Of a DNA stretch of 64,000 nt, positions 1 to 64,000 are shown one piece after another. The stretch spans positions 8,083 through 72,082 of the forward strand of contig JAHRWA010000008.1 of the NCBI GenBank assembly GCA_019090455.1. Direction: 5' to 3'. The DNA is from Pseudomonadales bacterium (GTDB lineage Bacteria > Pseudomonadota > Gammaproteobacteria > Pseudomonadales > DC-out160). Within the stretch, counting starts at the first letter, position 1. The number at the start of each line of letters is the position of its first letter. Under the pieces are notes generated by a model, which saw nothing but the letters and a program-made list of their open reading frames with translations, was not told the DNA's origin and made no database searches. A program made the position numbers and the translations under genes.

Positions 1-395
1 GCATCAGAGAAGGAGCGGCGATTGGCCGCCTCTTCAGCCAATCGCCGTAGCTCTTGTTTTTGGTTCTCGATTTTCTGAGCCTGTTCCAATTTGGTACTTA
101 GCTCCTTTGACTTTCGATCATCGATGGGATCGATTCCATTCGACAGGCCGGTTTTCAGCTTTCGGTGAATTTTGCGAATTTCCTGCAATGATGATGATGG
201 CCAATTTGCGACTTTGACTGTCCTGTATTTTTTACCATCCAGGCTACGATATTTGTACTCAAATTGTACGATTAGTGTTCCTGCACGATTATGGCGTACT
301 CGCCCTCGAAGACCACCGCCATCGTTAATGATGGAGTTGACATCCTTTTCCGCAAGCGCCTTCAAAGTGGCTGTTTTGAGAAGATTGGTCGACAT
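1..395 (-). CDS. int: Tyrosine integrase, P4/CP4-57-like; only the N-terminal part is present because the gene runs off the left edge
   Basis: The gene is absent from the ORF track because it has no stop in the window. Reverse-strand translation from the ATG at 395-393 gives MSTNLLKTATLKALAEKDVNSIINDGGGLRGRVRHNRAGTLIVQFEYKYRSLDGKKYRTVKVANWPSSSLQEIRKIHRKLKTGLSNGIDPIDDRKSKE... and stays open to position 1. The pattern (L..KAL...DK...DGGGL.(L/G)RV...G...F.F.Y....GK.....(L/V)G.(Y/W)P..SL.EAR......L..GIDP) is the arm-binding N-terminus typical of P4-family integrases. Confidence 0.75.
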   Translation of the reverse strand, partial: MSTNLLKTATLKALAEKDVNSIINDGGGLRGRVRHNRAGTLIVQFEYKYRSLDGKKYRTVKVANWPSSSLQEIRKIHRKLKTGLSNGIDPIDDRKSKELSTKLEQAQKIENQKQELRRLAEEAANRRSFSD

Positions 396-590
396 CAGCT
401 GGTTCCCTATTGACAGAGGGTTTTGAGGAGTGAATTTCTACTGCACCCACACTGCACCCACAAATACGAAGAATTTATAGGATTGTAATGGACAAGCTAG
501 GAAAAGGGAATTATTTAAAGATGATGTAAAACAGCTATTTAGGTTGTTTTTTGTGTCCGAGGGATTCCGAGATAGTTTATCGTTACCTAA

Positions 591-635
591 CTACGAACCA
601 GGCGGTCGGACGTTCGAATCGTTCCGGGCGCGCCA
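591..635 (+). tRNA. 3' fragment of tRNA-Arg(ACG), from the anticodon loop to CCA; not a functional gene, probably an att-site remnant
   Basis: CTACGAACCAGGCGGTCGGACGTTCGAATCGTTCCGGGCGCGCCA aligns almost base for base with the 3' half of enterobacterial tRNA-Arg(ACG), CTACGAACCGAGCGGTCGGAGGTTCGAATCCTCCCGGATGCACCA. It has the T-arm GGACG-TTCGAAT-CGTTC, the acceptor 3' strand CGGGCGC, a discriminator G and CCA. No matching 5' acceptor strand (GCGCCCG) or D-arm exists in 396-590, and the anticodon-stem 5' strand does not pair. Confidence 0.7.
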
Positions 636-644
636 TATAAAAAA

Positions 645-677
645 GGGCTTAGCAGATAAATGCTAGGCCCTTTTTTA
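645..677 (+). terminator. Rho-independent terminator following the tRNA-Arg fragment
   Basis: The stem GGGCTTAGCA (645-654) pairs with TGCTAGGCCC (661-670) with one mismatch. The loop is GATAAA and the stem is followed by TTTTTT. Confidence 0.7.
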
Positions 678-1368
678 TTGCCTATCCGAAATTATCCTGC
701 CTGCACCCAAAAATGTTGAAACAAAATAGAGTCGGGTGGAATTATTCTTTGTCGGGAGTCCGCAGTGAGAGAGAAGACTTACATCCTAAATGACGAATAT
801 CCTTCCGCAAATGTTGTGAATTAATCGATAAATGGAAAGCGCCAGTGCCTAAACCATTTCAATTTCTTTCATGGGCGGCCATTCTATTTATTCGGGATTA
901 CGTCTCGCAGATCCTTGGATACAAAAGGTGCACAGGGTTTTCAAAATACCTTTTCCCAAATTAGAAAATCACTTTTTGTAGTTATATTTATTGTTGGAGT
1001 TGAAGTTGCAACGGATTCACTTAATGATGATTTAAAGGTAATTGATTGGGACTCCAAAAATAAGCTGGTGCCCTCTCCTACAGAAATATAAATCTATACC
1101 GCTCTTCCTCCTGTCCTTCAGTAATACCTAAGCCGATCGTTTATCGTGGCGCATCGTCGCCATAGATTGGTGATGGGGTTTTGCCATGTATTGTAAAAAC
1201 ATTTAAAACCTATATGGAAGGTTCTGTAGAAAATTAGATAACGCCTCTTTCAGGGCGCATGAAAAATTAATATAAAATAAATTGACAATAGCTTTTGAAT
1301 GACAGTGGTCTTACACTCCTAGGCAGTCTTTCGTAACTTAATTTAAAAACGGTTTGGGAGGTGACAGG

Positions 1369-2913
1369 ATGTCAGAAGCAACATTGCAGCAGGCGCTCGA
1401 GTATCCAGCGAAAAAGGAGAAACTGGATATTGATTATGAGACACTCATAATTGGTTCGGGCTTATCCGGTATTGGTGCCGGTATTCGCTTAATTAAGGAA
1501 GGTTGTCCCGATTTTATTATTTTGGAAAAGGCCGATGACTTGGGAGGAACTTGGCGAGATAATACTTATCCCGGTTTGGCGGTGGATGTCCCATCTTTAA
1601 GTTATTCTTTTTCTTTCGAACAAAACCCCAATTGGTCTAGCTTGTACGCATCTGGCGTGGAAATGAAGAACTATGTTGATCATTGTGCCCAGAAGTATGG
1701 CATTCGTCCTCACATGCGATATAACGCTGAAGTCGAAGAGTCCTCCTTTGATGAGGAGCATAATGTTTGGGTTACTCGCACTACCGCTGGCGACACTTAC
1801 GTTTCGCGCTTTTTAGTCAGTGCTACTGGTTTCTTAACCGTACCCAAATTACCCATTATCGACGGCATTGAAACCTTTAAAGGCAAAGTGATGCATACCG
1901 GACGCTGGGATCATTCCTACGACATGACCGGGAAGCGAGTGGGTTTTATTGGTACCGGCGCGACAGGCATTCAGGCAGTGCCAGAGATAGTGGATGAATG
2001 TAAAACGTTGGATATTTACCAGCGAACTCCGATTTGGTTGTTACCGAAAAAGGAGATGCCCTTTAGTGAGCGCACACAGGAAATATTTGCAACGGTACCC
2101 GGAGCACAATGGTTAGCGCGACTGGTGATGATGTTCTTTACCGATATCGTGATGATCAATTTGCTGGTTTACAATAAGTACTTTTCCTTCGCGGGAAAAA
2201 AGCTACAAGATTTGTGCATTGATCATATTCGAAATCAGGTAGACGACCCTGCGACGCAAGAGGCCCTTATTCCAAAATACGATTTTGGTTGTAAGCGACC
2301 TAGTTTTACTTCTAAGTTTTATCCGGTGTTTAATCGCGATGATACCAACTTGGTCACTGATCCTATTGAGCGGATTACTGAGAATGCGATTGTCACTAAG
2401 GATGGAACAGTTCGAGAAATCGACATGCTGATTTGTGCTACGGGATTTGAGGTTTTTCAGAAGGGGAGTGTTCCTACCTATTGCGTGAAAGGGAAGGGGG
2501 ATCTTGATCTCAGCGATTTCTGGGAAAACAATCGTTATCAGGCCTACAGTGGATCCACAGTACCTCGTTTCCCTAATTTCTTTTTAATGTTTGGGCCTTA
2601 CAGTGTCTGTACGGCATCTTGGTTTGGCATGATAGATACGCAGTCTAAACATCTAGTGCGTTGTATTAAGGAAGCTAAAAAACGGAATGCAAATTATGTC
2701 GAAATAAAGGAATCAGCTAATGAAAAGGATTTTAAAAAAGTCGTTGCAAGAACCCGATCTACGATATTTAAAACGGGTGATTGTGCTCGCTCTAATAGCT
2801 ACTACTTTGATAGGCATGGGGACAGTCCAACGATTCGCCCTACTATGGGTTTTTTACATTGGTTCAATACGCGTTTTTTTAGTATGAAAAATTATATTAT
2901 TGAAAATAGGTAA
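1369..2913 (+). CDS. Class B flavin-dependent monooxygenase, Baeyer-Villiger (type I BVMO)-like
   Basis: The track ORF begins at a TTG (1354). The ATG at 1369 is preceded by GGGAGGTGA. The protein has a GxGxxG dinucleotide fold (IIGSGLSGIGAG), GGTWRDNTYPG, the BVMO fingerprint FxGxxxHxxxW[PD] (FKGKVMHTGRWD) and a second Rossmann motif (GFIGTGATGIQ). Confidence 0.8.
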   Translation: MSEATLQQALEYPAKKEKLDIDYETLIIGSGLSGIGAGIRLIKEGCPDFIILEKADDLGGTWRDNTYPGLAVDVPSLSYSFSFEQNPNWSSLYASGVEMKNYVDHCAQKYGIRPHMRYNAEVEESSFDEEHNVWVTRTTAGDTYVSRFLVSATGFLTVPKLPIIDGIETFKGKVMHTGRWDHSYDMTGKRVGFIGTGATGIQAVPEIVDECKTLDIYQRTPIWLLPKKEMPFSERTQEIFATVPGAQWLARLVMMFFTDIVMINLLVYNKYFSFAGKKLQDLCIDHIRNQVDDPATQEALIPKYDFGCKRPSFTSKFYPVFNRDDTNLVTDPIERITENAIVTKDGTVREIDMLICATGFEVFQKGSVPTYCVKGKGDLDLSDFWENNRYQAYSGSTVPRFPNFFLMFGPYSVCTASWFGMIDTQSKHLVRCIKEAKKRNANYVEIKESANEKDFKKVVARTRSTIFKTGDCARSNSYYFDRHGDSPTIRPTMGFLHWFNTRFFSMKNYIIENR

Positions 2914-2941
2914 TAGATACAGAAAGGAAAATGAAACAAAT

Positions 2942-2967
2942 AAACCGACAGAATTTCATGTCGGTTT
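2942..2967. terminator. Bidirectional hairpin terminator between the convergent monooxygenase and NRPS genes
   Basis: AAACCGACA (2942-2950) pairs with TGTCGGTTT (2959-2967) around an 8-nt loop. A/T runs lie on both sides. Confidence 0.65.
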
Positions 2968-3037
2968 ATTTGTTTCATAATACTAACGGAGTTTACCTAC
3001 TAGATATTTTCATAGAGTCCCTTCTATATAGTTTCTT

Positions 3038-6000
3038 CTATAGCGTTATTTCCTCAAACTCTTCTTCAAATTCACCCTCGGACCCACCTTCAGTTGAACC
3101 CGGCTGGATTGCTGTGGTGATGATCTCTGCTATGCCAGAAATCGTGGTGACATCAAACAAAGTATGTACACTAAGATCAACCGCTAACTCGGCTTTTATT
3201 CTTGAACGAATGCGTGTGACATCCAAGCTGTGCCCCCCTAAATCAAAGAAATCGAAGTTGGTGGATACATTGTCTAGTTCTAAAATATCTTGCCATATGG
3301 TTTTTAATTTCTGCTCAGTCTCATTTTTGGGGGCGATGTATTCTTTGCTTTCGTAGTTTGCAATTTCAGGTTCGGGGAGAGCACGTTTGTCGGTTTTTCC
3401 ATTTGCTGTTTTGGGGAACTGCTCCAGTATTACGTATGCCGATGGTACTAAAAATTGAGGTACCCTGTCTTTCATGCCAGCCTTTAATACATTGGGTGTG
3501 TGTTCTACACCGGGTATCAATAGTATGTAAGCTATTAGCTCTTTTGTGCCCTTATGATTCTCTTTTAGCAAGACACAGCTATCTCGAACTCCCGCTAACA
3601 TCTTAAGGTTTGATTCCACCTCTCCTAATTCAATACGATATCCACTGAGCTTAACTTGGTCATCAACGCGGCCCAGCAATTCGATGTTTCCATCTCCGTG
3701 AAACCGGCAGATATCGCCGGTTCGGTAAAGCCGGGCATCAGGAGTAGGATCAAATGGGTCAGAGATAAATTGCGCTAGCGTTTTTTCTGGTTGATTCAAA
3801 TATCTGTCTGCCACGCCATCGCCACCAACATAGAGCTCTCCGGCAACTCCTATCGGCACCTGTCTTTCTTGGGGGTCGAGGATGTAGACCGTTGAATTAG
3901 CGATGGGAGAACCAATCGGTATGCTTGTCGCGAATGAATCCACTGATTCCACAAGGTAGGTGGTTGCGAGGGTCGTATTTTCTGTTGGGCCATAGATATT
4001 AATTAAGCGTTTTGGTGCCGCCGCGCCATCGTTAGCCGTTAGCACTTCGCGCAGTTGACTCGCATCCGCATTTTCTGCTCCGAATATAACGGTATGGGCG
4101 TCAGCAAATACATCAATTTTTTGAGTTGTTAAATGATTGAATACTGAGGTGGATACGCCTAGTAGCTTGATATTCTTTTCCGCTATCATTTTGGGTAAAA
4201 GCTCGAGATCGAGTAGAGTCCCTTGTTCGACAATAACCAATTCACCGCCGTTCAATAGTGCGGCCCATATTTCGATAGTGGTGAGATCAAAGGACACATT
4301 CGAACAATGAAATACGGTGTCGCCAGGAAGGATGTCTATATAGTTGGTGTTGACTACCAATCTAGAAATGCCTTTGTGTCGAACACACACACCCTTTGGA
4401 TTACCGGTTGTACCGGATGTATACATCACATAAGCCAGATCCGTTGAACTGACAGGGATATCCAGATTAGTGTCGCTATAGTGTGTCAATTCTTCTTGCA
4501 AGTCTTCCCAGACCATGACGATCGACTGATGAGAGTTGTCACTTTCAGTCATGATTTTTCCCCGAATCCTTTGCATCATTTCTTGGCTGGCTTCGGAGGT
4601 AATTAAAACCGCTGATCCTGCATCTTCCAGTAGATACGCTATTCGATCTTGGGGGTATGAAGTGTCAATGGGGACGTAAACTCCTCCGACTTTTAATACG
4701 GCCAAAGTAGAGACAATCATGGACACTGAGCGGCCCAAGGCAATCGCGACCAGGTGGCCAGGTTTAACACCGGCGTCGACCAGTCGTCGCGCCATCTGAT
4801 TGGATGTTTGGTTGAGTTCACGGTAAGACCATTTTTCATGACCCAATGACAGAGCGGTGAACTCGGGGTATTCTGCGGCCTTATTTTCAAACTGAAACAT
4901 CAGTGATTTGTCTGAGGGGTACTCGGTTGAGGTGTTATTCCATTCTTTTAACAGTGCTAGCTCATCCGGCAAAACATAATTCAAACTACTGAGCGCTTCA
5001 GTCCCATTAAGGAGCTGTTGTGCGATCAATGTGATTCGTTCGAGAAGTCGACGGGAGTCAAACGCTGTGGGAGAGTAACTCAGGCTTAGCGTCAATCCTT
5101 CGTTGTCCTCTTGCACATATAAATGCACTACCTGTTCTACATTGTTTGAATGGCGCGTTAGTTTCTTTACCTTCGTGCCATTCAGCGAAAGTTGCGGCAT
5201 TGGGAGTAAGTAGTTGTAGTTAAACTCGGGGTCTGAAGACTCAACAATACTATTTCGTACGCTGGTTGAAAGTGCTTTATAGGGTTTTGACTCTTTCTGA
5301 AAACGACGAGCGGAATCCAATAACTGCGTGACTGAATCTTCCATGTTTTCAGGTTGAAATACGAAAGGTAAATTGTAGACGTAGATACCGAGATTGGATT
5401 GATGTCCTTTGGGTCGAACGCTCAACGCATTATTCACAATAAATGGGTTTGTTGGGCTGCCGTATTGTTTCAATATTAAGGCATAAATGCAGCGGAAGAA
5501 AAGCGCAGGGGTAATTGCCTTGGCACGACAATAGTGTTTGATTTCGGTAAATTTCCGCAGATTAATGACCTCGGATTGATGAATGAAATGCTCCTCTTCT
5601 ATTGCTCCATTTAAAAGGGAAGGTCGCCCTACTGAGAGAGGTTCTACATCTTGTAGTACGTCAGACCAATATTGTCTTAAGTCTGGGGTATCATATTCGT
5701 TTCGATGTTGGGTGATATATTCTAGGTAATCTGCATTTTTATTGAGTTTATGTTCAGATACCGCCGCTATTGTTTCGCTCTGTATATGGCTTTCTAGTTT
5801 TTGATACTTATTTAGAATCTGTTCAATATGAATAGAACCGCTGATTGCATCCATTAATATATGATGACAAGCGCTGGCAAAAATAAACCGGTTGTGACTC
5901 TGTCGCCAAACACGGTACCTCACTAATTGATTACCATGGATGTCATAGGGTTGATAAACGAATTGCTTCACCAAAGTTGATATTTCATCATCGGTTAGAT

Positions 6001-6418
6001 CTTGCGTAGTGGAATCAACTGTATCTAAAGTGGAATCAACCCTATCTAAAGAGCAATCAACGACATCTAAAGTGAAAGAGGGTTTTCGATAAATACATTG
6101 GAATGCCAGTTTCATCTCAAATTCTTGCTCATCACCTCTGTGAAAACGGGTTCGTAGTATGGCTTGGTCTTCATGTAAGGATCGAATGGCTTTTTCCAAC
6201 ATCACGTTATCCAGCTGCCCATCAATTGATAGGGATGCCCCAATACAACACTCTTGAGTGTTGGGGTTTATGATGCTGATGAAATACATGTCGTGTTGCA
6301 TCGGTGTTAACGAGAAAATGGATTCGATATCGATATTCGAGCCACGCTCTATATCTTGTTTGAGCGCAAAGTTAATATCTTGCGTCTGCGTTGTTGACGC
6401 TGTCTGATTCTTTTTCAT
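3038..6418 (-). CDS. Single-module nonribosomal peptide synthetase (C-A-T) with no TE, R or terminal C domain
   Basis: The condensation domain has the HHxxxDG motif (ACHHILMDAISG). Adenylation core motifs are LAYVMYTSGTTGNPKG, NIYGPTE, YRTGD, GRVDDQVKLSGYRIELGEVE and PKTANGKTDKRAL. The carrier domain has FFDLGGHSLD. The protein ends about 55 aa after the PCP serine. The track ORF starts at a TTG (6427); the ATG at 6418 is the more likely start. Confidence 0.9.
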   Translation of the reverse strand: MKKNQTASTTQTQDINFALKQDIERGSNIDIESIFSLTPMQHDMYFISIINPNTQECCIGASLSIDGQLDNVMLEKAIRSLHEDQAILRTRFHRGDEQEFEMKLAFQCIYRKPSFTLDVVDCSLDRVDSTLDTVDSTTQDLTDDEISTLVKQFVYQPYDIHGNQLVRYRVWRQSHNRFIFASACHHILMDAISGSIHIEQILNKYQKLESHIQSETIAAVSEHKLNKNADYLEYITQHRNEYDTPDLRQYWSDVLQDVEPLSVGRPSLLNGAIEEEHFIHQSEVINLRKFTEIKHYCRAKAITPALFFRCIYALILKQYGSPTNPFIVNNALSVRPKGHQSNLGIYVYNLPFVFQPENMEDSVTQLLDSARRFQKESKPYKALSTSVRNSIVESSDPEFNYNYLLPMPQLSLNGTKVKKLTRHSNNVEQVVHLYVQEDNEGLTLSLSYSPTAFDSRRLLERITLIAQQLLNGTEALSSLNYVLPDELALLKEWNNTSTEYPSDKSLMFQFENKAAEYPEFTALSLGHEKWSYRELNQTSNQMARRLVDAGVKPGHLVAIALGRSVSMIVSTLAVLKVGGVYVPIDTSYPQDRIAYLLEDAGSAVLITSEASQEMMQRIRGKIMTESDNSHQSIVMVWEDLQEELTHYSDTNLDIPVSSTDLAYVMYTSGTTGNPKGVCVRHKGISRLVVNTNYIDILPGDTVFHCSNVSFDLTTIEIWAALLNGGELVIVEQGTLLDLELLPKMIAEKNIKLLGVSTSVFNHLTTQKIDVFADAHTVIFGAENADASQLREVLTANDGAAAPKRLINIYGPTENTTLATTYLVESVDSFATSIPIGSPIANSTVYILDPQERQVPIGVAGELYVGGDGVADRYLNQPEKTLAQFISDPFDPTPDARLYRTGDICRFHGDGNIELLGRVDDQVKLSGYRIELGEVESNLKMLAGVRDSCVLLKENHKGTKELIAYILLIPGVEHTPNVLKAGMKDRVPQFLVPSAYVILEQFPKTANGKTDKRALPEPEIANYESKEYIAPKNETEQKLKTIWQDILELDNVSTNFDFFDLGGHSLDVTRIRSRIKAELAVDLSVHTLFDVTTISGIAEIITTAIQPGSTEGGSEGEFEEEFEEITL
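6009..6071. repeat. Three tandem 21-bp repeats inside the NRPS condensation-domain coding region
   Basis: The three units are gtggaatcaactgtatctaaa, gtggaatcaaccctatctaaa and gagcaatcaacgacatctaaa. They encode three 7-aa units (LDVVDCS-LDRVDST-LDTVDST) on the minus strand. Confidence 0.8.
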
Positions 6419-6456
6419 GTAGCACAACCCCCTATTTTTCTGTCTGTTCTATTTTT

Positions 6457-7662
6457 TTAGGCACAGCCATCAAGATAGATCACTTTTTTTCCTAGATAAT
6501 TGGTAAATTCCACTGTTGGATGACCATCCAAATCACCGTAATGCAAGCTATTGCTGTCTGATTCAGTGGTTCCATCGATGGGTATTTCGTATTTTCCCGT
6601 TTGGTGTACGATTTCATACATAGGTATAATTAACGACGAATCGTGTCTTCGTATTTCACTCAGTATTTTTCGGCCTTTCTCTACTTTCGGCCGGAATAGA
6701 TTGACGCCTGGGGTGAAAGGCATCGCGTGAAAAAGGTGTATGGGGATGATTTTAATTTGCACTAACAATAATAATAGTTGGCGTAACTTTTCCGTGGAAT
6801 CGTTAACGTCGTGCAAAAACGGAATTTGAGCGCACTTCAAGATTGAGCCGTAACCATACCGATCAAAAAGCGCGACGGCTGCCTTGAATTCAGGGGTGAT
6901 TTCCTCAGTACAGGCCACATGAAATACGATGGCGGTGACATCGTGTGTTTTACATAAAGTGATAAACTCTTCGTCGAAACGAAAAGGATTGTGGCTGAGG
7001 CAGCGAGTATGTATCCGTATAATTTTAATGCTTTCGATTTCCCGCAATGCCTTGAGTACTTGAGCGAGCTTCGAGTTTGACAAGATCATCGGGTCGCCAC
7101 CACTTAAGATGACTTCGTTGATTTCGGGATGATCTCTTAAATAGACAAGGGTGTTTTGCCATTCCCCACTTTTGTTAAAGCCATTTTTCTCCTTCTCCAT
7201 ATCGAGCGTCCTGGCTACTTTAAAACAGTAGGAGCAATAGGCAAGGCAGGTATCAGTGACATCGAGTAGCGCTTTGTAAGCATATTTATGATGGAGAAGC
7301 TGAGTGGGGAACTCCTCCGAATGTTCCCAGTTTTCATGATATCCGTGAAAGGCATCCGCAGCATCGGATGGCAATAAAGCCGCATCAGGAAAGAATTGTC
7401 TCGCAATGGGATCTGAAAGAGTCGGCAATCCCGATTCACATTTAAATTGGCTGATGAGATAGGGCGTCAATTGAAATCTAAAACGTTGCAGGTATTCAGC
7501 CAAACCGGTTTGTCTTTCTTGGCTTAGCCCGGGGTAGAGTTGAACAAGGTCTTTTAAAGTGCGGATGGCAAATTTTTGCTGCCATACCCAATCCGTCCAT
7601 TGCTCAATACGCACATTCCGGTAGAAAACGTGCCGATGATCATGCGATTTTATGGCTTCCAT
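6457..7662 (-). CDS. Lysine 2,3-aminomutase (KamA)-family radical SAM/PLP aminomutase
   Basis: The radical SAM cluster motif is CLAYCSYCFK (CxxxCxxC). The N-terminus is KamA-type (W.DW.WQ ... LTPYLISQF ... DPIARQFFP). LSGGDPM is present, and a probable PLP lysine lies in HQTGKYEIP. Confidence 0.8.
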   Translation of the reverse strand: MEAIKSHDHRHVFYRNVRIEQWTDWVWQQKFAIRTLKDLVQLYPGLSQERQTGLAEYLQRFRFQLTPYLISQFKCESGLPTLSDPIARQFFPDAALLPSDAADAFHGYHENWEHSEEFPTQLLHHKYAYKALLDVTDTCLAYCSYCFKVARTLDMEKEKNGFNKSGEWQNTLVYLRDHPEINEVILSGGDPMILSNSKLAQVLKALREIESIKIIRIHTRCLSHNPFRFDEEFITLCKTHDVTAIVFHVACTEEITPEFKAAVALFDRYGYGSILKCAQIPFLHDVNDSTEKLRQLLLLLVQIKIIPIHLFHAMPFTPGVNLFRPKVEKGRKILSEIRRHDSSLIIPMYEIVHQTGKYEIPIDGTTESDSNSLHYGDLDGHPTVEFTNYLGKKVIYLDGCA

Positions 7663-7695
7663 AGCGGGGTCCTTTCCTGTTTTTTATACTTATTC

Positions 7696-7740
7696 CCTTC
7701 GTGCTCTAACTCTAACTCTAACCTTCGTGCTCTAACCTTC
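7696..7740. repeat. Intergenic direct repeats between the Fe/2OG oxygenase and aminomutase genes
   Basis: CCTTCGTGCTCTAAC occurs at 7696-7710 and again at 7722-7736. Two extra TCTAAC hexamers separate the two copies. Confidence 0.8.
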
Positions 7741-7751
7741 TATAGAAAACC

Positions 7752-8708
7752 TCACGCAAACGCGGCAATTATTCTTCTATGACCAGAGCTTGGTGTCCAA
7801 TTAGCGACACCATGTGTCCAGGTGAGATTGTTTTGGATGACTAAGTCATTGGGTTGTAACTTATAAGAGATTTTACATTTAAAAAGTTGATCATACCGAC
7901 TACCGAAATGCCCTATTCTAAGACCCGGATCAGAATCAAACATCTTAAATTCCGAAATGCCGGCAGACTGTTTTAGCAAGCCGCTCTCTAGCAGTAGGTT
8001 TTTGAATTGTTCTAGTGAGTCATAGTCTATGGACTCGGTGGTATACCAAAGGGTGTGCAAGTCTTGGTTTAATATATTTGAATGTAATTTTTTCGGAGAT
8101 GCTAGAACATCATAGAGGGTAATGTTTGAATCGATGGTCGTCGCTTTTAATATTTCATCATCGCTCGTTAAGCTATCTTCCGGCATGTTGAGTCTATACC
8201 TCATCCTCAATTGACTTTTCTCAGATCGGCTTAAACTTCTTTTCGTCACTCCCTTTACGACTTTGTCACGAAGTATGCCCCACATTTCGCTATTTTGATC
8301 AACGTTCATCAGTATTGTCTCGCCACCATCAGTGGTATTTTCTAGACAATAAAAAGCAGCCATTTGCATACCCAGCAAATGGCTGCCTTCAGAATGGGGA
8401 GTTACAATTTTATAATCCTTGCGTTTATCTACTGTCATAAAATAGTCTCCCACATTATCACGGTGTCCTGCGAGGGAAGCCATTCCAGCTTGCAGCTCTA
8501 AGGATTCAAGTAGAGCAAAACCTTTTGCAATTTCGGCGATCAAACGGTCCGCTTCAGTGGGATCGACATTTTGTATCAACGCAACCTGATCCTTCTTCAA
8601 TGATGCGATTGCAAAACTAGCGTCATCTTTAACTGTGCGGGAGTTTATCCTGGATAAGCGACTCTTATCCTCTATTACAATCCCGCCCTGAGCAGTACAA
8701 TCTTGCAT
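7752..8708 (-). CDS. Fe(II)/2-oxoglutarate-dependent oxygenase, clavaminate-synthase/TauD-fold; candidate amino-acid hydroxylase
   Basis: A candidate HxE...H facial triad is present (TPHSEGS and, about 190 aa later, WTHGVANW), followed by a C-terminal Arg (GHRRIIA). HxE rather than HxD is typical of the CAS-like amino-acid beta-hydroxylases. The family call is from motifs only. Confidence 0.55.
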   Translation of the reverse strand: MQDCTAQGGIVIEDKSRLSRINSRTVKDDASFAIASLKKDQVALIQNVDPTEADRLIAEIAKGFALLESLELQAGMASLAGHRDNVGDYFMTVDKRKDYKIVTPHSEGSHLLGMQMAAFYCLENTTDGGETILMNVDQNSEMWGILRDKVVKGVTKRSLSRSEKSQLRMRYRLNMPEDSLTSDDEILKATTIDSNITLYDVLASPKKLHSNILNQDLHTLWYTTESIDYDSLEQFKNLLLESGLLKQSAGISEFKMFDSDPGLRIGHFGSRYDQLFKCKISYKLQPNDLVIQNNLTWTHGVANWTPSSGHRRIIAAFA

Positions 8709-8735
8709 ATTGGTTTTCTCCCATTTTTCGAGAGT

Positions 8736-8829
8736 TGGCGGAAGAGGTAGGAGTCGAACCCACCAAGCACCTTATCAGCGCCTCACTGGCTTTGAAGGCC
8801 AGGCACCCCACCGGGGACATCGCTCTTCC
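8736..8829 (-). tRNA. selC: tRNA-Sec (anticodon UCA)
   Basis: The minus-strand sequence is GGAAGAGCGATGTCCCCGGTGGGGTGCCTGGCCTTCAAAGCCAGTGAGGCGCTGATAAGGTGCTTGGTGGGTTCGACTCCTACCTCTTCCGCCA. It has the anticodon arm CTGGC-CTTCAAA-GCCAG (UCA), a long variable arm, the T-loop TTCGACT and an encoded CCA. The overall layout matches E. coli selC, and the gene lies directly downstream of selA-selB. Confidence 0.93.
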
Positions 8830-8849
8830 GAGATTGATCGGAATCCAGT

Positions 8850-10784
8850 TTATCGTGTAAATTCTTTTTCTGGAAGTGTCGTGTCGATTATCCTTCGGCT
8901 GCTACCATCGCGTAGGGTAAAACGAATAGAGTCGAAATATTCCAGCACTTCGATGATGAGATTACGGCCTACGCCGGTGATGTTTTTGTAGTTGCCGACA
9001 TTGATTGCCTCACCCCTCGCGTCCAGTACTAATACTTTTTGTGCGTAATCAAGAAGTTGATGAGGTAGTCCATAACGCTTTTCGTTAAGTTTTAACACCA
9101 GCCCCTGACGCTGTGCACGATTCAAGGTATCCATCACTTTTGGTTTACTCCAGGCTGTCACCTTCATCAATTCTGAGACTAACGGCATCTGTGCTGCCTG
9201 CTTTTCAAAAATGGGCTTTAGCGTTTTCCAGTGCGGTGGATCGGCTTCCTCTTCTTTGGCTTTATAGCCGGGTGTTTGTACTAGTCCACCCACCATCTTG
9301 AGTAATCCTTTTTGAATGGCTTCAGAAAGAATCGCTTGAAACAGCGTGCTTGTTATGACGTTTTGCAATTGTTCTAGCAAAGCAGATAATGGTAACCCTG
9401 TTTTTTCGGGGTGCTTTAAATGCAGTTGCTGCACGGCTTTAAGTAGCGTTTTTTCAGCAACCTGCCAGTGCTCCTTGGCGATGATGTAGCAAATGCTTTC
9501 CTGGATAAAATGCTTAGCGCCATCCAGGTTTTTCAATGCCTGCGTTTCCTGATCGCGCAGGTTCCAACTGCGGCTGAAATCGCTGAGGTTAATTTCAAAT
9601 TCCTGAGTCTCAAGAAGTTGCTTGATAGACTGCTCGGCATCGTCATGTGACATCGCTGCCAGATACGTTAATCGCTGCTCTCTGGATTTGCCTGCGCGCG
9701 GTGCCAGAGGGTCGAGTATCACCCCTCCGCCGAGAGTGACGGTTTCACTGTGATCTCTCAGTAGAAACCTATCGCCGTGACAACAAGAAAAAGGCAGGGG
9801 CGACATCAGCTGTACGAGTGCCTCGGTACCCGGTTGAAGACGGGGTCGTGCAGCTTCATCAATAATATAGAGTCTCGCCTCAATATGTTTTGCAGCGATG
9901 TGTAACTTGACGGGTGACAAGTGTTTCACCGCAAACGGCGCATCGGTCAGCAGACGAAAACGCGCATCACAACGATGTACCAGTGGAGCATCGATTGCAG
10001 TTGTCAGCACATCACCTCGGCTGATTTGTTGTCTCTCAATGTTGCCAGTAATATTGAGAGCGCAACGTTGTCCGGCTTGTCCGCTTTGTGCATCCTTATC
10101 CTGTACCCGTAGAGATCTGACTCGTAGCGTTTTACCCAGTGGCAACAACTGTAGTTCATCACCCACATTGATCTTACCTGCTGCGACGGTTCCAGTGACC
10201 ACCAAGCCTATGCCCTTGAGTGAAAATGCGCGGTCGATAGACATGCGAAAGTGACAATCTAAATTGCGAGCATTGTGTTGCAGTGGATGATTCTGCAAAT
10301 AGTTTAGCAACTCTGAAATTCCCTCACCCGTGGTGTTGGAGACGGTGAACAGGTCGCATTGTTGGCTTTTTAATAAATCGCGCACTTGCGCGCCGACTTC
10401 TTTCACTCGTGTGGCAGGCACTCGGTCTATTTTGGATACCACCGCGACAAAATGTTTGAGCCCAAGTAAACGAAGAACATTCAGGTGTTCTATGGTTTGC
10501 GGCATGGGCCCATCGTCCGCAGCCACTACCAGCATCCCTAGATCTATGCCACTGACCCCTGAAATCATCGTGTTAATAAAACGGCTGTGGCCAGGCACGT
10601 CGATAAAGCCCAACCGGGTGTCATTGTTCTGGGAATCCGTGGCGAGTGGGAGATAGGCGAAACCGAGGTTGATGGAAAGACCTCGGCGTTTTTCTTCCTC
10701 CAGACGATCGGTATCGATACCGGTTAATTGTTTGATCAACGAAGTCTTGCCATGATCTACGTGACCTGCGGTGGCAATGATCAA
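8850..10784 (-). CDS. selB: Selenocysteine-specific translation elongation factor SelB
   Basis: The N-terminal GTPase has MIIATAGHVDHGKTSL, DVPGH and SKID motifs. The 644-aa length includes the long C-terminal extension characteristic of SelB. The gene overlaps selA by 4 bp and sits next to selC. Confidence 0.92.
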   Translation of the reverse strand: MIIATAGHVDHGKTSLIKQLTGIDTDRLEEEKRRGLSINLGFAYLPLATDSQNNDTRLGFIDVPGHSRFINTMISGVSGIDLGMLVVAADDGPMPQTIEHLNVLRLLGLKHFVAVVSKIDRVPATRVKEVGAQVRDLLKSQQCDLFTVSNTTGEGISELLNYLQNHPLQHNARNLDCHFRMSIDRAFSLKGIGLVVTGTVAAGKINVGDELQLLPLGKTLRVRSLRVQDKDAQSGQAGQRCALNITGNIERQQISRGDVLTTAIDAPLVHRCDARFRLLTDAPFAVKHLSPVKLHIAAKHIEARLYIIDEAARPRLQPGTEALVQLMSPLPFSCCHGDRFLLRDHSETVTLGGGVILDPLAPRAGKSREQRLTYLAAMSHDDAEQSIKQLLETQEFEINLSDFSRSWNLRDQETQALKNLDGAKHFIQESICYIIAKEHWQVAEKTLLKAVQQLHLKHPEKTGLPLSALLEQLQNVITSTLFQAILSEAIQKGLLKMVGGLVQTPGYKAKEEEADPPHWKTLKPIFEKQAAQMPLVSELMKVTAWSKPKVMDTLNRAQRQGLVLKLNEKRYGLPHQLLDYAQKVLVLDARGEAINVGNYKNITGVGRNLIIEVLEYFDSIRFTLRDGSSRRIIDTTLPEKEFTR

Positions 10785-12199
10785 AACAGTTTCTCTCTTA
10801 GTTGTGCCAATTGTGCGACAAAATCCGCCTCTTGTTCCAAACAGCGCAGATCCAGTAATACGCCACCTTTGTGTAGGCGCCCGATCACCGGTATGGGTAA
10901 TGCTCGCAACGCTTCAATCAGACAGCGAAGTTCACTGTCGATGGCTTTTAACGGTTTTATTTCCAAGCAGGCACTGGCAAGGGTTTCGATGGGTAGTGCA
11001 CCACTGCCAATTTGGCTGAAGCCGGGGACGACGGTAACGACAAAGCGGGGTGTTAACGCTGCGCTCAGTATCGGCGCTAGGTTTGTTGCTTGGCTTTGAA
11101 TTATTTCTAAGGGTCGGGTCAGTTGCCTTAAGGTGGGAAGCTCTTGCAGCAAGGCTTCAGGATTACGATACAGTTTTAGCACCTCACTTAATGCCGCAAG
11201 GGTCATTTTGTCTAAACGCAAAGCCCGCTTAAGCGGATTCTTTTTTATTTTCTCTATCAAGTCTTTGCGTCCAGCAATAATTCCCGCTTGGGGGCCACCA
11301 AGCAGTTTGTCACCGCTGAAGGTAATGATATCGGCTCCATTGTTGATGGAGGTGGCAGCGCTTGGCTCATCCGGTAAACCCAAACTGGAAAAATCGATGA
11401 GGCTACCGCTGCCTAAATCGATGACAAAAGGTAAATTATGCTGACCTGACAGATGTGCCAAATCCACTTCACCCACCGATTTGGTGAAACCCTCTACGCG
11501 GTAATTACTGGTGTGTACTTTCATTAATAAAGCCGTTTGTGAATTGATGGCCTGTTCATAATCTCGCAGATGGGTGCGATTAGTGGCGCCAATTTCTACC
11601 AACGTACAACCGGAGCGTGACATAACCTCAGGGATGCGAAAGGAGCCGCCAATTTCCACCAACTCTCCCCTCGATACCGGCACCTCTTGGTTCATGGCCA
11701 GCGTGTTAAGCACTAATAATACTGCGGCGGCATTGTTATTGACGGCGGTAGCGGCTTCAGCGCCGGTGAGTTCACAAATCTGCGCTTCAATATGGGATTC
11801 GCGGTCGTCGCGTTTGCCGGTAGAGAGATCGAATTCAAGATTGGAAGGGGATTGAGCAACCATCACCATCGCCTCTATCGCCCTTTGCGGCAGAGATGCC
11901 CGCCCCAGATTGGTATGTAAAACAGTGCCGGATAAATTGAAAACAGGGCGTAGGCTGCATTTATCCATGTTCTCTAATTTCGCGGTAGCAGCAGACTGAA
12001 TGGCCTCAATGGAATGTGCCGGGGAATCTCCCGCTGTAATGGCCGTACGCAACAGCGACAATTCCTCACGAAGTGCTGCGACAAATTGTTCATGGCCCCA
12101 GCGTTCTATTAATGGTTGCGATTTTTGCAACAGGCTATCGATTCCGGGCAACTGGCGAAACAGCGCTTGAGTTGTCGAGTTGTCACGGCTCGTTGACAT
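10781..12199 (-). CDS. selA: L-seryl-tRNA(Sec) selenium transferase SelA
   Basis: The 472-aa protein carries a PLP-lysine motif, FSGDKLLGGPQAG. Its position upstream of selB-selC, with ATGA overlap coupling, fits selA. Confidence 0.9.
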   Translation of the reverse strand: MSTSRDNSTTQALFRQLPGIDSLLQKSQPLIERWGHEQFVAALREELSLLRTAITAGDSPAHSIEAIQSAATAKLENMDKCSLRPVFNLSGTVLHTNLGRASLPQRAIEAMVMVAQSPSNLEFDLSTGKRDDRESHIEAQICELTGAEAATAVNNNAAAVLLVLNTLAMNQEVPVSRGELVEIGGSFRIPEVMSRSGCTLVEIGATNRTHLRDYEQAINSQTALLMKVHTSNYRVEGFTKSVGEVDLAHLSGQHNLPFVIDLGSGSLIDFSSLGLPDEPSAATSINNGADIITFSGDKLLGGPQAGIIAGRKDLIEKIKKNPLKRALRLDKMTLAALSEVLKLYRNPEALLQELPTLRQLTRPLEIIQSQATNLAPILSAALTPRFVVTVVPGFSQIGSGALPIETLASACLEIKPLKAIDSELRCLIEALRALPIPVIGRLHKGGVLLDLRCLEQEADFVAQLAQLREKLF

Positions 12200-12372
12200 A
12201 GGTTTTCGATCTCATAGGGTAGAGGCGAGGAGTTTATTTAGAGAGGTGATGTTGCAGCTAGGCCATGCTAGCATGCAAACCAAATTATTGGTGAGTGCTT
12301 TCTCGAACAGGGATAGCACAGTGTTTTTATCTCGTTGATTGTTGAATTGTTAATCGTGAATCACATCAGGAA

Positions 12373-13248
12373 ATGAATATGCATCCTCCCGTCAGTTACA
12401 TCCAGCAAACGAAGGCGCTTTATGACAGCCTCGGTTATGAACCTTATAAATGGTTTGCAGCCGATTCAGAGCCCGCTTTCACCAAGCTCAAACAACCATT
12501 GTCAGAATGCAAACTCGGATTAGTCTCTACTGCAGGCACTTATGTTGCCGGCCAGGTAGCGTACTACTACAAGGACGATACCAGTGTTCGAGCCATTCCC
12601 AGTAATACGCCGGTGGAAGATATTCGTTTCTCCCACGTTACTGAAAATTATTTAGTCGATGCCCGTCAAGATCCGCGTTGCACTGTTCCTCTTGAGGCAC
12701 TGCAAACTTTGCAGAAAAAAGGCGTCATCGGTTCATTGGCGAATAACTTTTTTTCTTGCATGGGGGGTATTTATTCCCAGCGTCGGGTTGTGGATGAGCT
12801 GATTCCTGCATTGGAAAAAGGCATTGCCGATGAAGAGATTGATGTGCTTCTGATGGTGCCGTTGTGACCCGTTTGTAATCAGACCGTGTGTCTGATATCC
12901 CGTCATTTTGAAGCGAAAGGAATACCTACACTTATTCTTGGAGGTGGTCAGGACATCTTGCAGGCAGGAAAACCGCCGAGGGCTAAATTTCTGAATTACC
13001 CACTGGGTTTTGGCACAGGCAAGCCCTTTGACACAGAGAATCAACTGGCAGTGCTAACAGCGGCTGTTGCGGGTTTCGATAGCATGCTGAAACCGGGGGT
13101 TGAGTCTCTGGATTTCTCCTGGGATTCGGGGTGGGAGATGATAGCGGAACGAGACAAAAATAAAGATGGAGCGGATCAACGCTCGCCTCGAGATACCACA
13201 CCTCGTTATCAAACGGAACGAGACAAGGAATTGGCCGAAGGTAATTAG
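12373..13248 (+). CDS. GrdB/PrdB-family (glycine/betaine/sarcosine/D-proline reductase B-like) selenoprotein with Sec encoded by TGA at 12865-12867
   Basis: Track ORFs 12373-12867 and 12886-13248 are in the same frame and are separated only by one TGA. Read-through gives ...IDVLLMVPL-U-PVCNQTVCLISRHFEAKGIPTLILGGG...PPRAKFLNYPLGFGTGKPF..., which has a UxxC redox motif in the position I recall for this family. A hairpin starts 11 nt after the TGA. The gene lies 173 bp from, and divergent to, selA. Confidence 0.8.
12878..12896 (+). promoter_or_regulatory. SECIS-like hairpin downstream of the in-frame UGA
   Basis: ATCAGAC (12878-12884) pairs perfectly with GTCTGAT (12890-12896). The loop CGUGU contains GU. 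The stem begins 11 nt 3' of the UGA. Confidence 0.65.
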
Positions 13249-13249
13249 T

Positions 13250-13753
13250 ATGGCGACCGATGACCATTCAGAAATGAAGAATGCAACGACAGACAACACC
13301 ACTATTCGGAAAATTCTGGATGAGTCAAAAACCATTGCGATAGTGGGATTGTCGGGCAACTGGTATCGGCCGAGTTTTTTTGCCGCGAAATATCTGCTGG
13401 AACGTGGATTTAATGTCGTCCCAGTAAACCCTAATTATGAGGAGATACTGGGGCAGAAGTGTTATCCGAATCTTGAGTCTATTCCCGATAAAGTGGATGT
13501 GGTCGATCTATTTCAAAAAGTGGAGCAAGTGCCTAAATTTGTGCAACCCGCTATCGATATCGGTGCCAAAGTGCTCTGGCTGCAACTGGGTATTGTTCAC
13601 GAAAAAGCAGCGGCTCAAGCTCACAATGCCGGCCTAAAAGTGGTCATGGATCGCTGCATGAAAATTGAATACGCGCGATTGTTTGGCGGCTTGAATTGGG
13701 CGGGTGTCAATACCGGTATTATTTCAGCCAAGCGTCCTCGGCGATTACCTTAA
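13250..13753 (+). CDS. CoA-binding domain protein (YccU/YneT-like)
   Basis: The ATG at 13250 lies 2 nt after the selenoprotein stop; the longer track ORF (13166) overlaps that gene. The protein has the typical IAIVGLS.....PS.....YL...G..V.PVNP pattern and a short Rossmann-like CoA-binding fold of about 165 aa. Confidence 0.75.
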   Translation: MATDDHSEMKNATTDNTTIRKILDESKTIAIVGLSGNWYRPSFFAAKYLLERGFNVVPVNPNYEEILGQKCYPNLESIPDKVDVVDLFQKVEQVPKFVQPAIDIGAKVLWLQLGIVHEKAAAQAHNAGLKVVMDRCMKIEYARLFGGLNWAGVNTGIISAKRPRRLP

Positions 13754-13769
13754 AAACCGTACTTAATAG

Positions 13770-15077
<1,308 letters not shown>

Positions 15078-15379
15078 AATTTGAATGCATGTCGGTGTCA
15101 CCAAAAACCCGTATTTAATGGTCAAGCGAGGGAGATTTTTTATTAGGCAGCAACGACTCAGTATTTTCTTATTATTGGGTTTCTTAGTTTCAGCTAGTAA
15201 GCGTGTGGCCTGTAAAGAATAAATTAAAGGCATCCACAGCGTGCCCTTTTTTATTGTCTCGTTTATTTGTCATATTCAAATGTTAGGCTGCGTAGCTCTA
15301 TACCAAGAACTTGGTATTTAATCTGACATCGAAATTACATAGAGTTTGATAATCCTGGGTTAAATATAAAGGAAATCAA

Positions 15380-18300
15380 ATGAGCATCGGAAAATGCGAA
15401 GCATTAAAACGTCACCAATCTAGACAAACTCTTGGTCAATCTATTGATCATTATAAAAAACGGATTCGTTACGCCGGCTTTATTTTTCTATCTCAGTTCT
15501 TACTGATCACGGCCAACGCTGAAACAGTGACTATTTTGCCTGATGGTCCGGACCAAATGCCGGTCTTGTTTATACACGGTGTTAATTCCGATGGTGCTTT
15601 GTGGGGAGTGGGGCCAACAGAGGGGCATTTGGGGGGACGTGTAGATTTAGCGAGCAAGTATATCGAAACTAAAACGTTGGGGCCTGCTCGTTCCCCTTCT
15701 CGATTCTTTGATCAGCAGGGTATACCCAACTGGGCGGTTCAATGGAAAGCGGAGGGAGGCGATAGTCCTTATGCTAGCGCGGATGAAGGGCATGCATTTT
15801 TACAAACCCCAGCTGAATTAAGGGCAGGCGTTGACTGGATTGAGGGGACGTGGACCTCTCAAAATAACCCGCTACCCAGTGCAAAAAGCGTTTTAGCTTC
15901 ATTGCATATCCTTGACGTGGATACGACTAATCTTCCTCTTCCTATTACTGAAATTGATAAAGTGGCAGCCCCAAATTTTTCAAGATTGATGATCGCAGCT
16001 CAATTGCCCGGAAGACATAATTATCAAACAGCAGGTCGTATTGATGGTCGTGCTGATAATCTGTTGGATATGTTAGCGTCTGAGCGCAGCGAAATGGGTA
16101 AACTTGGCAAGTATAGACAAGTCAATATTCTCACTCACTCAATGGGAAGCCTGATCACTCGGGCCGCATTACACAAGGCGGTTGAGGATGGTTCTCGTCA
16201 AGATTCAGAATTTGTCGCGAACGTGATTTATAACGCGCCTCCGTTCGCGGGCTCTACATTGGCATATCTGGCGAACTTATTGTTTGAACCGACACTAGTG
16301 ACTCGGGAAGTATTTGCCGATCCTATGGTTAGGCGGATGTTAGAGACGCATCCAGTAGCAGTCGCATCTATTGGTGGATTGATAGATGTTATTATTTCTC
16401 CCCTTTATAGGGAGCTGGGTTTTACTTCTACCTCATTTTACGGCTCCTTACCGTTATCGTTCAAAGTAACAAAATTCCTTTTAGATAGAACGAACGGAGG
16501 TAATGCGGGTATTCTTTTATTAAATTATCTTACGGTGGATATATTTTGGGGAAATGTAGCGGCGACCTTTATGAATACAGGATTGCGCGCACTCCTTCGG
16601 GATTATAATGGACTGCCGGGGATGAAAGAGCTGGAGCCGGAAGGTGGGGCAACTCACATCACACGTTATGATAATCATCCCGATATAAAACAATTTGTCA
16701 CTTTGGGTAATGGTGGTCCACAAGTAAACTTGTTTCCTGATAATTTGAGTTCAATCGTCACTAACCCCGATATATTATTCAATCCGCCTTTTTTATCTGC
16801 TCAGCAAGATGATTTGGCCTTGGCTACCGGTAGTGCAGAGCTATTAACAACGACCGATGCTTTTGGTCCGGCCATGACACTGCTGTCGCCTATCAATTCA
16901 ACCTCGGGTGTCTTTAATGGTTTTACCCATGAAGATTTGTGGTCCCATAATGTGCCGGCCATGGCTCCAGTGTGGCTGAAAACCTTATGGGTGCCGCCGA
17001 CCAGTTTAATCTTAGACGGTGATGTTATTGAAGCGGATTCGGCATCACGTAGTTATGTTATTAATGATCTGGATACGGAAATTCGATTTGAGTCGGAGTC
17101 CTTTGATAAAGCGTTAACTTTTACGGCACCGTTTCCTGTCAATCAACAAGATAGTTTAACGATTAATGTAGCCGCTGCATCTCATCAATACCGCGTTATT
17201 CCCGACAATGGTACTTTCACTGAAGTCGAAGAATGGCAGGAGTTGGCGGTGGGTTCCAGCCTTTCGTTCCGGCAAATTGTCGATGATTTTTCGCTATCAG
17301 GAACTCCCTTCTTTCTGGAATGGCGCTCGATTAATGCCATAGGAGGTCGAGAGATGATTCGGCGAGCACGTTTTGCCGTGATAGGGGATGTCGCTCAGAT
17401 ATCCAGTTACCGACTGTTGGCCGTTGATTACAGTGAGGTGTTGGAGAAGTCTGCTTACTCGCATTTGGATGCTAAAGCCGTACGCAATAAACTATTACTG
17501 CGGACGCTAGAGGGGAATGCCTCTTTATTGGAAAAGTTAGCGCAAGTGCAGGCGCAAACCGAGGCGAAGTGGGTGTTACGCAATCCGCAAAGCAAAGCAC
17601 TTTTCTTCACCTTCGATGCACGCACGGATATAGAGTATGCGTGGGATGATGAAACCCTTTCTAACCCCAGCAATCGGGCGGATGTGGATAGCGCGGTAAT
17701 CAATTTAGGTTCTTTAAGCGAGGGGCGTCACAATTTGTTTATACGTACATCGGTATCCGCAATCGGTGTTACACAACAATCGGATATTATGCAATTCAGT
17801 GTGTTAGTCGATAACACACCACCGTTGATCCATTTTACCCAAGCCAGCAATCATCCGTTAGGGGTGGTCGTCGGGCCGATGACGCCATTGTATTTTACAG
17901 TACAGGATATTGAAACCAACGCGGCAACGGGCGTGGCATTGTTGGCGGGTCAGGAGAAATGGACTTACCCCGATAGCAAAATTTTTAATTTAAATAATAC
18001 AGATTTTATTGAAGACCTCGAATCGAAGGGTATCGCCGGCGGCTTTGTTGATATTGTTTTTAACGCGGAAGACGCCGTTGGAAATCGCAGTGAAATCACT
18101 GAGCAGTTTTATTTGGATATCGTCTCGCCCGACCAAGAAATTGTTGAAATTACGGATACATTATTAGTTGCGCAAGGTGAATATAAAACCGCGACAAAGA
18201 CGGTGACATTAGTGTTAGATCAGTCAGATTCCGGAGCCGGTGTGACTGAAAACCCACACTTAATGGGGGTGCATGAAAATGGCGAACTGGTTGCCAATGA

Positions 18301-20875
18301 AACGTTGATTAAAGGAGCCGTCGCAGGATTCTTACAAAGTTATAGCGCCGATATAGAATTATCGGAGGGTATCAATCACTTCGTTGTGAATTCTGTCGAT
18401 ATTGCCGGTAATGTTGCCGCACTGGAATTTGATATTGAATACGCATCAATTGAATCTGTTAGTGATGTTGATATGTTGTCGCCTCGGCTGGAGAGCTGCT
18501 TTGATGAAGAGGGGGAAGCTGCAATTTGCGGGTCGACAGGTGCGATTGACGAAATGGCCACGTCCTATCACGGAGATACCACGGTATTTTCCTCCAGCGG
18601 ACGACGTTTTGTTCATGGTGATTTTAATAAGGAGCAGGATGTCTTTGTTTATCGTAATGGATTGTTGTCTTTAGTGAGTAGTACGCAAGATCTAGAGCAG
18701 AGCAATGGGAGAAGCCAGCAGCCTGCTGTTTCAGGAAACGGTCGATATATTGTCTTTCAAAGTGCAGCGACGAATCTGGTCGCTAATACAGAACAAACGA
18801 GTAGCACGCAGAAGAACTTATATATAAAAGACTTGGATACAGGAAAAATTGCGGTAATTTCCCGAGAAAGCGACCAATCCCCTGCAAATCTATTCGGTAG
18901 TTTTAATTATTTATCTGCGATTACCTATTCGGGACGTTATGTGTTTTTTTCTGCTCGTGTGAATCGATTCGTTGACGGAATGACCTCACCGGATAATTTT
19001 AACAAGATGTACATGGTTGATCTTGATCCCGATGCTAACGGAGATTATTTTGATGATAATTATCAAAATCACGCAGTCTCCTATAGAGCCGATGAAGAAA
19101 CAGAAATGTTAGCGGGAAATATGTTGAACGCCAGTGTGAGCCAGAATGGTAAATACCTGGCGTTCAGTACGGGTGTGAATGAACTCACTACGTCTGCAGG
19201 TATTATGTTGTTTAAATTTTCCGGCAATGATGTAGATGGCACGTTGGATGTGTCTCAGAGAGAAGCCGTTTTTATTGGGGGCGGTAGTTTGGCTCGTGTT
19301 AGCCCAAGAGGTGATAGTGTTGCTTTCCTCACTCGTGATAATTTAACGGCAGATGATGACAATCAAGATGGCGTTGATGCGGACATCTATCTTTCGTCGG
19401 GTGAAACAGCAGGCGGAAGTTTTAGTAATCGTCAGCTTGAATTGGTAAGCAAGTCCCATGACGGTGGAGGGTCAGCAGGTAACGGCGGATATGTCATTAA
19501 ACATATTGCTATTAGCCAGGATGCTCCTTCAAGCTCAAGTGACAGCGACGTAAAAGTCAGTTGGGTGTCGGAACACAATAATATTGTGTTGAACGACGGT
19601 AATAATGCAGAAGACCTTTTTGTTTATCGCCAGTCACTCACTTTTCCTGATGGTTTAGAAGTGCCGAATTGGATTAGCAGTGATACACCCTCTATTAACG
19701 TCGGAGCGGGCCTGTTAACCCCAGATGGGCGTTACGCTCTCTGGACGACTCGACAAACTTACTTTGATCCGTTTGCACCCGATGGGAATACCAACGTCTA
19801 TCGACGACGAATTGATCCCATTGCAGAAATCACATTAGACGTAGCGATAGTCGGTGACGGTACTGTGAATCGCTTTCCGGAAGGCAGTGAAGTCACAGCC
19901 TCTACGTTTGATTATAATGACGATGAACAGGTCGTGTTAACGGCTCGGGCGAATGAGAATTCAGTCTTTATCGGCTGGACGATCGCTGATGGAGCGGGTA
20001 GCAGTGGTTTGGGTAGCGATGGCAACAGTACAAACTCTGTCTTGACATTAAAAATGCATGAGGCGAAAAGTGTTGTCGCGAATTTCGAAACCGTTCCTGG
20101 CCCTGTATCAGCGGCCGTTGAAATCACTACTGATCAGAATGTAGAAAGTCTCGGTGTAGAACCCGTCATCCAAGGTGAGCCGCAGCATTTGTATTCGGTA
20201 ACAATAGAGTCTAACCCGTTAAACGGTCAGGTTCGAGCCAGCAACGGCCTGCTGTTTTATAAACCCGATGTCGATTTTGTTGGCAGCGATAGTTTTACCT
20301 TCCAAGTTGAGAATCAATTTGGACAACGCTTGGCGACACCCGCTACTGGGACCGTTATTGTTAACGCCGTTAACCAGGCGCCAGAATCTGCAACATTAGT
20401 CATTGAAACTCAAATGAATGTTGCCAGTGAATTAACAGAGCCTGAAATTGTCGACAGTACTGAGGATGAGGTATTTACTTACCGTGTGCTGATCCCACCA
20501 AACAATGGTGTTGTTAACATCATTGATGACGGCTTTATCTATACTCCGGTAACGGGGTTTGTGGGTGAGGATAGTTTTCTGTATCAGATAACGGATTCCG
20601 CCGATAACACGCTATCGGCAACAGCAACGATTACAGTACTGTCGTCCACGTTTGTTGAGCCATCGGAAGAACCCGTTGAGAATACAAATCCAGACATCGT
20701 TGATGAAACTGAAGATCCTATCGAAGATGAATCTAATCCGCCCTCGAATGATGATGCGGGTGAAGAGTCAGGTGGCGGCGGTGGAGGTGGTGCGTTGGAA
20801 CCTGTGAGGCTTTTTGTCTTCATGATGCTACTGCTTTTTCTTAGAATGAGGGGGTTGCGAAGAAAATTGGTGTAG
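15380..20875 (+). CDS. Giant secreted multidomain protein: lipase-like alpha/beta hydrolase, Ig-like domains, TolB/PD40-like beta-propeller repeats, InlB-B-type repeat, two cadherin/Big-like domains, acidic linker and a GlyGly-CTERM-like anchor
   Basis: The signal peptide is FIFLSQFLLITANA. The hydrolase has PVLFIHGVNSDG and the nucleophile elbow LTHSMGS. Repeated PD40-like strands are present (SGNGRYIVFQSAATNLV, SQNGKYLAFST, SPRGDSVAFLT, TPDGRYALWTT). There is an SVFIGWT-type repeat and two DFVG.DSF.(F/Y)Q modules. The C-terminus is SGGGGGGALEPVRLFVFMMLLLFLRMRGLRRKLV, a Gly run followed by a TM helix and a basic cluster. Confidence 0.75.
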   Translation: MSIGKCEALKRHQSRQTLGQSIDHYKKRIRYAGFIFLSQFLLITANAETVTILPDGPDQMPVLFIHGVNSDGALWGVGPTEGHLGGRVDLASKYIETKTLGPARSPSRFFDQQGIPNWAVQWKAEGGDSPYASADEGHAFLQTPAELRAGVDWIEGTWTSQNNPLPSAKSVLASLHILDVDTTNLPLPITEIDKVAAPNFSRLMIAAQLPGRHNYQTAGRIDGRADNLLDMLASERSEMGKLGKYRQVNILTHSMGSLITRAALHKAVEDGSRQDSEFVANVIYNAPPFAGSTLAYLANLLFEPTLVTREVFADPMVRRMLETHPVAVASIGGLIDVIISPLYRELGFTSTSFYGSLPLSFKVTKFLLDRTNGGNAGILLLNYLTVDIFWGNVAATFMNTGLRALLRDYNGLPGMKELEPEGGATHITRYDNHPDIKQFVTLGNGGPQVNLFPDNLSSIVTNPDILFNPPFLSAQQDDLALATGSAELLTTTDAFGPAMTLLSPINSTSGVFNGFTHEDLWSHNVPAMAPVWLKTLWVPPTSLILDGDVIEADSASRSYVINDLDTEIRFESESFDKALTFTAPFPVNQQDSLTINVAAASHQYRVIPDNGTFTEVEEWQELAVGSSLSFRQIVDDFSLSGTPFFLEWRSINAIGGREMIRRARFAVIGDVAQISSYRLLAVDYSEVLEKSAYSHLDAKAVRNKLLLRTLEGNASLLEKLAQVQAQTEAKWVLRNPQSKALFFTFDARTDIEYAWDDETLSNPSNRADVDSAVINLGSLSEGRHNLFIRTSVSAIGVTQQSDIMQFSVLVDNTPPLIHFTQASNHPLGVVVGPMTPLYFTVQDIETNAATGVALLAGQEKWTYPDSKIFNLNNTDFIEDLESKGIAGGFVDIVFNAEDAVGNRSEITEQFYLDIVSPDQEIVEITDTLLVAQGEYKTATKTVTLVLDQSDSGAGVTENPHLMGVHENGELVANETLIKGAVAGFLQSYSADIELSEGINHFVVNSVDIAGNVAALEFDIEYASIESVSDVDMLSPRLESCFDEEGEAAICGSTGAIDEMATSYHGDTTVFSSSGRRFVHGDFNKEQDVFVYRNGLLSLVSSTQDLEQSNGRSQQPAVSGNGRYIVFQSAATNLVANTEQTSSTQKNLYIKDLDTGKIAVISRESDQSPANLFGSFNYLSAITYSGRYVFFSARVNRFVDGMTSPDNFNKMYMVDLDPDANGDYFDDNYQNHAVSYRADEETEMLAGNMLNASVSQNGKYLAFSTGVNELTTSAGIMLFKFSGNDVDGTLDVSQREAVFIGGGSLARVSPRGDSVAFLTRDNLTADDDNQDGVDADIYLSSGETAGGSFSNRQLELVSKSHDGGGSAGNGGYVIKHIAISQDAPSSSSDSDVKVSWVSEHNNIVLNDGNNAEDLFVYRQSLTFPDGLEVPNWISSDTPSINVGAGLLTPDGRYALWTTRQTYFDPFAPDGNTNVYRRRIDPIAEITLDVAIVGDGTVNRFPEGSEVTASTFDYNDDEQVVLTARANENSVFIGWTIADGAGSSGLGSDGNSTNSVLTLKMHEAKSVVANFETVPGPVSAAVEITTDQNVESLGVEPVIQGEPQHLYSVTIESNPLNGQVRASNGLLFYKPDVDFVGSDSFTFQVENQFGQRLATPATGTVIVNAVNQAPESATLVIETQMNVASELTEPEIVDSTEDEVFTYRVLIPPNNGVVNIIDDGFIYTPVTGFVGEDSFLYQITDSADNTLSATATITVLSSTFVEPSEEPVENTNPDIVDETEDPIEDESNPPSNDDAGEESGGGGGGGALEPVRLFVFMMLLLFLRMRGLRRKLV

Positions 20876-21123
20876 CTTCGTTAGGGGATACACCCATCCT
20901 TGAAAACTGATTTAAGGTAGTGAATTGAATGATTTTTCGAGGATTGATGAAAAGGTAAGATAGGTTGAAAGGGTCCTGTTAATAGAAAAGCTAGAAAAGC
21001 GAATGGACAGTTAGCTTGTTGATCATGTCTTACGATTAGTCAGTGCTGACAATTCATCGCTATTGGTACCCGGCATTACGCAATCAGAAATAATCTCTTT
21101 ACAAAATGGGAGCTGATTATCAA

Positions 21124-22110
21124 TTAGAAAATGTCATGAGAGGTGTTGCCGTATATCTGTGGTTCTTGTTTGTAGCCTAGACCTTTTTTAATTGAATCTC
21201 GCTTAACGCTCCGGCGTACACTTTGATATATAGTATCGAGCTGCTTGGTTCCCTTTGATAACTGGTCGATGAGGTAATAGGAAAAGAGCCTATGTCCCTT
21301 ATCTTGAAAATCATTTGCGAATTCATTACTTTTTCCGGCGGTAAAAACGGCGAGCTTGCGGCTATCGACTTTTTCTTTTTTCACCTTTAATACGGGCGCG
21401 ACTCCCTTGTATAATAGATTGCCTTCATCATCTTTACCGCTAAAGCACGAATCAATGAATACAAATACACTAGATGCCGACGAGGAGGAAAGTTTTTTAT
21501 AGATATTGCTCAACTTCAAGTTAGGTTCTAAATAAATGGCATCGGCACTCATGTCTGCAGGCAATAAATAGGTATCTCCATCTTTGCCTGGTACACCATG
21601 ACCGGCAAAATAGAGATAGATTTTGGAGTCATTCTCCGCCAGCTCCCTTAGTGTTTCGATTTTGTATTTCAGTTGGCCACTACTAGCTTCATCGTTATAC
21701 AGGGTTAAGATATTTTTCTCGGGAATACCGAATGTCGTATTTGCCAATTGATAAAAAGACTGCGCTGACGAATCAGCATACATCACATTGGTGTTTTGTT
21801 TGTATTCATTGATGCCGATAATCAAGGCGTAGGAGTTGTCATTGATGTTGGGGTTTTTAGTGTAGGTGAAAGCGCTTTTCCGTCTTTTACTGTTTTTCGA
21901 AAGCTTAGCGCGTCTTGTACTCTTAGGACTATCTGAGGACTCGTTAGGCTGAGCGTCACCTTTACCGCTGGATAGAGTTGTTATCGTATCAGCGAGAGTG
22001 TTGGCCGCTTCCGAAGATGCCTCGAGTATATTGTTGACGGCAACGGAGGAGCAGCCAAAGAAGACCGCTGACATTAGGCAGATCATGATGAGTCGTGTTA
22101 GAGCAATCAT
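21124..22110 (-). CDS. Caspase-fold (peptidase C14 / orthocaspase-like) lipoprotein
   Basis: The lipobox is AVFFGCSS. A low-complexity linker follows, then YALIIGINEY, the catalytic His in YLYFAGHGVPG and the catalytic Cys in VFIDSCFSGK. The ATG at 22110 is preceded by GGAGA; the track ORF starts 15 nt earlier at a TTG. Confidence 0.8.
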   Translation of the reverse strand: MIALTRLIMICLMSAVFFGCSSVAVNNILEASSEAANTLADTITTLSSGKGDAQPNESSDSPKSTRRAKLSKNSKRRKSAFTYTKNPNINDNSYALIIGINEYKQNTNVMYADSSAQSFYQLANTTFGIPEKNILTLYNDEASSGQLKYKIETLRELAENDSKIYLYFAGHGVPGKDGDTYLLPADMSADAIYLEPNLKLSNIYKKLSSSSASSVFVFIDSCFSGKDDEGNLLYKGVAPVLKVKKEKVDSRKLAVFTAGKSNEFANDFQDKGHRLFSYYLIDQLSKGTKQLDTIYQSVRRSVKRDSIKKGLGYKQEPQIYGNTSHDIF

Positions 22111-22332
22111 GCTATATATCTCCAATTAATTGAGTAGCAGTCCCATAGGGCCACGAATTTAGATAGGTTGTGAATACATCCCTTCGCTGGGATAGCGGTG
22201 GCACTAATTCTATCAGTAGATACTGAATTAGACGAAGCTAATAATAACAATGTGACTCCTTTAGGCCGTGAGTTAGACTATATACCTCTTCCAATCTCCC
22301 TTCGCAAAGTCGGTCATATTTTAATGATGTTA

Positions 22333-22734
22333 ATGAAATACATTGCGTTATCCTTTGTACTACTGCTGGCGGGTTGTGGCTTTATTTCAGATGAGCTGTT
22401 GAATTGCCTTAATCGTGAACTTGAATTTTCTCAAAGCACCATTCCGCCAGCGGTATTGAACCAAGAGTATCAAACGACAATTTCAGCGGCTATTCGTCAT
22501 ACCCCTGACGATGACGTTTATTCCTATCGCCTTTCTTTATCGGGGGATTTACCATCTGGCCTTGAATATTATCGTTCCTCTTCTAGTCGGCATATGGAGT
22601 TTCGGGGAACACCTCTTGAAAGTGGAGACTTTCCATTTGAATTGCGAGTCTCTTTGCCTATGGATGATGAGGATCTATTTTGCGGGGAAAATGTGCTAAC
22701 GCAGAGCTATACCTTACGCGTATCGGTCATGTAG
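22333..22734 (+). CDS. Small lipoprotein with a putative Ig-like domain
   Basis: MKYIALSFVLLLAGCGF is a signal peptide with a lipobox; the track ORF begins upstream at a GTG. LSGDLPSGLEY resembles the 'putative Ig' surface-protein repeat. The function is unknown. Confidence 0.5.
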   Translation: MKYIALSFVLLLAGCGFISDELLNCLNRELEFSQSTIPPAVLNQEYQTTISAAIRHTPDDDVYSYRLSLSGDLPSGLEYYRSSSSRHMEFRGTPLESGDFPFELRVSLPMDDEDLFCGENVLTQSYTLRVSVM

Positions 22735-22845
22735 TGGTTGAAACGAGAAAGGATGCATCTGTTGACAATGTTAGATATCATCGCATCTAGCACATTATTT
22801 TTAGTCATCAGGTGAGTCAAAAGTCACTATGAGAATTGTATTTGA

Positions 22846-23847
22846 ATGACAGTATTTAAACGGACATCCTTCTTTTTTCTACCCCCTCTCTTTTTTTCTA
22901 TTCTGCTTCTTGTTTGGCACGACGGGGTTTTTGCCGCATATCCTGCTTGGTATTTAAAGTCAGCGACTAACAGCTATGAACTTTACGGCTATGGGCAGGG
23001 GGCGACGATTAATGATGCGAAGGCAAGAGCGTTACTTGATATTGCCCAGGCGTTGGAGGTTCAGGTCGAAGGCTCAATGACGATATCTGAATCGTTACAT
23101 AACGATAATTTTGAGAGCGCTGTTTCTCAAGATGTTAAAACCTCTTCCTCTTCCGTTATTGTGGGTGCGGTACTAAAAAATTTCCACGAGAGTGAGGGTA
23201 TTTGGTATGTGTTGCTCACCTACGATACCCGGTCGCTAGGTTTGAAGTTTAAGAGTGTGTTGAAAGCCAGAGCGCTGGTGGAAGAGACGAATAATTATTT
23301 GTCTGAATCCAGTTTAGTCAGCAAGATAAATCAACAGGTAGGCGTCAAATTACGCTACCAAGTTTTACGGGAAGATGACCTTTGGAAAATTCGCTACAAA
23401 GACGTTAAGTTTACGCTTACTGAATCGGAGTTAATAAAAACATTTAAGCCTAACAAGGGAAAATCGATAGGCTTAAAGCTCAATAAAAAAATATATTATC
23501 CTGAAGATGTTATGACGTTTGATGTTACCTCACGAGACAAAGGATTCGTGTCCATTCTTTTGGTAGAAAAAAATGGCAAGGTCGGTGTTCTTTATTCCAA
23601 TATTGAAAGTCACTCGAAGATGGTCGTTCCTAGCAAAGATAGCGATGAGGAAATAATCGTATCGAATCCAGAACAAAAAGTCCTGCACGAAATGTACGTC
23701 GCAATCTGGAGTGAAAACCCTAGGGACTTATCATTATTTGAAGATATTCAGAGTGATTATCTTGATGATAGTAACTATAAATTTGGAGACCTCACCAATC
23801 TATTGGACACTGTAGATTACAGTTCGGCAGTCATAAAAATAAAGTAG
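22846..23847 (+). CDS. Secreted LPP20-like / DUF4384-like two-domain protein
   Basis: The signal peptide is FFFLPPLFFSILLLVWHDGVFA. The N-terminal PAWY...YGYGQGATINDAKARALLDIAQ resembles LPP20-family proteins. The C-terminal KIYYPEDVMTFDVTSRDKGFVSILLVEKNGKVGVLYSN resembles DUF4384. Both calls rest on remembered family patterns. Confidence 0.5.
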   Translation: MTVFKRTSFFFLPPLFFSILLLVWHDGVFAAYPAWYLKSATNSYELYGYGQGATINDAKARALLDIAQALEVQVEGSMTISESLHNDNFESAVSQDVKTSSSSVIVGAVLKNFHESEGIWYVLLTYDTRSLGLKFKSVLKARALVEETNNYLSESSLVSKINQQVGVKLRYQVLREDDLWKIRYKDVKFTLTESELIKTFKPNKGKSIGLKLNKKIYYPEDVMTFDVTSRDKGFVSILLVEKNGKVGVLYSNIESHSKMVVPSKDSDEEIIVSNPEQKVLHEMYVAIWSENPRDLSLFEDIQSDYLDDSNYKFGDLTNLLDTVDYSSAVIKIK

Positions 23848-24008
23848 ATTGAAACTGACACCATCCCCTGGTGCGATAATTCTCTTCTGAAGGTACAATG
23901 TTTCAAATTTAGGGGGCAGCGCCAAATCGGGGCTGGTCTTACACTATGAGTAGAGCTTCAAACTTAGGCTAATTTTATTTATCGATAGTTGAGCTATTTC
24001 TAGCGGAG

Positions 24009-25136
24009 ATGTACGTGAAAACTGTAGTAATAAGTGGTACTGGCTTGTATACGCCAAAGGAGTCCATTAGTAATGATGAGCTGGTGGAGACATTCAATCA
24101 ATATGTGGGCAATTATAACAAGAGCCACGAGGCAGAAATCGAAGCCGGCACAGTTACGGCGTTAGATGTATCCAGCTCAGCGTTTATCGAAAAAGCATCA
24201 GGTATCAAGAGCCGGTATGTGATGAATAAATCGGGGGTGCTTGACCCGGAAGTCATGCACCCGCTTATTCCTGATCGCCCTGATGAAGCGCAATCACTGC
24301 AGTGTGAAATGGCAGTTGTCGCGATAGATCAAGCACTTAGCCAGTCGGGAAAAGAGGCTGGTGATATCGATTTTGTGGTCGTGGCTTGTTCCAATATGCA
24401 GCGAGCTTACCCCGCGATATCAGTGGAGATTCAAGATGCCCTAGGGTTTGAGGGTTATGGCTACGATATGAATGTAGCATGTTCTTCAGCGACCTTTGGT
24501 ATTCAGGCAGCGATGGATGCTATCCGCTCTGGTTCTGCTTCCTGTGTAGTGGTGGTTAATCCTGAAATATGCTCTGGACATTTGGATTGGACAGATCGTG
24601 ATTGCCATTTTATTTTTGGTGATGTTTGTACTGCCATTGTTTTAGAAGCGGAAGAAACGTGCACTAGTGACAATGCATTTGAAATCGTGGGTACCAAATT
24701 GATCACTCGGTTTTCAAGCAATATTCGAAATAACTATGGTTTTATGAATCGCGCCGATCCCAGTGCTGTGGGTGCGAGAGATAAGTTGTTTAAGCAACAA
24801 GGAAGAAAAGTGTTTAAGGAAGTTGTGCCGATGGTGAGTCAATTGATCACTGAGCATATTCAGTCTCTGGACATCACTAATACTCAGTTGAAGCGGCTTT
24901 GGTTGCATCAAGCAAACTTGGGTATGAATTTGCTCATTACAAAGCGGGTCTTAGGCCGAGAAGCGGTCAAGAATGAAGCTCCTATAATACTGGATGAATT
25001 TGCTAACACGAGTTCCGCTGGCTCCATTGTGGCTTTCCACCGTCATAATGATGATTTCGAGACTGGAGATATTGGATTGATCTGTTCTTTCGGTGCGGGC
25101 TATTCTGCAGGGAGTGTGGTTGTTCGTAAGCGATAG
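24009..25136 (+). CDS. Beta-ketoacyl-ACP synthase III (FabH-like, long form)
   Basis: The active-site Cys lies in NVACSSATFG, the His in LWLHQANLGMN and the Asn in FANTSSAGS. The C-terminus has SFGAGYS. Confidence 0.8.
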   Translation: MYVKTVVISGTGLYTPKESISNDELVETFNQYVGNYNKSHEAEIEAGTVTALDVSSSAFIEKASGIKSRYVMNKSGVLDPEVMHPLIPDRPDEAQSLQCEMAVVAIDQALSQSGKEAGDIDFVVVACSNMQRAYPAISVEIQDALGFEGYGYDMNVACSSATFGIQAAMDAIRSGSASCVVVVNPEICSGHLDWTDRDCHFIFGDVCTAIVLEAEETCTSDNAFEIVGTKLITRFSSNIRNNYGFMNRADPSAVGARDKLFKQQGRKVFKEVVPMVSQLITEHIQSLDITNTQLKRLWLHQANLGMNLLITKRVLGREAVKNEAPIILDEFANTSSAGSIVAFHRHNDDFETGDIGLICSFGAGYSAGSVVVRKR

Positions 25137-25602
25137 TGTTTCTCTATTTTCCATTGTGCCTGCGATAACGTTGGCACATGGGATCTTCTAAGTATTTCTT
25201 CGTCCCGCCTCAGATCTTTAATCATTTGCTGCACTAGCTAATTTTATCCCTATCCAAAGTTACTACCATTCAATGTTACCGCCATCCAAAGTTGAGACAA
25301 GCTTGAATCGTTATTGAAGTTCGATTGCCAATCGACAGAGAATCATTTTTTGATGATTAGAGTTGTCCACATTGATGTGAGTCAATGGCTTTTAATATGA
25401 TCCCGCTAATCTTCTAGTTTTAGCGCCACTGATCCTTTCTATACATAGAGAATAGAACGACATAGCGAGTAGCAGGTAGAGTTCGAAAATCTCATTTTTG
25501 AGGGATTTCCCCCAATACTCAGATCAGTGTGTGCGTGATACTCAGTTCAATTAGACGCATCACGGAGACAAGTGAGATATGCAGCTGAAGACCCATTTGT
25601 TT

Positions 25603-25670
25603 AATGAATCTAGGCTTAATGAATCTAGGCTTAATAAATCTAAGCTTAATAAATCTAGGCTTAAGAAATG
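25603..25670. repeat. 15-bp tandem repeat, about 4.5 copies, at the 5' end of the coxB reading frame
   Basis: The units are aatgaatctaggctt, aatgaatctaggctt, aataaatctaagctt, aataaatctaggctt and a partial aagaaatg. They translate as LNESR-LNESR-LNKSK-LNKSR in the long ORF. Confidence 0.9.
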
Positions 25671-25680
25671 TTGGATTTTA

Positions 25681-26817
25681 ATGTTTCAGATCACAACAGG
25701 ATCTATTCGATTAGTCGGTTTTCTTTCACTTTTTTTTTGTAGCGTTGCAATGGCATCACCGTCTGATCGATGGCAAATGAATTTGTCACCAGGTGTCACT
25801 GAATTAGGGAAATCCATTTATGATTTGCATATGATCATTGTCTGGATCTGTGTAGCAATTGGGGTCGTCGTTTTTGGTGTGATGGGATACGTGCTGATTG
25901 CCCATCGTAAATCCCTGGGAAGAACACCTGCCACCTTTGATGAAAGCGTCAAAATCGAAATCGCGTGGACGATAGTGCCGACATTGATTTTGATGTTAAT
26001 GGTGGTGCCAGCGACCAAAACGATGATTGAGATCTACGATACTAGTGAAGCAGATCTGGATATTATGATCACCGGCTACCAATGGAAATGGAAATATGAA
26101 TACATCGACAATGAGGGTGGTGAAAATTTCTCTTTCATGAGTATCCTGTCCACTCCGCAAGACCAGATCAATAACCTTGAGCCCAAAGGTGAAAACTACT
26201 TATTAGAAGTGGATGAGCCATTAGTGATTCCTGTGAATAAGAAGACGCGCTTGCTGCTCACCGGTGCTGATGTGATACATGCCTGGTGGGTGCCGGCATT
26301 GGCTGTGAAGAAGGACGCGATTCCTGGGTTTGTAAATGAAGCTTGGACCTTGCCCACCGAGATAGGAACTTACCGAGGTCAGTGTGCGGAACTGTGCGGT
26401 AAGGATCACGGATTTATGCCAATCGTGGTTGAGGTAGTGAGTGAAGAGGATTACGCGATTTGGCTAGCCGATAAAAAGAACGCTTCTAAAGTTGATCTTA
26501 GTGTGAAAACGAAAGATGAGCTGATGGCCAGCGGGCAGGCCCTCTATGATAAAAACTGCGCTGCTTGTCATCAGGTAAACGGTAGCGGAATTCCTGGAGT
26601 TTTTCCTGCCTTAATTGACAGCCCTATTGCCTTGGGTGATGTTAAAAAGCATATCGATATTGTAGTCAATGGATTGCCAGGCACAGCGATGGGAGCCTAC
26701 GGAGATCAACTACCGCCCGATGTGTTGGCTGCAATTATTACCTATGAAAGAAATGCTTGGGGCAATGATGTCGGTGACACAGTTCAAGCTGCAGACGTCA
26801 CTAACTTTAATCGTTGA
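25681..26817 (+). CDS. coxB: Cytochrome c oxidase subunit II with a C-terminal cytochrome c domain
   Basis: The CuA site is HAWWVPALAVK...CAELCGKDHGFM and the C-terminal heme-c motif is CAACHQ. The start is uncertain. The ATG at 25681 gives a normal signal/TM N-terminus, while the ATG at 25579 would add the repeat-encoded extension. Confidence 0.88.
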   Translation: MFQITTGSIRLVGFLSLFFCSVAMASPSDRWQMNLSPGVTELGKSIYDLHMIIVWICVAIGVVVFGVMGYVLIAHRKSLGRTPATFDESVKIEIAWTIVPTLILMLMVVPATKTMIEIYDTSEADLDIMITGYQWKWKYEYIDNEGGENFSFMSILSTPQDQINNLEPKGENYLLEVDEPLVIPVNKKTRLLLTGADVIHAWWVPALAVKKDAIPGFVNEAWTLPTEIGTYRGQCAELCGKDHGFMPIVVEVVSEEDYAIWLADKKNASKVDLSVKTKDELMASGQALYDKNCAACHQVNGSGIPGVFPALIDSPIALGDVKKHIDIVVNGLPGTAMGAYGDQLPPDVLAAIITYERNAWGNDVGDTVQAADVTNFNR

Positions 26818-26875
26818 TCTCAATGTTAAATGAATAACTATAAACATTAACTAATAGTCAAAGAAGGGATAAGTA

Positions 26876-28435
26876 ATGGGAGAGCATCACGGTCCTGCGA
26901 AGGGCATCAAACGCTGGCTATTTGCGACGAATCATAAAGATATAGGCACCCTGTATTTGTGGTTTAGTTTCGCTATGTTTTTCGTTGGTGGATTGTTTGC
27001 CATGGTGATTCGGGCTGAGTTATTCCAGCCGGGATTACAGTTGGTGAATCCACAGTTCTTTAATCAGATGACAACGATGCATGGGTTGGTAATGGTTTTT
27101 GGTGCGGTGATGCCCGCCTTTGTCGGGTTAGCAAACTGGATGATTCCCATGATGATCGGTGCGCCGGATATGGCGCTACCGCGTATGAATAATTTGAGCT
27201 TTTGGTTGTTACCCGTTGCGGTGATTCTGCTGGTAAGTACCTTCTTTATGGAAGGTGGCGCGCCGGCATTTGGCTGGACTTTTTATGCGCCGTTATCCAC
27301 CACCTATGCGCCGCCATCCACCACCTTTTTTATCTTTGCTGTGCATATACTGGGAGCTTCGTCGATTATGGGGTCGATAAATATTTTGGCGACCATAATT
27401 AATTTGCGCGCGCCGGGTATGACGTACATGAAAATGCCGATGTTTGTGTGGACGTGGGCCATTACCGCATTTTTGCTGATTGCCGCAATGCCCGTGTTAG
27501 CCGGTGTGGTCACCATGATGTTAATGGATATCCATTTTGGAACTTCCTTTTTTAGTGCGGCAGGGGGTGGTGATCCGGTGTTGTTTCAACATGTATTCTG
27601 GTTCTTTGGGCATCCTGAGGTGTATATTATTATTCTGCCTGCATTTGGTGTGATTTCTGAAATTATCCCTACGTTTTCCAGAAAACCTTTGTTCGGTTAT
27701 TCCTCCATGGTTTATGCCACCGCGTCTATCGCCTTTTTGAGTTTTATCGTTTGGGCTCATCATATGTACACTACAGGGATGCCTTTGGCTGGTGAGCTTT
27801 ATTTTATGTATGCGACGATGTTGATTGCTGTGCCAACGGGAGTGAAGGTGTTTAACTGGGTTGCCACTATGTTTGGTGGGGCACTGACCTTTGAGGCACC
27901 CATGTTATTTGCCGTCGCAACGGTATTTCTTTTTTCGTTGGGTGGATTTACCGGGTTGATGCTAGCGATTGCACCCATCGATTTTGCCTATCAAGAATCT
28001 TATTTTGTGGTAGCTCATTTCCATTACACCATGGTGGCTGGTGCCATTTTTAGTATCTCCGGGGCGATTTATTTTTGGTTACCCAAATGGACAGGGAAAA
28101 TGTACAACGAAACATTGGCGAAGTTACATTTCTGGATCGCGTTCGTGGGATTTAATGTCACTTTCTTCCCACAGCATTTTGTCGGGTTAGCAGGGATGCC
28201 ACGTCGGACCCCGGATTATGCATTACAGTTTGCTGATTTCAATATGATCTCAAGTTTGGGCTCTTTTGTTTATGCTATTGCACAGCTAATCTTTCTGTTC
28301 GTTATTATCCAAACTATTCGAAGTGGTACTAAGAGTTCAGAAGAGAAAACTTGGGATGGGGCAAATGGATTGGAGTGGACGATTCCAAGTCCAGCCCCTT
28401 TTCATACGTTTTCGACTCCTCCCACTGTAAAATAG
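26876..28435 (+). CDS. ctaD: Cytochrome c oxidase subunit I
   Basis: Motifs include TNHKDIGTLY and WFFGHPEVYI. The 519-aa protein is predicted as a 12-TM heme-copper oxidase. Confidence 0.95.
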   Translation: MGEHHGPAKGIKRWLFATNHKDIGTLYLWFSFAMFFVGGLFAMVIRAELFQPGLQLVNPQFFNQMTTMHGLVMVFGAVMPAFVGLANWMIPMMIGAPDMALPRMNNLSFWLLPVAVILLVSTFFMEGGAPAFGWTFYAPLSTTYAPPSTTFFIFAVHILGASSIMGSINILATIINLRAPGMTYMKMPMFVWTWAITAFLLIAAMPVLAGVVTMMLMDIHFGTSFFSAAGGGDPVLFQHVFWFFGHPEVYIIILPAFGVISEIIPTFSRKPLFGYSSMVYATASIAFLSFIVWAHHMYTTGMPLAGELYFMYATMLIAVPTGVKVFNWVATMFGGALTFEAPMLFAVATVFLFSLGGFTGLMLAIAPIDFAYQESYFVVAHFHYTMVAGAIFSISGAIYFWLPKWTGKMYNETLAKLHFWIAFVGFNVTFFPQHFVGLAGMPRRTPDYALQFADFNMISSLGSFVYAIAQLIFLFVIIQTIRSGTKSSEEKTWDGANGLEWTIPSPAPFHTFSTPPTVK

Positions 28436-28482
28436 CTTCTATCAACAATCTAGATTAACCATTTAAGGGAAGGGAGACGTTA

Positions 28483-29421
28483 GTGACTTCTACAGATAAT
28501 CAATCTTATTATGTACCCGACAGCAGTCCGTTGGCTGTCTCCACCTCGGTTGCCGCAGGGGTACTGATTGCAGGTATTGCAGTCGCTCTCAATGGAATGA
28601 CTTTTGGTGATGGAGGGGGAGCTGGATGGTCGATCTCGTTAGTTGGGTTGGTGCTACTGACAGCGGTTCTATTTTCTTGGTTTCGAACAACGATTGTTGA
28701 AAATCGGCAGCGCATGGCTTCTGCGCAGTTGAAGAGATCTTATGTGTTGGGGATTCAGTGGTTTATTTTTTCTGAGATTTGTTTTTTCGCTGCATTTTTT
28801 GGCTCGCTGTTTTATGTTCGAAACCTGGTGGGTCCCTGGTTGGGCGGAGAGGGGACCAAGATGGGGGGCACTAATGAATTGTTGTGGCAAGGCTTTCAGT
28901 TTGCTTGGCCCATGCAAATTACACCTCAGGATGCGGTTGGAATCAATAATCAGATGCCTGCCAATAATGGTATTTATTCCGGTGCCGATCAGGTGATGCA
29001 TTGGAACGGAATCCCTCTTATTAACACCTTGTTGTTGCTGAGCTCTAGTGTCACAGTGCATATAGCGCATCATGCATTGAAGGCAGGTAAAAAATCCGGT
29101 TTTAATCTGTGGTTAGCCATTACGTTGCTATTGGGGTTCGCCTTCGTGGGTTTTCAGGTACTGGAGTATCATGAAGCCTACAATGAATTAGGTTTAACAT
29201 TAAAGTCTGGGATTTACGGGTCGACCTTTTTTATTCTCACGGGGTTTCATGGGTTTCACGTGTGTATGGGGGCTATAATGTTATCGGTGCAATGGCTGCG
29301 CTCCATTATGAAAGGCGACTTTACTGCGGATGATCATTTTGGATTTGAAGCCGCATCCTGGTATTGGCATTTTGTGGACGTGGTATGGGTAGGACTATTT
29401 CTATTCGTTTATATATTTTAA
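28483..29421 (+). CDS. coxC: Cytochrome c oxidase subunit III
   Basis: A GTG start follows GGGAGA. The C-terminal pattern is FFILTGFHGFHV...ASWYWHFVDVVW. Confidence 0.9.
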   Translation: MTSTDNQSYYVPDSSPLAVSTSVAAGVLIAGIAVALNGMTFGDGGGAGWSISLVGLVLLTAVLFSWFRTTIVENRQRMASAQLKRSYVLGIQWFIFSEICFFAAFFGSLFYVRNLVGPWLGGEGTKMGGTNELLWQGFQFAWPMQITPQDAVGINNQMPANNGIYSGADQVMHWNGIPLINTLLLLSSSVTVHIAHHALKAGKKSGFNLWLAITLLLGFAFVGFQVLEYHEAYNELGLTLKSGIYGSTFFILTGFHGFHVCMGAIMLSVQWLRSIMKGDFTADDHFGFEAASWYWHFVDVVWVGLFLFVYIF

Positions 29422-29512
29422 TCTGAAAGGGCTAGCAAGGTTCTTGTGCGATTAGGTTCTTTAATATTCGAGTCATTACAATTAATGGGATTTTGAGAAA
29501 AAGGAGCACATC

Positions 29513-29899
29513 GTGTCTTATTCTGAGTTGCTGGTAACATCTTTGGAAATGGCAGCAGATAAAATGGATGATATCACTGAGCAAGTGTATGCGCTTTATT
29601 TCAAGGCTAGCCCGGAGTCCAGAGATTTAATGGGGCATATGGATATGCTGATGTGCGGTCGCATGTTGAATGAAGTCATTACACTTATCATCATGCCTGA
29701 TAATGATTTGGAAGTGACGCTTAAATTTGAGGTCAAAACCCACGCAGCAAATGGCGTGGATCTTAATATGTATCTTCTTTTATTCAACGCGTTGCATTCT
29801 GTGATTCGAACTACTGTTGGTGATGGTTGGAATCCTGAATTTGAGTTAGCATGGAAAGAGCGCGTTGATTATCTGTGTGGCGTCATCAATACACCTTAG
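29513..29899 (+). CDS. Hypothetical 128-aa protein, possibly globin-fold
   Basis: A GTG start follows AAGGAG. The protein is all-helical in appearance and has a conserved-looking His (KTHAANGV). The globin idea is weak. Confidence 0.35.
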   Translation: MSYSELLVTSLEMAADKMDDITEQVYALYFKASPESRDLMGHMDMLMCGRMLNEVITLIIMPDNDLEVTLKFEVKTHAANGVDLNMYLLLFNALHSVIRTTVGDGWNPEFELAWKERVDYLCGVINTP

Positions 29900-30623
29900 G
29901 TATGACTTTAGATGTTCGCTGTTGGTAATCGAGATAGTTCTTCCCTAAGGTTTTAGCCAAGCCTTTTTCTTCAAAGTGCATGCCTAATAAAATATAAATG
30001 GACATGCCGATTGAAAAAACTAAATGCCCAGTCGTCATGGTGGGTATCGTCCAAAATACAATAAACATGCCGAGCATCATCGGATGTCTAATCCATCGAT
30101 AGAATAGAACTTCGGTAAAAATGACGGGTGTGTAGGTCCTTTTAACAAAGTGTAACCACGATTGGCGCAATCCAAATAAATCAAAATGATCCGTTAAGAA
30201 TGTCGATAGCAATACGAATATCCACCCGAGCGCAAATAAACCCCAAATACAATTAATGGCTGTGGGGTTTTCCACTTGCCAGATAATTCCTGCCATTGGC
30301 TGCCAAAAATGCATCAATATCGCTAAAACAATTCCTGATACGAGAACGTAAGTGCTGCGTTCAATATAGTGAGGGATCACGGGCTCGATCATGTCTTTGA
30401 ACCAGCCCCGTGCCATGACGCTGTGCTGAACACCCCATAACAACAACAATCCAATGTTTACTATAAGCGCGTTAAGTGCACTGACAGTCACCTCAGCCGA
30501 GAGGGTTTTCGTCACCACTAGATCGCCAACAAACCCCATAAAATAAAGAAAGACAGCGAAAAAAAACAAGTAGCTCATTATTGAATACAGCATCGAAAAA
30601 AATCGCATAACTGACTCCGTCAA
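29886..30623 (-). CDS. Integral-membrane methyltransferase of the ICMT/PEMT-like family (MddA-like possibility)
   Basis: The protein is multi-TM, with WGVQHSVMARGWFK near the N-terminus and FYRWIRHPMMLG (the RHPxY/M motif of ICMT-type enzymes). Confidence 0.55.
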   Translation of the reverse strand: MTESVMRFFSMLYSIMSYLFFFAVFLYFMGFVGDLVVTKTLSAEVTVSALNALIVNIGLLLLWGVQHSVMARGWFKDMIEPVIPHYIERSTYVLVSGIVLAILMHFWQPMAGIIWQVENPTAINCIWGLFALGWIFVLLSTFLTDHFDLFGLRQSWLHFVKRTYTPVIFTEVLFYRWIRHPMMLGMFIVFWTIPTMTTGHLVFSIGMSIYILLGMHFEEKGLAKTLGKNYLDYQQRTSKVIPKVY

Positions 30624-30732
30624 AAATAGAAATTATGTTGTAAAACAATGTTTATATAAAAAAGTGCCCAATATAGAAGGCCGAGTAAATTACGTGTTTT
30701 TGGTCTGGTTTGCAATCTCGAGGCGAAATGCA

Positions 30733-30751
30733 ATTGACAATCATTATCATT
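30733..30751. promoter_or_regulatory. Fur-box-like operator upstream of bfd-bfr
   Basis: ATTGACAATCATTATCATT closely matches the right half and core of the GATAATGATAATCATTATC consensus. It lies 42 bp upstream of the bfd ATG. Confidence 0.6.
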
Positions 30752-30792
30752 TAGATTACATTTACTACATCTCTTCTTTATAGGCAGCAGTC

Positions 30793-31026
30793 ATGTATAT
30801 CTGCTTGTGCAAAGGCATAACTGATACTCAAATCCGAGAAACCGTATTAAACGGGTCCGCTACATCGCTAGGTGACGTTCAGAATCAGTTGGGCGTTGGA
30901 TCTCAATGTGGAGGGTGTGTCGAGAGTGCGGATCAAGTTATTCAGCTAGCGTTGGCGCAGCTGAATAAGCCTCATGTCATGGAGCCAATGGCTGCTAAGC
31001 TTTTTTATCCTCTCCTTTCAACTTGA
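30793..31026 (+). CDS. bfd: Bacterioferritin-associated ferredoxin (BFD-like [2Fe-2S])
   Basis: MYICLCKGITDTQI...GSQCGGC supplies the four Cys of the BFD domain. The gene lies directly upstream of bfr. Confidence 0.85.
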   Translation: MYICLCKGITDTQIRETVLNGSATSLGDVQNQLGVGSQCGGCVESADQVIQLALAQLNKPHVMEPMAAKLFYPLLST

Positions 31027-31085
31027 CAAGAAAATAACCGTTGACCAGACTCTTTCATTCTATAAATCCAAATAGAGGTTTTGTA

Positions 31086-31556
31086 ATGAAAGGCGATATC
31101 AAGGTCATTGAGTATCTCAATACCGTTCTTGGTAATGAGCTGGTAGCCATTAACCAATATTTCCTACACGCCAAAATGTTCCAAGATTGGGGGCTCACCG
31201 AGCTTTTCGAGCATGAGCATCATGAATCAATTGATGAAATGAAGCATGCCGATAAATTGGTTTCACGCATTTTGTTTCTTGAAGGTCTACCCAATTTACA
31301 AAGCCTCGGTAAGTTGATGATTGGTGAGAATACAAAGGAAATGCTTGAGTGCGATTTGAAGTTGGAAATGCAAGGTCTATCTGCTCTTAAAGAAGCCATT
31401 AGTTATTGTGAGCAATGCCAAGATTATGTGAGTCGCGAATTGTTTGAAGAAATTCTTGAATCTGAAGAGTCACATATTGATTGGTTAGAGACGCAACTGT
31501 CCTTGATCGGAAAAGTCAGTGAGCAAAACTATTTGCAAAGCAAAATGAAGGGTTAG
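31086..31556 (+). CDS. bfr: Bacterioferritin
   Basis: The sequence is [32 protein letters not shown]...[17 protein letters not shown]...[12 protein letters not shown]. The track ORF has a 15-codon upstream extension. Confidence 0.92.
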
Positions 31557-31612
31557 TTACCCAAATATTTTAGGCTGGCTCAATTGTTTCGTTATGCGAA
31601 TGCTATTCGTAA

Positions 31613-32371
31613 TTAAATAATCACAACAGTATCATCGTCAGTTTTGATTGCCTTTGCCGAATATTGCCAATGGTGGGATATATTGTTCGTGGTCAGTATT
31701 GTTTGTGGTGTATCAAATTCCGCTATGACACCCTCATTTAATATGGCGCAATGATCGCAGTAACGCATGACTTGATTTAAATCGTGTAGAACTGCGATGA
31801 CTGTGTAGCTCTGTTTTTGACATAACTCTTTACATAAAGTCAGAATGTTGTGTTGTTGACCTAAATCCTGAGCGGCGGTGGGTTCATCCAACAGTAATAA
31901 TGGTTGTTGTTCGGCTTGGCTTAATTGAACTAATACTCGGGCCAGTTGCACTCTTTGTTTTTCGCCACCGGAAAGTGACGGGAAGGCTCGCTCCGATAAA
32001 TGCAGGCAGTGCGTAGCGCGCATCTTTTTTCGTATCAGTTGTTTGGCATCGGATTGAGTTATGTTTAAGGGCGTTAAGCCTAGGGCAATAACTTCGAATG
32101 CGCTGAAAGAAAAACTGAGTTGACTGCTTTGTGGTAACACCGCTAAATGTTTCGCGCGATGGAGTCTAGGCCATTGTTTGAGGTCTTGACGATGTAATTC
32201 GATGTTTCCTTGGTAGTTTATTTCGCCGGCAATAGATTTAATCAGTGTTGATTTTCCTGATCCATTGGGTCCAATTACGGCAACAAACTTGCCGCTATTG
32301 AAATGTAGAAACGGGATGTGGAGTAAGGTTTTCTTTCCACTCTGGCAGTGTAGTGAGCGAATCTTTAACAT
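31613..32371 (-). CDS. hmuV: Heme/iron-complex ABC transporter ATP-binding protein
   Basis: The Walker A motif is GPNGSGKST, the signature is LSGGEKQR and the Walker B motif is LLLLDEP. The gene is in an operon with a FecCD permease and a hemin-type binding protein. Confidence 0.85.
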   Translation of the reverse strand: MLKIRSLHCQSGKKTLLHIPFLHFNSGKFVAVIGPNGSGKSTLIKSIAGEINYQGNIELHRQDLKQWPRLHRAKHLAVLPQSSQLSFSFSAFEVIALGLTPLNITQSDAKQLIRKKMRATHCLHLSERAFPSLSGGEKQRVQLARVLVQLSQAEQQPLLLLDEPTAAQDLGQQHNILTLCKELCQKQSYTVIAVLHDLNQVMRYCDHCAILNEGVIAEFDTPQTILTTNNISHHWQYSAKAIKTDDDTVVII

Positions 32372-32384
32372 AGCATCTCTTGTC

Positions 32385-33407
32385 TTACAGAATGTGTTTG
32401 CGCTGTTGAATGAGTAGAAGAATAAAAAAAGGAGCGCCTAAAAGTGCAGTGACTAGTCCCACGGGTAATTCCGCTGGCTGGACTAGGAGTCGAGCGCTTA
32501 AGTCACCTATCACGAGTAGCAAAGCGCCGCACAATGCGGATAGTGGTAGTAAGCTATGGTGATTAGGGCCGCTAATGATGCGTATAAAGTGGGGGATAAC
32601 CAAACCCACAAATCCAATCACGCCCGCTGCCGATACCGCAATACCGACACCAATGGCAGTGAGTATTATGAGTTCGAGTTTCAGTTTTTCGACTGCGATA
32701 CCTAAATGTCGTGCTTCAGCTTCACCTAGTAGGAGAGCGTTCAGCGCTGTCGATTTTCTTCTAAAGCAATAGCTGAGAATGGCGAGAGTGATAAATGCGA
32801 GTATTAGGTTGGTATCATTTGCCCCATTTAATGAGCCCATTTGCCATAAGCTTAATTCCCGTAATTTCTGATCGTCAGTAAAGTAGCTCATGAAGCCGAT
32901 TCCAGCCCCAGCGAAGGATGAAATGGCAATGCCGGCTAGCAGTAAGACTAAAATTGAAGTGCCTTGTTTCGATTGGGCTAGGGCATAAACCAATAGGGTG
33001 CTAACGAGCCCACCTAAAAACGCAAGTAAAGGCACCGCCCAGATTTTCATTTCATTGGGGAAAAAGGCAATGGCGATTACGGCTCCGATTGCCGCCCCCG
33101 CCGATACTCCTATGATGCCTGGATCGGCTAAAGGGTTTCGAAATAGTCCCTGCATGACTGCACCACACTGAGCCAAAATAGCGCCGACGGCAATGGCTAG
33201 AAGTAGGCGCGGTAAGCGCAATTCAACAATAATGGCTTCTTGGTAAGTCAGTAGCTGACTGTATTGGCTTCCACTGAAATAATCTACTACCGATAATAAG
33301 CTTTCGTCTGCTGGCAATGGCATCGCACCCAAGCTCAATGATAATAAACTGAATATGACTAATGTCGTAGTCAATATCAGCGCGCAGGAATAAAAGGGAA
33401 ATCGCAT
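32385..33407 (-). CDS. hmuU: FecCD-family ABC permease (heme)
   Basis: The 340-aa polytopic protein has typical RNPLADPGIIGVSAGA and GPNHHSLLPLSAL..G motifs. Confidence 0.85.
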   Translation of the reverse strand: MRFPFYSCALILTTTLVIFSLLSLSLGAMPLPADESLLSVVDYFSGSQYSQLLTYQEAIIVELRLPRLLLAIAVGAILAQCGAVMQGLFRNPLADPGIIGVSAGAAIGAVIAIAFFPNEMKIWAVPLLAFLGGLVSTLLVYALAQSKQGTSILVLLLAGIAISSFAGAGIGFMSYFTDDQKLRELSLWQMGSLNGANDTNLILAFITLAILSYCFRRKSTALNALLLGEAEARHLGIAVEKLKLELIILTAIGVGIAVSAAGVIGFVGLVIPHFIRIISGPNHHSLLPLSALCGALLLVIGDLSARLLVQPAELPVGLVTALLGAPFFILLLIQQRKHIL

Positions 33408-34264
33408 TATCTTTTCACCACCTGTGATGACGCCTGTGCGAGGCGAATCGCTTCGTCTATGGCGGCGATGCTTAAGCCGGCAATAATGCTGCTACTGTTG
33501 ATCGAATAGATTGCATTGTTAATATTGGCTTTGGTGTGTTTGAGTATCGGGTTGGCTTCGAATAATTCCTGTATTGCCAAGTCTTGATTACGGCCAGCCA
33601 CGATAATTATGTCGGCATCCAATGCCAGTATGGATTCCGCTGATACGTTTTGATAATTGTTAAAATCCACTACATTTTTAGCGTTTAGTACTTCTATAAA
33701 GGCATTGGCCGTCGTGTCCAAGCCGCCCAAGCGTAATTTTTTTGGATCCATGCTAAGTAGAAAGGCGACTTTCTTCTTCGACCATCTATTGTTTTTCAGC
33801 TGCTGTTCTTGTCGTTCTAGTTTTTTGAGTAAGGGGCCGGCTTTGTTTGTTGTGTTCAGTGTTTTTGCTAGGTTTTGAATGTTGCTGCGTACATCACCAA
33901 TATTTTTAGAATTGACTAATTGTATCAACTTTATGTCGGTTTTTAGTAAAGCACTAATGACGGGAGGGGGGCCCATGTGGTCGCTACCAATAATATGGCT
34001 GGGGTTGAGGCTCAGCAAGCCTTCGGCAGAAAGGTTGCGATGATAACCAATGTTAGCCAATGCGCGGTAGTTTGTCGGAGTCTGGCTAGTGACATCGATG
34101 GCTATTAAATTTTCATCTTTTCCTAGTGCAAAAAGAAGCTCGGTAACCGATGCGTTAGTGCTAATAATGCGTGCGTCATCTGCTCGTGAATAATGGCTTG
34201 ATATCAATATCAGTGCCGAGAGTAAAATGCTAACTATGCGTGATTTGTACGTTGTCATCGTCAT
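33407..34264 (-). CDS. hmuT: Periplasmic hemin-binding protein of the ABC transporter
   Basis: The protein has a signal peptide and a cluster-A binding-protein pattern (RIIS.....TELLFALG....LIAID; AFLLS...). It is the first gene of the hmuTUV operon. Confidence 0.75.
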   Translation of the reverse strand: MTMTTYKSRIVSILLSALILISSHYSRADDARIISTNASVTELLFALGKDENLIAIDVTSQTPTNYRALANIGYHRNLSAEGLLSLNPSHIIGSDHMGPPPVISALLKTDIKLIQLVNSKNIGDVRSNIQNLAKTLNTTNKAGPLLKKLERQEQQLKNNRWSKKKVAFLLSMDPKKLRLGGLDTTANAFIEVLNAKNVVDFNNYQNVSAESILALDADIIIVAGRNQDLAIQELFEANPILKHTKANINNAIYSINSSSIIAGLSIAAIDEAIRLAQASSQVVKR

Positions 34265-34323
34265 TTATCTTGTATTGCGAATTGATTCATTAAGATTAAG
34301 GTAACAGCTTTAGTTAGGAATGT

Positions 34324-34343
34324 GAATAATAATGATTCGCATT
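34324..34343. promoter_or_regulatory. Fur-box-like sequence in the divergent hmuT / hutZ-like promoter region
   Basis: GAATAATAATGATTCGCATT is an AT-rich partial match to the Fur consensus. A second weaker match (GCGAATTGATTCATTAAG) lies at about 34275-34292. Confidence 0.45.
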
Positions 34344-34396
34344 TACAATACCTGGGTTGATGTTATATGCTCGTGGTATTCGAGAGGGAGATAAAA

Positions 34397-34921
34397 ATGA
34401 AAAGTATGAAGCTAGAAGAAAAAATAAAGAATGAAGTGTTAGATTTTATTGCTAGCCGAAAGAGTTTACATCTTGCGACGATTACCGGCGCAGGAGAACC
34501 CTTTATTTCTTACGCCCCCTTTGCTTTGGGTGACAATTGTATCTATGTGCTGATTAGTGAGATTGCGTTGCATGCGGTGAACCTTCAGGAGCTGCCGAAG
34601 GGATCTGTGATGATGGTGGAAGACGAAGGTACGGCGAAAGAACTGTTCGCTCGTATTCGTGTGAGTTACTCCGTGGAATCGCAAATGCTAGAGCATGACA
34701 AAGAGGAGTGGATAAAAGGAATCAAAATTATGGCGGCGCGTCATGGAGATAGAATCAAGAATTTGAGTGAGTTGTCTGACTTCAAACTTTTTAAATTGTT
34801 ACCCATCAGTGGGCGCTATGTTAAAGGATTTGGTCGCGCTTATAGTTTGGCGGGTGGTTCTCTTGCGGGTGATTTGGTTCAGCATCTACGTGATGGTCAT
34901 AAAAAACGGGCGGTTGCGTAG
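34397..34921 (+). CDS. HutZ/HugZ-like heme utilization protein (PNPOx-like split-barrel fold)
   Basis: The ATG follows GGGAGA. The pattern FIASRKSLHLATITGAGEPFISYAPF...RIRVSY is typical of this family, and the gene sits in a heme-uptake context. Confidence 0.6.
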   Translation: MKSMKLEEKIKNEVLDFIASRKSLHLATITGAGEPFISYAPFALGDNCIYVLISEIALHAVNLQELPKGSVMMVEDEGTAKELFARIRVSYSVESQMLEHDKEEWIKGIKIMAARHGDRIKNLSELSDFKLFKLLPISGRYVKGFGRAYSLAGGSLAGDLVQHLRDGHKKRAVA

Positions 34922-34931
34922 TGGATTTATT

Positions 34932-34973
34932 AGTTAGCTGTTATGGGTTAGGAGTTAGCTGTCATGGGTTAGG
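34932..34973. repeat. Two tandem 21-bp direct repeats upstream of the TonB-dependent receptor gene
   Basis: agttagctgttatgggttagg is followed by agttagctgtcatgggttagg (one mismatch). More TTAGG-containing sequence continues up to the start codon at 35013. Confidence 0.85.
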
Positions 34974-35012
34974 TATTAGGTTCTATGAGTTAGACATTAG
35001 GAGATATTAGGG

Positions 35013-37022
35013 GTGCGATTATTTGGAAAAATACATTGGGCATTCTGTTTAGTGTTGATATTCGGATCTGAAATATCACTCTCAGCACTCACCCTGGAGC
35101 TTGATAATGTGGTGGTAACGGGTACCCGCACTGAGAAATTATCTCGAGAGTCTCCCGTTCGTACGGAGGTGGTTAGCGAAGAGGAAATTCTCACCATTCA
35201 TGCTCGAGACCTTAAAGAAGCGCTGCAATACATGCCGGGACTTCAGTTACGTGAAATTCACGGTAAATCGGGTTACGAGGTGTGGATTCAGGGTTTAAGT
35301 GCCGATCGCGTTCTTATATTGCTTGACGGTATGCCTATCACACCCACAACGGGATCATCAGTCGACGTCACACAATTGTCGATGATTGATGTGGAACGAG
35401 TGGAAGTGGTTAAAGGAGCGACATCTGCTCTATACGGTAGCGCCGCTATGGGGGGAGTGGTCAATCTTATAAGCAAACCCATAGCGTCGGGATTGCACGG
35501 TGAAGTCACTGGGGATGCAGGCACGTATTTCAGTCAAAACCCCAACGGCGATGGAGCGGAACCTAGCGCCTACCACGGGCGTGTCAGAGGTAGCGTTGGG
35601 TCCGAACAATGGCGACTACGGTTTGCAATTGATGAGAATAGCGCTGATGGGATAGACCCGGATCCAGATACTTGGAAACAGCCTGGGGATGAAATTACGC
35701 GCCAGAATATAGGTGCTCGATTGGAATGGCTTCCCTCAAAACAAGACGCCGAAGCTTATTTGCAATTGAGCTCCCTAGATGAAACCACTTTGTCTCGTTT
35801 CGTTGCCGATAATAATGCCAATAACATTTTGGAAAATAACAGCAAAAGCGAAGCGTTAGACCGGTTACGGATTGCCAGTGGCGTGAGTTGGCAATCGCCC
35901 AATCGATGGCGGTGGAGTTTGGATGGGTTACAAGAAACCTTGACTGACGATACCCGAAAGGAAAACCACAGCTTTCAATATCATTATGATTTTCGTGAAG
36001 CTGATTTCGACATCGCACGTTATAGCTTGCGACTGGAATTGCCACAGCTCGCTAATCAAATATGGATGTTTGGATTCGATTTGAGTGACGAGGCATTAAA
36101 CCAAGTTAAGAGTGCCAATAGTATTAGTGCATTTGAATGTGAGCTGGAAGGTTGTCATACCGAACGTGATGGACAAGAGTTTTTTATTCAGGATGATTTG
36201 TTTTTCGGTGAAAACTGGGAGTTATTGATTGGTGCTCGTTATCAAAAGGATTCTGATTTTGGTAATCATTTTGCACCCAAGTTCAATTTACGATATCAGT
36301 ATATTGATGAGTTAGAGAAGAATATATTTTTCCGCTTGGGTTGGGGAGGAGGGTACCGAGTTCCTAACTTGAAAGAACGATTTTTCGTTTTTGATCACAG
36401 TAATCTAGGTTATATGGTGTTGGGCAATCCAGAGTTGAAACCCGAAGAATCCTCGAGTTGGCAGTTCGGTATAGGGATGCAATGGCAGGAGAACCTCACG
36501 ATAGATATTAATTTTTTCTACAATGATCTGAGTGATTTAATACAAGCTGATTTTGAAGAATTCGATTCCAGCGGTGTCCAACTTTTTCGTTATCACAATC
36601 TTGATAAAGCGCAAACAAAAGGTGCAGAAATGACAGGGCGGTGGCGTTACCGATCTAACCTGAATTTTTCATGGGGCTATACCTTTCTTGAAGCTAAAGA
36701 TAAGGCGACGGAAGGTGATTTGACCCGTAGGCCACAGCATCAAATGAGTTTGGGGATGGATTGGCTTGATATTATTCCCGGTTTAAAACTGAGTGTGCGT
36801 GCAAGAGGGCAAAGTCATGAATTGGTTGATAGTAACAATGATCGCCGTTCGCCAGGCTGGGTTTTAGTGGATCTAAAGTTAAATAAAAAAGTAAACGACA
36901 ATGTCCAATTATTTTCTGGTTTGGATAATGTTTTAAACCGGCAGCGGGATTTTGAAACTGCTTTTGATTTTGCTCCGGTTGCGGGCCGATTCTTCTATGT
37001 CGGTTTCCGAGTTAGATATTAA
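35013..37022 (+). CDS. TonB-dependent outer-membrane receptor (heme/hemoprotein type by context)
   Basis: The protein has a signal peptide and plug-domain motifs (VVVTGTRTEK, ...PGLQLRE..., ILLDGMPI, VEVVKGATSALYGSAAMGGVVNLI). The C-terminal beta-strand ends in an aromatic residue. Confidence 0.88.
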   Translation: MRLFGKIHWAFCLVLIFGSEISLSALTLELDNVVVTGTRTEKLSRESPVRTEVVSEEEILTIHARDLKEALQYMPGLQLREIHGKSGYEVWIQGLSADRVLILLDGMPITPTTGSSVDVTQLSMIDVERVEVVKGATSALYGSAAMGGVVNLISKPIASGLHGEVTGDAGTYFSQNPNGDGAEPSAYHGRVRGSVGSEQWRLRFAIDENSADGIDPDPDTWKQPGDEITRQNIGARLEWLPSKQDAEAYLQLSSLDETTLSRFVADNNANNILENNSKSEALDRLRIASGVSWQSPNRWRWSLDGLQETLTDDTRKENHSFQYHYDFREADFDIARYSLRLELPQLANQIWMFGFDLSDEALNQVKSANSISAFECELEGCHTERDGQEFFIQDDLFFGENWELLIGARYQKDSDFGNHFAPKFNLRYQYIDELEKNIFFRLGWGGGYRVPNLKERFFVFDHSNLGYMVLGNPELKPEESSSWQFGIGMQWQENLTIDINFFYNDLSDLIQADFEEFDSSGVQLFRYHNLDKAQTKGAEMTGRWRYRSNLNFSWGYTFLEAKDKATEGDLTRRPQHQMSLGMDWLDIIPGLKLSVRARGQSHELVDSNNDRRSPGWVLVDLKLNKKVNDNVQLFSGLDNVLNRQRDFETAFDFAPVAGRFFYVGFRVRY

Positions 37023-37069
37023 CAATAACGATTAACAAATGTCGATTAATTTAAAAAAGGGGATAAAAG

Positions 37070-38254
37070 ATGAAAGCGAGTCTTCGAAAATTAAGCTTAA
37101 TGTTACCGATAATCGGGCTAGTCGCTTGTGGCGGTGGCAGTGATAAGGTGGCGACTAATTTAGAAACCAATGATGACGGCCAATCTGGTTTGGTCAATGG
37201 GGGGTTGTCGAGTTTGCAAATTGACGCGACTGATTATGACACCTATCGCTACTTTAGTTTTGATACGGGGACAGTTTTGGATATTAGCGATGAACAAGCG
37301 CAAAGCTCAGTGGCTTGGCATTTGGCGTTTCGACGAGATTCCATTAAGTTGAATGGTGGAGCGTCAGGCGTTGGTGGAGTTGCTGGAGCATTGGTGGCGG
37401 CACAAGATGATTTTTACATTGACGCAGAAGCCGACGTGAATGTTTTTCTTAATGCGACCTTTGAATCAGAGGTTGAACACTTAGCAGCGACTTACAATGC
37501 GCCATCGGATCTTCAGGCAGATGTGTTAATCACGAATTTGCAAGGTTCCGGTGCAGTAGTGGGATCTTCTATTGATGGTGGTTGGTATTGGTATGATTTT
37601 ACCAACCATCAATTAAGCCTTAATGACAGTCATGGCTGGTTACTAAGAGCGGGAGAAGGTGACAGCTATGCGCGTTTTCGAGCAACGCAATTTGACTATC
37701 AAGTGGGTAACGACAACGACAGTGATAATTTTCTTGCGGTCACTTTTGAATTCGATACCCAATCAACAGATGCAGATGCTTTTGATGGTAGTGCTGAGTT
37801 TGTGACGCAAATTCCCGCTGCTGGAGGTGAAGTTTGTTTCGACTTTAATAGCGAATCGATTGTTACTTGCAATGGGTTGCTATGGGATTTGAAGGTGGGA
37901 ATTGATGGACGAGATTTCTTTTTAAGAGCCAATGGCGGGGTGAGCGGTGAGGGTAGTGGTGCCGCGAGTCGAATATTTGAATGGCAAGGTGAGTTGGCCG
38001 ATTACGCCAGTGCTTTTACCGATAGCTATTTCTACAGCGCCGACAGTACTGGTGGGCTGTTTTCAGATAATAGTTGGTATGCCTATAATCTCGATGGCAC
38101 TCATAAGTTGCATCCTAATTATCGCGTGTATTGGATAGATTCCGATAGTGCAGATGAAGCAGCAGATAAGTATCTATTACAGATTAGTGGCTATTACAAT
38201 GATGAGGGAGGGGAGAGTGGTTATCCCAATATTCGCTGGATGAAAGTGGATTGA
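37070..38254 (+). CDS. HmuY-like lipoprotein, apparently two HmuY-type modules
   Basis: The lipobox is IGLVACGG. The motifs YRYFSFDTG...VAWHLAFRRDSIKLNGGASG and later LLWDLKVGIDGRDFFLRANGGVSG match the W(D/H)LAF.R...NGG.SG pattern I associate with HmuY-family proteins. The gene lies immediately downstream of the receptor. Confidence 0.55.
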   Translation: MKASLRKLSLMLPIIGLVACGGGSDKVATNLETNDDGQSGLVNGGLSSLQIDATDYDTYRYFSFDTGTVLDISDEQAQSSVAWHLAFRRDSIKLNGGASGVGGVAGALVAAQDDFYIDAEADVNVFLNATFESEVEHLAATYNAPSDLQADVLITNLQGSGAVVGSSIDGGWYWYDFTNHQLSLNDSHGWLLRAGEGDSYARFRATQFDYQVGNDNDSDNFLAVTFEFDTQSTDADAFDGSAEFVTQIPAAGGEVCFDFNSESIVTCNGLLWDLKVGIDGRDFFLRANGGVSGEGSGAASRIFEWQGELADYASAFTDSYFYSADSTGGLFSDNSWYAYNLDGTHKLHPNYRVYWIDSDSADEAADKYLLQISGYYNDEGGESGYPNIRWMKVD

Positions 38255-38427
38255 TTTCAGTGGGTAATTATATTCCCTCTTGCTGTTAAAAATAAGATAG
38301 TGTGTTGATGTGTTTTAGGTTCAAACTTCGGTTCAATCTGTCATCGTAAACGTGATGCATGGCAGTACTAGTTGATTGAATCGAATCGAATCGATTGTGA
38401 ACGATACATCAATAAGGGAGAAATATA

Positions 38428-39420
38428 ATGTTGTTTATGGTGACCAATAGACGAGTGATAGACGGGAAGTTAGGTGATGAACCAAAACCCAATAACAAGT
38501 TCGATTATCAATACGCCTATAACAAGGAAAAACGAGGGCAGGATAAGTTTGAAAAGTCCGGAAAAAGAGGTTTTGAAACGGCGCTGCTAAGAGAACTCGA
38601 TAGACTAAAGGCTGAGAATAAAGTTAATACCCCGAAAGTAGGCATTTATATACATGGCTACAATAATACTTACCAAGATAGTCTTGATGAGCTTTATGAC
38701 TTAGAGCAAAGTTTTTTTAAGGTGTATGGTTACTACCCCGTGATTGTGGGTTTTTCCTGGCCATCCGCTGGAAAATTGACGAGCTATATATCAGACAGAG
38801 ATGAAGCGAGAGATTCGGTGGGTGCCTTTACCCGTTTTCTTATGGAATTAAACGAATTCTCGACACGTAATGAGCGAGACTGTTTTTCTACGACTTTTTG
38901 CATTGCCCACTCCATGGGAAACTATTTGTTAAGAAAAGGCATGGAATACCTTTCCGACCAGCTCGGTGCTCCTGAGGGGAGAATGATTTTTAATGAGACG
39001 ATTTTGTTAGCACCTGATATTTCATCAAAAGATATCGAGCTGGAAGGCAAAGCCAAATACATTGCCAAATTTTCGAGAAGAGTTCACGTCTATTATTCAA
39101 AGCATGATAGAGCACTTAAAGCCTCCAGTGCGAAGCGTTTTGGTGGCAATAGGCTAGGTAGGCATGGCGCTAATTCCTATGAGAATTTGCCAGATAATGT
39201 CATTGTGATAGATGCGAAAGAATATGCGAATAAGGTAGCGATATCAGGTTATAAAGATCGGACAGGTGAGCAGGTGTCGGTGCATAGCTCACATCGACAT
39301 CACACCAAGATAGTCGCTGACGTGACTCACGTCCTTGCCAGTGTCGATAGGCATGAAATAGACGGTAGAAAGCTTGTGGAATCTGAAGGCATGTCGTCAA
39401 ACCACTTCCGATTAAAGTGA
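38428..39420 (+). CDS. Alpha/beta hydrolase of the DUF900-like type with no signal peptide
   Basis: The N-terminus is MLFMVTNRR, followed by GIYIHGYNNTYQDSL and the nucleophile elbow CIAHSMGNYL. Later, YYSKHDRALKAS supplies a candidate Asp. Confidence 0.6.
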   Translation: MLFMVTNRRVIDGKLGDEPKPNNKFDYQYAYNKEKRGQDKFEKSGKRGFETALLRELDRLKAENKVNTPKVGIYIHGYNNTYQDSLDELYDLEQSFFKVYGYYPVIVGFSWPSAGKLTSYISDRDEARDSVGAFTRFLMELNEFSTRNERDCFSTTFCIAHSMGNYLLRKGMEYLSDQLGAPEGRMIFNETILLAPDISSKDIELEGKAKYIAKFSRRVHVYYSKHDRALKASSAKRFGGNRLGRHGANSYENLPDNVIVIDAKEYANKVAISGYKDRTGEQVSVHSSHRHHTKIVADVTHVLASVDRHEIDGRKLVESEGMSSNHFRLK

Positions 39421-39583
39421 AGCAACCTAAATCTGGAAAAAGTGATGTGAGGCAAGGTTTAAGCAAAGGGGGAAAGTGGGTATAGATTTAGCAACTAAAA
39501 GCGATGTTTTTTGGCAACAAGCAGATCAATCCCAGCTACGCTATTTATATAGGATCGATTAGTAGTGTTGGAAGGGTAAGGTA

Positions 39584-40216
39584 ATGGGTGGTGAGTCCAG
39601 TAGTGATGTAAAGGGTAGTGTCAACAGCGCTAGAGTCTCGTTGGTAGCAACGGGGATTGCTGCAAAACTGTCGGAAGCGGAAAAGGTAGCGAGGCATTTA
39701 TTATTAGCGGCAAAAAATGCCCGAGCGACTATGGCGAGAGCAGGTTCTGATGCTGCGGGTTTAAAAGTCATTTCTGAATACTTCAGTGAATTGGCTAATT
39801 TGACTATTAGTCTTGCGAAGGAAATTAATCAAACGGCTTTCGATATTACGAAAGTCAGTGTTGTTGAGTGGCGTACTCGTGAGTTTCTTCATCAATTGGA
39901 AAATGCTGAAGAATTAGTAGGCTCGCCCTTTACCGGCCATCTGGGTAATATTAAGCATCAGGCTAAGAATAGTTATGATGCGCTCAGTGAAGAAAGTCGT
40001 GACCTGATGAAAGAGTTGGAAACATTGTTAACTGAGATTCAAAATCAAATGAGAGCGGTAGGCGTTGTCGTCATTACTTCTCGTTTGGAAGCTTCCCGTA
40101 CCGGGGCGTTTGAGGAATCATTAAATAATATGGCTGACAATATTCAGGAGTTATCCGATAAAATAAAGAACCGAGTTAACAGCTCCTATTCACTGTTAGT
40201 CAATGAGATAAGTTAA
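39584..40216 (+). CDS. Minimal soluble chemoreceptor-like protein (MCP signalling hairpin only)
   Basis: The 210-aa protein has no TM segment. LLLAAKNARATMARAGSDAAGLKVISEYFSELANLT aligns with the MCP hairpin-tip consensus LALNA.IEAARAGE.GRGFAVVA.EVR.LA. The rest is heptad-like helical sequence. Confidence 0.6.
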   Translation: MGGESSSDVKGSVNSARVSLVATGIAAKLSEAEKVARHLLLAAKNARATMARAGSDAAGLKVISEYFSELANLTISLAKEINQTAFDITKVSVVEWRTREFLHQLENAEELVGSPFTGHLGNIKHQAKNSYDALSEESRDLMKELETLLTEIQNQMRAVGVVVITSRLEASRTGAFEESLNNMADNIQELSDKIKNRVNSSYSLLVNEIS

Positions 40217-40231
40217 TATAGGAGGAAGCAA

Positions 40232-40960
40232 GTGGAATGCTTCACGATTTACGATGAGCGTCATCAGTGGCATATCTTTGGACGTGATCCAAACAAGCCA
40301 GATAAAATCATAGACACGAATCAATGTATGATCGTCAACGAAGGGCAAGCTATTTTGCTTGATCCGGGTGGGATTGAACTGTTTGCCCCCATGTTGGCTG
40401 CGATTTCGAAAAAGATAGAGGTGGAATCTCTTAAAACGCTGTTTGCGAGCCATCAGGATCCGGATGTCATTTCTTCTTTGGGATTATGGGATCAGGTGCT
40501 GACTGATGCAAAGCTCTATAGTTCCGGATTGTGGGAAGGCTTTATACGACATTTTGGTATTAATAACATTGAATATACCCAGGTAGCGGATTCAGGTTGT
40601 TATATTAATTTGTTGGGATTGAATCTTGAGGTGGTACCTGCTCATTATCTCCATTCATCTGCTAATTTTCACATCTACGATTCCGTTGCGAAGGTCTATT
40701 TCAGTGGTGACGTTGGGGCAGCATTGGAGGAGCCAGGGTCTGGTTTGTATGTCGAAGATTTTGACAGCCATATACAGTACATGAAATTTTTCCATCAGCG
40801 TTGGATGCCCTCGGAGATAGCAAAACAAGCTTGGATTAAGCGTGTTAGGGACTTGGATATCGAAATGCTAGTGCCACAACATGGCCGAATTTTTAAAGGC
40901 GAGGAGGTAGGACTCTTTTTGGATTGGTTCGAAAGTTTACCTGTGGGGATTGCAGTATAG
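40232..40960 (+). CDS. Metallo-beta-lactamase-fold protein resembling the di-iron domain of flavodiiron proteins / ODP (oxygen-binding di-iron protein)
   Basis: A GTG start lies 6 nt after AGGAGG and 15 nt after the stop of the MCP-like gene. Candidate metal ligands are SHQDPDV (HxDxD), PAHYLHS, FSGDVG and PQHG, spaced as in the FDP lactamase-like domain. Confidence 0.55.
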   Translation: MECFTIYDERHQWHIFGRDPNKPDKIIDTNQCMIVNEGQAILLDPGGIELFAPMLAAISKKIEVESLKTLFASHQDPDVISSLGLWDQVLTDAKLYSSGLWEGFIRHFGINNIEYTQVADSGCYINLLGLNLEVVPAHYLHSSANFHIYDSVAKVYFSGDVGAALEEPGSGLYVEDFDSHIQYMKFFHQRWMPSEIAKQAWIKRVRDLDIEMLVPQHGRIFKGEEVGLFLDWFESLPVGIAV

Positions 40961-41025
40961 AATTTAGGAGCCTATTTTCACTACTGATTAGCTAGTGATT
41001 GTTACTAAGGTGCAGTAGACTCGTG

Positions 41026-41056
41026 AAAAACGGCTTCCTCGGAAGCCGTTTTTTTG
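41026..41056 (+). terminator. Rho-independent terminator after the MCP-like/ODP-like pair
   Basis: AAAACGGCTTCC-TC-GGAAGCCGTTTT forms the stem and is followed by a T-run. Confidence 0.85.
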
Positions 41057-41160
41057 TGGAAAACTTTGTGGATTGATCTCTTTCGGTTAAGGTTTTAGGA
41101 AAGGGTATCTGCCTTGAGAATAGAAAGCACTAGAGGGATTGTTAGAGTGAGTACGACTAT

Positions 41161-41994
41161 TTGAAAGCAGCGATTTGGATGCTCGGCGCTCTAATCTCAT
41201 TGTGCACTGTGGCCATCGGTGCGCGTGAGCTTTCTGGAGAGATTGATCTTTTTCAGGTGCTGTTTTTCCGAAGTGTTATTGGATTAGGGGTTATCTCTTT
41301 TCTAATATATCGCTCGAAAGGTTCAATACTGTTCTCTACTTTTCGACTGAAAACACATGTTGGGCGTAATGTCTTTCATTTTGGTGGGCAGTACGGTTGG
41401 TTTGTGGGTATTGGCTTGCTGCCGCTTGCTGAAGTTTTCGCCATAGAGTTTACCGCTCCTGTCTGGACGGTATTGATAGCGGCCGTATTTTTGAAGGAAC
41501 CACTGACTGCAAGAAAACTGTGTGCAGTGCTTCTGGGTTTGGTCGGTGTTTATGTCATCTTAGATCCTAGTTCCGGTTTTAATTGGGGATCTCTTGTTGT
41601 TCTTGCTGCATCCGTTTGTTTTGCTATCTCCTATTCTTTTACCAAATCGTTATCAGATACAGAGAGTCCATCAACCATCTTGTTTTACATGTGCCTTGTT
41701 CAGCTTCCTATGGGATTATTGTTGGTGGGGTCGCATTGGATGATGCCAAATATAGGGCAATGGTTTTGGATTGGTATTATTGGTTTGGCGGCACTCACGG
41801 CCCATTATTGTATTACGCGAGCGTTGGTTTTGTCGGATGCGGGGATGGTGGTTACGCTTGATTTTTTGCGCTTACCATTGATTGCGGTGATCGGCGTCCT
41901 ATTTTATAGCGAAGATTTTGAGATGACATTATTGGTCGGTGCTGCAATTATGTTATTGGGAAATTTGATCAATGTGCTTAAAACAAACAAATGA
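41161..41994 (+). CDS. DMT-superfamily (EamA-like) transporter
   Basis: The 277-aa protein has about 10 TM segments arranged as two EamA-like halves. It starts at a TTG in the track. Confidence 0.7.
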   Translation: MKAAIWMLGALISLCTVAIGARELSGEIDLFQVLFFRSVIGLGVISFLIYRSKGSILFSTFRLKTHVGRNVFHFGGQYGWFVGIGLLPLAEVFAIEFTAPVWTVLIAAVFLKEPLTARKLCAVLLGLVGVYVILDPSSGFNWGSLVVLAASVCFAISYSFTKSLSDTESPSTILFYMCLVQLPMGLLLVGSHWMMPNIGQWFWIGIIGLAALTAHYCITRALVLSDAGMVVTLDFLRLPLIAVIGVLFYSEDFEMTLLVGAAIMLLGNLINVLKTNK

Positions 41995-42079
41995 TAGATA
42001 GTCGCGCTGGGCTAGATCCTATTTGGGTAACTTGCTAGACTCTTCAGCACTACCCGTCAGTGTGAAAGAGACTATAAAA

Positions 42080-42466
42080 ATGAATGAAATGACATTAGAC
42101 AAACCCGTTAATGTTTTAGGTGAACCCTTAGTTCCTTGCGGGAAAGATCCCATTACGGGTTTTTTTAGGGATGGCCATTGCAATACCTGCGAGCAGGATG
42201 TGGGATCGCATACTGTCTGTATTGAGGTGACACAGGAGTTTTTGGAGTTTTCTCGTTTTCGCGGCAATGATTTATCAACACCTCATGAAGCCTTTAATTT
42301 TCCTGGACTGCGACCTGGTGACCGTTGGTGCTTGTGTGCGGCACGTTGGTTGGAAGCGTTTGAGGGCGGAATGGCTCCGAGAATCTCCTTGGCGAGCACC
42401 CATCAGAAAGCATTAGAAGTTGTCCCGTTGGAGAAGCTAAGACAATACGCCTTAGACTTGAATTGA
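42080..42466 (+). CDS. DUF2237-family protein
   Basis: NVLGEPLVPCGKDPITGFFRDGHCNTCEQDVGSHTVC..VT.EFLEFS...GNDLSTP......PGL.PGDRWCLCA.RW is the characteristic DUF2237 pattern. The ATG at 42080 is preferred over the track start. Confidence 0.75.
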   Translation: MNEMTLDKPVNVLGEPLVPCGKDPITGFFRDGHCNTCEQDVGSHTVCIEVTQEFLEFSRFRGNDLSTPHEAFNFPGLRPGDRWCLCAARWLEAFEGGMAPRISLASTHQKALEVVPLEKLRQYALDLN

Positions 42467-42601
42467 AAGAGCTAAATTTAGGGATCTAAACTAAAAGACC
42501 TAACCTAATGGGTCCAAGCTGGTATTGAGGTTTGCCAACAAGGTTTAGAAAAGTGCTTATTGAATAAATGCTTTTAGAAAAAAATATTGAGGAAAACAAC
42601 G

Positions 42602-43147
42602 ATGAGCTTAACACCCTCCACTATGTCTCCACTCGGATCGATAGCGCCAGGGTTTGATTTGCCTAACCCCAAGACCGGGGGCCGACTTACGATAGCGGAA
42701 GCAAAAGGCGAGAGTGGGTTATTGGTCATGTTTATTTGTAATCATTGCCCTTACGTTATTCATTTAGAATCTGCATTGATTGCTTTAGGTGATTCGTATA
42801 AAAATTCAGGTTTGGGTATCGTTGCTATAAGTGCAAATGATGTGGCGAATTACCCTCAAGATGCTCCGGAATTGATGGCTAAGAAGGAATACTATTTTCC
42901 GTATTTATATGATGAGGATCAGTCCGTCGCTAAGGCTTACGATGCGGCCTGTACGCCGGATTTTTTTCTTTATGATGCGAATTTAAAATTAGTTTATCGT
43001 GGTCAATTTGATGGGTCGAGACCCAATAGCAGTACACCGATAACCGGATCTGATCTGAAGAGTGCGATGGATTTAGTTCTCGCTGGAAACCCGATTACAG
43101 AAAATCAGGTACCCAGCGTGGGTTGTAATATCAAATGGCAAATCTAG
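42602..43147 (+). CDS. Thioredoxin-fold thiol-disulfide oxidoreductase (redoxin/AhpC-TSA-like)
   Basis: The CxxC motif is FICNHCPYV. The ATG lies after GAGGAAAA. The protein is about 180 aa. Confidence 0.7.
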   Translation: MSLTPSTMSPLGSIAPGFDLPNPKTGGRLTIAEAKGESGLLVMFICNHCPYVIHLESALIALGDSYKNSGLGIVAISANDVANYPQDAPELMAKKEYYFPYLYDEDQSVAKAYDAACTPDFFLYDANLKLVYRGQFDGSRPNSSTPITGSDLKSAMDLVLAGNPITENQVPSVGCNIKWQI

Positions 43148-43208
43148 CTAAACCTAAAATTAAAACCTCTATAACTAAAACCTAGCCATTTTCCCTATAT
43201 GTTGAGCG

Positions 43209-46200
43209 CTACTGCGGTGTCAATGACGAATCATCGGGTGGTATGACGGCTGCTGCAACTGACAGTTGTAGGAAGGCTCGGTAAGAATGATAGTCTTGCA
43301 TGTAATTATTTAAGAATGTGAGTTGTCGCGCAAAGGGTAGAAGGTAGGCCTGGCTTTGCGAAGGTGCTGGGTTGGGCATGGCATTGGGTGCGCCGGGCCA
43401 TTCCCAAAGCCAGTTCTCCCAATTGTCGGGTATGTTTTCGAATGCGGCAAGGGGGATTTCGGAGGTGGCGCCGCCTACGGCCACAGAGTGACAGTTTTGT
43501 TCCAAGATTCTCTTTGTCAGACTGTAGTAACGATCATATTGTTCCTGTTCGGCGGCATTTCCGATGGATAAGCCTGTTTGATGTAAAGCATAAGCGATAC
43601 CGAATATTTGGAAAAATTCACCTGCACTTCCCGCTCCATTTGCCAATCCCCAGGCATCACCATTTGACCCCTCTGTCATTAGGTCTGCTACATAATAAAT
43701 CATCGGTAATATTCGAGAGTCTGCGGTTCTTTCTAAATGATAGTGAAGGCCAAAGGAGCCGCCTTGTGCAAAGTATTCAAAAGGGCTGGCATTATTGTAT
43801 TGTGAGATGAAACCAGAATTACTGCCGTTGTCATATAAATAGCTCAGCATGGTCTCAATTTTTTGATCGAACCAAACATGAATATTCTCATCTTGGTAAT
43901 TTTCAAAAATGCTAGTCGTACGAGAGAGTATATCTAAGCCATTGCGTAAGGATTCATAACCACAGCTTGAGCATTTGGCGGCGAACCGGGCTGCCTCATA
44001 TAAAACGCCTCTTGCGCGATAATCCCCTGTTAAATAGTAATAGGTTTCTATTCCGCCCACATGAGAATAATCGATTGCACCGGCGTAACCCGACCAGCCC
44101 TGCTTTCCGTGACGGTGAACTGAGCCGACATGCCCCGGTGTATTATAAAGGATATCGTTAAGGTGGGAGCCCATGTTTTTATCGCCATAATGTATCATGG
44201 GGATATCCATTTGATGGATTGAGAAGGCCTCTGCATCAGTGAAGACATCTTGATTGATGGTTCGTAAAAACTGAACCCATAATTGGTTTAAGGGCTCTCC
44301 TGAATTAGCTGACCAACCGTATCGGCCTTTCTCTATCCAAGTAAAAACACCGTCATCACAAACTTGTCCGGTGCTGCGACCGTTACCGCAAAATAGTCCG
44401 CGAATATCGCCGTATTCCAGCATGCCGTACCAACCAAATTGTTTTCGCTGATTGAAGCGCATAAAATCTTCTATCACTTTTAGCTTTCGGTCTATTCGAA
44501 AGTGTACTTCAGAGCCGGTCTCAAGGTTGGCATCAAAATGAAAGGGGCCTACGCCCATGACAAGGCTGTCAGAATACCACTTGGCTTCGGCGAACATCAT
44601 CGGTGGGCCTGCATCGACACGGGTAGATTGATCATATTGGGATTGTGTATCAATGGGGCCGGTGCCTAAGCGCACGAAGAAGCGATCTGTTTTTGCGATG
44701 CCTTGAGATGACCTGTTGTCTCCAATATACCCAATTTCTTGATCTGGATTACCTGCGTGAACGATGTTGTCATAGCGCTCTAAATTTAAGATAAAACTAT
44801 CGTCTTTTGGATATAGCTCTACGTCTATGCCGTTATTTTCTACCGATAATGCTTTCGGAAAATTCTCAGCCATATCGCGTAAAATCACAGACATGTGGAA
44901 ATCGTCATTGCCTTTGGATACTCGACCGGCAGCTTGGCCTACTCGATTGTCGCCGTTGACGGAATAGTTGTCGAAGTCTGTTTGTAGCAGGGTTCCACTA
45001 TCGGTTGCGTCCGATTCAATAGTGGCAATCTCACCGGTAAAGGGGAGCTTGATACCGTATCCTTGAATTTTATCAGTGGATGCACCAGTAAAAATAAAGC
45101 TGTGTTGGAAATTGATATCCGAAGTTCCACGGGTAAATGTCATTCGCGTGACATAGCTACAATAGCCCATGCCGTCGTTGTCTAAATGGGTGCCGGATAC
45201 TTTGACAATCACCACTAACGGCCCTTGCTCTTCAATCGCAACATCTAATGTCCAGGGGTCATATAAATTGTGTCGTCCTTGCCCGCTGGCGTGAGATGCG
45301 GCTTGGTAGGCGGCAATAGGGTCGTTGGCTAAAGCGACTGAATCGCTACTCAGGTTTGAGCCCCAGTAGGTGACGTCATCCCGTTTTACCCAAGCGCCTC
45401 TTTTGATTCCATTGCTGGGCTCGTCGATAACCAATTCATCATTAATGAAGGCGCGATGTATTAGTCCGCCTGTTGTTTTTGGGATTTCAATATTCATGAC
45501 ACCGGTATCCACAGTGATAAAATCATCTGACTCAGTGGTGATGACGGGATTATTAAGGGCGTCTGAAGTCGAGGAAACGTTAAGGTTTAATACCGTTGAT
45601 TGGTATTGCACTAAATCCACTTGCGTGTTGATTAGCAGCCATCTGACGCTACCGTCTGGCCAAAAGGCTAATGGTTTAGTTTGAGTAGGGTAGACCGCAT
45701 CATTATTTTCGCTGATTAAGGAAATATGACTCGACTCTGAAAGTAGACCCTGTGGCATGGGGATGCCTGAACGGGCAAAGACGCCATTTTCACTGACACC
45801 GGTGAGTTCTTTAATTGTCAGCTGGGTGATGGTATCGCCTGAATTGACGGTAGATTGAATTGAAAATTCAACACTGTAATCGGTGCTGGTTAGGAGGCCG
45901 TCTAAAGTCTGGCATTTGACATAGAAAATGTAATGGTTCCCGGCTTCTAAATTGTTGATCGTGTGGGTGTGTTGAATGCTGTCTTGGGAGTCTAGATTTA
46001 GCGACATTTCACCGTAGTTAACATTCGGGTTTTGGTCGTATTGGCAGGCAGAGGCTGACGTTGTGGTGAGTGAAAGTAGGGTGTTAGCGCGTGCGGTTAA
46101 TATTCCTTTGGGTGACAAAAGACTAATGTTCAGAGTATCTGTTTCATTCTCCTCTTCCTCCTCTTCTTCCTCTTCTTCATTTGGATTATTAGCTCCACCA

Positions 46201-46409
46201 CCTGTATTACCGGAATCATCAGGGGTAGGTGTGGAGCCATTGTCGTTATCGATGTCGGTGTCTGTCTCTGTGTTGCCGCTAGTATCCGGATCTTGGGTGT
46301 TAGTTGAAGTGTCTCCTGTTTCTGGTTTGTCTTCTGTCCCGGTTCCACCGCAGCTGATGAGTAATAGAATGACGAGGAGGAGAGAGGGGATTTTTAACAC
46401 TGTATACAT
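43209..46409 (-). CDS. Large (1066 aa) lipoprotein of unknown function with an acidic low-complexity linker
   Basis: The lipobox is LLISCGG. An approximately 80-aa D/E/T/N-rich linker follows, containing NEEEEEEEEEN, and then about 950 aa with no motif I can assign. WPDGSVRWLLINTQ faintly recalls YetA/PcRGLX-like glycan-active proteins, but that is speculation. Confidence 0.7.
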   Translation of the reverse strand: MYTVLKIPSLLLVILLLISCGGTGTEDKPETGDTSTNTQDPDTSGNTETDTDIDNDNGSTPTPDDSGNTGGGANNPNEEEEEEEEEENETDTLNISLLSPKGILTARANTLLSLTTTSASACQYDQNPNVNYGEMSLNLDSQDSIQHTHTINNLEAGNHYIFYVKCQTLDGLLTSTDYSVEFSIQSTVNSGDTITQLTIKELTGVSENGVFARSGIPMPQGLLSESSHISLISENNDAVYPTQTKPLAFWPDGSVRWLLINTQVDLVQYQSTVLNLNVSSTSDALNNPVITTESDDFITVDTGVMNIEIPKTTGGLIHRAFINDELVIDEPSNGIKRGAWVKRDDVTYWGSNLSSDSVALANDPIAAYQAASHASGQGRHNLYDPWTLDVAIEEQGPLVVIVKVSGTHLDNDGMGYCSYVTRMTFTRGTSDINFQHSFIFTGASTDKIQGYGIKLPFTGEIATIESDATDSGTLLQTDFDNYSVNGDNRVGQAAGRVSKGNDDFHMSVILRDMAENFPKALSVENNGIDVELYPKDDSFILNLERYDNIVHAGNPDQEIGYIGDNRSSQGIAKTDRFFVRLGTGPIDTQSQYDQSTRVDAGPPMMFAEAKWYSDSLVMGVGPFHFDANLETGSEVHFRIDRKLKVIEDFMRFNQRKQFGWYGMLEYGDIRGLFCGNGRSTGQVCDDGVFTWIEKGRYGWSANSGEPLNQLWVQFLRTINQDVFTDAEAFSIHQMDIPMIHYGDKNMGSHLNDILYNTPGHVGSVHRHGKQGWSGYAGAIDYSHVGGIETYYYLTGDYRARGVLYEAARFAAKCSSCGYESLRNGLDILSRTTSIFENYQDENIHVWFDQKIETMLSYLYDNGSNSGFISQYNNASPFEYFAQGGSFGLHYHLERTADSRILPMIYYVADLMTEGSNGDAWGLANGAGSAGEFFQIFGIAYALHQTGLSIGNAAEQEQYDRYYSLTKRILEQNCHSVAVGGATSEIPLAAFENIPDNWENWLWEWPGAPNAMPNPAPSQSQAYLLPFARQLTFLNNYMQDYHSYRAFLQLSVAAAVIPPDDSSLTPQ

Positions 46410-46845
46410 AACGTGAACCTTGAAGGTTTGGATAAAGATGAGCGTAACACCGAAGTAGCTAAAGTCTTTAATCTCTGGCGGGGGAGGTAAACCTAAAGCT
46501 ATCTAATATAGTGTGGACCAGTTGAGAGTTTACGGCGACTGCAGGTTGGCGCGTTGTGCGGTGGATCAAACTTTTCAAATTGTTGAAAGCCTATTTTTCG
46601 ATAGTGAGAAGCTTGTCAATATTTGAATGATGATGAGACCATGGGTTAACGGCTCTGATGGAACTGGTATCTGTGGATACTATCAGGTGAGTTCTGAGTG
46701 GCTAGATGTCTTTTGTTGGGAATGCCACGGTGTTGACAAAGCCGTGTAACTAGAGCATAAACCTGCTTGGCGAGTGTCTGGATTACAGTGGCTTCAATAG
46801 GGTTTTAAGGCTCTTTTGAATCGTCTAAAAGGGACTAGTTCATCC

Positions 46846-46874
46846 ACCTATGTTTCATCGACCTATGTTTCATC
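46846..46874. repeat. Two tandem direct repeats (15-bp period) upstream of the thiolase gene
   Basis: ACCTATGTTTCATC occurs at 46846-46859 and again at 46861-46874, 66-94 bp upstream of the ATG at 46940. Confidence 0.8.
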
Positions 46875-46939
46875 CACTTGTAGGTCAGCGATCGAACAAT
46901 AATTGATAATAATATTGAACAAAAATGAGGGTCAAGGAA

Positions 46940-48184
46940 ATGAGTGAAGTTTGGATAATTGATACAGCTCGTACACCAAGGGGCATCGGTAAAGTCGGGA
47001 AGGGCGCACTTGCCCACATTCATTCCCAGCGTCTATTTTCTACCGTGTTAAAAGCGTTGGCAGAAAGAAACAGCCTTAACACCGAAGAGGTGGATGATGT
47101 TATTGCCGGTTGTGGAATGCAGAGCGGAAATCAGGGCAGTTGTATTGCTCGGATGTCACTTTTGGATGCAGGCTGGAGTGTTAAAACACCCGGTATTGCG
47201 GTTGAGCGTTTTTGTGGTTCCGGTTTGAGTGCTGTGAACTTAGGTATTATGGGTATCATGTCAGGCATGCAAGATTTGGTTGTGGCTGGCGGTGTTGAAT
47301 CCATGTCTCATATGATGGAAACGGCAGCAAAGAATCCAATGGGTAGTGCGTTTATCGATTCCGGTAATTTACATCTGCGTGAAATGTATCCTCAGCCTCA
47401 TCAAGGAATATGTGCCGATTTAATTGCCACCTTAGAAGGCATTTCTCGTGAAGAAACGGAACTGCTCGCTGTTGAGACTCAAAAACGTGCAGCGCACGCG
47501 ATTGAGAATGGTTATTTCGATAAGAGCCTAGTCACTGTTTATAATGATGATGGCAGTGTGGCGTTAGATAAAGAAGAATTCCCTCGTCCTGGAACCACAG
47601 CAGAATCCTTAGCCGGTCTGAAGCCGTCTTTTGCTGGTTTGTATGCGATGCCTCTTGATGCGGAAGGATTAAGTTATAAGAAGCTAGTGGAAAGAACGTA
47701 TCCTGATCTTGATATTAAGCACATTCACCACGGTGGTAATTCTTCAGGTGTTGTGGACGGTGCTGGTGCGGTGGTATTGGCTTCTCCTGAATACGCCAAA
47801 GCCCATGGCTTAAAGCCACGAGCGAAAATTATCACCGTGACAACTGCGGGAGATACTCCACAGTTGATGCTGAATGCACCGGTTCCGGCGGCTAAGAAGG
47901 CATTAGCGAAAGCGAAGATGAAGTTAAGTGATATTGATTTGATTGAAATCAACGAAGCTTTTGCCGCTGTTCCTATCAAATTTATGCGTGATTTAGATCT
48001 TGATGGCAGCAACGTGAATGTAAATGGTGGTGCTATGGCGCTAGGCCATCCGATTGGTGCGACAGGTGCGATGTTAGTCGGTACTGTGTTAGATGAATTG
48101 GAACGACGTGATTTATCTACTGGATTGATAACGCTCTGTACTGGTGGCGGAATGGCTCCAGCGACGATCATAGAGCGAGTGTAA
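46940..48184 (+). CDS. Acetyl-CoA C-acyltransferase (thiolase)
   Basis: The sequence begins MSEVWIIDTARTPRG. The active-site Cys lies in ERFCGSGL, and the C-terminal motifs are NVNGGAMALGHPIGATG and LCTGGGMA. Confidence 0.9.
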   Translation: MSEVWIIDTARTPRGIGKVGKGALAHIHSQRLFSTVLKALAERNSLNTEEVDDVIAGCGMQSGNQGSCIARMSLLDAGWSVKTPGIAVERFCGSGLSAVNLGIMGIMSGMQDLVVAGGVESMSHMMETAAKNPMGSAFIDSGNLHLREMYPQPHQGICADLIATLEGISREETELLAVETQKRAAHAIENGYFDKSLVTVYNDDGSVALDKEEFPRPGTTAESLAGLKPSFAGLYAMPLDAEGLSYKKLVERTYPDLDIKHIHHGGNSSGVVDGAGAVVLASPEYAKAHGLKPRAKIITVTTAGDTPQLMLNAPVPAAKKALAKAKMKLSDIDLIEINEAFAAVPIKFMRDLDLDGSNVNVNGGAMALGHPIGATGAMLVGTVLDELERRDLSTGLITLCTGGGMAPATIIERV

Positions 48185-48203
48185 GGCTCTAAGTGTGATA
48201 ATA

Positions 48204-48237
48204 AAAAAGGGCGAAGAATTCTTCGCCCTTTTTTTTG
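48204..48237. terminator. Bidirectional terminator between the thiolase and enoyl-CoA hydratase genes
   Basis: AAAAAGGGCGAAGAATTCTTCGCCCTTTTTT is a perfect palindromic stem flanked by A- and T-runs. Confidence 0.9.
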
Positions 48238-48266
48238 CAACTCATTTTATCCCTATCCCTTATGTC

Positions 48267-49043
48267 TTATGCATTTTTCCATACGGGTTTGCGTTTTTCC
48301 AAGAACGCGGTGGTACCTTCTTTTTGGTCCTCTCTATCAAATAGTGCAACAAAGCCTTCCCGTTCCATTGCTAAGGAACCGTCCATAGGCTTGTCTCGGC
48401 CTAATTGGATGAGAGTCTTGCAAGTGGCAACACTGCTGGGGCTTTGTTTCTCTACTTGCGCAGCCAGTGCCAGGGCGGTTTCAAGCGCCTTGCCGGTTTC
48501 TACGACCTCTTCTACTAATCCGATTCGCAAGGCTTGTTCCGCATTCAGGCGTTCGCCGCAAAGTATCATGCGCTTTGCCCAGCCTTCGCCGATTAGGTGA
48601 GGCAGTATTTGCGTACCATGGCCGGCGGGAAGTAGTCCCACTGAGGCTTCAGGTAATGCCATATTGACCTGCTCTTCTGCGATACGGGTATCGCAAGCTA
48701 GAGCCGCTTCTAGTCCACCACCCATCGCCCAGCCATTGATCGCTGCAATACTGACACCGCGAAAGTGAGATAGGGCTTCAAATGCTTCGCCAAATAACAG
48801 GGCGATGACGGCAGCATTACCCTTGTCACCATCGGCAAACATATTGAGATCCGCACCTGCACAGAAGAATTTTTTGCCGGCTCCGGTAATGATGAGGCAA
48901 TAGATTTCCTTGTTTTCATTTAGAGTGTGGACAATTTTGGGTAACGCTTGGAGGCTCTCTTTGGTCCAAGTATTGGCACCGGGGTTATCCATGGTAATAA
49001 TCGCGGTATGACCGTGAATTTCGAGTTTGAGTAATTCACTCAT
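48267..49043 (-). CDS. Enoyl-CoA hydratase/isomerase (crotonase family)
   Basis: The 258-aa protein has FCAGADL and GGGLEAALACD motifs. Confidence 0.88.
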   Translation of the reverse strand: MSELLKLEIHGHTAIITMDNPGANTWTKESLQALPKIVHTLNENKEIYCLIITGAGKKFFCAGADLNMFADGDKGNAAVIALLFGEAFEALSHFRGVSIAAINGWAMGGGLEAALACDTRIAEEQVNMALPEASVGLLPAGHGTQILPHLIGEGWAKRMILCGERLNAEQALRIGLVEEVVETGKALETALALAAQVEKQSPSSVATCKTLIQLGRDKPMDGSLAMEREGFVALFDREDQKEGTTAFLEKRKPVWKNA

Positions 49044-49066
49044 GACAGTTATCTCCGAATTTGAGT

Positions 49067-49843
49067 TTATTTAGGCTGCATTCTTAAGGCGCCATCTAAT
49101 CGGATGGTCTCACCATTGATATAAGCATTTTCAGCCAGGTGTACGATAAGAGAGGCATATTCTTCCGGTAGCCCCAGGCGCTTTGGAAATTGTATGTTAG
49201 AGACTAGACTTTCTTGCACTTTTTCAGGCATACCGAGAAGCATGGGAGTGCCCATGGTGCCGGGTGCGATAGCATTCACTCGAATGCCAAGGTGAGCAAG
49301 ATCCCGAGCCATAGGAACGTTCAAAGCAAGTATTCCCCCTTTACTGGCAGCATAGGCGGCTTGTCCAATTTGACCTTCATAACCTGCCACTGACGAAGTG
49401 TTAACGATGAGCCCACGTTCGCCCGCTTCACCGATGGGATCATTTTGTGCCATGGCTGAGGCGGCAACTCGAGCGACGTTAAATGAGCCTACCAGATTGA
49501 TATCGATGACATTCTGAAAATCTTCCAACGGAAGTGGATTGTTAGTGCGGTCAAGTGTGCGTTTGGCGGGGGCGATCCCGGCGCAATTGACACAGAGATG
49601 AACCGCTCCCCAATGATCCATCACGGCTTTAACTGCCTTCTCGATAGATTCTGCATTGCGTACATCAACTTGATAAAAGGCGGCGTTGTCATTGCCTAAT
49701 TCAGCAACGACTTTAGCGCCTTGTTCGGCATTAATGTCAAAAACGGCGACTTTAGCCCCTTTGGCGATAAGACTTTTAGCGGTGGCATTCCCCAGCCCAG
49801 AACAAGCTCCGGTTACGATGGCAATTTTTTGATTGATATCCAC
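49067..49843 (-). CDS. Short-chain dehydrogenase, 3-hydroxyacyl-CoA dehydrogenase type
   Basis: A GTG start lies 5 nt after AGGAG. The protein has TGACSGLG and YAASKGG. The track ORF carries an implausible 21-codon AT-rich extension. Confidence 0.85.
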   Translation of the reverse strand: MDINQKIAIVTGACSGLGNATAKSLIAKGAKVAVFDINAEQGAKVVAELGNDNAAFYQVDVRNAESIEKAVKAVMDHWGAVHLCVNCAGIAPAKRTLDRTNNPLPLEDFQNVIDINLVGSFNVARVAASAMAQNDPIGEAGERGLIVNTSSVAGYEGQIGQAAYAASKGGILALNVPMARDLAHLGIRVNAIAPGTMGTPMLLGMPEKVQESLVSNIQFPKRLGLPEEYASLIVHLAENAYINGETIRLDGALRMQPK

Positions 49844-50029
49844 AATGACTCCTTGGTATAGACAATATAGGTTTATATATAGGTATATATAAATAGGTAT
49901 AGACAATTGGGTTTGTTTAGACGACCTGTATTAAATCGTCGGCAATAATACCCAAAATTGTCTTATATAGCATGTGTTGAGTCAGTGAACTCGAAAGACA
50001 GGAGAATGTAGTGGATGCATCGATGGAAT

Positions 50030-51502
50030 TTAAAAAACGCCGCTAATCGCCAACGAATAGACAGCGTTGTGGCTGCCGGGATTGGTTAGAAAGAAGCCGT
50101 TTGTTCCTTTGAAATGCTCATAGTGGGCGATTTCAAGTTTTGCTCTCAGATTCGTGTTTATCCAATAATTGGTGCCGACGGTATAAGAGTGGTATGTCAC
50201 TAACACTCCGGCGTCCTTGAGTAGATCAACCAGTATCCCTCCGACGGGAGAACCAATTCGATCACTCATAGTGCTCACCACATTTTTGGTAATGTCTGAA
50301 GTGACAAAACTACCAATTGAAAAATACGGTAACCATTTCTCTAATCTATGTCCATAGAGGATGTAACCCCCAGGACCTAATGGATTTAGGTAACCGGTTG
50401 TTTTTACTTCGCCGTATTCAGCGATGACCAAAGAGATTCCGTTGTCATATTTGAGTGCTAAATTAGTGTATTCTCCCTTCCAGCTCTCAGGTGTATAGAG
50501 CTCTCCAATCGATGGGTCGATGGAAAGCAAATTGTCTATATAATCGAAGGCGACTGACAGAGTGTCCACACCCGCGCAATCGACAGCGTCAAAGTCAAAA
50601 TTTGAGCCAGCTATGACCTCATCAATATGTGTTGTGACAGTGTCTTCATCGCAAGGTCGGTTGGCGGCAAAGCCAGCGTTTGTGGAGAGGTAGCTAAAGT
50701 GAAATTGAAAATCGCCAAGATTATAGTTCAATGAAATGCCTTTGATATCGGCCAAAGACAGGGTCGCATCAATGAGTAAGGCTACTGAGTTCTGTCCGCT
50801 GCCAACAAATACAGAGGCGCGTCCATAGCCATTGCCGATGCTAAACCGTTTTTCCAATGTTGCGCCCTCGTATCCTGACATGGGGAGGGTATATATTTCT
50901 ATGGGAGGGCGTACCCAAGGGTAGGTGAACCCTACATCAACGGATTCCGATAATAAGAAAAAGGGAACTCTGAGCCTTCCTGCCTTAATCGTAGTGTTGT
51001 TTGTTAATTCATAACTAAAGTAGGCCCATTCCGTTTTTACGGTGTGACTAAGATCGTAACCAACGGTGGTCATTTGATGGGTATATCGTGTTTTATTGTT
51101 TATGCTAGCGTCTAGTTGTAGTCCAACAATGGCGTCCGATTGGAAGTTAGGTTCATCTCCAATTTCTTGGTTTTCTTGCTCCAAGCGAATTTTTGATTTG
51201 CCATCAGTCGTTGCGACACCTGCGGTGAAAAAGCCTCGGATTTTTAGTGCTTGTTCCTTTTTTCGTAATCGGCGAAACGCCTTTTTTGTTGTGCGTTTAT
51301 TCTTCTGTATTTGTGTCTTAAGTTCTTGGTATTTTAGATGTAGTGCCTGTAGCTCTTGTTCAAGTCGCTTTTCAATTTGTTGTGGTTGAACCGGGTTTGC
51401 GTCTGCTGCTGAATAGGCTGTTGGCCATAAGAAGAAACAGCACAAGCTGAAAAATAGTGTTTTCTTTTTTCTGTGTTTTCGGTGATCCATTATTGTATTC
51501 AC
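50030..51502 (-). CDS. Outer-membrane porin-like beta-barrel with an N-terminal coiled-coil extension (paralog of 52369-53499)
   Basis: A signal peptide is followed by a basic heptad segment (QIEKRLEQELQALHLKYQELKTQIQ) and then alternating beta-strand sequence that ends ...YSLAISGVF. It shares TEWAYFSYELTNNTTIKAGRLRVPFFLLSESVDVGFTYPWVRPPIEIYT with its paralog. Confidence 0.65.
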   Translation of the reverse strand: MNTIMDHRKHRKKKTLFFSLCCFFLWPTAYSAADANPVQPQQIEKRLEQELQALHLKYQELKTQIQKNKRTTKKAFRRLRKKEQALKIRGFFTAGVATTDGKSKIRLEQENQEIGDEPNFQSDAIVGLQLDASINNKTRYTHQMTTVGYDLSHTVKTEWAYFSYELTNNTTIKAGRLRVPFFLLSESVDVGFTYPWVRPPIEIYTLPMSGYEGATLEKRFSIGNGYGRASVFVGSGQNSVALLIDATLSLADIKGISLNYNLGDFQFHFSYLSTNAGFAANRPCDEDTVTTHIDEVIAGSNFDFDAVDCAGVDTLSVAFDYIDNLLSIDPSIGELYTPESWKGEYTNLALKYDNGISLVIAEYGEVKTTGYLNPLGPGGYILYGHRLEKWLPYFSIGSFVTSDITKNVVSTMSDRIGSPVGGILVDLLKDAGVLVTYHSYTVGTNYWINTNLRAKLEIAHYEHFKGTNGFFLTNPGSHNAVYSLAISGVF

Positions 51503-51565
51503 TATTCGTCGGTTCTCTTTAATTGTAGTACTCTCATATTCTAAAATATTTCGGCTTAATTTTAA

Positions 51566-52117
51566 TCAGTCTGAATTCAAAGTGGGTAATGTGAGCAGCA
51601 CTTTGACTTTATTGCCCGTGTCTTCTGTATTTACATACCCAATGTAATTCAATTCTTCAGAAATTATGTCGATAACATCCTCAGCGGATTCGGCAACGGG
51701 AGGGGGAATTCCCTTGCCTGTAAAAATCAGTCTTGACCAATAGGCTTTCATTTGCATGGCTGATTTTTTCGTCATTGATAAATAAAAATCATTTCTTAGG
51801 CTATTGCCGTTCGGCATATCAATTGGTTTTAGGCTCGTGCCATTGAGACGATTGGTTTTTGCAAGGAATAATGCTGAGACTTCTTTGGCCGTGACTACGC
51901 TCAATGAGCTATCTTTGTTCACGATAATTGCAATATCTGCGAAACTAGTATTTGGCAAAAAAGAAAGCGAGAGCGTAACAAGGCCAATTAAAATGCAGTG
52001 GTTGAGGAAACAATAGAATCCTATGCCATAGCACCGCAATCGGTCGCGTAACTGGAAAAGGTTTTTTCGAGAGAATAAAATGGAGAGCTCAGTCTTCATA
52101 TAGCTAAAGTGGTACAA
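51566..52117 (-). CDS. Small periplasmic PstS/PBP-like protein (paralog of 53576-54007)
   Basis: ADIAIIVNKDSSL..VTAKEV.ALFL.K........LKPID.........F........SAMQMKAYWSRLIFTGKG.PP resembles the N-lobe of phosphate-binding proteins. The start codon is uncertain because the N-terminal region is long. Confidence 0.55.
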   Translation of the reverse strand: MYHFSYMKTELSILFSRKNLFQLRDRLRCYGIGFYCFLNHCILIGLVTLSLSFLPNTSFADIAIIVNKDSSLSVVTAKEVSALFLAKTNRLNGTSLKPIDMPNGNSLRNDFYLSMTKKSAMQMKAYWSRLIFTGKGIPPPVAESAEDVIDIISEELNYIGYVNTEDTGNKVKVLLTLPTLNSD

Positions 52118-52368
52118 GTGAAGATAGCATTTTATGTATTGTTGTCAATTTTACAAAATGTGATCAACTTGCTGAAGTGATAATGCAGGGTTTGGACATT
52201 TAAAATGGTTTGACTAAAATGGCTGTACTATATCTATTCTGTACTACTCTTGTGCTTATCTGAATAAATTAGTGCTGTGGAGTGGTTAGATAAATTAGAG
52301 ATACTTGTATCGTATGATCTTTGGTTATACTGGAGTTAATGGAATTAGGCGGAAACTAAAATAGAACA

Positions 52369-53499
52369 ATGATGAATAGAATCAAACTTGTTAATACTAT
52401 CTTTTGTAAACTCAGATTCTGCAGTGCCAAGTTCTTACTGAAGACATCCATGTTATTTCCCTTGGCCCTCTGTGCTCAGGGTGTTGCCGCAGAGTCCATT
52501 CAAATAAGTGGCTTTTTTTCTACGGGTGTGACAAATGTTGATAAGGAAAATATCGTTCTTACTGCAAAAAATATAGAACGTAAGACTAATTATCTTGCGG
52601 ATACTGTTTTCGGATTACAACTCGATTCCTTGCTTTCAAATGAGGCGCGATTTTCAGCGCAGTTGGTTGCGAAAGATAAGTCCAATAGCTTTAATCTTGA
52701 AGCTGAATGGTTGTTCATCTCTTATCAACTATCACAGAACTACGAATTGCGAGCCGGGAGATTGCGTATTCCTCTTTTCTTGACATCGGAAACTATATTA
52801 GTGGGGCAATCCTATAATTGGGTGCGACCCCCTTTAGAGTTGTACACCCTGGACTCTGGTTTAAGTCAGTACAATGGGTTCAGTACCATTCATAGTGTTG
52901 TTTTGGGTCAGGCATCGATTGAAACTGAATTTTATATTGGGCAAACAGTGGGTGAAATTGATCTTGGTTTTGTTGCGGACTTTAGTAGTGATCATTTGTA
53001 TGGGGTTCAGTTCAGCTATTCCACCGATAATCTTATTATTCGAGCTTCTCGATCTGAATTTACAGCATCGGTCGAGGGTACGCTTAGTATTGAAGACATA
53101 GAGATTCAAATACTGCAAGTGACAAGTGCTTCGTTCAGTATCTTAGGTGCTAGTTATCGTTCTGGAAATTGGGGTGTGATATCGGAAATAGGTCGAATGG
53201 AAACTGAGAATCAGGGTCAAACGACGGCTTATTATTTGACGATTAGCCATAATTTCAATCGTCTAATGCCTTTGTTTACCTATGGTGCGAATAAGACCTC
53301 ATCAAGTTTTGCGAGTCATAAAGGCGATTCTCTTTCTCTTGGAGTTAAATACAACTTTAATGAAACGGCATCTATGAAGACAGAAGTACTGTATGGCGAA
53401 CTGTTGGATGGTCGCTCTTTACTGCTAGGGACTTCTTTGAAATCGGACTTTGATGAAAAAGTGACTATGTATAGTATGACGCTGAATTTAATTTTTTAG
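52369..53499 (+). CDS. Outer-membrane porin-like beta-barrel (paralog of 50030-51502, without the coiled coil)
   Basis: AEWLFISYQLSQNYELRAGRLRIPLFLTSETILVGQSYNWVRPPLELYT is shared with the paralog. The protein ends ...MTLNLIF. Confidence 0.65.
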   Translation: MMNRIKLVNTIFCKLRFCSAKFLLKTSMLFPLALCAQGVAAESIQISGFFSTGVTNVDKENIVLTAKNIERKTNYLADTVFGLQLDSLLSNEARFSAQLVAKDKSNSFNLEAEWLFISYQLSQNYELRAGRLRIPLFLTSETILVGQSYNWVRPPLELYTLDSGLSQYNGFSTIHSVVLGQASIETEFYIGQTVGEIDLGFVADFSSDHLYGVQFSYSTDNLIIRASRSEFTASVEGTLSIEDIEIQILQVTSASFSILGASYRSGNWGVISEIGRMETENQGQTTAYYLTISHNFNRLMPLFTYGANKTSSSFASHKGDSLSLGVKYNFNETASMKTEVLYGELLDGRSLLLGTSLKSDFDEKVTMYSMTLNLIF

Positions 53500-53575
53500 C
53501 GCTTTTAATATTCTAAAGTATCTAATTTTCTAGAACATTTGATAATTGTTGTGTAGTGAGGAGAAAAAGAAGTAG

Positions 53576-54007
53576 ATGAGAAAGAAGGTGATCGTATTTT
53601 TGATATTGTTTAGTTCCCTTTTTGTTACCCTACCCGTGGTGGCAGATATTGCTGTTATTGTGAATACGAATAATGTAACGGAAACTATGTCAGTGCCTGA
53701 TCTTAAAAATATTTATAATGTACGAAAATCTCGATTTGTTGATAATAGCCCGATTATTCTTTCGTATCAGAATGGAGAGAATGAGATTTCTAAGCGATTC
53801 TTCGAGCTTGTCGTCGGCCGGTCTATGATGCAGCTCAATCGGTTTTGGGCAACAAAAATATTTTCTGGAAGAATGTTGCGGCCAATTAAACTGGCTGATG
53901 ATCAATTGGTTATTCAGTGGATATCAGAAAATACAAATGGTATTGGGTATATAGATGTAACAAGCCTAACCGATAAGGTAAAGGCGATAGCCCTTATTTC
54001 TGAATAA
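53576..54007 (+). CDS. Small periplasmic PstS/PBP-like protein
   Basis: A signal peptide is followed by ADIAVIVNTNN..ETMSVPDLKNIY........DNSPI.........F......RSMMQLNRFWATKIFSGR, which is colinear with 51566-52117. Confidence 0.6.
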   Translation: MRKKVIVFLILFSSLFVTLPVVADIAVIVNTNNVTETMSVPDLKNIYNVRKSRFVDNSPIILSYQNGENEISKRFFELVVGRSMMQLNRFWATKIFSGRMLRPIKLADDQLVIQWISENTNGIGYIDVTSLTDKVKAIALISE

Positions 54008-54205
54008 CAATTTCAGATTAACTACCACTGATAAAATATAGAATAAGGTAGCTAAATATCATGTTGAGATGGTAGCTACTTGTCTTGATAGAATCCCCTC
54101 CTTTTTTTCTTAAATATAGGTACTTTATTGTTAGTGTTTAACGGTCGAGTCTGTAGACTGTTAATGGATTTCTTTCCGCTACTGTGATGACGGTTTTTTA
54201 ATATT

Positions 54206-55246
54206 ATGATCAAAGACAATGAAATTTCCCCCATAACCAGGCTGTTGGTAGATCTTGCTGCATTTATTGTGGTGGTTGCAGGAATGAAAGCAGCACAACC
54301 GATATTGGTTCCTTTTCTTCTTTCCGCTTTTATTGCAGTGACGTGCGCGCCTTTAGTGTCTTGGCTAAATCGGCACCGAGTTCCCACCTCATTATCTGTG
54401 ATTTTAGTGGTGTTTGGTTTGCTGGGCTGTGGATTATTGATCGCAGTGTTTATTGGTAGTTCTCTCAACGATTTTTCACAATCACTGCCAATATATCAGG
54501 CTCGATTACAGGAGGAATTATCAGGTTTGCTTGGTGTGCTATCAGAGGTTGGCATTGAAATCTCAAATGAAACCATTCTTGAGTATTTTGATCCGGGCAT
54601 GGCGATGGAGATGGTTGCGAGTACTTTGTCCGGTCTCGGGGGGGCTTTAACAAACGCTTTTCTTATCATATTAACGGTCGTTTTTATTCTGATGGAAGCG
54701 TCTGGCTTACCCAAGAAACTAAAAAGAGCGTTACATGATCCGGTTGCATCATTACAGGGTTTTGATGAGTTTGCGATTGGTGTGAATCGTTATTTGGTGA
54801 TCAAGACAGTGGTTAGTGTTATTACCGGATTGGTGATTGCGGGTTGGTTGTGGATGCTCGATATCGATTACCCTTTCTTGTGGGGGCTTGTGGCTTTTCT
54901 GCTGAATTATGTTCCGAATATTGGCTCCATCATTGCGGCGATTCCCGCTGTTTTATTGGGATTCGTCCAATACGGGATAACTATCGCGGGGTTGGCTGCG
55001 TTGGGTTATGTGTTTGCGAATATCGTGATGGGTAATATTATTGAACCTAGGTATATGGGACGTGGCTTAGGTTTGTCTACATTAGTGGTCTTCTTATCTT
55101 TAGTTTTTTGGGGGTGGGTGCTCGGGCCTGTTGGAATGTTATTGTCAATTCCATTGACTATGATTGTTCGAATTGCGTTGGATAACAATGAGGAAACGCG
55201 GTGGATTTCTGTATTGCTTGGTCCGGAATCAGGGAGTAAAGTGTAG
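54206..55246 (+). CDS. AI-2E family transporter (PerM/YhhT-like permease)
   Basis: The 346-aa polytopic protein has LLNYVPNIGSIIAAIPAVLL and P.YMGRGLGLS..VVFLSL.FWGW.LGPVG motifs. Confidence 0.8.
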   Translation: MIKDNEISPITRLLVDLAAFIVVVAGMKAAQPILVPFLLSAFIAVTCAPLVSWLNRHRVPTSLSVILVVFGLLGCGLLIAVFIGSSLNDFSQSLPIYQARLQEELSGLLGVLSEVGIEISNETILEYFDPGMAMEMVASTLSGLGGALTNAFLIILTVVFILMEASGLPKKLKRALHDPVASLQGFDEFAIGVNRYLVIKTVVSVITGLVIAGWLWMLDIDYPFLWGLVAFLLNYVPNIGSIIAAIPAVLLGFVQYGITIAGLAALGYVFANIVMGNIIEPRYMGRGLGLSTLVVFLSLVFWGWVLGPVGMLLSIPLTMIVRIALDNNEETRWISVLLGPESGSKV

Positions 55247-55332
55247 ATCATCTAGATATAAAAAATATTCCACTAGCAGTACTTGAGGTCAAACGGACTC
55301 GAAGGGAGTGGTGAAATACGGAATGGAATTTG

Positions 55333-57501
55333 ATGACTGCATTAACGGCTATATCGACAACGCTATCGACTGATTTATTAAATAAGAGATCGACAACGCC
55401 ACCTTTACTCTCCGGCGATTGCATTCAGGCTAAGCGCGATCAAATACGGGAGTATTTTAACCAGACATTTGCACTCTACGAGTCACTTTTTGAAATAATT
55501 GCGACGGACGAGGCGTACTTTCAGCGTCCTGAACCCTTGCGTCATCCTTTGATTTTTTATTTTGGTCACACCGCTACTTTTTTCATTAATAAATTAATTG
55601 TCGGTAAGATTATTGATCAGCGCATCAACGAGAAGTTTGAATCAATTTTTGCGATTGGTGTTGATGAAATGTCTTGGGACGATTTGGATGAACGTCACTA
55701 CGACTGGCCCACGGTGAATGCGGTGCGTGAGTACCGGTCTCAAGTCAAAGTGTTGGTTAACGACCTCATTTCTAACATGCCTTTAACGCTTCCTATACGA
55801 GACGATTCTGTAGCCTGGGTTTTATTGATGGGGATTGAGCATGAGAGGATACATCTAGAAACCTCTTCTGTGATCATAAGGTTGTTGCCCTTAGATTCCG
55901 TTAGCTCCCACCCTTTGTGGGAGCCTTGCCTGGATAGTGGTACTGCACCGGATAATAAGTTGTTGCCTATTACGGGCAGGAAAATCCAATTGGGTAAGCC
56001 TGAAAATGTTGAAACCTATGGTTGGGATAATGAATACGGTAGACGGGAACTCGCCGTTGAATCCTTTTCCTGTGCACAATATCTGGTTTCGAATCAGGAG
56101 TTTCTTAAATTTGTTGACGCTGGAGGTTACCATGAATTGCGCTATTGGACTGAGGAAGGTCGGCAATGGTTATCTTATAGTAAAGCGGGCATGCCACATT
56201 TTTGGTTAAAAAAAGAAGGACAATATTGGCAGCGAAATTTGTACAACGAAATACCACTCCCCCTCAATTGGCCGGTTGAGGTTAACTTTCTTGAGGCTAA
56301 AGCATTTTGTAATTGGAAGGCGGAAGAAGCTGGGAGCGCAATTCGATTACCCACTGAAGCGGAATGGATGGTGTTAAGGGAGAAGCTAGACGCGGATATT
56401 ACCGATTGGGAAGTCGCACCCGGTAACCTTAACTTAGAAGAATACGCATCTTCTTGTCCTGTGGATAGACACCAGGTAAATGGTTTTTTTGATATTGTGG
56501 GTAACGTGTGGCAATGGACCGAAACACCGATTGATGGTTACACGGGTTTTCAGGTTCATGAGTTGTATGATGATTTTTCGACTCCTACTTTTGATGGTAA
56601 GCATAATTTATTTAAAGGTGGGTCGTGGATCTCGACCGGCAATGAGGCTTCGAAACACAGTCGATACGCATTTCGGCGTCATTTCTTTCAGCATGCGGGC
56701 TTTCGATATATCGAAAGTCAAACCGAGGTGTTACCGGTGGATAAGGTGAATATATATGAGACTGATGACTTAGTTTCTCAGTATTTAGAGTTTCACTATG
56801 GAGCCAATTATTTTGAAGTGTCTAACTATCCCAAGAGCTGTATTCGAGCCTGTATGGATTATACAGATGAGCTTCCAAAGCATAGAGCATTAGATTTAGG
56901 TTGTTCCGTGGGTCGGAGCACGTTTGAATTAGCCCGATATTTTGAGCACGTTGATGGTATCGATTTCTCTGCGCGTTTTATTCAGCAGGGAGTTCAACTT
57001 AAAGAAGAAGGGGCGGTACGCTATACGATTCCGACTGAGGGAGAGTTGGTGGAATTTAAAGAGACAAGTCTTAGTGCTTTGGAATACAACAGCATTAAGG
57101 ATAAAGTTCACTTTAGTCAAGGTGATGCCTGTAATTTAAAAACACAGTTCTCTCGTTATAATCTGATTTTTTGCGGTAACTTGATTGATAGGTTGTATGA
57201 TCCCGTTTCATTTTTACAAATGATTGGTGATCGTTTGGAAGATCAGGGCTATTTGGTATTAACCTCTCCTTATACTTGGTTGGAAGAATATACCGAAAAA
57301 ACAAAGTGGTTAGGTGGCCATAAAGTTAACGGTGAAAATTACACTACATTAGATGGATTGAAGGAAAACCTGTCGCCACGATTTGAGTTAGTGGATGTAT
57401 GTGATATTCCCTTCGTTATTCGAGAAACCCAACGAAAATATCAACACACTATTGCGCAGATGAGTGTTTGGTTGAAGAGTGCAGCGACCGATATTGAATG
57501 A
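55333..57501 (+). CDS. ovoA: 5-histidylcysteine sulfoxide synthase / ovothiol biosynthesis protein OvoA (DinB-like, FGE-sulfatase-like and SAM methyltransferase domains)
   Basis: The DinB-type N-terminus is HPLIFYFGHTATF and the iron site is GIEHERIHLETS (HxxxHxE). The FGE-like domain has GNVWQWTE and KGGSWIS. The C-terminal class I methyltransferase has motif I, ALDLGCSVGRSTFELA. The three-domain order and length of about 720 aa are diagnostic of OvoA. Confidence 0.88.
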   Translation: MTALTAISTTLSTDLLNKRSTTPPLLSGDCIQAKRDQIREYFNQTFALYESLFEIIATDEAYFQRPEPLRHPLIFYFGHTATFFINKLIVGKIIDQRINEKFESIFAIGVDEMSWDDLDERHYDWPTVNAVREYRSQVKVLVNDLISNMPLTLPIRDDSVAWVLLMGIEHERIHLETSSVIIRLLPLDSVSSHPLWEPCLDSGTAPDNKLLPITGRKIQLGKPENVETYGWDNEYGRRELAVESFSCAQYLVSNQEFLKFVDAGGYHELRYWTEEGRQWLSYSKAGMPHFWLKKEGQYWQRNLYNEIPLPLNWPVEVNFLEAKAFCNWKAEEAGSAIRLPTEAEWMVLREKLDADITDWEVAPGNLNLEEYASSCPVDRHQVNGFFDIVGNVWQWTETPIDGYTGFQVHELYDDFSTPTFDGKHNLFKGGSWISTGNEASKHSRYAFRRHFFQHAGFRYIESQTEVLPVDKVNIYETDDLVSQYLEFHYGANYFEVSNYPKSCIRACMDYTDELPKHRALDLGCSVGRSTFELARYFEHVDGIDFSARFIQQGVQLKEEGAVRYTIPTEGELVEFKETSLSALEYNSIKDKVHFSQGDACNLKTQFSRYNLIFCGNLIDRLYDPVSFLQMIGDRLEDQGYLVLTSPYTWLEEYTEKTKWLGGHKVNGENYTTLDGLKENLSPRFELVDVCDIPFVIRETQRKYQHTIAQMSVWLKSAATDIE

Positions 57502-58637
57502 GTGATTTATCCCGATATAAAACCATCAGTCATCATGCATTTGTACGATCACTTGGAGGAGGGTTAGGATTTTCTTTAAGTGATTCTTGCGCAGAGACCA
57601 TGAGCGTGGCGGATCTACAATCATTGAGTAAATTTGCGCTATCTGATATTGATTTAAACTACAGTAGTCTTCAGGGGTTGCCAGCCTTAAGAGAACAGAT
57701 AGCGAAGCTTTATACGGGTGATGGCGTCGAAATAGAAAAGGAAAATGTCGCGATATTTTCTGGCGCTCAAGATGCGTTGTATGCCGCTTTTAACAGTATT
57801 TTGAATGACGGCGATGAAGTCATCCTGTTTACTCCGTGTTATCCCCCTTTGTTGGAAACCCCTAGATTGGCGGGCGCATCAGTAGTACCGATTCCGCTAA
57901 AGTATGAAAATCGTTGGCAGATTGATATTAGTCAGGTGATTGCGGCGGTGACAGAAAAAACCAAGCTCATTCTTTTAAATTTCCCGCATAATCCTACGGG
58001 AGCTGTATTAGACCAGAATGTTGCGCGTGATATTCTAACCTTGGCGAAAGTTAAAGGAATCCATTTGTTAGTGGATGATGTTTCTCTTTTCTCTGATTTT
58101 AATGGTATTGGCATACAGCATAGGTTGCTGTCTTATGATCGAACGATCGTTGTAGGCGTGATGTCCAAGAGCTTCGGTTTAGCCGGGGTTAGAATTGGAT
58201 GGTCGATTACCTCAGATTTGCAACAGTTAGAGCGTATGATGACGGTAAAGTCATATACCTCCATTTGCCCCTCGGTGTTTGATGAATACCTTGCTTTGGC
58301 GGCCCTGGAAAATTGTCAATTAATATTGGATCGCAATAACGGCATTATAAAATCGAATGTCGAATTATTTGAGATGTTTTTGAAAAGAATGTCTAAGGCT
58401 TTTGAGTGGGTTACTCCCCGAGCCGGTATTCTTGGTATGCTGAAAAATAAATTACCTGTTTCGAGTCATGCAATTGCACAGGGTTTAGCGGAGAAGGAAG
58501 GCGTGTTGATTTTGCCTGGGGATTTGTTTTCTATTGAAGGCGAGTTTTTTCGTATTGGATTAGGTCGTGAAAACTTCCCTCAGGTACTTTCCTTATTTGA
58601 ACGGTATATACAAAATGAATGTTCAGATTTATTGTAG
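57498..58637 (+). CDS. ovoB: PLP-dependent class I/II aminotransferase-fold enzyme; candidate ovothiol sulfoxide beta-lyase (OvoB)
   Basis: The gene overlaps the ovoA stop by 4 bp (ATGA). It has NFPHNPTG and the PLP lysine in MSKSFGLAGVRIGW. The function is inferred from the coupling to ovoA. Confidence 0.6.
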   Translation: MSDLSRYKTISHHAFVRSLGGGLGFSLSDSCAETMSVADLQSLSKFALSDIDLNYSSLQGLPALREQIAKLYTGDGVEIEKENVAIFSGAQDALYAAFNSILNDGDEVILFTPCYPPLLETPRLAGASVVPIPLKYENRWQIDISQVIAAVTEKTKLILLNFPHNPTGAVLDQNVARDILTLAKVKGIHLLVDDVSLFSDFNGIGIQHRLLSYDRTIVVGVMSKSFGLAGVRIGWSITSDLQQLERMMTVKSYTSICPSVFDEYLALAALENCQLILDRNNGIIKSNVELFEMFLKRMSKAFEWVTPRAGILGMLKNKLPVSSHAIAQGLAEKEGVLILPGDLFSIEGEFFRIGLGRENFPQVLSLFERYIQNECSDLL

Positions 58638-58681
58638 GATTAATTATAGGCCTTATTGTTGAGCTTTAAATAATAAGTCCG

Positions 58682-59941
58682 CTAGAATAATTCAAAATCA
58701 TCTTCTTCTTCGTTGGTATTGATGATTGGCAGGTTTGGGATGTGGTTCCTAATGATGTCTCGTTCATCGCTCATTGTCATGTTGTCGATTAATTTAGTTC
58801 CTAGCGTTTTTTTACTTTCTTCGCTTAGCTCGTTCTCAGTTGCTGTACCCGATCGTAACGAGCGCCAAGATAAAATTGATTTGGACAGGTTCTCCATATT
58901 CTGACGAATTCGGTCTTGAAACTGGACCGAGGTCATAATTGTACGAACAAGTTCGTCTATGGTGTCATCGATATCTATTCTGTTTTGAATAGAACCTAAC
59001 AGTATTTTCGTCGCTGCCTTCTTTGAGCTGTGAGAAACGGTGTCCACTACTTGTTTTATTTTTTCTAACGCTTCAATACTGTCGTCTGAAATGTTACTGG
59101 CGCTGATTGATGTTTCGCGTACTTCAACAATGATTTGTAATATAGGGTCTATGGCTTCCGAAGAAATTCGTTCGTTCCATTTCAAAGTTGAGCTTGTGAA
59201 TTCAGTTAAGTCACACATGATTTTTTCTTTTAGTTCTTCGGGTGGTGTGTTACCTATGTATCGTGATAATAATTCCGCCGGAATATCAATGGCAGAATCA
59301 GGGTAGTTTTCTTTAAGAACAGTTTGAAAGAAAAGTGATCTCTGTTGCTCACAGTTCAGCTTTAAATATATTTTTGTGAGAGTCGTCTTTGCATCAAATA
59401 CGTCAGATTGATGGATGTCATTGATCACTTGATGCCAAATATCGACAATACTTTTTATTAATGAAGACAATAGATCCTCAAATTGTAAACCGTGAAAGAT
59501 GGGGAGTACTTTATATTTTATATCGTCTTCGAGTCTGATTAGTGCTTCCATGTCTTTTTGTAAGGCAGAAAAACTGAGTCTGGTAGCGGCCATTTGATTG
59601 GTGTCAATTTCTTCAATAGATTTGACTAGTTCATTAACATTTCCTGAATCATTTTTTTGTACTAGTGTGATGAGTTGATCAACCCCTTGGTCAACGGCAT
59701 CTTTAAGTTCATCAAAATGAGAGTCGGGCGAATAGAGGTGGTGAAAATCGTCAATGACCTTTGATGCTTCCACGGATAAAAACTGCTTTGAAATATCCAG
59801 TATTTGGTTTGTCGCAGACTGAACTGTTTCGAGTAGGTTTATCGAAAGACTGCCGAGAACATCATCAAATAATTCGTCGTATTGATGTAAAGCTGTTTTA
59901 CTGGTTAAACCCTTCACAAGACATCCTCGATTACTGGCCAA
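58682..59941 (-). CDS. Hypothetical acidic helical protein with a CheZ-like D-x3-Q motif and an acidic C-terminal peptide
   Basis: In the 419-aa protein, VQFQDRIRQNMENL resembles the CheZ active-site segment QDFQDLTGQ (Asp and Gln four residues apart). The protein ends in EEEDDFELF, 76 residues after the motif. This is comparable to the spacing and character of the CheY-binding tail of E. coli CheZ (...DDLLDSLGF). Confidence 0.35.
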   Translation of the reverse strand: MASNRGCLVKGLTSKTALHQYDELFDDVLGSLSINLLETVQSATNQILDISKQFLSVEASKVIDDFHHLYSPDSHFDELKDAVDQGVDQLITLVQKNDSGNVNELVKSIEEIDTNQMAATRLSFSALQKDMEALIRLEDDIKYKVLPIFHGLQFEDLLSSLIKSIVDIWHQVINDIHQSDVFDAKTTLTKIYLKLNCEQQRSLFFQTVLKENYPDSAIDIPAELLSRYIGNTPPEELKEKIMCDLTEFTSSTLKWNERISSEAIDPILQIIVEVRETSISASNISDDSIEALEKIKQVVDTVSHSSKKAATKILLGSIQNRIDIDDTIDELVRTIMTSVQFQDRIRQNMENLSKSILSWRSLRSGTATENELSEESKKTLGTKLIDNMTMSDERDIIRNHIPNLPIINTNEEEDDFELF

Positions 59942-60244
59942 AATAGCTTCTGCGCAATATCTCTATTCTCATAATATTAAGCATATATCAATCGTGAAAC
60001 TATGCTATCTCTTCAAGCAATAACTTCTAGAGAATTCGATAGCGAAGTTTATTCATCGCCTAAATGGGACGAGGCGTAGATTGTTGGGTAACGTTAGGTT
60101 TGATCGTAAGAACTGAATATTGAAGAGCTTCTGGCGGTCTAAGCTGAACCCGTTGAGTCATCTATACTCAAAATTATAAGGCTGATTTGATTAAAAATAA
60201 ATTGGCGGTGAAACCTCTATTTTGATGAAACCTAAGATTAGAAG

Positions 60245-61993
60245 ATGAGACCGGGTATGTCAGCTGCATTGCAAGGTTATGAGCGGTTAGAGAAAAGGGC
60301 TGAAGGGGGGATGGCGGTATTATACCGTGGAGTGCAAACTTCGCTGAATCGTCCTGTGGCGATTAAGTTTCTTAAGATGGATATTGCTGATAATGAACAT
60401 ATTCGTCGTTTATTTGATGCGGAATCTAGAATTATCGCGCGTTTGGATCACCCCAATATCATTCGTGTCATCGATAGGGGTGTATCCGCTAGTGGTCAGC
60501 CCTATTTTATTATGGATTTTGTAGAAGGGATCGACTTAAAGCAAGCACTGAAGACGGAAGAGATTAGTCACTCTCGAAAGTTACGAATGATTATTCAAAT
60601 TGCGAAAGCGTTGTCTTATGCGCATCGCAACGGCGTTATCCATCGGGATATTAAACCCGCCAATATTTTGCTGGACCAAGAACACAATGCGCGCATAGTT
60701 GATTTTGGCGTTGCTTTTTTTTCCGGTAGCACGCAAACGAATCCCTTAGTTGATGGCGCAACGGTAGGTACTCCGGCCTATATGGCGCCGGAACAAAAGG
60801 AGGGTGCTGAGTTTGCGACCGCAGTCAGTGATATATATTCTTTCGGTGTCATGATGTACGCCATTTTTACAGGAAAGACTCCAAAAGGAGATGCACCACT
60901 AGTCCATGTTTTGAATAAAGAAATCCCCGAGGGTTTGTCGAAACTAGTGTGGCAGTGCATGTTGGAAGAACCTAGTAAACGGCCACAAACAGCAGATGAA
61001 GTTATTGCTCGGGTACTGAGTGTCATCAAAGGAGATCATCTTCAGCCACAACAAAGGGAAAAGGCAAAGAAGTTTACGCTACGAGCGCATGAAAAATTTA
61101 TCCTGCTAGATGTTCTGAAAGAAGATGATTATAGCGCGGTTTATCTCTATGAAAATAGAGAAGATGGGGGGTTATTGATTTTGAAAAAATGTACTTCCGA
61201 CGCGCTAGGCTATCAAGAAAACAAAATGCTGGAGCACTTAACGCATACCAATATTGTTAATGTTGTAGGTGTGACGAAGAACGATAGAATCTTTATTGCG
61301 ATTATGGAATATTTGAATGGCGGTAGTTTGCGGTCCCGACTCGCGCGTCCGATGACCTTAAAGCAGTTTTTACCCATTGCTTTGGCTATTGGTCGAGGTC
61401 TGAGTTTTGCTCATAAGAATCGAGTTATACATGGAAATTTGCGACCTGCTAACGTGTTATTTACCAGTAAAGGTAGCGTGAAGATTACTGATTTTGGATT
61501 CAAGGAACATTATGAGGGTAAGAGGAAAAGAAACTGGTATTGTGTTGATGGCGAGCCAGTTTCCATTAAAGGCGACGTCTATTCTGGTGGTGTGATGTTT
61601 TACCAAATGTTGGTAGGTGTTAGACCGAAGTGGGCGTTGGGTCGTTTGACATCTCATAAACGCTATAAAGAATTACCGGAATCCATGCGTCGATTACTGA
61701 CTGTAATGTTGTGTCGAAAGGCGAGTGATCGTATTGTCAATTATGACGAAGTGCTTAATGAATTGGTGCAGATAAAAAATGCAAGTTCGGGAGAGGCTGT
61801 TGCCAGGAGTGATGAGTGCGTCACGATCGTTGATATGCCTCCCTCTAAGTCGAAGATAATGGTTAAGGTTATGGGAGCGATTTTTTTTGCTTTGGGTATG
61901 GCGGGGGCTTATGCGGGATACTGGCAATCTGTCAATGGTGACTTGCTACCGATGCTAGTTAACGTTCTCAATATTTTTGGTGTTGTAAATTAG
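60245..61993 (+). CDS. Membrane-anchored Ser/Thr protein kinase with tandem kinase and pseudokinase domains
   Basis: Domain 1 has VAIKFL, HRDIKPANILL, DFGVA and TPAYMAPE. Domain 2 (about residues 290-500) has HGNLRPANVLF (the catalytic Asp position reads Asn) and ITDFGF. A C-terminal TM helix (IMVKVMGAIFFALGMAGAYAGYW) is present. Confidence 0.8.
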   Translation: MRPGMSAALQGYERLEKRAEGGMAVLYRGVQTSLNRPVAIKFLKMDIADNEHIRRLFDAESRIIARLDHPNIIRVIDRGVSASGQPYFIMDFVEGIDLKQALKTEEISHSRKLRMIIQIAKALSYAHRNGVIHRDIKPANILLDQEHNARIVDFGVAFFSGSTQTNPLVDGATVGTPAYMAPEQKEGAEFATAVSDIYSFGVMMYAIFTGKTPKGDAPLVHVLNKEIPEGLSKLVWQCMLEEPSKRPQTADEVIARVLSVIKGDHLQPQQREKAKKFTLRAHEKFILLDVLKEDDYSAVYLYENREDGGLLILKKCTSDALGYQENKMLEHLTHTNIVNVVGVTKNDRIFIAIMEYLNGGSLRSRLARPMTLKQFLPIALAIGRGLSFAHKNRVIHGNLRPANVLFTSKGSVKITDFGFKEHYEGKRKRNWYCVDGEPVSIKGDVYSGGVMFYQMLVGVRPKWALGRLTSHKRYKELPESMRRLLTVMLCRKASDRIVNYDEVLNELVQIKNASSGEAVARSDECVTIVDMPPSKSKIMVKVMGAIFFALGMAGAYAGYWQSVNGDLLPMLVNVLNIFGVVN

Positions 61994-62033
61994 ATAATGT
62001 AATTGAGTTTTTGATTTTCTAATTCCCTTTTTT

Positions 62034-62915
62034 TTATAAAACCCAGTATGCAATCGCTACAGTTATCAGAATAACAATAGCCAAGAGTGATGCAGTCTTT
62101 ATCGAAACAGTAGATTGTGGAGTCGCTCCGTTTGAATTTTCTTCTAGTCCAGCAGCTGACATCGAAACTTGATGATGAGTATGAGGATCAATTTTTATAG
62201 AAGGAGCCTGTGGCGTGGAGGGAGGGGTTGCAGCGCTAGTTTTATTAGCTAGTTTCGCGGGTGAAATAGAAAATACAGTAATATCTTCTTCATCTGGTGC
62301 ATCTTGTGTCGCAACATGGATGGGGCCAATCACCAGAAATGTTAGGTTTTCAAATTGAATTTGATCTCCAGACGAAAGCGAAATCTCTTTGATTTTTTTT
62401 CTATTAACCTTGGTTCCATTTGCAGAGCCGAGGTCCTTGATGTGAAGACTGTTATTGATGACGTGTAATTCTGAATGCCGGCGAGAAATTCGGTCGTCGT
62501 GTATGCAGATCTCACAACTACTGGAACGTCCAAGCGTCATCGAACCGAATATAGGGAATTTCTGCCCTTTGAGTTCGCCGCTAATGGCTTGAATAGACCA
62601 TTCACAGCTGTCAGTACCGGCTATTTTAGCTGTCTGCGGTGAATCTAGTACAAGTACTACGTTGGCCACCTTGATTTTATCGTCGGGCCTCAATTGGTAG
62701 CGTGAAACAATACGCTCTCCGTTAACAAAAGTGCCATTGGAGCCTGCATCATCTAAATAATATTGGCCATTCTCTCGTCTGATCTCCGCGTGAAAAGTGG
62801 CTACGCCTGATTCTTTGAGGCGTAAGTTGTTTTTCGGGTCACTTCCTATTGTGAATCTTTCATCGGAAAGCCAAATAGCGGGTTGACGTTGATCTTCAAA
62901 ATGCAGTTTTAACAT
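62034..62915 (-). CDS. Membrane-anchored protein with two FHA domains
   Basis: FHA 1 is FTIGSDP.N.LRL....VATFHAEIRRENGQYYLDDAGSNGTFVNGERI. FHA 2 is MTLGRSSSCEICIHDDRISRRHSELHVINNSLHIKDLGSANGTKVN. A Pro/Thr/Ser-rich linker and a C-terminal TM helix follow. Confidence 0.85.
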   Translation of the reverse strand: MLKLHFEDQRQPAIWLSDERFTIGSDPKNNLRLKESGVATFHAEIRRENGQYYLDDAGSNGTFVNGERIVSRYQLRPDDKIKVANVVLVLDSPQTAKIAGTDSCEWSIQAISGELKGQKFPIFGSMTLGRSSSCEICIHDDRISRRHSELHVINNSLHIKDLGSANGTKVNRKKIKEISLSSGDQIQFENLTFLVIGPIHVATQDAPDEEDITVFSISPAKLANKTSAATPPSTPQAPSIKIDPHTHHQVSMSAAGLEENSNGATPQSTVSIKTASLLAIVILITVAIAYWVL

Positions 62916-63038
62916 ACTGTTGCCTTACTCAAAAATACTGTTTCTTCTCTATTCGATTTTATGCAACATTATTAAGTTTGTCGTCCTTATTCTTCGCATT
63001 TAGAGATTGGGATTTTGGTTTTTATGTGATGGCGCTTT

Positions 63039-63076
63039 GGTTTTGTGTGCAGTGACAGGTTTTGTGTACAGTGACA
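63039..63076. repeat. Two tandem 19-bp direct repeats in the FHA / lipoprotein divergent intergenic region
   Basis: GGTTTTGTGTGCAGTGACA (63039-63057) is followed immediately by GGTTTTGTGTACAGTGACA (63058-63076). Confidence 0.85.
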
Positions 63077-63245
63077 CACATTGAACCGCGTTACGTGTGG
63101 TCTTCAAATGCGGAGTTGTATACTGTGTAGTGAACGTATTGACTGTCTGACGGTCGGATTGTCTGTGTTAGTAGTGGTCATAGTTTTCACGAAGAGGGGA
63201 GCTGTGAGGAGCGAGGTGTGAAGTGTGAATCGTGAAGTGCAGGGT

Positions 63246-64000
63246 CATGTGGAATAGTCAGCTAAACCGCCAGTACTGTCGAATAACGATGATGCTAGTT
63301 TTGGCCTGTGGGTTGTTCGGTTGTGCCAGTAGCAGTCTTTTTACTTCGTATCCGAATCAAATGGCCTCTAGGCTTGAAGCTCTGGACCGTGGAGGAAAGG
63401 TCAAGGAAGTGAAGGTGGACGGGAAATGGAACCCCGATGAGCTGCTGCACTATTTGGAGCGAGGGCGCTTAGCACAGATAAGCCAGCAAGATGCCCAGAG
63501 CGTGAAGGCATACCGGGAAGCCATTAATCTATTTGATGAAAAAGATTTAGGTGCCGTTGTTGAGCTGAGTGGCGTGAGAGATAAAGGAGCCTCTTTTATT
63601 GTCAATGATAATGCGATTCCTTATATGGGAGAGACTTTTGAACGTGGTTTTCTCCATACCTACCAAGCGTTGAATTACTTGATGGCAAAAGATTTAGAAA
63701 GTGCTGGAGTGGAAATTCGGCGTTTAAATCGAGTTCAGAAAAATGCGTTACTCAATAATGAAAAAGGGCTCATTCAGCAGCAGAAACAGGCGAAAAAGAA
63801 GTTAAATGGAATTCCCTTTGATGTGCATAAAAATCAGAATGGGTTTGATGAGAAATTTGGCGCTATGGATCGGGAGGCGGCTAAACTTAAGTATTCTTTT
63901 CAAAATGGTTTCGGTTTTTATGTTTCAGGCTTGGTTTACGAATTGCGGGGTGAATTGAATGATGCCTACATTGATTATAAGAAGGCTTTGGATCTCAATG
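63246..64000 (+). CDS. Lipoprotein of unknown function (TPR-like helical, COG3014-like impression); partial, runs off the right edge
   Basis: The gene is absent from the ORF track because it has no stop. The frame from the ATG at 63246 (or the ATG at 63288) reads ...MMLVLACGLFGCASSSLF... (lipobox LFGC), then ...ERGRLAQISQQDAQSVKAYREAINLFDEKD...FERGFLHTYQALNYLMAKDLESAGVEIRRLN..., and stays open to 64000. Confidence 0.6.

Follow-up and report, generated by a model that had tools for sequence, protein, structure and literature searches.

Which compound can be built, and how can it be released, by a single-module NRPS encoded next to a KamA-like radical-SAM protein, an Fe(II)/2OG oxygenase and a Baeyer-Villiger monooxygenase (BVMO)? 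This question is raised by a cassette found in a marine Pseudomonadales genome, where it lies beside a selenocysteine tRNA gene. Orphan NRPS clusters are common; here, three little-understood parts are combined within 7.4 kb, a convenient size for cloning. The product of the cassette is most likely a small modified-amino-acid compound, and solving it would give a function to the KamA-like clade and to the Fe/2OG family together. The stretch of DNA that was analysed, 64 kb in length, is referred to as the window.

Gene layout and flanks of the cassette

The predominant part of the cassette is a minus-strand operon with the gene order oxygenase, KamA-like, NRPS. Its first gene encodes the TauD-like Fe(II)/2OG oxygenase (7752–8708, minus strand, 318 aa) and is followed after 89 nt by the KamA-like radical-SAM gene (6457–7662, minus strand, 401 aa) and, after a further gap of 38 nt, by the NRPS gene (3038–6418, minus strand), which gives a protein of 1126 aa from ATG or of 1129 aa from an alternative TTG start at 6427. 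The Baeyer-Villiger-type monooxygenase gene (1369–2913, plus strand, 514 aa from ATG) runs towards the operon. Situated between the stop codons of the convergent NRPS and monooxygenase genes is a perfect inverted repeat (2931–2978; arms of 20 bp, loop of 8 nt), which is probably a bidirectional terminator. The arrangement described in the initial annotation, three co-directional and tightly spaced minus-strand genes with a convergent monooxygenase, was confirmed for all four genes at these coordinates. According to Pfam, NCBIfam, translations and alignments, all four open reading frames are complete, and none of their catalytic motifs is damaged. Neither a PPTase nor a transporter or regulator is encoded inside the cassette, and no other NRPS, TE, R or PPTase gene was found within the 64-kb window.

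The start codon of the oxygenase gene lies 28 nt downstream of tRNA-Sec (selC; 8737–8830, minus strand), which was called by ARAGORN and by Rfam (RF01852, 66 bits) and is co-directional with selA and selB (8850–12199; Pfam). On the far side of the monooxygenase gene, a tRNA-like 3′ end can be read from the sequence at 590–678 on the plus strand; it shows a T-arm, an acceptor strand and CCA, and a terminator hairpin comes next (637–678). The tRNA-like end received no ARAGORN or Rfam call, and folding gave no significant structure. This fragment, which presumably resembles the 3′ end of a tRNA-Arg, is possibly what is left of an att site belonging to the adjacent integrase element. The remnant (590–635) differs from selC, and the window contains no further copy of the tRNA-Sec 3′ end. 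The integrase is a P4-type tyrosine integrase located 8.3 kb from tRNA-Sec. Only its N-terminal 131 codons (1–395, minus strand; translation) lie in the window, beyond which the gene runs off; the full protein of 458 aa, encoded on contig L001, is composed of Arm-DNA-bind_3, Phage_int_M and Phage_integrase domains. In composition, this region does not stand out from the rest of the window. The initial annotation had not included this tRNA-Sec and remnant/integrase context.

Features of the encoded proteins

Pfam, NCBIfam and the translation agree on an NRPS of one C-A-T module with an acidic C-terminal tail, EGEFEEEFEEITL. No TE, R or second or terminal C domain was detected in the protein by Pfam, so that the single module without release domain proposed earlier is borne out by domain search and motifs. 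In the condensation domain (4967–6322, minus strand; PF00668, residues 36–487, E 1e-35) the HHxxxDG motif reads HHILMDA, with His-His-x3-Asp kept and the glycine replaced by alanine. The orthologue on an Antarctic seawater contig (L005), 46% identical to the NRPS of the window, has HHIVGDG at this position. A 21-nt sequence is repeated three times in tandem within the domain (6008–6077). Solved C domains match it weakly, at E 6e-8 to 3e-5, without discriminating subtypes. No relatives above 37% identity were found among 1.84 billion representatives, and the nearest ones (at or below 37%) comprise N-terminal as well as internal C domains.

The adenylation domain (3395–4891, minus strand) consists of AMP-binding (PF00501, residues 513–877, E 7e-80) and AMP-binding_C (residues 936–1011) according to Pfam, reaches 403 bits against a cut-off of 317 with TIGR01733 (NCBIfam), and matches 1AMU at E 2e-98 and LgrA at E 2e-164. 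All core motifs A1–A10 are found in the translation, including the equivalents of Asp235 and Lys517. Its specificity code, D-L-I-G-I-G-I-T-L plus K517, was extracted by MAFFT alignment against the GrsA 234–332 segment. This reference segment was validated on other A domains, for which it recovered the canonical codes of Leu, Thr, Val, Ser and Asn. The multiple alignment reproduces exactly the code D-L-I-G-I-G-I-T-L-K that had been derived by hand, together with the absence of an acidic pocket residue: Asp235 is kept and the pocket is hydrophobic. The thiolation (PCP) domain (3122–3313, minus strand; PF00550, PP-binding, residues 1039–1102, E 2e-13) carries the motif FFDLGGHSL. With A1–A10 and GGHS intact, no inactivating change can be observed in the A and PCP core motifs. 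The acidic tail resembles the tails of the stand-alone C-A-T proteins P0363 and P0413 and could be a docking peptide for a partner.

The KamA-like protein matches lysine 2,3-aminomutase (2A5H) over residues 9–357 with E 5e-40 and about 30% identity. Cys139, Cys143 and Cys146 of the CxxxCxxC motif and S187-G-G-D correspond to Cys125, Cys129, Cys132 and S169–D172 of 2A5H, and the SGGDP motif is conserved in the protein and in its clade. A GK (Lys357) stands clade-wide at the presumed PLP-lysine position, where the loop has two residues fewer than GGGGK, as aligned with a 2A5H sequence that ended at 335, before K337; the enzyme is probably PLP-dependent. Outside of these motifs the likeness declines. 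The general KamA model TIGR00238 gives 176.2 bits against a cut-off of 199.2, and the equivalogs for Lys, Glu, Arg and EpmB were all missed (TIGR03820, 178 of 525 bits; TIGR04468, 168 of 600; TIGR04368, 165 of 650; TIGR03821, 135 of 369). The LAM_C domain is absent. The best homologue (P0001) is 69% identical and every other at most 45%. Replacements R112K, D293M, D330V and A331H (2A5H numbering), with an invariant histidine at 331, form the signature of the clade; the lysine-binding Asp293 is aligned with Met314 (Pro315 in the HMMER alignment) and Asp330 with Val352, and the carboxylate-binding Arg134 is aligned with Lys148, a position not conserved across the clade. By sequence, the protein thus belongs to a separate clade of the lysine-aminomutase family that has lost both lysine-binding aspartates, and specificity for Lys, Arg or Glu appears unlikely given the scores below cut-off and the four signature replacements. 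Of the earlier assignment as a KamA-like aminomutase, membership in the KamA radical-SAM family stands, and a 2,3-aminomutase activity is putative, all NCBIfam cut-offs being missed. Alignment to lysine 2,3-aminomutase, part of a check that the initial annotation had proposed, revealed replaced substrate-binding residues (D293M, D330V, R134K) and speaks against lysine specificity.

Members of this clade range from CPR bacteria to Streptomyces and, in the biosynthetic contexts examined, are always near ligases and oxygenases. In Streptomyces and Acidobacteria they adjoin an NRPS and HDO cassette, and an alanine/serine-racemase-like PLP enzyme is either their neighbour or part of the same protein. 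In Chitinispirillaceae the gene lies beside a D-Ala-D-Ala-ligase-type gene, and in Burkholderia cenocepacia (L181) it is accompanied by ATP-grasp, 2OG-Fe_Oxy_2 and MFS genes; the B. cenocepacia protein bears the same clade signature as that of the window (HKY, M-P, P-H-x-x-G-K).

For the oxygenase, the Pfam TauD model (PF02668) scores 25.0 bits, under the gathering cut-off of 27, and no NCBIfam match was obtained. The facial triad His105, Glu107 and His299 and the 2OG-binding Arg311 are invariant in 52 homologues. In Foldseek searches with an AF2 model (pLDDT 94), the TauD/BBOX/TmpA/CarC superfamily was retrieved at E about 1e-8 with TM-scores of only 0.35–0.48, the nearest folds being TmpA, BBOX, TauD, PlaO1 and CsiD; no PDB entry was matched by the sequence itself or by a profile of its family. 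The oxygenase is a divergent Fe(II)/2OG member of the TauD/TfdA (clavaminate-synthase-like) superfamily. Its previous designation as CAS-like therefore holds at the level of the superfamily, but a closer likeness is not borne out by these TM-scores and PDB searches. The family to which it belongs has about 100 members, is NRPS-associated and lacks a solved relative; in five of the six further contexts that were examined it adjoins NRPS genes, and in the sixth it is found among genes for tailoring and MacB export.

The monooxygenase displays the fingerprint FxGxxxHxxxW[P/D] as FKGKVMHTGRWD, flanked by the Rossmann GxGxxG motifs GSGLSG and GTGATG. PAMO, OTEMO, STMO and CHMO match it at E about 1e-65 (PAMO E 3e-65), and at the catalytic positions of PAMO, GCKRP aligns with GTKR (R337) and AVDVPS with RCDIES (D66). 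NCBIfam PtlE gives 217 bits, below its cut-off. From fingerprint, GxGxxG motifs and PAMO homology, the protein is assigned to the type I BVMO family of flavoproteins, in agreement with its earlier naming as a BVMO-type flavin monooxygenase.

Proposed pathway and alternative readings

The cassette is very rare. Among 185,579 species genomes no syntenic relative was found, and the sole partial one to emerge is the Antarctic seawater contig mentioned above, where an IS605 transposase is adjacent. This contig keeps the order oxygenase, KamA-like, NRPS with identities of 56%, 69% and 46% and has different flanks; it stops within the NRPS gene and therefore informs on the trio and is silent on the BVMO. 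Of the four-gene cluster proposed at the outset, co-conservation was observed once, for the trio; the BVMO constitutes a separate convergent transcription unit and is a putative member. An identical KamA-like protein is encoded on metagenome contigs from four samples, two of which also show the same NRPS and monooxygenase genes. Protein, genome, metagenome and literature searches returned no characterised pathway with a close match to the gene set, as the initial annotation had supposed.

We tentatively favour, at somewhat less than an even chance, an intact mini-pathway, mobile by horizontal transfer, whose product is a small amide-linked compound centred on a tailored amino acid that is non-basic and probably of the β type. 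The KamA-like enzyme would rearrange a neutral amino acid, most likely by a 2,3-amino shift yielding the β-amino acid, which the TauD-like oxygenase would hydroxylate in free or carrier-bound form. Lys, Orn and Arg are disfavoured as substrates because the A-domain pocket lacks an acidic residue and the KamA-like protein lacks Asp293 and Asp330. The A domain, whose domains and motifs are observed, would load one amino acid onto the T domain. Two routes can be envisaged from here: the C domain may let a free amine, possibly the KamA/TauD product, attack the aminoacyl thioester, giving a dipeptide-like product without a thioesterase, or it may N-acylate the tethered residue, the acyl or aminoacyl thioester coming from another source. 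In sister cassettes an ATP-grasp ligase has the role that the NRPS would fill here, and the convergent BVMO may oxidise the product or equally be an unrelated neighbour. Such a self-contained pathway is supported by the undamaged motifs of all four genes, by the tight operon ending at a strong hairpin, by recurrence of the trio in an independent contig, by the recurrence of the KamA-like clade beside amide-forming enzymes and oxygenases, by the NRPS neighbourhood of the TauD-like family and by the lack of a further NRPS, TE or R gene in the window. An N-terminal C domain, however, normally takes its own T domain as acceptor, in which case the product would stay tethered with no obvious release; the docking hinted at by the acidic tail and the lack of transporter, regulator and PPTase in the cassette likewise count against it.

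The module that terminates in a T domain could instead be a building-block factory, in which C-A-T and the two tailoring enzymes hand a modified aminoacyl thioester to an NRPS or PKS elsewhere in the genome. The missing release domain and the possible docking peptide would fit this reading, and the cystobactamid pathway provides a precedent: the stand-alone module CysH works with an aminomutase activity and with the TauD-type hydroxylase CysJ, whose substrate is the tethered residue, and the resulting unit is handed over in trans (PMC7966384). It is nevertheless considered unlikely, though it retains real weight: no other NRPS/PKS, shuttle protein or MbtH gene was found in the window and about 3.5 kb beyond its left end, trans partners usually share a cluster, the trio moves as a compact unit beside mobile-element genes in two unrelated contexts, and the sister ATP-grasp cassettes appear self-contained. 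That the cassette is inactive cargo, a stranded piece of a larger cluster producing nothing, is very improbable. Adjoining mobile-element genes and the absence of release domain, PPTase, transporter and regulator could be read in this way; four undamaged full-length frames, three proteins 46–69% identical to an undisrupted independent relative and the identical KamA-like protein from four samples argue against it.

Within the favoured mini-pathway, the roles of two proteins are to be weighed separately. There is close to an even chance that the pathway is a three-gene operon only and the BVMO an unrelated neighbour, such as a catabolic ketone or heteroatom oxygenase sharing the terminator. The gene is transcribed separately behind the strong hairpin, has its own non-coding upstream region of 675 nt and in codon usage comes no nearer to the NRPS gene than ordinary chromosomal genes do, and the sole syntenic relative is uninformative about it. 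On the other hand, it shares the 8-kb segment between tRNA-Sec and the tRNA-like remnant/integrase with the trio, and adjacency of NRPS and type I BVMO genes is recognised in bacterial pyrrolizidine alkaloid clusters (PMC7820566). The KamA-like protein, in turn, may not catalyse a 2,3-amino shift, as it misses the KamA cut-off and its Arg134 equivalent is not conserved. The same scaffold, with or without PLP, could serve epimerisation, another carbon-skeleton or amine rearrangement, or deamination of a small amino acid, an option that the clade-wide signature, the shortened PLP-lysine loop, the missing LAM_C domain and the racemase-like partner in Streptomyces and Acidobacteria would favour. 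We regard it as possible but improbable, since the protein aligns with 2A5H over about 350 residues and retains the cluster cysteines, SGGDP and the GK; moreover, all characterised KamA-family members are, to our knowledge, 2,3-aminomutases.

A more specific and rather doubtful proposal is that the clade (K112, M293, H331, short xxGK loop) represents a new radical-SAM/PLP aminomutase specificity class for small neutral amino acids of the Ala, Ser or aminobutyrate type. Its β-amino acid would be hydroxylated by the new TauD-superfamily family and then joined by the C domain, as free amine, to the carrier-bound residue, resulting in thioesterase-independent release of a dipeptide-like antimetabolite. 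Alanine 2,3-aminomutase is known so far only as obtained through engineering of lysine 2,3-aminomutase; if true, the proposal would supply its natural counterpart.

Comparison with known systems

The initiating modules SylC, GlbF and ClbN are likewise free-standing C-A-T proteins that begin with a C domain and lack a release domain. By architecture these resemble the NRPS of the window, but they pass their product to downstream modules of the same cluster, which the window lacks. KamA (2A5H) and the glutamate and arginine 2,3-aminomutases share CxxxCxxC, SGGDP and the likely PLP lysine with the KamA-like protein, in which Asp293/Asp330, Arg112 and LAM_C are missing.

NRPSs of the PxaAB, legonmycin and brabantamide type have two modules and a TE, and their indolizidine product is ring-contracted by a BVMO. 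This pyrrolizidine type requires a bimodular NRPS and a release domain, whereas the window provides one module without TE and additional KamA-like and Fe/2OG genes. In such bacterial alkaloid clusters, the NRPS gene adjoins the type I BVMO gene (PMC7820566).

In cystobactamid biosynthesis, CysH, CysJ and an AMDH domain make the linker, which CysB shuttles to the main assembly line (PMC7966384). By description, this linker pathway (CysH, CysJ, CysQ, CysB) is similar to the route proposed for the cassette: a hydroxylated β-amino-acid unit arises from a stand-alone module, an amino shift from α to β and a hydroxylase of the TauD type that acts in trans (PMC7966384). However, CysH is A-AMDH-T without a C domain and the NRPS of the window C-A-T, the cystobactamid aminomutase is an ATP-dependent in-cis domain in place of a radical-SAM protein, and the unit is delivered to a large NRPS of the same cluster, which has no equivalent in the window.

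[quoted passage not shown] From gene order only, we infer that PboF belongs to the KamA-like clade. These systems resemble the window in NRPS parts, KamA-like protein, amide-forming enzyme and Fe/2OG oxygenase, and in a genomic-island setting that is putative for the cassette. They differ in using an ATP-grasp ligase, an Ido-type (PF10014) oxygenase and MFS exporters, where the window has a C-A-T module, a TauD-superfamily oxygenase and no exporter. The product of the cassette would show whether capture of a free amine by an N-terminal C domain can bring about release, a result that would also illuminate the Pbo-type cassettes of Pseudomonas and Burkholderia.

Architecture and conservation of the cassette

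The cassette consists of four genes, all encoding intact enzymes, and in this respect the initial annotation was real and accurate, also in its coordinates. Three genes are located on the minus strand and encode a TauD-like Fe/2OG oxygenase (7752–8708, 318 aa), a KamA-like radical-SAM protein (6457–7662, 401 aa) and an NRPS (3038–6418, 1126 aa). As described before, they are co-directional and closely packed, with 89 and 38 nt between them, giving rise to an operon-like arrangement. The fourth gene encodes a flavoprotein of the type I BVMO family (1369–2913, 514 aa) on the plus strand, and a perfect 20-bp hairpin (2931–2978) is situated between the convergent stop codons of NRPS and flavoprotein. 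The 89-nt gap separating the oxygenase gene from the KamA-like gene contains a pair of perfect 15-nt direct repeats (CCTTCGTGCTCTAAC), spaced 26 nt apart (7696–7736), which may be regulatory or an insertion scar.

The only syntenic relative of the operon is L005, a 5-kb contig from Antarctic seawater, in which the gap between oxygenase and KamA-like gene is only 27 nt. Here, IS605-type transposase genes are followed by homologues of the oxygenase (56% identity), the KamA-like protein (69%) and the NRPS C domain (46%), with the contig ending after the first 244 residues of the latter. Co-conservation of the trio is thus seen once, and there the flanking context differs. The same KamA-like gene is present on metagenome contigs from four samples, two of which include the same NRPS and flavoprotein genes. 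The KamA pair was scanned against 185,579 species, each represented by one genome, and against the JGI metagenomes, which revealed no further KamA orthologue above 41% identity. HMMER, run exhaustively with the C domain on 1.84 billion representatives, retrieved no relative above 37%. A word-indexed search with the whole NRPS was swamped by A-domain words, missed the query itself and brought up no close homologue. The literature yielded no characterised pathway joining aminomutase, HDO and radical SAM, or KamA, NRPS and BVMO. Given these genome, metagenome and literature results, the gene set is genuinely orphan, as had been supposed.

Genomic surroundings

The oxygenase start codon is preceded at a distance of 28 nt by tRNA-Sec (8737–8830, minus strand), which lies downstream of selA and selB in the same orientation. 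Since no sigma-70-like site was found on the minus strand of the gap between tRNA-Sec and oxygenase, the operon may plausibly be transcribed by read-through from the sel genes. Immediately next to selA, selB and tRNA-Sec lies a PrdB/GrdB-like reductase gene (12373–13248, plus strand), which is split by an in-frame TGA (12865–12867) in PL-U-PVC and called as two ORFs of 162 and 120 aa. A SECIS-like 7-bp hairpin (ATCAGAC/GTCTGAT, 12878–12896) is positioned 11 nt downstream of this TGA, and the gene likely encodes a selenoprotein.

At the opposite side, a 675-nt non-coding stretch lies to the left of the BVMO gene. Further left begins a gene for a P4-type integrase of 458 aa, which runs off the window (1–678 including the upstream region) and is found in full on contig L001 (17028–18644). 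Upstream of the integrase start, a tRNA-like 3' end (...GGACGTTCGAATCGTTCCGGGCGCGCCA) with its own terminator is located at 590–678 (plus strand). It resembles the 3' end of tRNA-Arg and could represent the attR of an island that reaches beyond the left edge of the window. The contigs examined contain no second copy of it. Neither ARAGORN nor Rfam recognises the tRNA-like stretch at about 550–635, and folding revealed no significant structure there. A classical selC island with att repeats is not supported, since the 3' end of tRNA-Sec (selC) is not repeated within the window. Composition and codon usage do not mark the cassette as foreign; its location hints at a mobile or hot-spot segment with putative boundaries.

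The remaining 55 kb of the window represent ordinary chromosome, in which no PPTase, TE, MbtH or further NRPS gene was found. At 55330–58637 (plus strand), a gene for a 723-aa protein combining DinB_2, FGE-sulfatase and methyltransferase domains is followed by one for a PLP enzyme of the class I/II aminotransferase fold. We take these to be an OvoA architecture and an OvoB-like enzyme, and the gene pair looks like ovothiol biosynthesis. An ordinary heme/iron uptake set at 31613–38254 has no relation to the cassette; it comprises an ABC ATPase, a FecCD permease, a periplasmic binding protein, a TonB-dependent receptor and an HmuY-like protein.

Enzymes of the cassette

The oxygenase, listed by NCBI as hypothetical protein KUG82_01320 from a Pseudomonadales MAG, scores just under the Pfam threshold for TauD (25 vs 27 bits) and has no match in NCBIfam. 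Its AlphaFold model (pLDDT 94) was assigned by Foldseek to the TauD/BBOX/TmpA/PlaO1/CsiD/CarC superfamily with E about 1e-8, the TM-scores being only 0.35–0.48, and neither the sequence nor the family profile matched any PDB sequence. About 108 homologues share 40–56% identity. In the 52 homologues aligned, His105, Glu107, His299 and Arg311 are invariant, and this HxE...H...R set is, as judged from the alignment, that of an active Fe/2OG enzyme. NRPS genes adjoin oxygenase homologues in five out of six other contexts, the sixth being located among tailoring and export genes, and the family is frequently accompanied by MacB-type exporters, JmjC/cupin hydroxylases and PPTases. The oxygenase is best described as a member of a family of putative NRPS-associated amino-acid hydroxylases. 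Tandem pairs of TauD-like paralogues are common next to NRPS genes, for example in Acidobacteria and an Alteromonadaceae MAG (loci L014/L015, 10001–12180; proteins P0125/P0138).

The assignment of the flavoprotein as a BVMO-type monooxygenase stands. It matches PAMO, OTEMO, STMO and CHMO with E about 1e-65, contains the type I BVMO fingerprint (FKGKVMHTGRWD) and both dinucleotide motifs, and possesses equivalents of Asp66 and Arg337 of PAMO. Compared with this match and the fingerprint, the similarity to Lys_Orn_oxgnase is weak (E 7e-5), and a hydroxamate-siderophore N-hydroxylase was rejected. A pyrrolizidine-type NRPS/BVMO cluster is ruled out by architecture. The link between BVMO and operon is purely positional.

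Residues 9–357 of the KamA-like protein align with lysine 2,3-aminomutase (PDB-ID: 2A5H, numbering used below) with E 5e-40, and the three cluster cysteines and the SGGD motif are retained. An alignment with 40 relatives and 2A5H revealed a clade signature, in which Arg112 is replaced by Lys and Ala331 by a near-invariant His. Asp293 is exchanged for Met (Ala, Leu or Ile in a few members) and Asp330 for Val, Ala, Pro or Phe, whereas most canonical members sampled, EpmB-like proteins included, carry Asp at both positions, with Asn or Glu at 330 in a few. Moreover, the PLP-lysine loop reads xxGK instead of GGxGK, position 134 (Arg in 2A5H) is variable and a LAM_C domain is missing. Within the clade, the protein and P0001, its closest homologue and sole close relative (69% identity), branch off deepest. 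Due to the replacement of Asp293 and Asp330, the residues binding the ε-ammonium group of lysine are gone. Glutamate 2,3-aminomutase has Lys/Asn at the corresponding positions, and this pattern is also missing. Thus the substrate-site alignment points away from the Lys, Arg and Glu 2,3-aminomutases, which were rejected on the basis of Met/Val at 293/330 in combination with equivalog scores far under the cut-offs. The designation as aminomutase stands as far as an intact radical-SAM enzyme of KamA type is concerned, whereas its reaction is presumed, all NCBIfam scores lying under threshold, including that of the general KamA family model (176 vs 199 bits). An aminomutase acting on a non-basic, non-acidic substrate would be the most economical reading.

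The NRPS comprises Condensation (residues 36–487), AMP-binding (513–877), AMP-binding_C (936–1011) and PP-binding (1039–1102) domains, and over the whole protein Pfam detected no TE, R or second C domain, in agreement with the single C-A-T module initially reported. Motifs A1–A10, the GGHS attachment site and HHILMDA are all legible in the translation; inactivating changes in the A or PCP core motifs, which had been considered, are absent. Aligning the A4–A5 stretch with GrsA residues 234–332 in MAFFT gave the code D-L-I-G-I-G-I-T-L, with the equivalent of Lys517 situated in NGKTDK, and exactly reproduced the code D-L-I-G-I-G-I-T-L-K tentatively derived by hand. The GrsA segment is validated by the canonical codes for Leu, Thr, Val, Ser and Asn that it yields for other A domains. 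A pairwise aligner placed His/Val at 299 and 301, which multiple alignment and the GAE/GGE register resolved as a misplaced 3-residue loop insertion. The code is shared by none of roughly 80 other A domains retrieved; the nearest textbook match is presumably the Ala code (DLLFGIAVLK), a lead only. In β-Ala-type codes Asp is located at 236, not 235, and since Asp235 is kept in the NRPS such a specificity is unsupported.

Three tandem 21-nt repeats inside the C domain (6008–6077), encoding SLDRVDS/TLDTVDS, correspond to a 14-residue insertion missing from the L005 orthologue. The C-terminus of the NRPS (3038–3120) is a short acidic tail closing with a hydrophobic residue, as is that of P0363 and P0413, two stand-alone C-A-T proteins with related C domains; the tails read EEFEEITL, NREEIEI and NRDEGFI. 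The tail may be a docking peptide.

Proposed function and related cassettes

We tentatively favour, at a little less than an even chance, a self-contained one-bond synthetase, because in sister cassettes an ATP-grasp ligase holds the place of the NRPS. The KamA-like enzyme would isomerise a neutral amino acid, the oxygenase would hydroxylate the product and the NRPS would make one amide bond. Its C domain could allow the aminoacyl thioester to be attacked by a free amine, perhaps that of the tailored amino acid, resulting in TE-less release. Alternatively, it could use an external acyl donor to N-acylate the tethered residue, a route that does not account for release. The main rival is a building-block module resembling CysH/CysJ, which would feed a distant assembly line (PMC7966384) and for which the acidic tail of the NRPS would fit docking to a partner. 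Orphan NRPS loci are very numerous, and the cassette is one of them; its distinctive value lies in two uncharacterised enzyme families and a release problem combined in one small clonable cassette.

In CPR bacteria and archaea, members of the KamA-like clade are always divergent from a 327-aa protein with two AsnC/Lrp-type HTH domains (loci L006, L009, L016, L032, L099, L101), which suggests an amino-acid-responsive unit. In Streptomyces, Embleya, Acidobacteria and soil metagenomes (loci L019–L033, L100, L103–L106), a conserved five-gene cassette encodes a PGDH-like dehydrogenase, the KamA-like protein, an alanine/serine-racemase-like protein, a heme-oxygenase-like diiron protein (PF14518) and a HisC-like aminotransferase. 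In L023 (8845–14423) the racemase-like gene is fused to the KamA-like gene, and NRPS genes adjoin this cassette in L023 and L100 only. In Chitinispirillaceae the clade member adjoins VanW and a D-Ala-D-Ala-ligase-type gene. Across these contexts and that of B. cenocepacia, the recurring theme is a KamA-like protein with an amide-forming enzyme and an oxygenase. In B. cenocepacia (L181, NZ_CP091013.1, 11944–16542), a KamA-like gene with the clade signature heads an unannotated mini-cassette, in which it is followed by genes for an ATP-grasp ligase, a PF10014 Fe/2OG oxygenase and an MFS transporter. This gene order is that of pboF-pboG-pboH-pboI in the Pbo island of P. syringae (PMC8473136).

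Follow-up and report, generated by a model that had tools for sequence, protein, structure and literature searches.

A stretch of 64,000 nucleotides from a Pseudomonadales bacterium (the window) very probably contains, at 12379-13248 on the plus strand, a genuine gene decoded with selenocysteine (Sec, U). Sequence comparison predicts a complete selenoprotein gene of the PrdB/GrdB superfamily with a U-x-x-C motif: it occupies one frame with one internal TGA, its product matches the PrdB model TIGR04483 and aligns end to end with full-length Cys homologues, and its DNA is the same in four assemblies. The UGA at 12865-12867 would be read as Sec with the help of a putative bacterial SECIS hairpin at 12878-12896.

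The open reading frames 12373-12867 and 12886-13248 lie in the same frame (their starts are both 1 mod 3), and translation shows that the sole stop between 12373 and 13248 on the plus strand is the TGA at 12865-12867, the frame closing with a TAG at 13246-13248. Around the internal stop the translation runs ...DVLLMVPL*PVCNQTVCL..., or at greater length ...EEIDVLLMVPL*PVCNQTVCLISRHFEAKGIPT...; if the UGA is decoded as Sec, the peptide spanning it is ...LLMVPL-U-PVCNQTVCLISR. Read-through yields a single chain of 289-291 amino acids containing ...VPL-U-PVC..., and an earlier note on this DNA, which had proposed that the two frames form one gene interrupted by a single TGA, is borne out by the translation. 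That note placed the start at 12373. The frame is right, but ATG 12379 is the likelier start codon because AGGAA lies 7 nt upstream of it and the public gene calls use it. From ATG 12379 the protein has 289 amino acids and the UGA encodes residue 163 (U163); from the alternative ATG 12373 the figures are 291 amino acids and U165. The GTG at 12886 is just the first start codon past the TGA and not a real start.

On four contigs of this organism that were assembled independently, public gene calls divide the gene into open reading frames of 162 and 120 amino acids, the split that the earlier note had expected of standard gene callers. The GenBank exact match to the N-terminal piece is entitled 'MAG: glycine/betaine/sarcosine/D-proline family reductase selenoprotein B [Pseudomonadales bacterium]'. 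A reassigned genetic code is ruled out as the source of the internal stop: TGA is an ordinary stop in 7 of the 36 family-supported open reading frames of the window, so the code is standard and the recoding is local.

With the read-through product as query, C replacing U, a search of 5.8 billion proteins gave two classes of match. One comprises full-length proteins of approximately 290 amino acids with 40-55% identity over 96-99% of the query; the other comprises the closest relatives (60-100% identity), all of which are fragments of 160-190 amino acids that end in ...LLVPL. Every aligned full-length homologue has Cys at the U column (LLVPM-C-PVCHQ), and the C-terminal 120 residues are kept in the alignment (PPRA.F.DYPLGH..GKP.D ... 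RD.TPRYQ..D..LAE). A scan of one genome per species gave 557 stretches encoding relatives, of which the best 80 were studied. These come from Gammaproteobacteria and Alphaproteobacteria, SAR324 and OM182, and are mostly marine metagenome-assembled genomes (MAGs), with Vineibacter terrae (CC-CFT640, locus L048) in addition. Complete genomes with the gene include CP121333.1, OZ242359.1, OZ219856.1 and OZ244119.1. Among these best 80 of 557 stretches the codon at the U column is TGA in 77 and TGC in 3. The Sec/Cys pair for which the earlier note had suggested looking is thus seen both in the proteins and in the loci.

The part of the gene after the TGA was likewise to be checked for conservation, and it proves to be conserved: its 120 amino acids show 42-73% identity in 80/80 loci, and in the related loci the frame runs on past the TGA for a median of 128 codons before a stop. 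Downstream of the TGA, pairwise nucleotide differences at codon positions 1, 2 and 3 are 0.36, 0.30 and 0.62, and this third-position excess indicates that the region is translated and under selection. These results bear on the reading that the gene is dead, a Cys codon (TGC or TGT) having been mutated or misread to TGA in a pseudogene or through sequencing or assembly error. A single-base change would suffice to turn TGC or TGT into TGA, the source is a metagenome-assembled genome and public annotation holds two fragments. However, the DNA of the four independent assemblies is identical at 876/876 nt, TGA included, which excludes assembly error; the same TGA is found in nearly all the species-level genomes just described; the downstream region is under purifying selection; and the hairpin considered below co-occurs strictly with TGA. 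Close relatives show no frameshifts or stops downstream. We regard a dead or misread gene as extremely improbable.

Several peculiarities of the window copy and of its relatives stand out. At 12868-12882 the window protein has U-PVC-N-Q where 84 homologues have U/C-PVC-H-Q. The Asn codon after the second Cys of the motif is the same in the 4 assemblies, and the His-to-Asn change puts A at an otherwise invariant C immediately 5' of the SECIS stem. The window protein also has PLGFG (13000-13015) where most of the family has PLGH. Four of the related loci (L053, L065, L045 and L022) carry public MAG labels that look wrong ('Klebsiella pneumoniae', 'Flavobacterium sp.', 'Candidatus Fonsibacter ubiquis'), and these are likely to be mis-binned or mislabelled records.

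The frame could alternatively hold two separate real genes, one for a protein of 162-164 amino acids ending at the TGA and the other for a protein of 120 amino acids beginning at GTG 12886. Such an arrangement matches gene-caller output, and some of the N-terminal piece is likely to be made as a truncated product in any case, since decoding at UGA always falls short of full efficiency. Against it, the Cys-form homologues are single chains that cover both parts, and the PVCNQT stretch, whose six codons separate the TGA from GTG 12886, is part of the family's most conserved motif. An AlphaFold (AF2) model built for the Cys homologue P0002, which is 55% identical to the window protein, likewise forms a single alpha/beta domain (pLDDT 94.7, pTM 0.93). 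Two genes are therefore very unlikely. Conservation, stop usage and assembly identity together lead us to reject the pseudogene, two-gene and code-reassignment readings, and to retain that of one gene with a UGA predicted to encode Sec.

A hairpin suited to recoding follows the UGA. The strand ATCAGAC (12878-12884) forms a perfect 7-bp stem with GTCTGAT (12890-12896) around the loop CGTGT (CGUGU in the RNA; 12885-12889). The stem begins at the 11th nucleotide past the UGA, leaving 10 nt between them; from the UGA to the loop there are 17 nt. The sequence thus confirms the perfect 7-bp stem, GU-containing loop and spacing that the earlier note had described. The conserved 6-bp core begins 11 nt past the UGA, a spacing that Liu et al. 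(1998) reportedly gave for the minimal E. coli SECIS element, and the bSECISearch model allows loop distances of 16-37 nt. The two strands of the window together contain 2,609 TGA trinucleotides, and only 9 of these have a perfect hairpin of 7 bp or more at +8 to +14; several of the nine are terminators, and the hairpin at 12878-12896 is the only one among them with GU in its loop.

Considered as a single sequence, the region is unremarkable. The folding energy of the 61-nt stretch 12860-12920 is no better than that of shuffles (z = -0.5). Rfam at gathering thresholds finds only the tRNA-Sec and no SECIS family in the whole window, and at E values up to 10 it finds no SECIS family over 12700-13050. 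The case for a SECIS element thus rests on comparative evidence. We compared the stem across 76 Sec-form sequences, 72 of them distinct. The core stem columns (24-29 with 35-40) are nearly always paired, and when the 3' partner is slid by 1-3 columns the proportion of paired cells falls from 86% to 19-47%. A compensatory change from G-C to A-U is complete in 6/6 sequences, the pair never being broken; it couples a Gln wobble base (CAG/CAA) to the first base of a Leu codon (CUG/UUG), both changes being synonymous. A second compensatory change, from U-A to C-G in 22 sequences, couples a His wobble base to an Ile/Val change. The loop consensus is C-G-U-G-W, in which neither the U nor the second G varies among the 76 sequences. 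An extended lower stem (columns 16-21 with 43-48) is found in many orthologues but has only partial support, since numerous cells are unpaired and its pairing is weak in the window gene, and we do not claim it.

The hairpin is kept in Sec forms and lost in Cys forms. Sec forms (n = 78) have 5.8 of 6 core pairs and a mean hairpin dG of -7.0 kcal/mol, against 2.5-3.2 of 6 core pairs and a mean dG of -1.2 kcal/mol in Cys forms (n = 7, a set that takes in four extra Cys-form loci, L085-L088). The structure thus exists only where a UGA needs recoding, and the constraint that it imposes accounts for the Sec forms being frozen at CHQTV[S/C]L while the Cys forms vary there. A search for the hairpin in orthologues, which the earlier note had named as a check, therefore turns it up with compensatory changes in Sec forms and misses it in Cys forms. 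We interpret the hairpin at 12878-12896 as a SECIS element on the basis of these comparisons, and predict that SelB binds it. The strict link between hairpin and TGA, together with covariation at synonymous sites, makes this a clean textbook example of a protein motif under constraint from RNA structure.

The machinery for Sec insertion is encoded alongside. The gene for selenocysteine synthase, selA (10781-12199, minus strand; TIGR00474 575 bits, cut-off 268; PF03841), is divergent from the selenoprotein gene, with a gap of 173 bp between selA and ATG 12373. It is followed by selB, encoding the Sec-specific elongation factor (8850-10784, minus strand; TIGR00475 407 bits, cut-off 242; winged-helix domains PF09106 and PF09107), and by selC, the tRNA-Sec with anticodon UCA (8737-8830, minus strand; detected by ARAGORN and by Rfam RF01852 at 66.4 bits). 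These matches agree with the earlier placement of the gene 173 bp from selA with selB and selC alongside. The sel operon, transcribed away from the selenoprotein gene, is very compact (8737-12199): selA and selB share 4 nt, and the tRNA-Sec lies 19 nt downstream of selB. Of the 80 related loci, those of the window's own lineage are the only ones with sel genes inside a distance of 6 kb from the selenoprotein gene. No selD was found among the window open reading frames scanned.

By the E. coli paradigm, SelB-GTP carrying Sec-tRNA(Sec) would bind the hairpin 12878-12896 on the 3' side of the UGA and deliver selenocysteine at 12865-12867, so that termination is avoided. In the protein, by analogy with PrdB/GrdB chemistry (PMC13188914), the selenolate would be the nucleophile that attacks a substrate carbon; the adduct would next be resolved by Cys168, three positions further along, to give a Se-S bond, and a dithiol or thioredoxin system would re-reduce this bond. 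The substrate is probably not D-proline, a point to which we return.

We place the protein in the PrdB/GrdB superfamily as a distant member and not as an orthologue of either enzyme, on the evidence of profile comparisons. Its best NCBIfam match is PrdB (TIGR04483, E = 2e-31), which extends across U from residue 33 to 235 and scores 109.2 bits against an equivalog cut-off of 300. Models for GrdH, GrdF and GrdB also align across U, over residues 95-187, again below cut-off (25.5 against 65.45 for TIGR01918; 18.4 against 22 for PF07355), and some homologues carry a precomputed weak PF07355 match. As every score falls under its curated cut-off, the relationship holds at the level of the superfamily only; the 'GrdB/PrdB-family' assignment made earlier is right in that the PrdB, GrdB, GrdF and GrdH models match across U, but it has to be loosened to that of a distant relative. 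A conserved C-terminal tail of approximately 55 amino acids extends past the PrdB profile.

The U-x-x-C active-site motif is listed for PrdB (PMC13188914), and in the window protein it reads U-P-V-C. In the P0002 model the Sec equivalent, Cys162, lies between a strand (155-159) and a helix (163-178), with the second Cys in the first helical turn. The modelled placement of U-x-x-C between a beta-strand and a helix N terminus would be the usual position of a redox dyad. A PDB sequence-profile search and a Foldseek search of the PDB with the high-confidence model gave no meaningful match to a solved relative.

The superfamily relationship raises the question of whether the protein is a genuine D-proline reductase PrdB subunit, partnered by a PrdA from another part of the genome. 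TIGR04483 is its top family match, JGI names relatives 'D-proline reductase (dithiol) PrdB', and the motif is shared. However, the score is far under the equivalog cut-off, and the C-terminal extension has no place in the PrdB profile. No PrdA/GrdE-type (Gly_reductase), GrdA or PrdC protein was found among the 45 window open reading frames of at least 150 amino acids or the called genes of loci L081-L088, although a copy may lie elsewhere in the genome, and no partner is conserved across 84 loci. The window also encodes an aa3-type cytochrome c oxidase (COX2, COX1 and COX3, within the ranges 25579-29421 and 31613-38254), which indicates that the host respires oxygen. We consider a genuine PrdB subunit unlikely, and the label 'D-proline reductase' is doubtful given the sub-cut-off score, the lack of a PrdA partner in the window and flanks, and the aerobic host.

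The gene neighbourhood suggests where else a substrate might be sought. A gene for a CoA-binding protein (CoA_binding_2; 13250-13753, plus strand; PF13380, E = 2e-38) is probably co-transcribed with the selenoprotein gene, since it begins 1 nt past the selenoprotein stop. The third gene of the probable operon encodes an O-acetylhomoserine sulfhydrylase of the MetY type (13779-15077, plus strand; TIGR01326 661 bits, cut-off 495), past which lies a terminator-like site (15229-15245). The trio of selenoprotein, CoA_binding_2 and MetY genes recurs at 10 related loci, where it is arranged in one or other of two orders. No neighbour is universally conserved across the 84 loci.

Cys-form genes have neighbours of a related kind. 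The gene begins 10 nt past an acyl-CoA dehydrogenase gene in L086 (1633-3124), overlaps the stop of an acyl-CoA dehydrogenase gene in L087 (4850-6867) and overlaps that of a family-III CoA-transferase gene in L088 (4779-6903); in L085 it comes after two acyl-CoA synthetase genes and before a gene with a Glu_synthase domain. Some CoA-related gene lies within 3.5 kb at 44/84 loci, a figure that comes without a background rate. These neighbours are a possible functional lead, and their recurrence offers a starting point towards the real substrate. We tentatively propose that the abundant marine 'PrdB' selenoproteins, the window protein among them, may be stand-alone Sec-dependent reductases that act without PrdA in aerobic proteobacteria on a substrate of acyl-CoA or organosulfur metabolism. 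This proposal draws on the translational coupling of Cys forms to acyl-CoA dehydrogenase or family-III CoA-transferase genes and on the linkage to CoA-binding and MetY genes in the window lineage; if it is true, one of the commonest selenoenzymes of the ocean would catalyse a new reaction.

We also looked through the window for further pairs of open reading frames separated by a TGA, and no other credible selenoprotein candidate came to light. At 50030-52117 on the minus strand, frames of 183 and 490 amino acids without Pfam or NCBIfam matches share one reading frame, with a single TGA and 21 codons between them. As this TGA has neither a Cys in its vicinity nor a hairpin behind it, the two are probably just adjacent genes.

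The remainder of the window holds several further gene groups. A secondary-metabolite-like cluster (1354-8708) adjoins the sel operon and consists of an FMO-like monooxygenase gene (1354-2913, plus strand) and, on the minus strand, genes for a single-module NRPS with C-A-T architecture (3038-6427) and a KamA-family radical-SAM aminomutase (6457-7662), together with a weak TauD-like open reading frame (7752-8708). The ranges 25579-29421 and 31613-38254 include a haem/iron uptake cluster encoding an ABC ATPase, a FecCD permease, a periplasmic binding protein, a TonB-dependent receptor and an HmuY-like protein. A protein of 1831 amino acids with bacterial Ig/cadherin-like repeats is encoded at 15380-20875 (plus strand) and is followed by a caspase-like peptidase C14 gene (21124-22125, minus strand). 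Within 55330-58637 (plus strand) lies ovoA, for ovothiol biosynthesis, whose product of 723 amino acids exceeds the cut-offs of both TIGR04344 (671 bits) and TIGR04345 (342 bits); a gene for a class I/II PLP enzyme (57498-58637), which could be the OvoB beta-lyase, overlaps it by 4 nt.

The gene belongs to a family with a history. In the Sargasso Sea survey, 'Proline reductase PrdB, UXXC' ranked third in abundance among selenoprotein families, with 42 Sec members and 1 Cys member (PMC1088965), and the GOS survey counted 235 Sec and 110 Cys PrdB members (PMC2398784). The 2005 Sargasso supplementary sequences include ...AALLVPLuPVCHQTVGLVARHLESNGIPT... with the hairpin CACCAGACTGTAGGTCTGGT (PMC1088965). 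The description of the window gene as a hidden selenoprotein thus holds for automatic annotation but not for the literature, the family having figured in selenoproteome surveys since 2005 (PMC1088965, PMC2398784). The window gene is a further mis-annotated member of this family, not a new kind of gene. Its significance lies in part in annotation: the gene stands as two fragments or as a truncated 'selenoprotein B family' protein in dozens of related genomes as well as in this MAG, and merging the fragments restores an enzyme with its active site and explains why selA, selB and selC are kept alongside. No new biological principle is involved, but an old loose end is sharpened, namely an abundant ocean family labelled 'D-proline reductase' in aerobes with no visible PrdA.

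Comparison with known systems helps to place the protein. With clostridial PrdB (TIGR04483; Kabisch et al. 1999, cited in PMC13188914) it shares approximately 200 homologous residues and a Sec in U-x-x-C at the homologous position. It differs in its score (109 bits against the cut-off of 300), in having no PrdA pyruvoyl proprotein or PrdC encoded nearby, in its aerobic proteobacterial host and in its extra C-terminal tail. For GrdB, GrdF and GrdH (PF07355, TIGR01918) the resemblance covers profile positions of approximately 280-370 out of approximately 435, which align with window residues 95-187, U included; unlike these proteins of approximately 435 amino acids, the window protein has approximately 290, and no grdA, grdC, grdD or grdE lies nearby. 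The hairpin resembles the E. coli fdhF-type SECIS in being part of the coding sequence and in following the UGA directly on its 3' side, whereas its C-G-U-G-W pentaloop, its core stem without a bulged U and its lack of an Rfam match set it apart.

The closest likeness is to the marine PrdB of the Sargasso and GOS surveys (Zhang, Fomenko & Gladyshev 2005, PMC1088965; Zhang & Gladyshev 2008, PMC2398784), which has the same UxxC motif within VPL-U-PVCHQTV and the same hairpin (CACCAGAC/CAAAC-NGUNN-GUCUGGU/GUUUGGU), comes from the same marine habitat and shows the same prevalence of Sec forms (42:1 in the Sargasso set and 77:3 here). One published Sargasso 'PrdB' aligns with the window protein, U included, at 38% identity (E = 1e-36). 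Unlike the Sargasso entries, the window gene adjoins a sel operon, and unlike the window subfamily, the published Sargasso sequences are all without MGGIYS, YYKDD and TPRYQ. As none of them carries any of these motifs, sequence comparison places the window gene as a putative sister subfamily, or a more complete member, of the marine PrdB family and not as an identical entry.

What the first reader, a model, noticed from the sequence alone, without database searches (positions are those of the whole stretch)
21124..23847. Extracytoplasmic caspase-fold lipoprotein, divergent from an Ig-like lipoprotein and an LPP20/DUF4384-like protein
The caspase-like protein has an intact His/Cys dyad context (FAGHG, DSCFSG) but carries a lipobox, so it should act in the envelope rather than the cytoplasm. 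Two more exported proteins are transcribed divergently from it. The second combines an LPP20-like N-terminal domain with a DUF4384-like C-terminal domain. As far as I recall, DUF4384 is often found fused to or adjacent to bacterial caspase domains. The trio lies directly after the giant surface protein gene. The block might form an envelope proteolytic-processing or surface-remodelling module. No function has been established for such modules.
Basis: partly seen in the sequence, partly recalled or inferred. Interest (0 to 1): 0.55.

Follow-up and report, generated by a model that had tools for sequence, protein, structure and literature searches.

The report
Exported caspase with conserved LPP20/DUF4384 partner

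Summary
The minus-strand gene 21124-22110 encodes a lipoprotein with a Peptidase_C14 (caspase-fold) domain. Its His/Cys dyad is invariant in 25 homologs. P2 (22333-22734) is a lipoprotein with one Ig-like He_PIG domain. P3 (22846-23847) is a secreted protein with an LPP20/SHS2 N-domain, homologous to H. pylori HP1454, and a DUF4384 C-terminal beta-sandwich.

The functional unit is not the trio. It is the caspase + P3 pair.
- P3 lies next to the caspase in 29 of 50 distinct locus groups, a lower bound because many contigs are cut.
- The P3 gene usually starts 2-3 nt after the caspase gene.
- Three divergent P3 relatives found independently all sit beside a C14 gene.
- Relatives often add a third component, a novel small lipoprotein (up to five tandem copies). 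The window lacks it.
- P2 and the 1831-aa surface protein are not conserved neighbours.

My best reading, which is inferred, is an outer-membrane-tethered protease that probably cuts after Arg/Lys. Its soluble partner would dock through DUF4384 and position or regulate it through an oligomerising LPP20 domain. Substrate or inhibitor roles for P3 are not excluded.

I found no publication describing this pairing. I rate it a new variant of a known kind, of moderate interest.

The parts
21124..22110 (-). Lipoprotein orthocaspase-like gene (328 aa from the ATG at 22110; the maximal ORF starts at the TTG at 22125). The stop codon is 21124-21126.
   Evidence: ORF. Pfam Peptidase_C14 58.8 bits. 100% identical to P0001, 'caspase family protein [Pseudomonadales bacterium]', 328 aa. 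AF2 model pLDDT 78, above 90 in the catalytic domain. Foldseek finds MALT1, metacaspases and GSU0716.
22051..22110 (-). Lipoprotein signal peptide, MIALTRLIMICLMSAVFFG-C. The lipid-modified Cys20 codon is 22051-22053 and the next residue is Ser.
   Evidence: Sequence. A lipobox Cys aligns in about 22 of 25 homologs. About 37 of 44 distinct family members have one, and none of the 32 counted automatically has Asp after the Cys.
21859..22050 (-). Low-complexity tether between the lipid anchor and the catalytic domain (about residues 21-84), ending in a basic stretch STRRAKLSKNSKRRKS.
   Evidence: AF2 pLDDT below 50 for residues 22-76. This region is variable in length and sequence in the family alignment.
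21127..21858 (-). Caspase-fold catalytic domain (about residues 85-328). The His171 codon is 21598-21600 and the Cys222 codon is 21445-21447. Asp220 and Asp113 are candidate S1-pocket acids. An invariant loop at residues 224-244 follows the Cys.
   Evidence: H171, C222, D220 and D113 are invariant in A2. Codons were read from the sequence. Fold match to MALT1 3v4o_A, TM 0.75. TbMC2 pocket residues Asp95 and Asp211 are given in PMC6426788.
22111..22332 (.). Divergent intergenic region between the caspase and P2 starts, presumably holding both promoters.
   Evidence: Coordinates. The consensus promoter scan was not above background.
22333..22734 (+). P2, a small lipoprotein (133 aa, lipobox LLAGC) with one He_PIG-type Ig-like domain (about residues 30-107, 22420-22653). 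It is lineage-specific and not a conserved partner.
   Evidence: ORF. The L088 ortholog is called at 133 aa. 617 homologs. The homologs match He_PIG PF05345. No homolog in 87 related loci.
22846..23847 (+). P3, the conserved secreted partner of the caspase (333 aa). It has a signal peptide (residues 1-30), an LPP20/SHS2 domain with a beta-hairpin insert (33-127; 22942-23226), a small alpha/beta middle domain (131-200; 23236-23445) and a DUF4384 beta-sandwich (205-333; 23458-23844).
   Evidence: Pfam. HP1454 (4kzs) homology at E=7e-13. AF2 model pLDDT 74.6. Adjacent to a caspase gene in 29 of 50 locus groups and in 3 of 3 independently found divergent members.

Best explanation
The real unit is a conserved, exported two-gene module.

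(1) The first gene encodes a caspase-fold (Peptidase C14, orthocaspase-like) cysteine protease. It is made as a lipoprotein and hangs from a membrane on a disordered tether of about 55-65 residues. The membrane is probably the inner face of the outer membrane, because the residue after the lipid-modified Cys is Ser, not Asp. The His/Cys dyad is intact, and two invariant Asp residues sit where metacaspases place their S1-pocket acids. It most likely cuts after Arg or Lys.

(2) The second gene, P3, encodes a soluble periplasmic protein that is co-translated with the caspase in most relatives. I infer that P3 is the protease's non-catalytic partner. Its C-terminal DUF4384 beta-sandwich would dock on the caspase domain. 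This domain is fused directly to caspases, trypsin-like proteases and kinases elsewhere. Its N-terminal LPP20/SHS2 domain is homologous to H. pylori HP1454 and carries the beta-hairpin insert seen in ring-forming FlgP and FlgT. That domain would self-associate or bind outer-membrane-proximal structures. The result would be to place and gate proteolysis of envelope proteins.

In many relatives a third component, a novel small lipoprotein (sLP), is encoded just upstream in one to five copies. It is a candidate substrate, adaptor or inhibitor. In this window the sLP is missing, the caspase gene is inverted, and an unrelated Ig-like lipoprotein (P2) sits in between.

Shown: domain identities, export signals, conservation of the dyad, and gene linkage in both directions.
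Inferred: physical interaction, specificity, membrane location, and the scaffold or regulator role.
For: Domain identity:
- C14 at 58.8 bits. H171, C222, D220 and D113 are invariant.
- The fold matches MALT1, metacaspases and GSU0716.
- Acidic pocket residues in TbMC2 are Asp95 and Asp211, the latter at Cys-2.

Export:
- The caspase has a lipobox in about 37 of 44 members, with no Asp after the Cys among the 32 counted automatically.
- P3 has a type I signal peptide in 30 of 31 members.
- The sLP has a lipobox in about 15 of 16 members.

Linkage:
- The caspase gene is followed by P3 on the same strand, with a 2-3 nt gap or an overlap, in most loci.
- P3 is present in 29 of 50 distinct locus groups despite truncated contigs.
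- A divergent layout like the window's occurs in L019, L047, L055 and L095.
- Three of three divergent P3 members (22-26% identity) lie beside a C14 gene.
- Divergence of the two proteins is correlated: Mantel r=0.51, with 26 of 5000 permutations reaching it.
- Each partner domain also sits next to distant caspases: DUF4384 in L066 and LPP20 in L071.

DUF4384 and proteases:
- It is fused to proteases and caspases in the literature.

P3 N-domain:
- It is homologous to HP1454 at E=7e-13.
- HP1454 binds FlgP, FapH and itself.
- The hairpin insert correlates with ring formation in this fold family, and P3's model has it at residues 77-96.
Against: - There is no direct evidence of a caspase-P3 contact.
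- P3 evolves faster than the caspase (mean divergence 0.53 against 0.34). This also fits a substrate or an inhibitor.
- About 30% of close-clade caspases with enough flank lack P3 nearby, for example Sulfurimonas L005. P3 is therefore not obligatory for every member.
- The window's own DUF4384 score is below Pfam's threshold.
- The hairpin in the P3 model has low confidence.
- Whole-model fold matches for P3 are weak, best E=4e-3.
- The '+2' sorting rule is an E. coli rule and may not hold in this organism.
Confidence: 0.4

Rival explanations
1. P3, and the sLP lipoproteins in relatives, are the dedicated substrates. The tethered caspase would cleave them after a basic residue to mature, release or activate them. 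This would resemble Csx29 cleaving Csx30 in type III-E CRISPR systems, or caspase-like proteases activating bacterial gasdermins, but in the periplasm.
For: - Some Csx30 proteins, which are substrates of the caspase-like Csx29, carry a DUF4384 C-terminal domain.
- P3 diverges faster than the enzyme.
- sLP paralogs occur in tandem arrays of up to five. They share a conserved basic C-terminal tail, P(L/F)FK..NK, that could be a cleavage site.
- Tight gene coupling is equally expected for an enzyme-substrate pair.
Against: - No conserved exposed Arg/Lys linker is obvious in P3. Its nearly invariant K59, R175 and K245 lie inside predicted domains.
- DUF4384 is more often fused in cis to proteases and kinases, which suggests a binding or regulatory module rather than a cargo.
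- There is no effector-like domain in P3.
Confidence: 0.2
2. P3 and/or the sLP are inhibitors or immunity-type proteins. They would keep the envelope protease silent until a trigger arrives, like staphostatin with staphopain or other co-encoded inhibitors of exported cysteine proteases.
For: - Gene coupling suggests stoichiometric co-expression.
- The sLP shares the caspase's lipoprotein anchoring, so the two would co-localise.
- P3's C-terminal beta-sandwich weakly resembles macroglobulin-type domains of alpha-2-macroglobulin and complement (2p9r, TM 0.62-0.66, E about 0.02).
- The loop after the catalytic Cys is invariant in sequence but not confidently modelled, which would fit a regulated loop.
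Against: - The macroglobulin resemblance is generic for Ig-like sandwiches and is not significant.
- Some caspases lack both P3 and the sLP nearby, and the window lacks the sLP. Permanent inhibition is therefore not essential.
- No known inhibitor family matches.
Confidence: 0.15
3. The module is an envelope-located death or defence device. A stress or phage signal would unleash the caspase on envelope proteins, causing lysis or growth arrest.
For: - Bacterial caspase homologs are widely discussed in programmed cell death, and extracellular localisation was noted as compatible with this (PMC3501461).
- A generic PADLOC caspase model gives a partial hit of 46.6 bits.
Against: - P2, P3 and the sLP have no PADLOC match.
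- The NCBIfam EACC1-associated caspase model is far below its cut-off, 70.7 against 140.
- Neighbours are housekeeping genes with no mobile-element or defence-island signature.
- The locus is stably syntenic within lineages.
Confidence: 0.08
4. The caspase-fold lipoprotein acts as a sortase or transamidase-like enzyme, like GPI8 or PorU. It would process or attach the adjacent 1831-aa surface protein, with P2 and P3 as accessory factors. This is essentially the first reader's surface-remodelling idea.
For: - The giant protein is immediately upstream. It ends in a Gly run, a hydrophobic helix and RRK, which looks like a sorting signal.
- One homolog was auto-annotated as a GPI8-like transamidase by JGI (P0097).
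- A VPLPA-CTERM protein lies two genes upstream of the caspase in L006.
Against: - No giant ORF lies near the pair in other loci.
- P2 is absent from all related loci.
- The giant protein's tail gives only a 10.4-bit, E=0.24 match to a GlyGly-CTERM family.
- Such signals are normally handled by rhombosortase or exosortase, not by caspases (established knowledge).
Confidence: 0.05

Closest known systems
Bacterial orthocaspases / prokaryotic metacaspase-like Peptidase C14 proteins (e.g. cyanobacterial orthocaspases; GSU0716, PDB 3bij)
   Same: Same Pfam family, same His-Cys dyad, and the same Asp two residues before the catalytic Cys. DUF4384 is a recurrent companion. Some members were already noted to have N-terminal signal or TM segments and extracellular domains.
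   Different: This clade is a lipoprotein with a long tether. DUF4384 is supplied in trans on a separate secreted protein, which also carries an LPP20/SHS2 domain. A novel small lipoprotein is often co-encoded. No characterised orthocaspase has this organisation, and sequence identity to solved structures is only 11-19%.
MALT1 paracaspase (caspase domain + Ig3 domain)
   Same: It is the best structural match to the catalytic domain (3v4o_A, TM 0.75, E=3e-10). It is Arg-specific and has an Ig-like beta-sandwich beside the caspase domain (established knowledge). This is a useful analogy for DUF4384.
   Different: MALT1 is eukaryotic, cytoplasmic and a single chain. Sequence identity is 16-19%. 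The analogy with DUF4384 is an inference and was not tested.
H. pylori HP1454 / Lpp20 (HP1456) / FlgP family (Pfam LPP20, IPR024952, modified SHS2 fold)
   Same: P3's N-domain is homologous to HP1454 domain 1 (E=7e-13), including the mature N-terminal PxW(Y/F) motif. Like HP1454, it is secreted and not lipidated. Its predicted fold has the helix-to-strand-2 hairpin insert seen in ring-forming members.
   Different: HP1454's other domains are not DUF4384, and no caspase gene is reported in its operon in the paper read. I saw no flagellar genes at the window locus, though only a few of its neighbours were annotated. Ring formation by P3 is untested.
Type III-E CRISPR Craspase (Csx29 protease and its substrate Csx30)
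   Same: It is a caspase-like protease with a separately encoded partner that in some lineages carries DUF4384.
   Different: Craspase is cytoplasmic, RNA-guided and built on a TPR-CHAT protease. Here both proteins are exported. No CRISPR-Cas context was evident among the annotated neighbours, but I did not scan for it specifically.

Membership tests
Peptidase C14 (caspase / metacaspase / orthocaspase) | Match to PF00656 above the gathering threshold | tested here: met
   58.8 bits against 21.4, residues 99-328 of the 333-aa ORF. All homologs tested also match.
Peptidase C14 (caspase / metacaspase / orthocaspase) | Catalytic His-Cys dyad present and conserved in orthologs | tested here: met
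   H171 (FAGHG) and C222 (DSCFSG) are invariant in 25 sequences at 47-56% identity and in 18 further paired sequences.
Peptidase C14 (caspase / metacaspase / orthocaspase) | Caspase/hemoglobinase fold | tested here: met
   AF2 catalytic domain pLDDT above 90. Foldseek gives 192 PDB matches at E<=1e-3, all of the top 50 being caspase-fold proteins, led by MALT1 (TM 0.75).
Peptidase C14 (caspase / metacaspase / orthocaspase) | Acidic S1 pocket that gives Arg/Lys specificity (TbMC2 Asp95 and Asp211) | tested here: inconclusive
   D220 lies exactly two residues before C222, like Asp211 and Cys213 in TbMC2. D113 is invariant in the expected N-terminal loop. I made no structural superposition of side chains.
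Peptidase C14 (caspase / metacaspase / orthocaspase) | Proteolytic activity | not testable with these tools
   This needs an enzyme assay.
NCBIfam NF047832 'caspase, EACC1-associated type' | Score above the curated cut-off | tested here: not met
   70.7 bits against a cut-off of 140. This is general caspase similarity only.
Bacterial lipoprotein (caspase and P2) | Signal peptide ending in a lipobox [LVI..][ASTG..][GAS]-C | tested here: met
   Caspase ..SAVFFG-C, P2 ..LLLAG-C. The Cys is conserved across the caspase family. This is pattern-based; no dedicated predictor was available.
Pfam LPP20 (PF02169) / modified SHS2 fold (P3 N-domain) | HMM match above threshold, and homology to a solved member | tested here: met
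   35.3 bits against 25.9. 19 of 20 family members match. The profile hits HP1454 (4kzs) at E=7e-13. The predicted beta-alpha-hairpin-beta-beta topology fits.
Pfam LPP20 (PF02169) / modified SHS2 fold (P3 N-domain) | Lipoprotein anchoring, as in Lpp20 and FlgP | tested here: not met
   30 of 31 P3 members have a type I signal peptide without a lipobox. In this they resemble secreted HP1454 rather than Lpp20 or FlgP.
Pfam DUF4384 (PF14326) (P3 C-domain) | HMM match above the gathering threshold | tested here: inconclusive
   The window protein scores 17.5 bits against 27, E=0.0045. However, 19 of 20 family members match at E<=0.01, best 2.8e-7. P0122 and P0123 carry PF14326 in precomputed annotation. 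The predicted beta-sandwich fits. Membership holds at family level.
Pfam He_PIG (PF05345) putative Ig domain (P2) | HMM match | tested here: inconclusive
   P2 itself has no hit at E<=1. Its homologs do: P0136 at 686 bits with 19 repeats, and small single-domain homologs at 19-24 bits. The assignment is transitive.
Known anti-phage defence systems (PADLOC-DB v2) | Component HMM matches for the gene set | tested here: not met
   Only a partial generic caspase hit of 46.6 bits. P2, P3, the sLP and the giant protein have none.
GlyGly-CTERM / PEP-CTERM sorting signal (neighbouring 1831-aa protein) | Match to a C-terminal sorting-domain model | tested here: inconclusive
   The tail gives 10.4 bits, E=0.24, to a GlyGly-CTERM family tail. 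Nothing reaches a cut-off.

The most novel reading that the evidence does not exclude
The lipoprotein caspase, the HP1454-like/DUF4384 protein and the small lipoproteins form a previously unrecognised periplasmic protease machine. P3 would assemble through its FlgP-like hairpin into a ring or lattice under the outer membrane. That assembly would hold tethered caspases. The sLP paralogs would be interchangeable substrates or adaptors that are clipped at their basic C-terminal tails. This would be an envelope-resident caspase signalling or remodelling system, shared by marine Gammaproteobacteria and Campylobacterota.
Probability: 0.12. Interest if true: 0.75.

Novelty: new variant of a known kind. 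Interest (0 to 1): 0.45.

Why it matters
Bacterial caspase homologs are numerous but almost entirely uncharacterised, and discussion of them centres on cytoplasmic cell-death roles.

This clade is exported, lipid-anchored, catalytically intact and genetically locked to a secreted partner. That points to a role in the cell envelope.

It also gives DUF4384 a concrete, testable job as a protease-partner domain acting in trans. DUF4384 is an orphan domain mentioned in only seven papers of the searched library.

Finally, it links the LPP20/HP1454/FlgP fold family to proteolysis. A homolog is encoded in Sulfurimonas gotlandica GD1, a named isolate, which may make experiments feasible.

Tried and rejected
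- Reference-genome scan with the P3 alignment. It returned one locus because the back-translated patterns were too narrow. I used the metagenome scan instead.
- Fused-chain, linker-joined caspase+P3 complex prediction with 18 paired sequences. No interface evidence could be obtained.
- Homology between P2 and the small upstream lipoproteins of relatives. Rejected: BLASTP E=2.7, and the profile score was below zero.
- An sLP gene elsewhere in the 64-kb window. None was found.
- Promoter and terminator consensus scans. Counts were not above the shuffled background, so they were uninformative.
- A defence-system reading. PADLOC has no match for the partners.
- The giant surface protein as a conserved partner. 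Rejected by its absence from other loci.
- sLP against PDB, Pfam and NCBIfam. Nothing was found.
- Other recurrent neighbours (MgtE, an O-methyltransferase). These are housekeeping genes that reflect synteny within one sub-clade.
Full report
**What is at the locus**

The window holds three ORFs at the stated coordinates.

The minus-strand ORF 21124-22125 most likely starts at the ATG at 22110, giving 328 aa. The 100%-identical public protein P0001 is 328 aa and is named 'caspase family protein [Pseudomonadales bacterium]'.
- It matches Pfam Peptidase_C14 at 58.8 bits against a cut-off of 21.4.
- It contains YFAGHGVPG and IDSCFSGKDD.
- Its N-terminus, MIALTRLIMICLMSAVFFG-C-SS, is a lipoprotein signal.

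P2 (ORF 22198-22734) has its functional start at about 22333, MKYIALSFVLLLAG-C. The ortholog in a 98%-identical strain is called at exactly 133 aa.

P3 (22846-23847) has a plain signal peptide ending VFA-AYPAWY.

The flanking genes are ordinary: O-acetylhomoserine sulfhydrylase-like and CoA-binding genes upstream of the giant gene, then a FabH-like gene and cytochrome oxidase genes downstream.

**Checking the domain calls**

Caspase.
- In an alignment of 25 homologs (47-56% identical), His171, Cys222, Asp220 and Asp113 are invariant. About 22 of 25 sequences align a lipobox Cys.
- An AlphaFold2 model has pLDDT above 90 through the catalytic domain. It has a disordered tether at residues 22-76. 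It also has a poorly modelled loop (224-244) right after the catalytic Cys, although that loop's sequence (GKDDxGxLLYKGVAPVL) is nearly invariant.
- Foldseek against the PDB returns only caspase-fold proteins among the top 50. These include the MALT1 paracaspase (3v4o_A, TM 0.75), fungal and plant metacaspases, Geobacter GSU0716 and animal caspases, at 11-19% identity.
- A sequence profile finds no solved relative.
- In the T. brucei metacaspase, Asp95 and Asp211 accommodate basic substrate residues, and Asp211 lies two residues before the catalytic Cys (PMC6426788). Asp220-Ser-Cys222 reproduces that spacing, and Asp113 sits in the expected earlier loop. I therefore infer Arg/Lys specificity. 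I made no structural superposition.

P3.
- LPP20 is above threshold (35.3 against 25.9). DUF4384 is below threshold for this sequence (17.5 against 27).
- Scanning 20 diverse family members individually, 19 match LPP20 (best 3e-12) and 19 match DUF4384 (best 2.8e-7). Both assignments therefore hold at family level.
- A family profile hits one solved protein, H. pylori HP1454 (4kzs), at E=7e-13 over P3 residues 18-117. The match includes the mature N-terminal A-x-P-x-W-(Y/F) motif.
- The P3 model (pLDDT 74.6, pTM 0.65) shows three parts: a beta-alpha-hairpin-beta-beta LPP20 domain (45-127), a small alpha/beta middle domain (131-200) and a beta-sandwich (205-333).
- Whole-model Foldseek matches are weak (best E=4e-3). 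They are generic Ig-like or macroglobulin-like sandwiches, plus HP1454 at rank 39.

P2.
- It has no direct Pfam hit.
- An exhaustive search finds 617 homologs. These include modules repeated up to 35 times in giant proteins, and many single-domain proteins of 130-185 aa.
- The homologs match He_PIG (PF05345), at up to 686 bits.

**Which genes belong together**

Neighbourhoods of caspase homologs show the order caspase then P3 on one strand.

I scanned metagenome contigs with the caspase alignment and obtained 80 loci. I called ORFs in them and searched with profiles of the caspase, of P3 (whole and in thirds) and of the small upstream protein.
- In the close clade (49% identity or more), P3 usually starts 2-3 nt after the caspase stop or overlaps it. 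This is the signature of an operon with translational coupling.
- By my hand count, about 28 of 40 distinct caspases with enough flank have P3 adjacent.
- By clustering, P3 is present in 29 of 50 distinct locus groups. This is a lower bound because many contigs end at the caspase.
- A divergent arrangement like the window's occurs in L019, L047, L055 and L095.

The reverse test also holds. Three P3 relatives only 22-26% identical to the window's P3, recovered without reference to the caspase, each lie next to a Peptidase_C14 gene.

Across 18 pairs the divergences of the two proteins are correlated (Mantel r=0.51; 26 of 5000 permutations reach it). P3 evolves faster, with mean divergence 0.53 against 0.34.

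In more distant exported caspases (about 30% identity, with CARDB, Glucodextran_B, SH3 or WD40 domains), a DUF4384-only protein (L066, 55.7 bits) or an LPP20-only protein (L071, 38.5 bits) follows the caspase gene. Each partner domain is therefore independently drawn to caspase genes.

**What does not belong**

- P2 has no homolog in any of the 87 related loci held at that point. It is retained only in a near-identical strain.
- No ORF of 800 aa or more occurs near the pair in other close-clade loci. The 1831-aa protein is therefore an accidental neighbour.
- The 1831-aa protein has a lipase-like N-terminus, PD40, InlB-type and Big_9/cadherin repeats.
- Its Gly-run, helix and RRK tail gives only a 10-bit match to a GlyGly-CTERM family.
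- The other recurrent neighbours (MgtE, an O-methyltransferase) are housekeeping genes reflecting synteny within one sub-clade.

**A third component the window lacks**

Upstream of the short (about 310 aa) caspases in relatives lies a small lipoprotein of 140-175 aa, which I call sLP.
- It has two conserved Cys residues, KG..F and PNG.F motifs, and a basic C-terminal tail P(L/F)FK..NK.
- In the locus of the closest caspase homolog (67% identity), five sLP paralogs stand in tandem before the caspase and P3 genes.
- The family matches nothing in Pfam, NCBIfam or the PDB.
- It is not related to P2, and it is not encoded anywhere in the 64-kb window.
- Longer caspases (400-514 aa) instead carry N-terminal extensions, some with ankyrin repeats.

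**Export signals**

| Family | Signal | Count (corrected by eye for Q/H/N at position -2) |
|---|---|---|
| Caspase | Lipobox | about 37 of 44; the rest have plain signal peptides |
| P3 | Type I signal peptide | 30 of 31 |
| sLP | Lipobox | about 15 of 16 |

None of the 32 caspases counted automatically has Asp after the lipid-modified Cys. Under the E. coli sorting rule this points to the outer membrane. That rule may not transfer to this organism.

**How it most likely works**

Shown: an intact, exported, lipid-anchored caspase-fold enzyme and a secreted partner that is genetically locked to it.

Inferred: P3 binds the protease through DUF4384 and positions or gates it through the LPP20 domain. 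The reasons are as follows.
- DUF4384 is repeatedly fused in cis to caspases, trypsin-like proteases and kinases, and it occurs in the Csx30 partner of the Csx29 protease. A trans-encoded copy next to a caspase is most simply a docking module. MALT1, the best structural match, likewise has an Ig-like domain beside its caspase domain (established knowledge, and an analogy only).
- The LPP20/SHS2 fold builds outer-membrane-proximal assemblies. FlgP forms the flagellar basal disk, and ring formation in the family correlates with a hairpin inserted between the helix and the second strand (PMC12222027). P3's model has that hairpin at 77-96, at low confidence.
- HP1454, P3's solved relative, binds FlgP, FapH and itself (PMC11756786).
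- FlgP is also reported to use a long unstructured N-terminal region to hang below the outer membrane. The caspase's 55-65-residue tether would do the same.

I put this reading at about 0.4. The rivals are P3 and the sLP as substrates (0.2), as inhibitors (0.15), an envelope death or defence device (0.08), and a sortase-like role on the giant protein (0.05). None of the first three is excluded by my data.

**Comparison with what is known, and novelty**

- The enzyme is a member of Peptidase C14 and most resembles bacterial orthocaspases.
- It does not meet NCBIfam's EACC1-associated caspase model (70.7 against 140).
- The gene set matches no PADLOC system.
- A 2012 survey already noted that some prokaryotic caspase homologs have signal-like N-termini and extracellular domains, without functional data (PMC3501461).
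- No paper in the searched library mentions LPP20 together with DUF4384. DUF4384 appears in only seven papers, none of which characterises it.

The finding is therefore a new variant of a known kind. It is a conserved exported caspase module with a trans DUF4384/LPP20 partner and, in relatives, a novel lipoprotein family.

Interest is moderate at 0.45. The association is robust and unreported as far as I could search, but the function remains inferred.

Noticed in passing
L089 3321-5923 (also L090 1852-4454; L001 144-632 and 2884-3345; L002 1262-2274): A novel small lipoprotein family (sLP, 140-175 aa) lies upstream of the caspase in relatives, in up to five tandem paralogs. It has two conserved Cys residues and a basic C-terminal tail P(L/F)FK..NK. 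It has no Pfam, NCBIfam or PDB match and is absent from the window.
   Followed up: partly
window 15380-20875 (+): The 1831-aa protein has a lipase-like alpha/beta-hydrolase N-terminus (weak, sub-threshold Pfam hits to DUF900, LCAT and Tle3 around ILTHSMGS), PD40, InlB B-repeat and Big_9/cadherin domains. Its C-terminal tail is a run of seven Gly, a hydrophobic helix and RRK. This looks like a GlyGly-CTERM or PEP-CTERM-type sorting signal but matches no model convincingly (10.4 bits).
   Followed up: partly
window caspase residues 224-244 (about 21379-21441, minus strand): The loop just after the catalytic Cys (GKDDxGxLLYKGVAPVL) is almost invariant across the family, yet AlphaFold2 models it with pLDDT below 50. 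It is a candidate regulated loop, partner-binding loop or autoprocessing loop.
   Followed up: no
L051 469-2010; L040 2650-4617: Some exported caspases of this clade carry ankyrin repeats in the N-terminal extension behind a signal peptide. This is an unusual location for ankyrin repeats.
   Followed up: no
L066 1000-4944; L071 132-2015; L063-L087 generally: Distant (about 30% identity) caspases have CARDB, Glucodextran_B, SH3_3 or WD40 domains N-terminal to the C14 domain. They are followed by a DUF4384-only protein (55.7 bits) or an LPP20-only protein (38.5 bits). This suggests a wider exported-caspase partnership.
   Followed up: partly
L006 4231-4944: A 237-aa protein two genes upstream of the caspase ends in a VPLPA-CTERM (exosortase-type) sorting signal, 36.8 bits against a cut-off of 25.35.
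   Followed up: partly
L091 / L092 5990-8760: In one Campylobacterota MAG, the caspase-P3 pair abuts a convergent CHASE2-guanylate cyclase gene and a FecR-domain gene. Upstream is a set of ketoacyl-synthase and ApeI-like genes.
   Followed up: no
window 25579-25700 (+): The ORF that continues into a cytochrome-oxidase-subunit-II-like protein begins with a repetitive peptide, NESRLNESRLNKSKLNKSRLKK, ahead of the membrane segments. The true start codon is probably further downstream.
   Followed up: no
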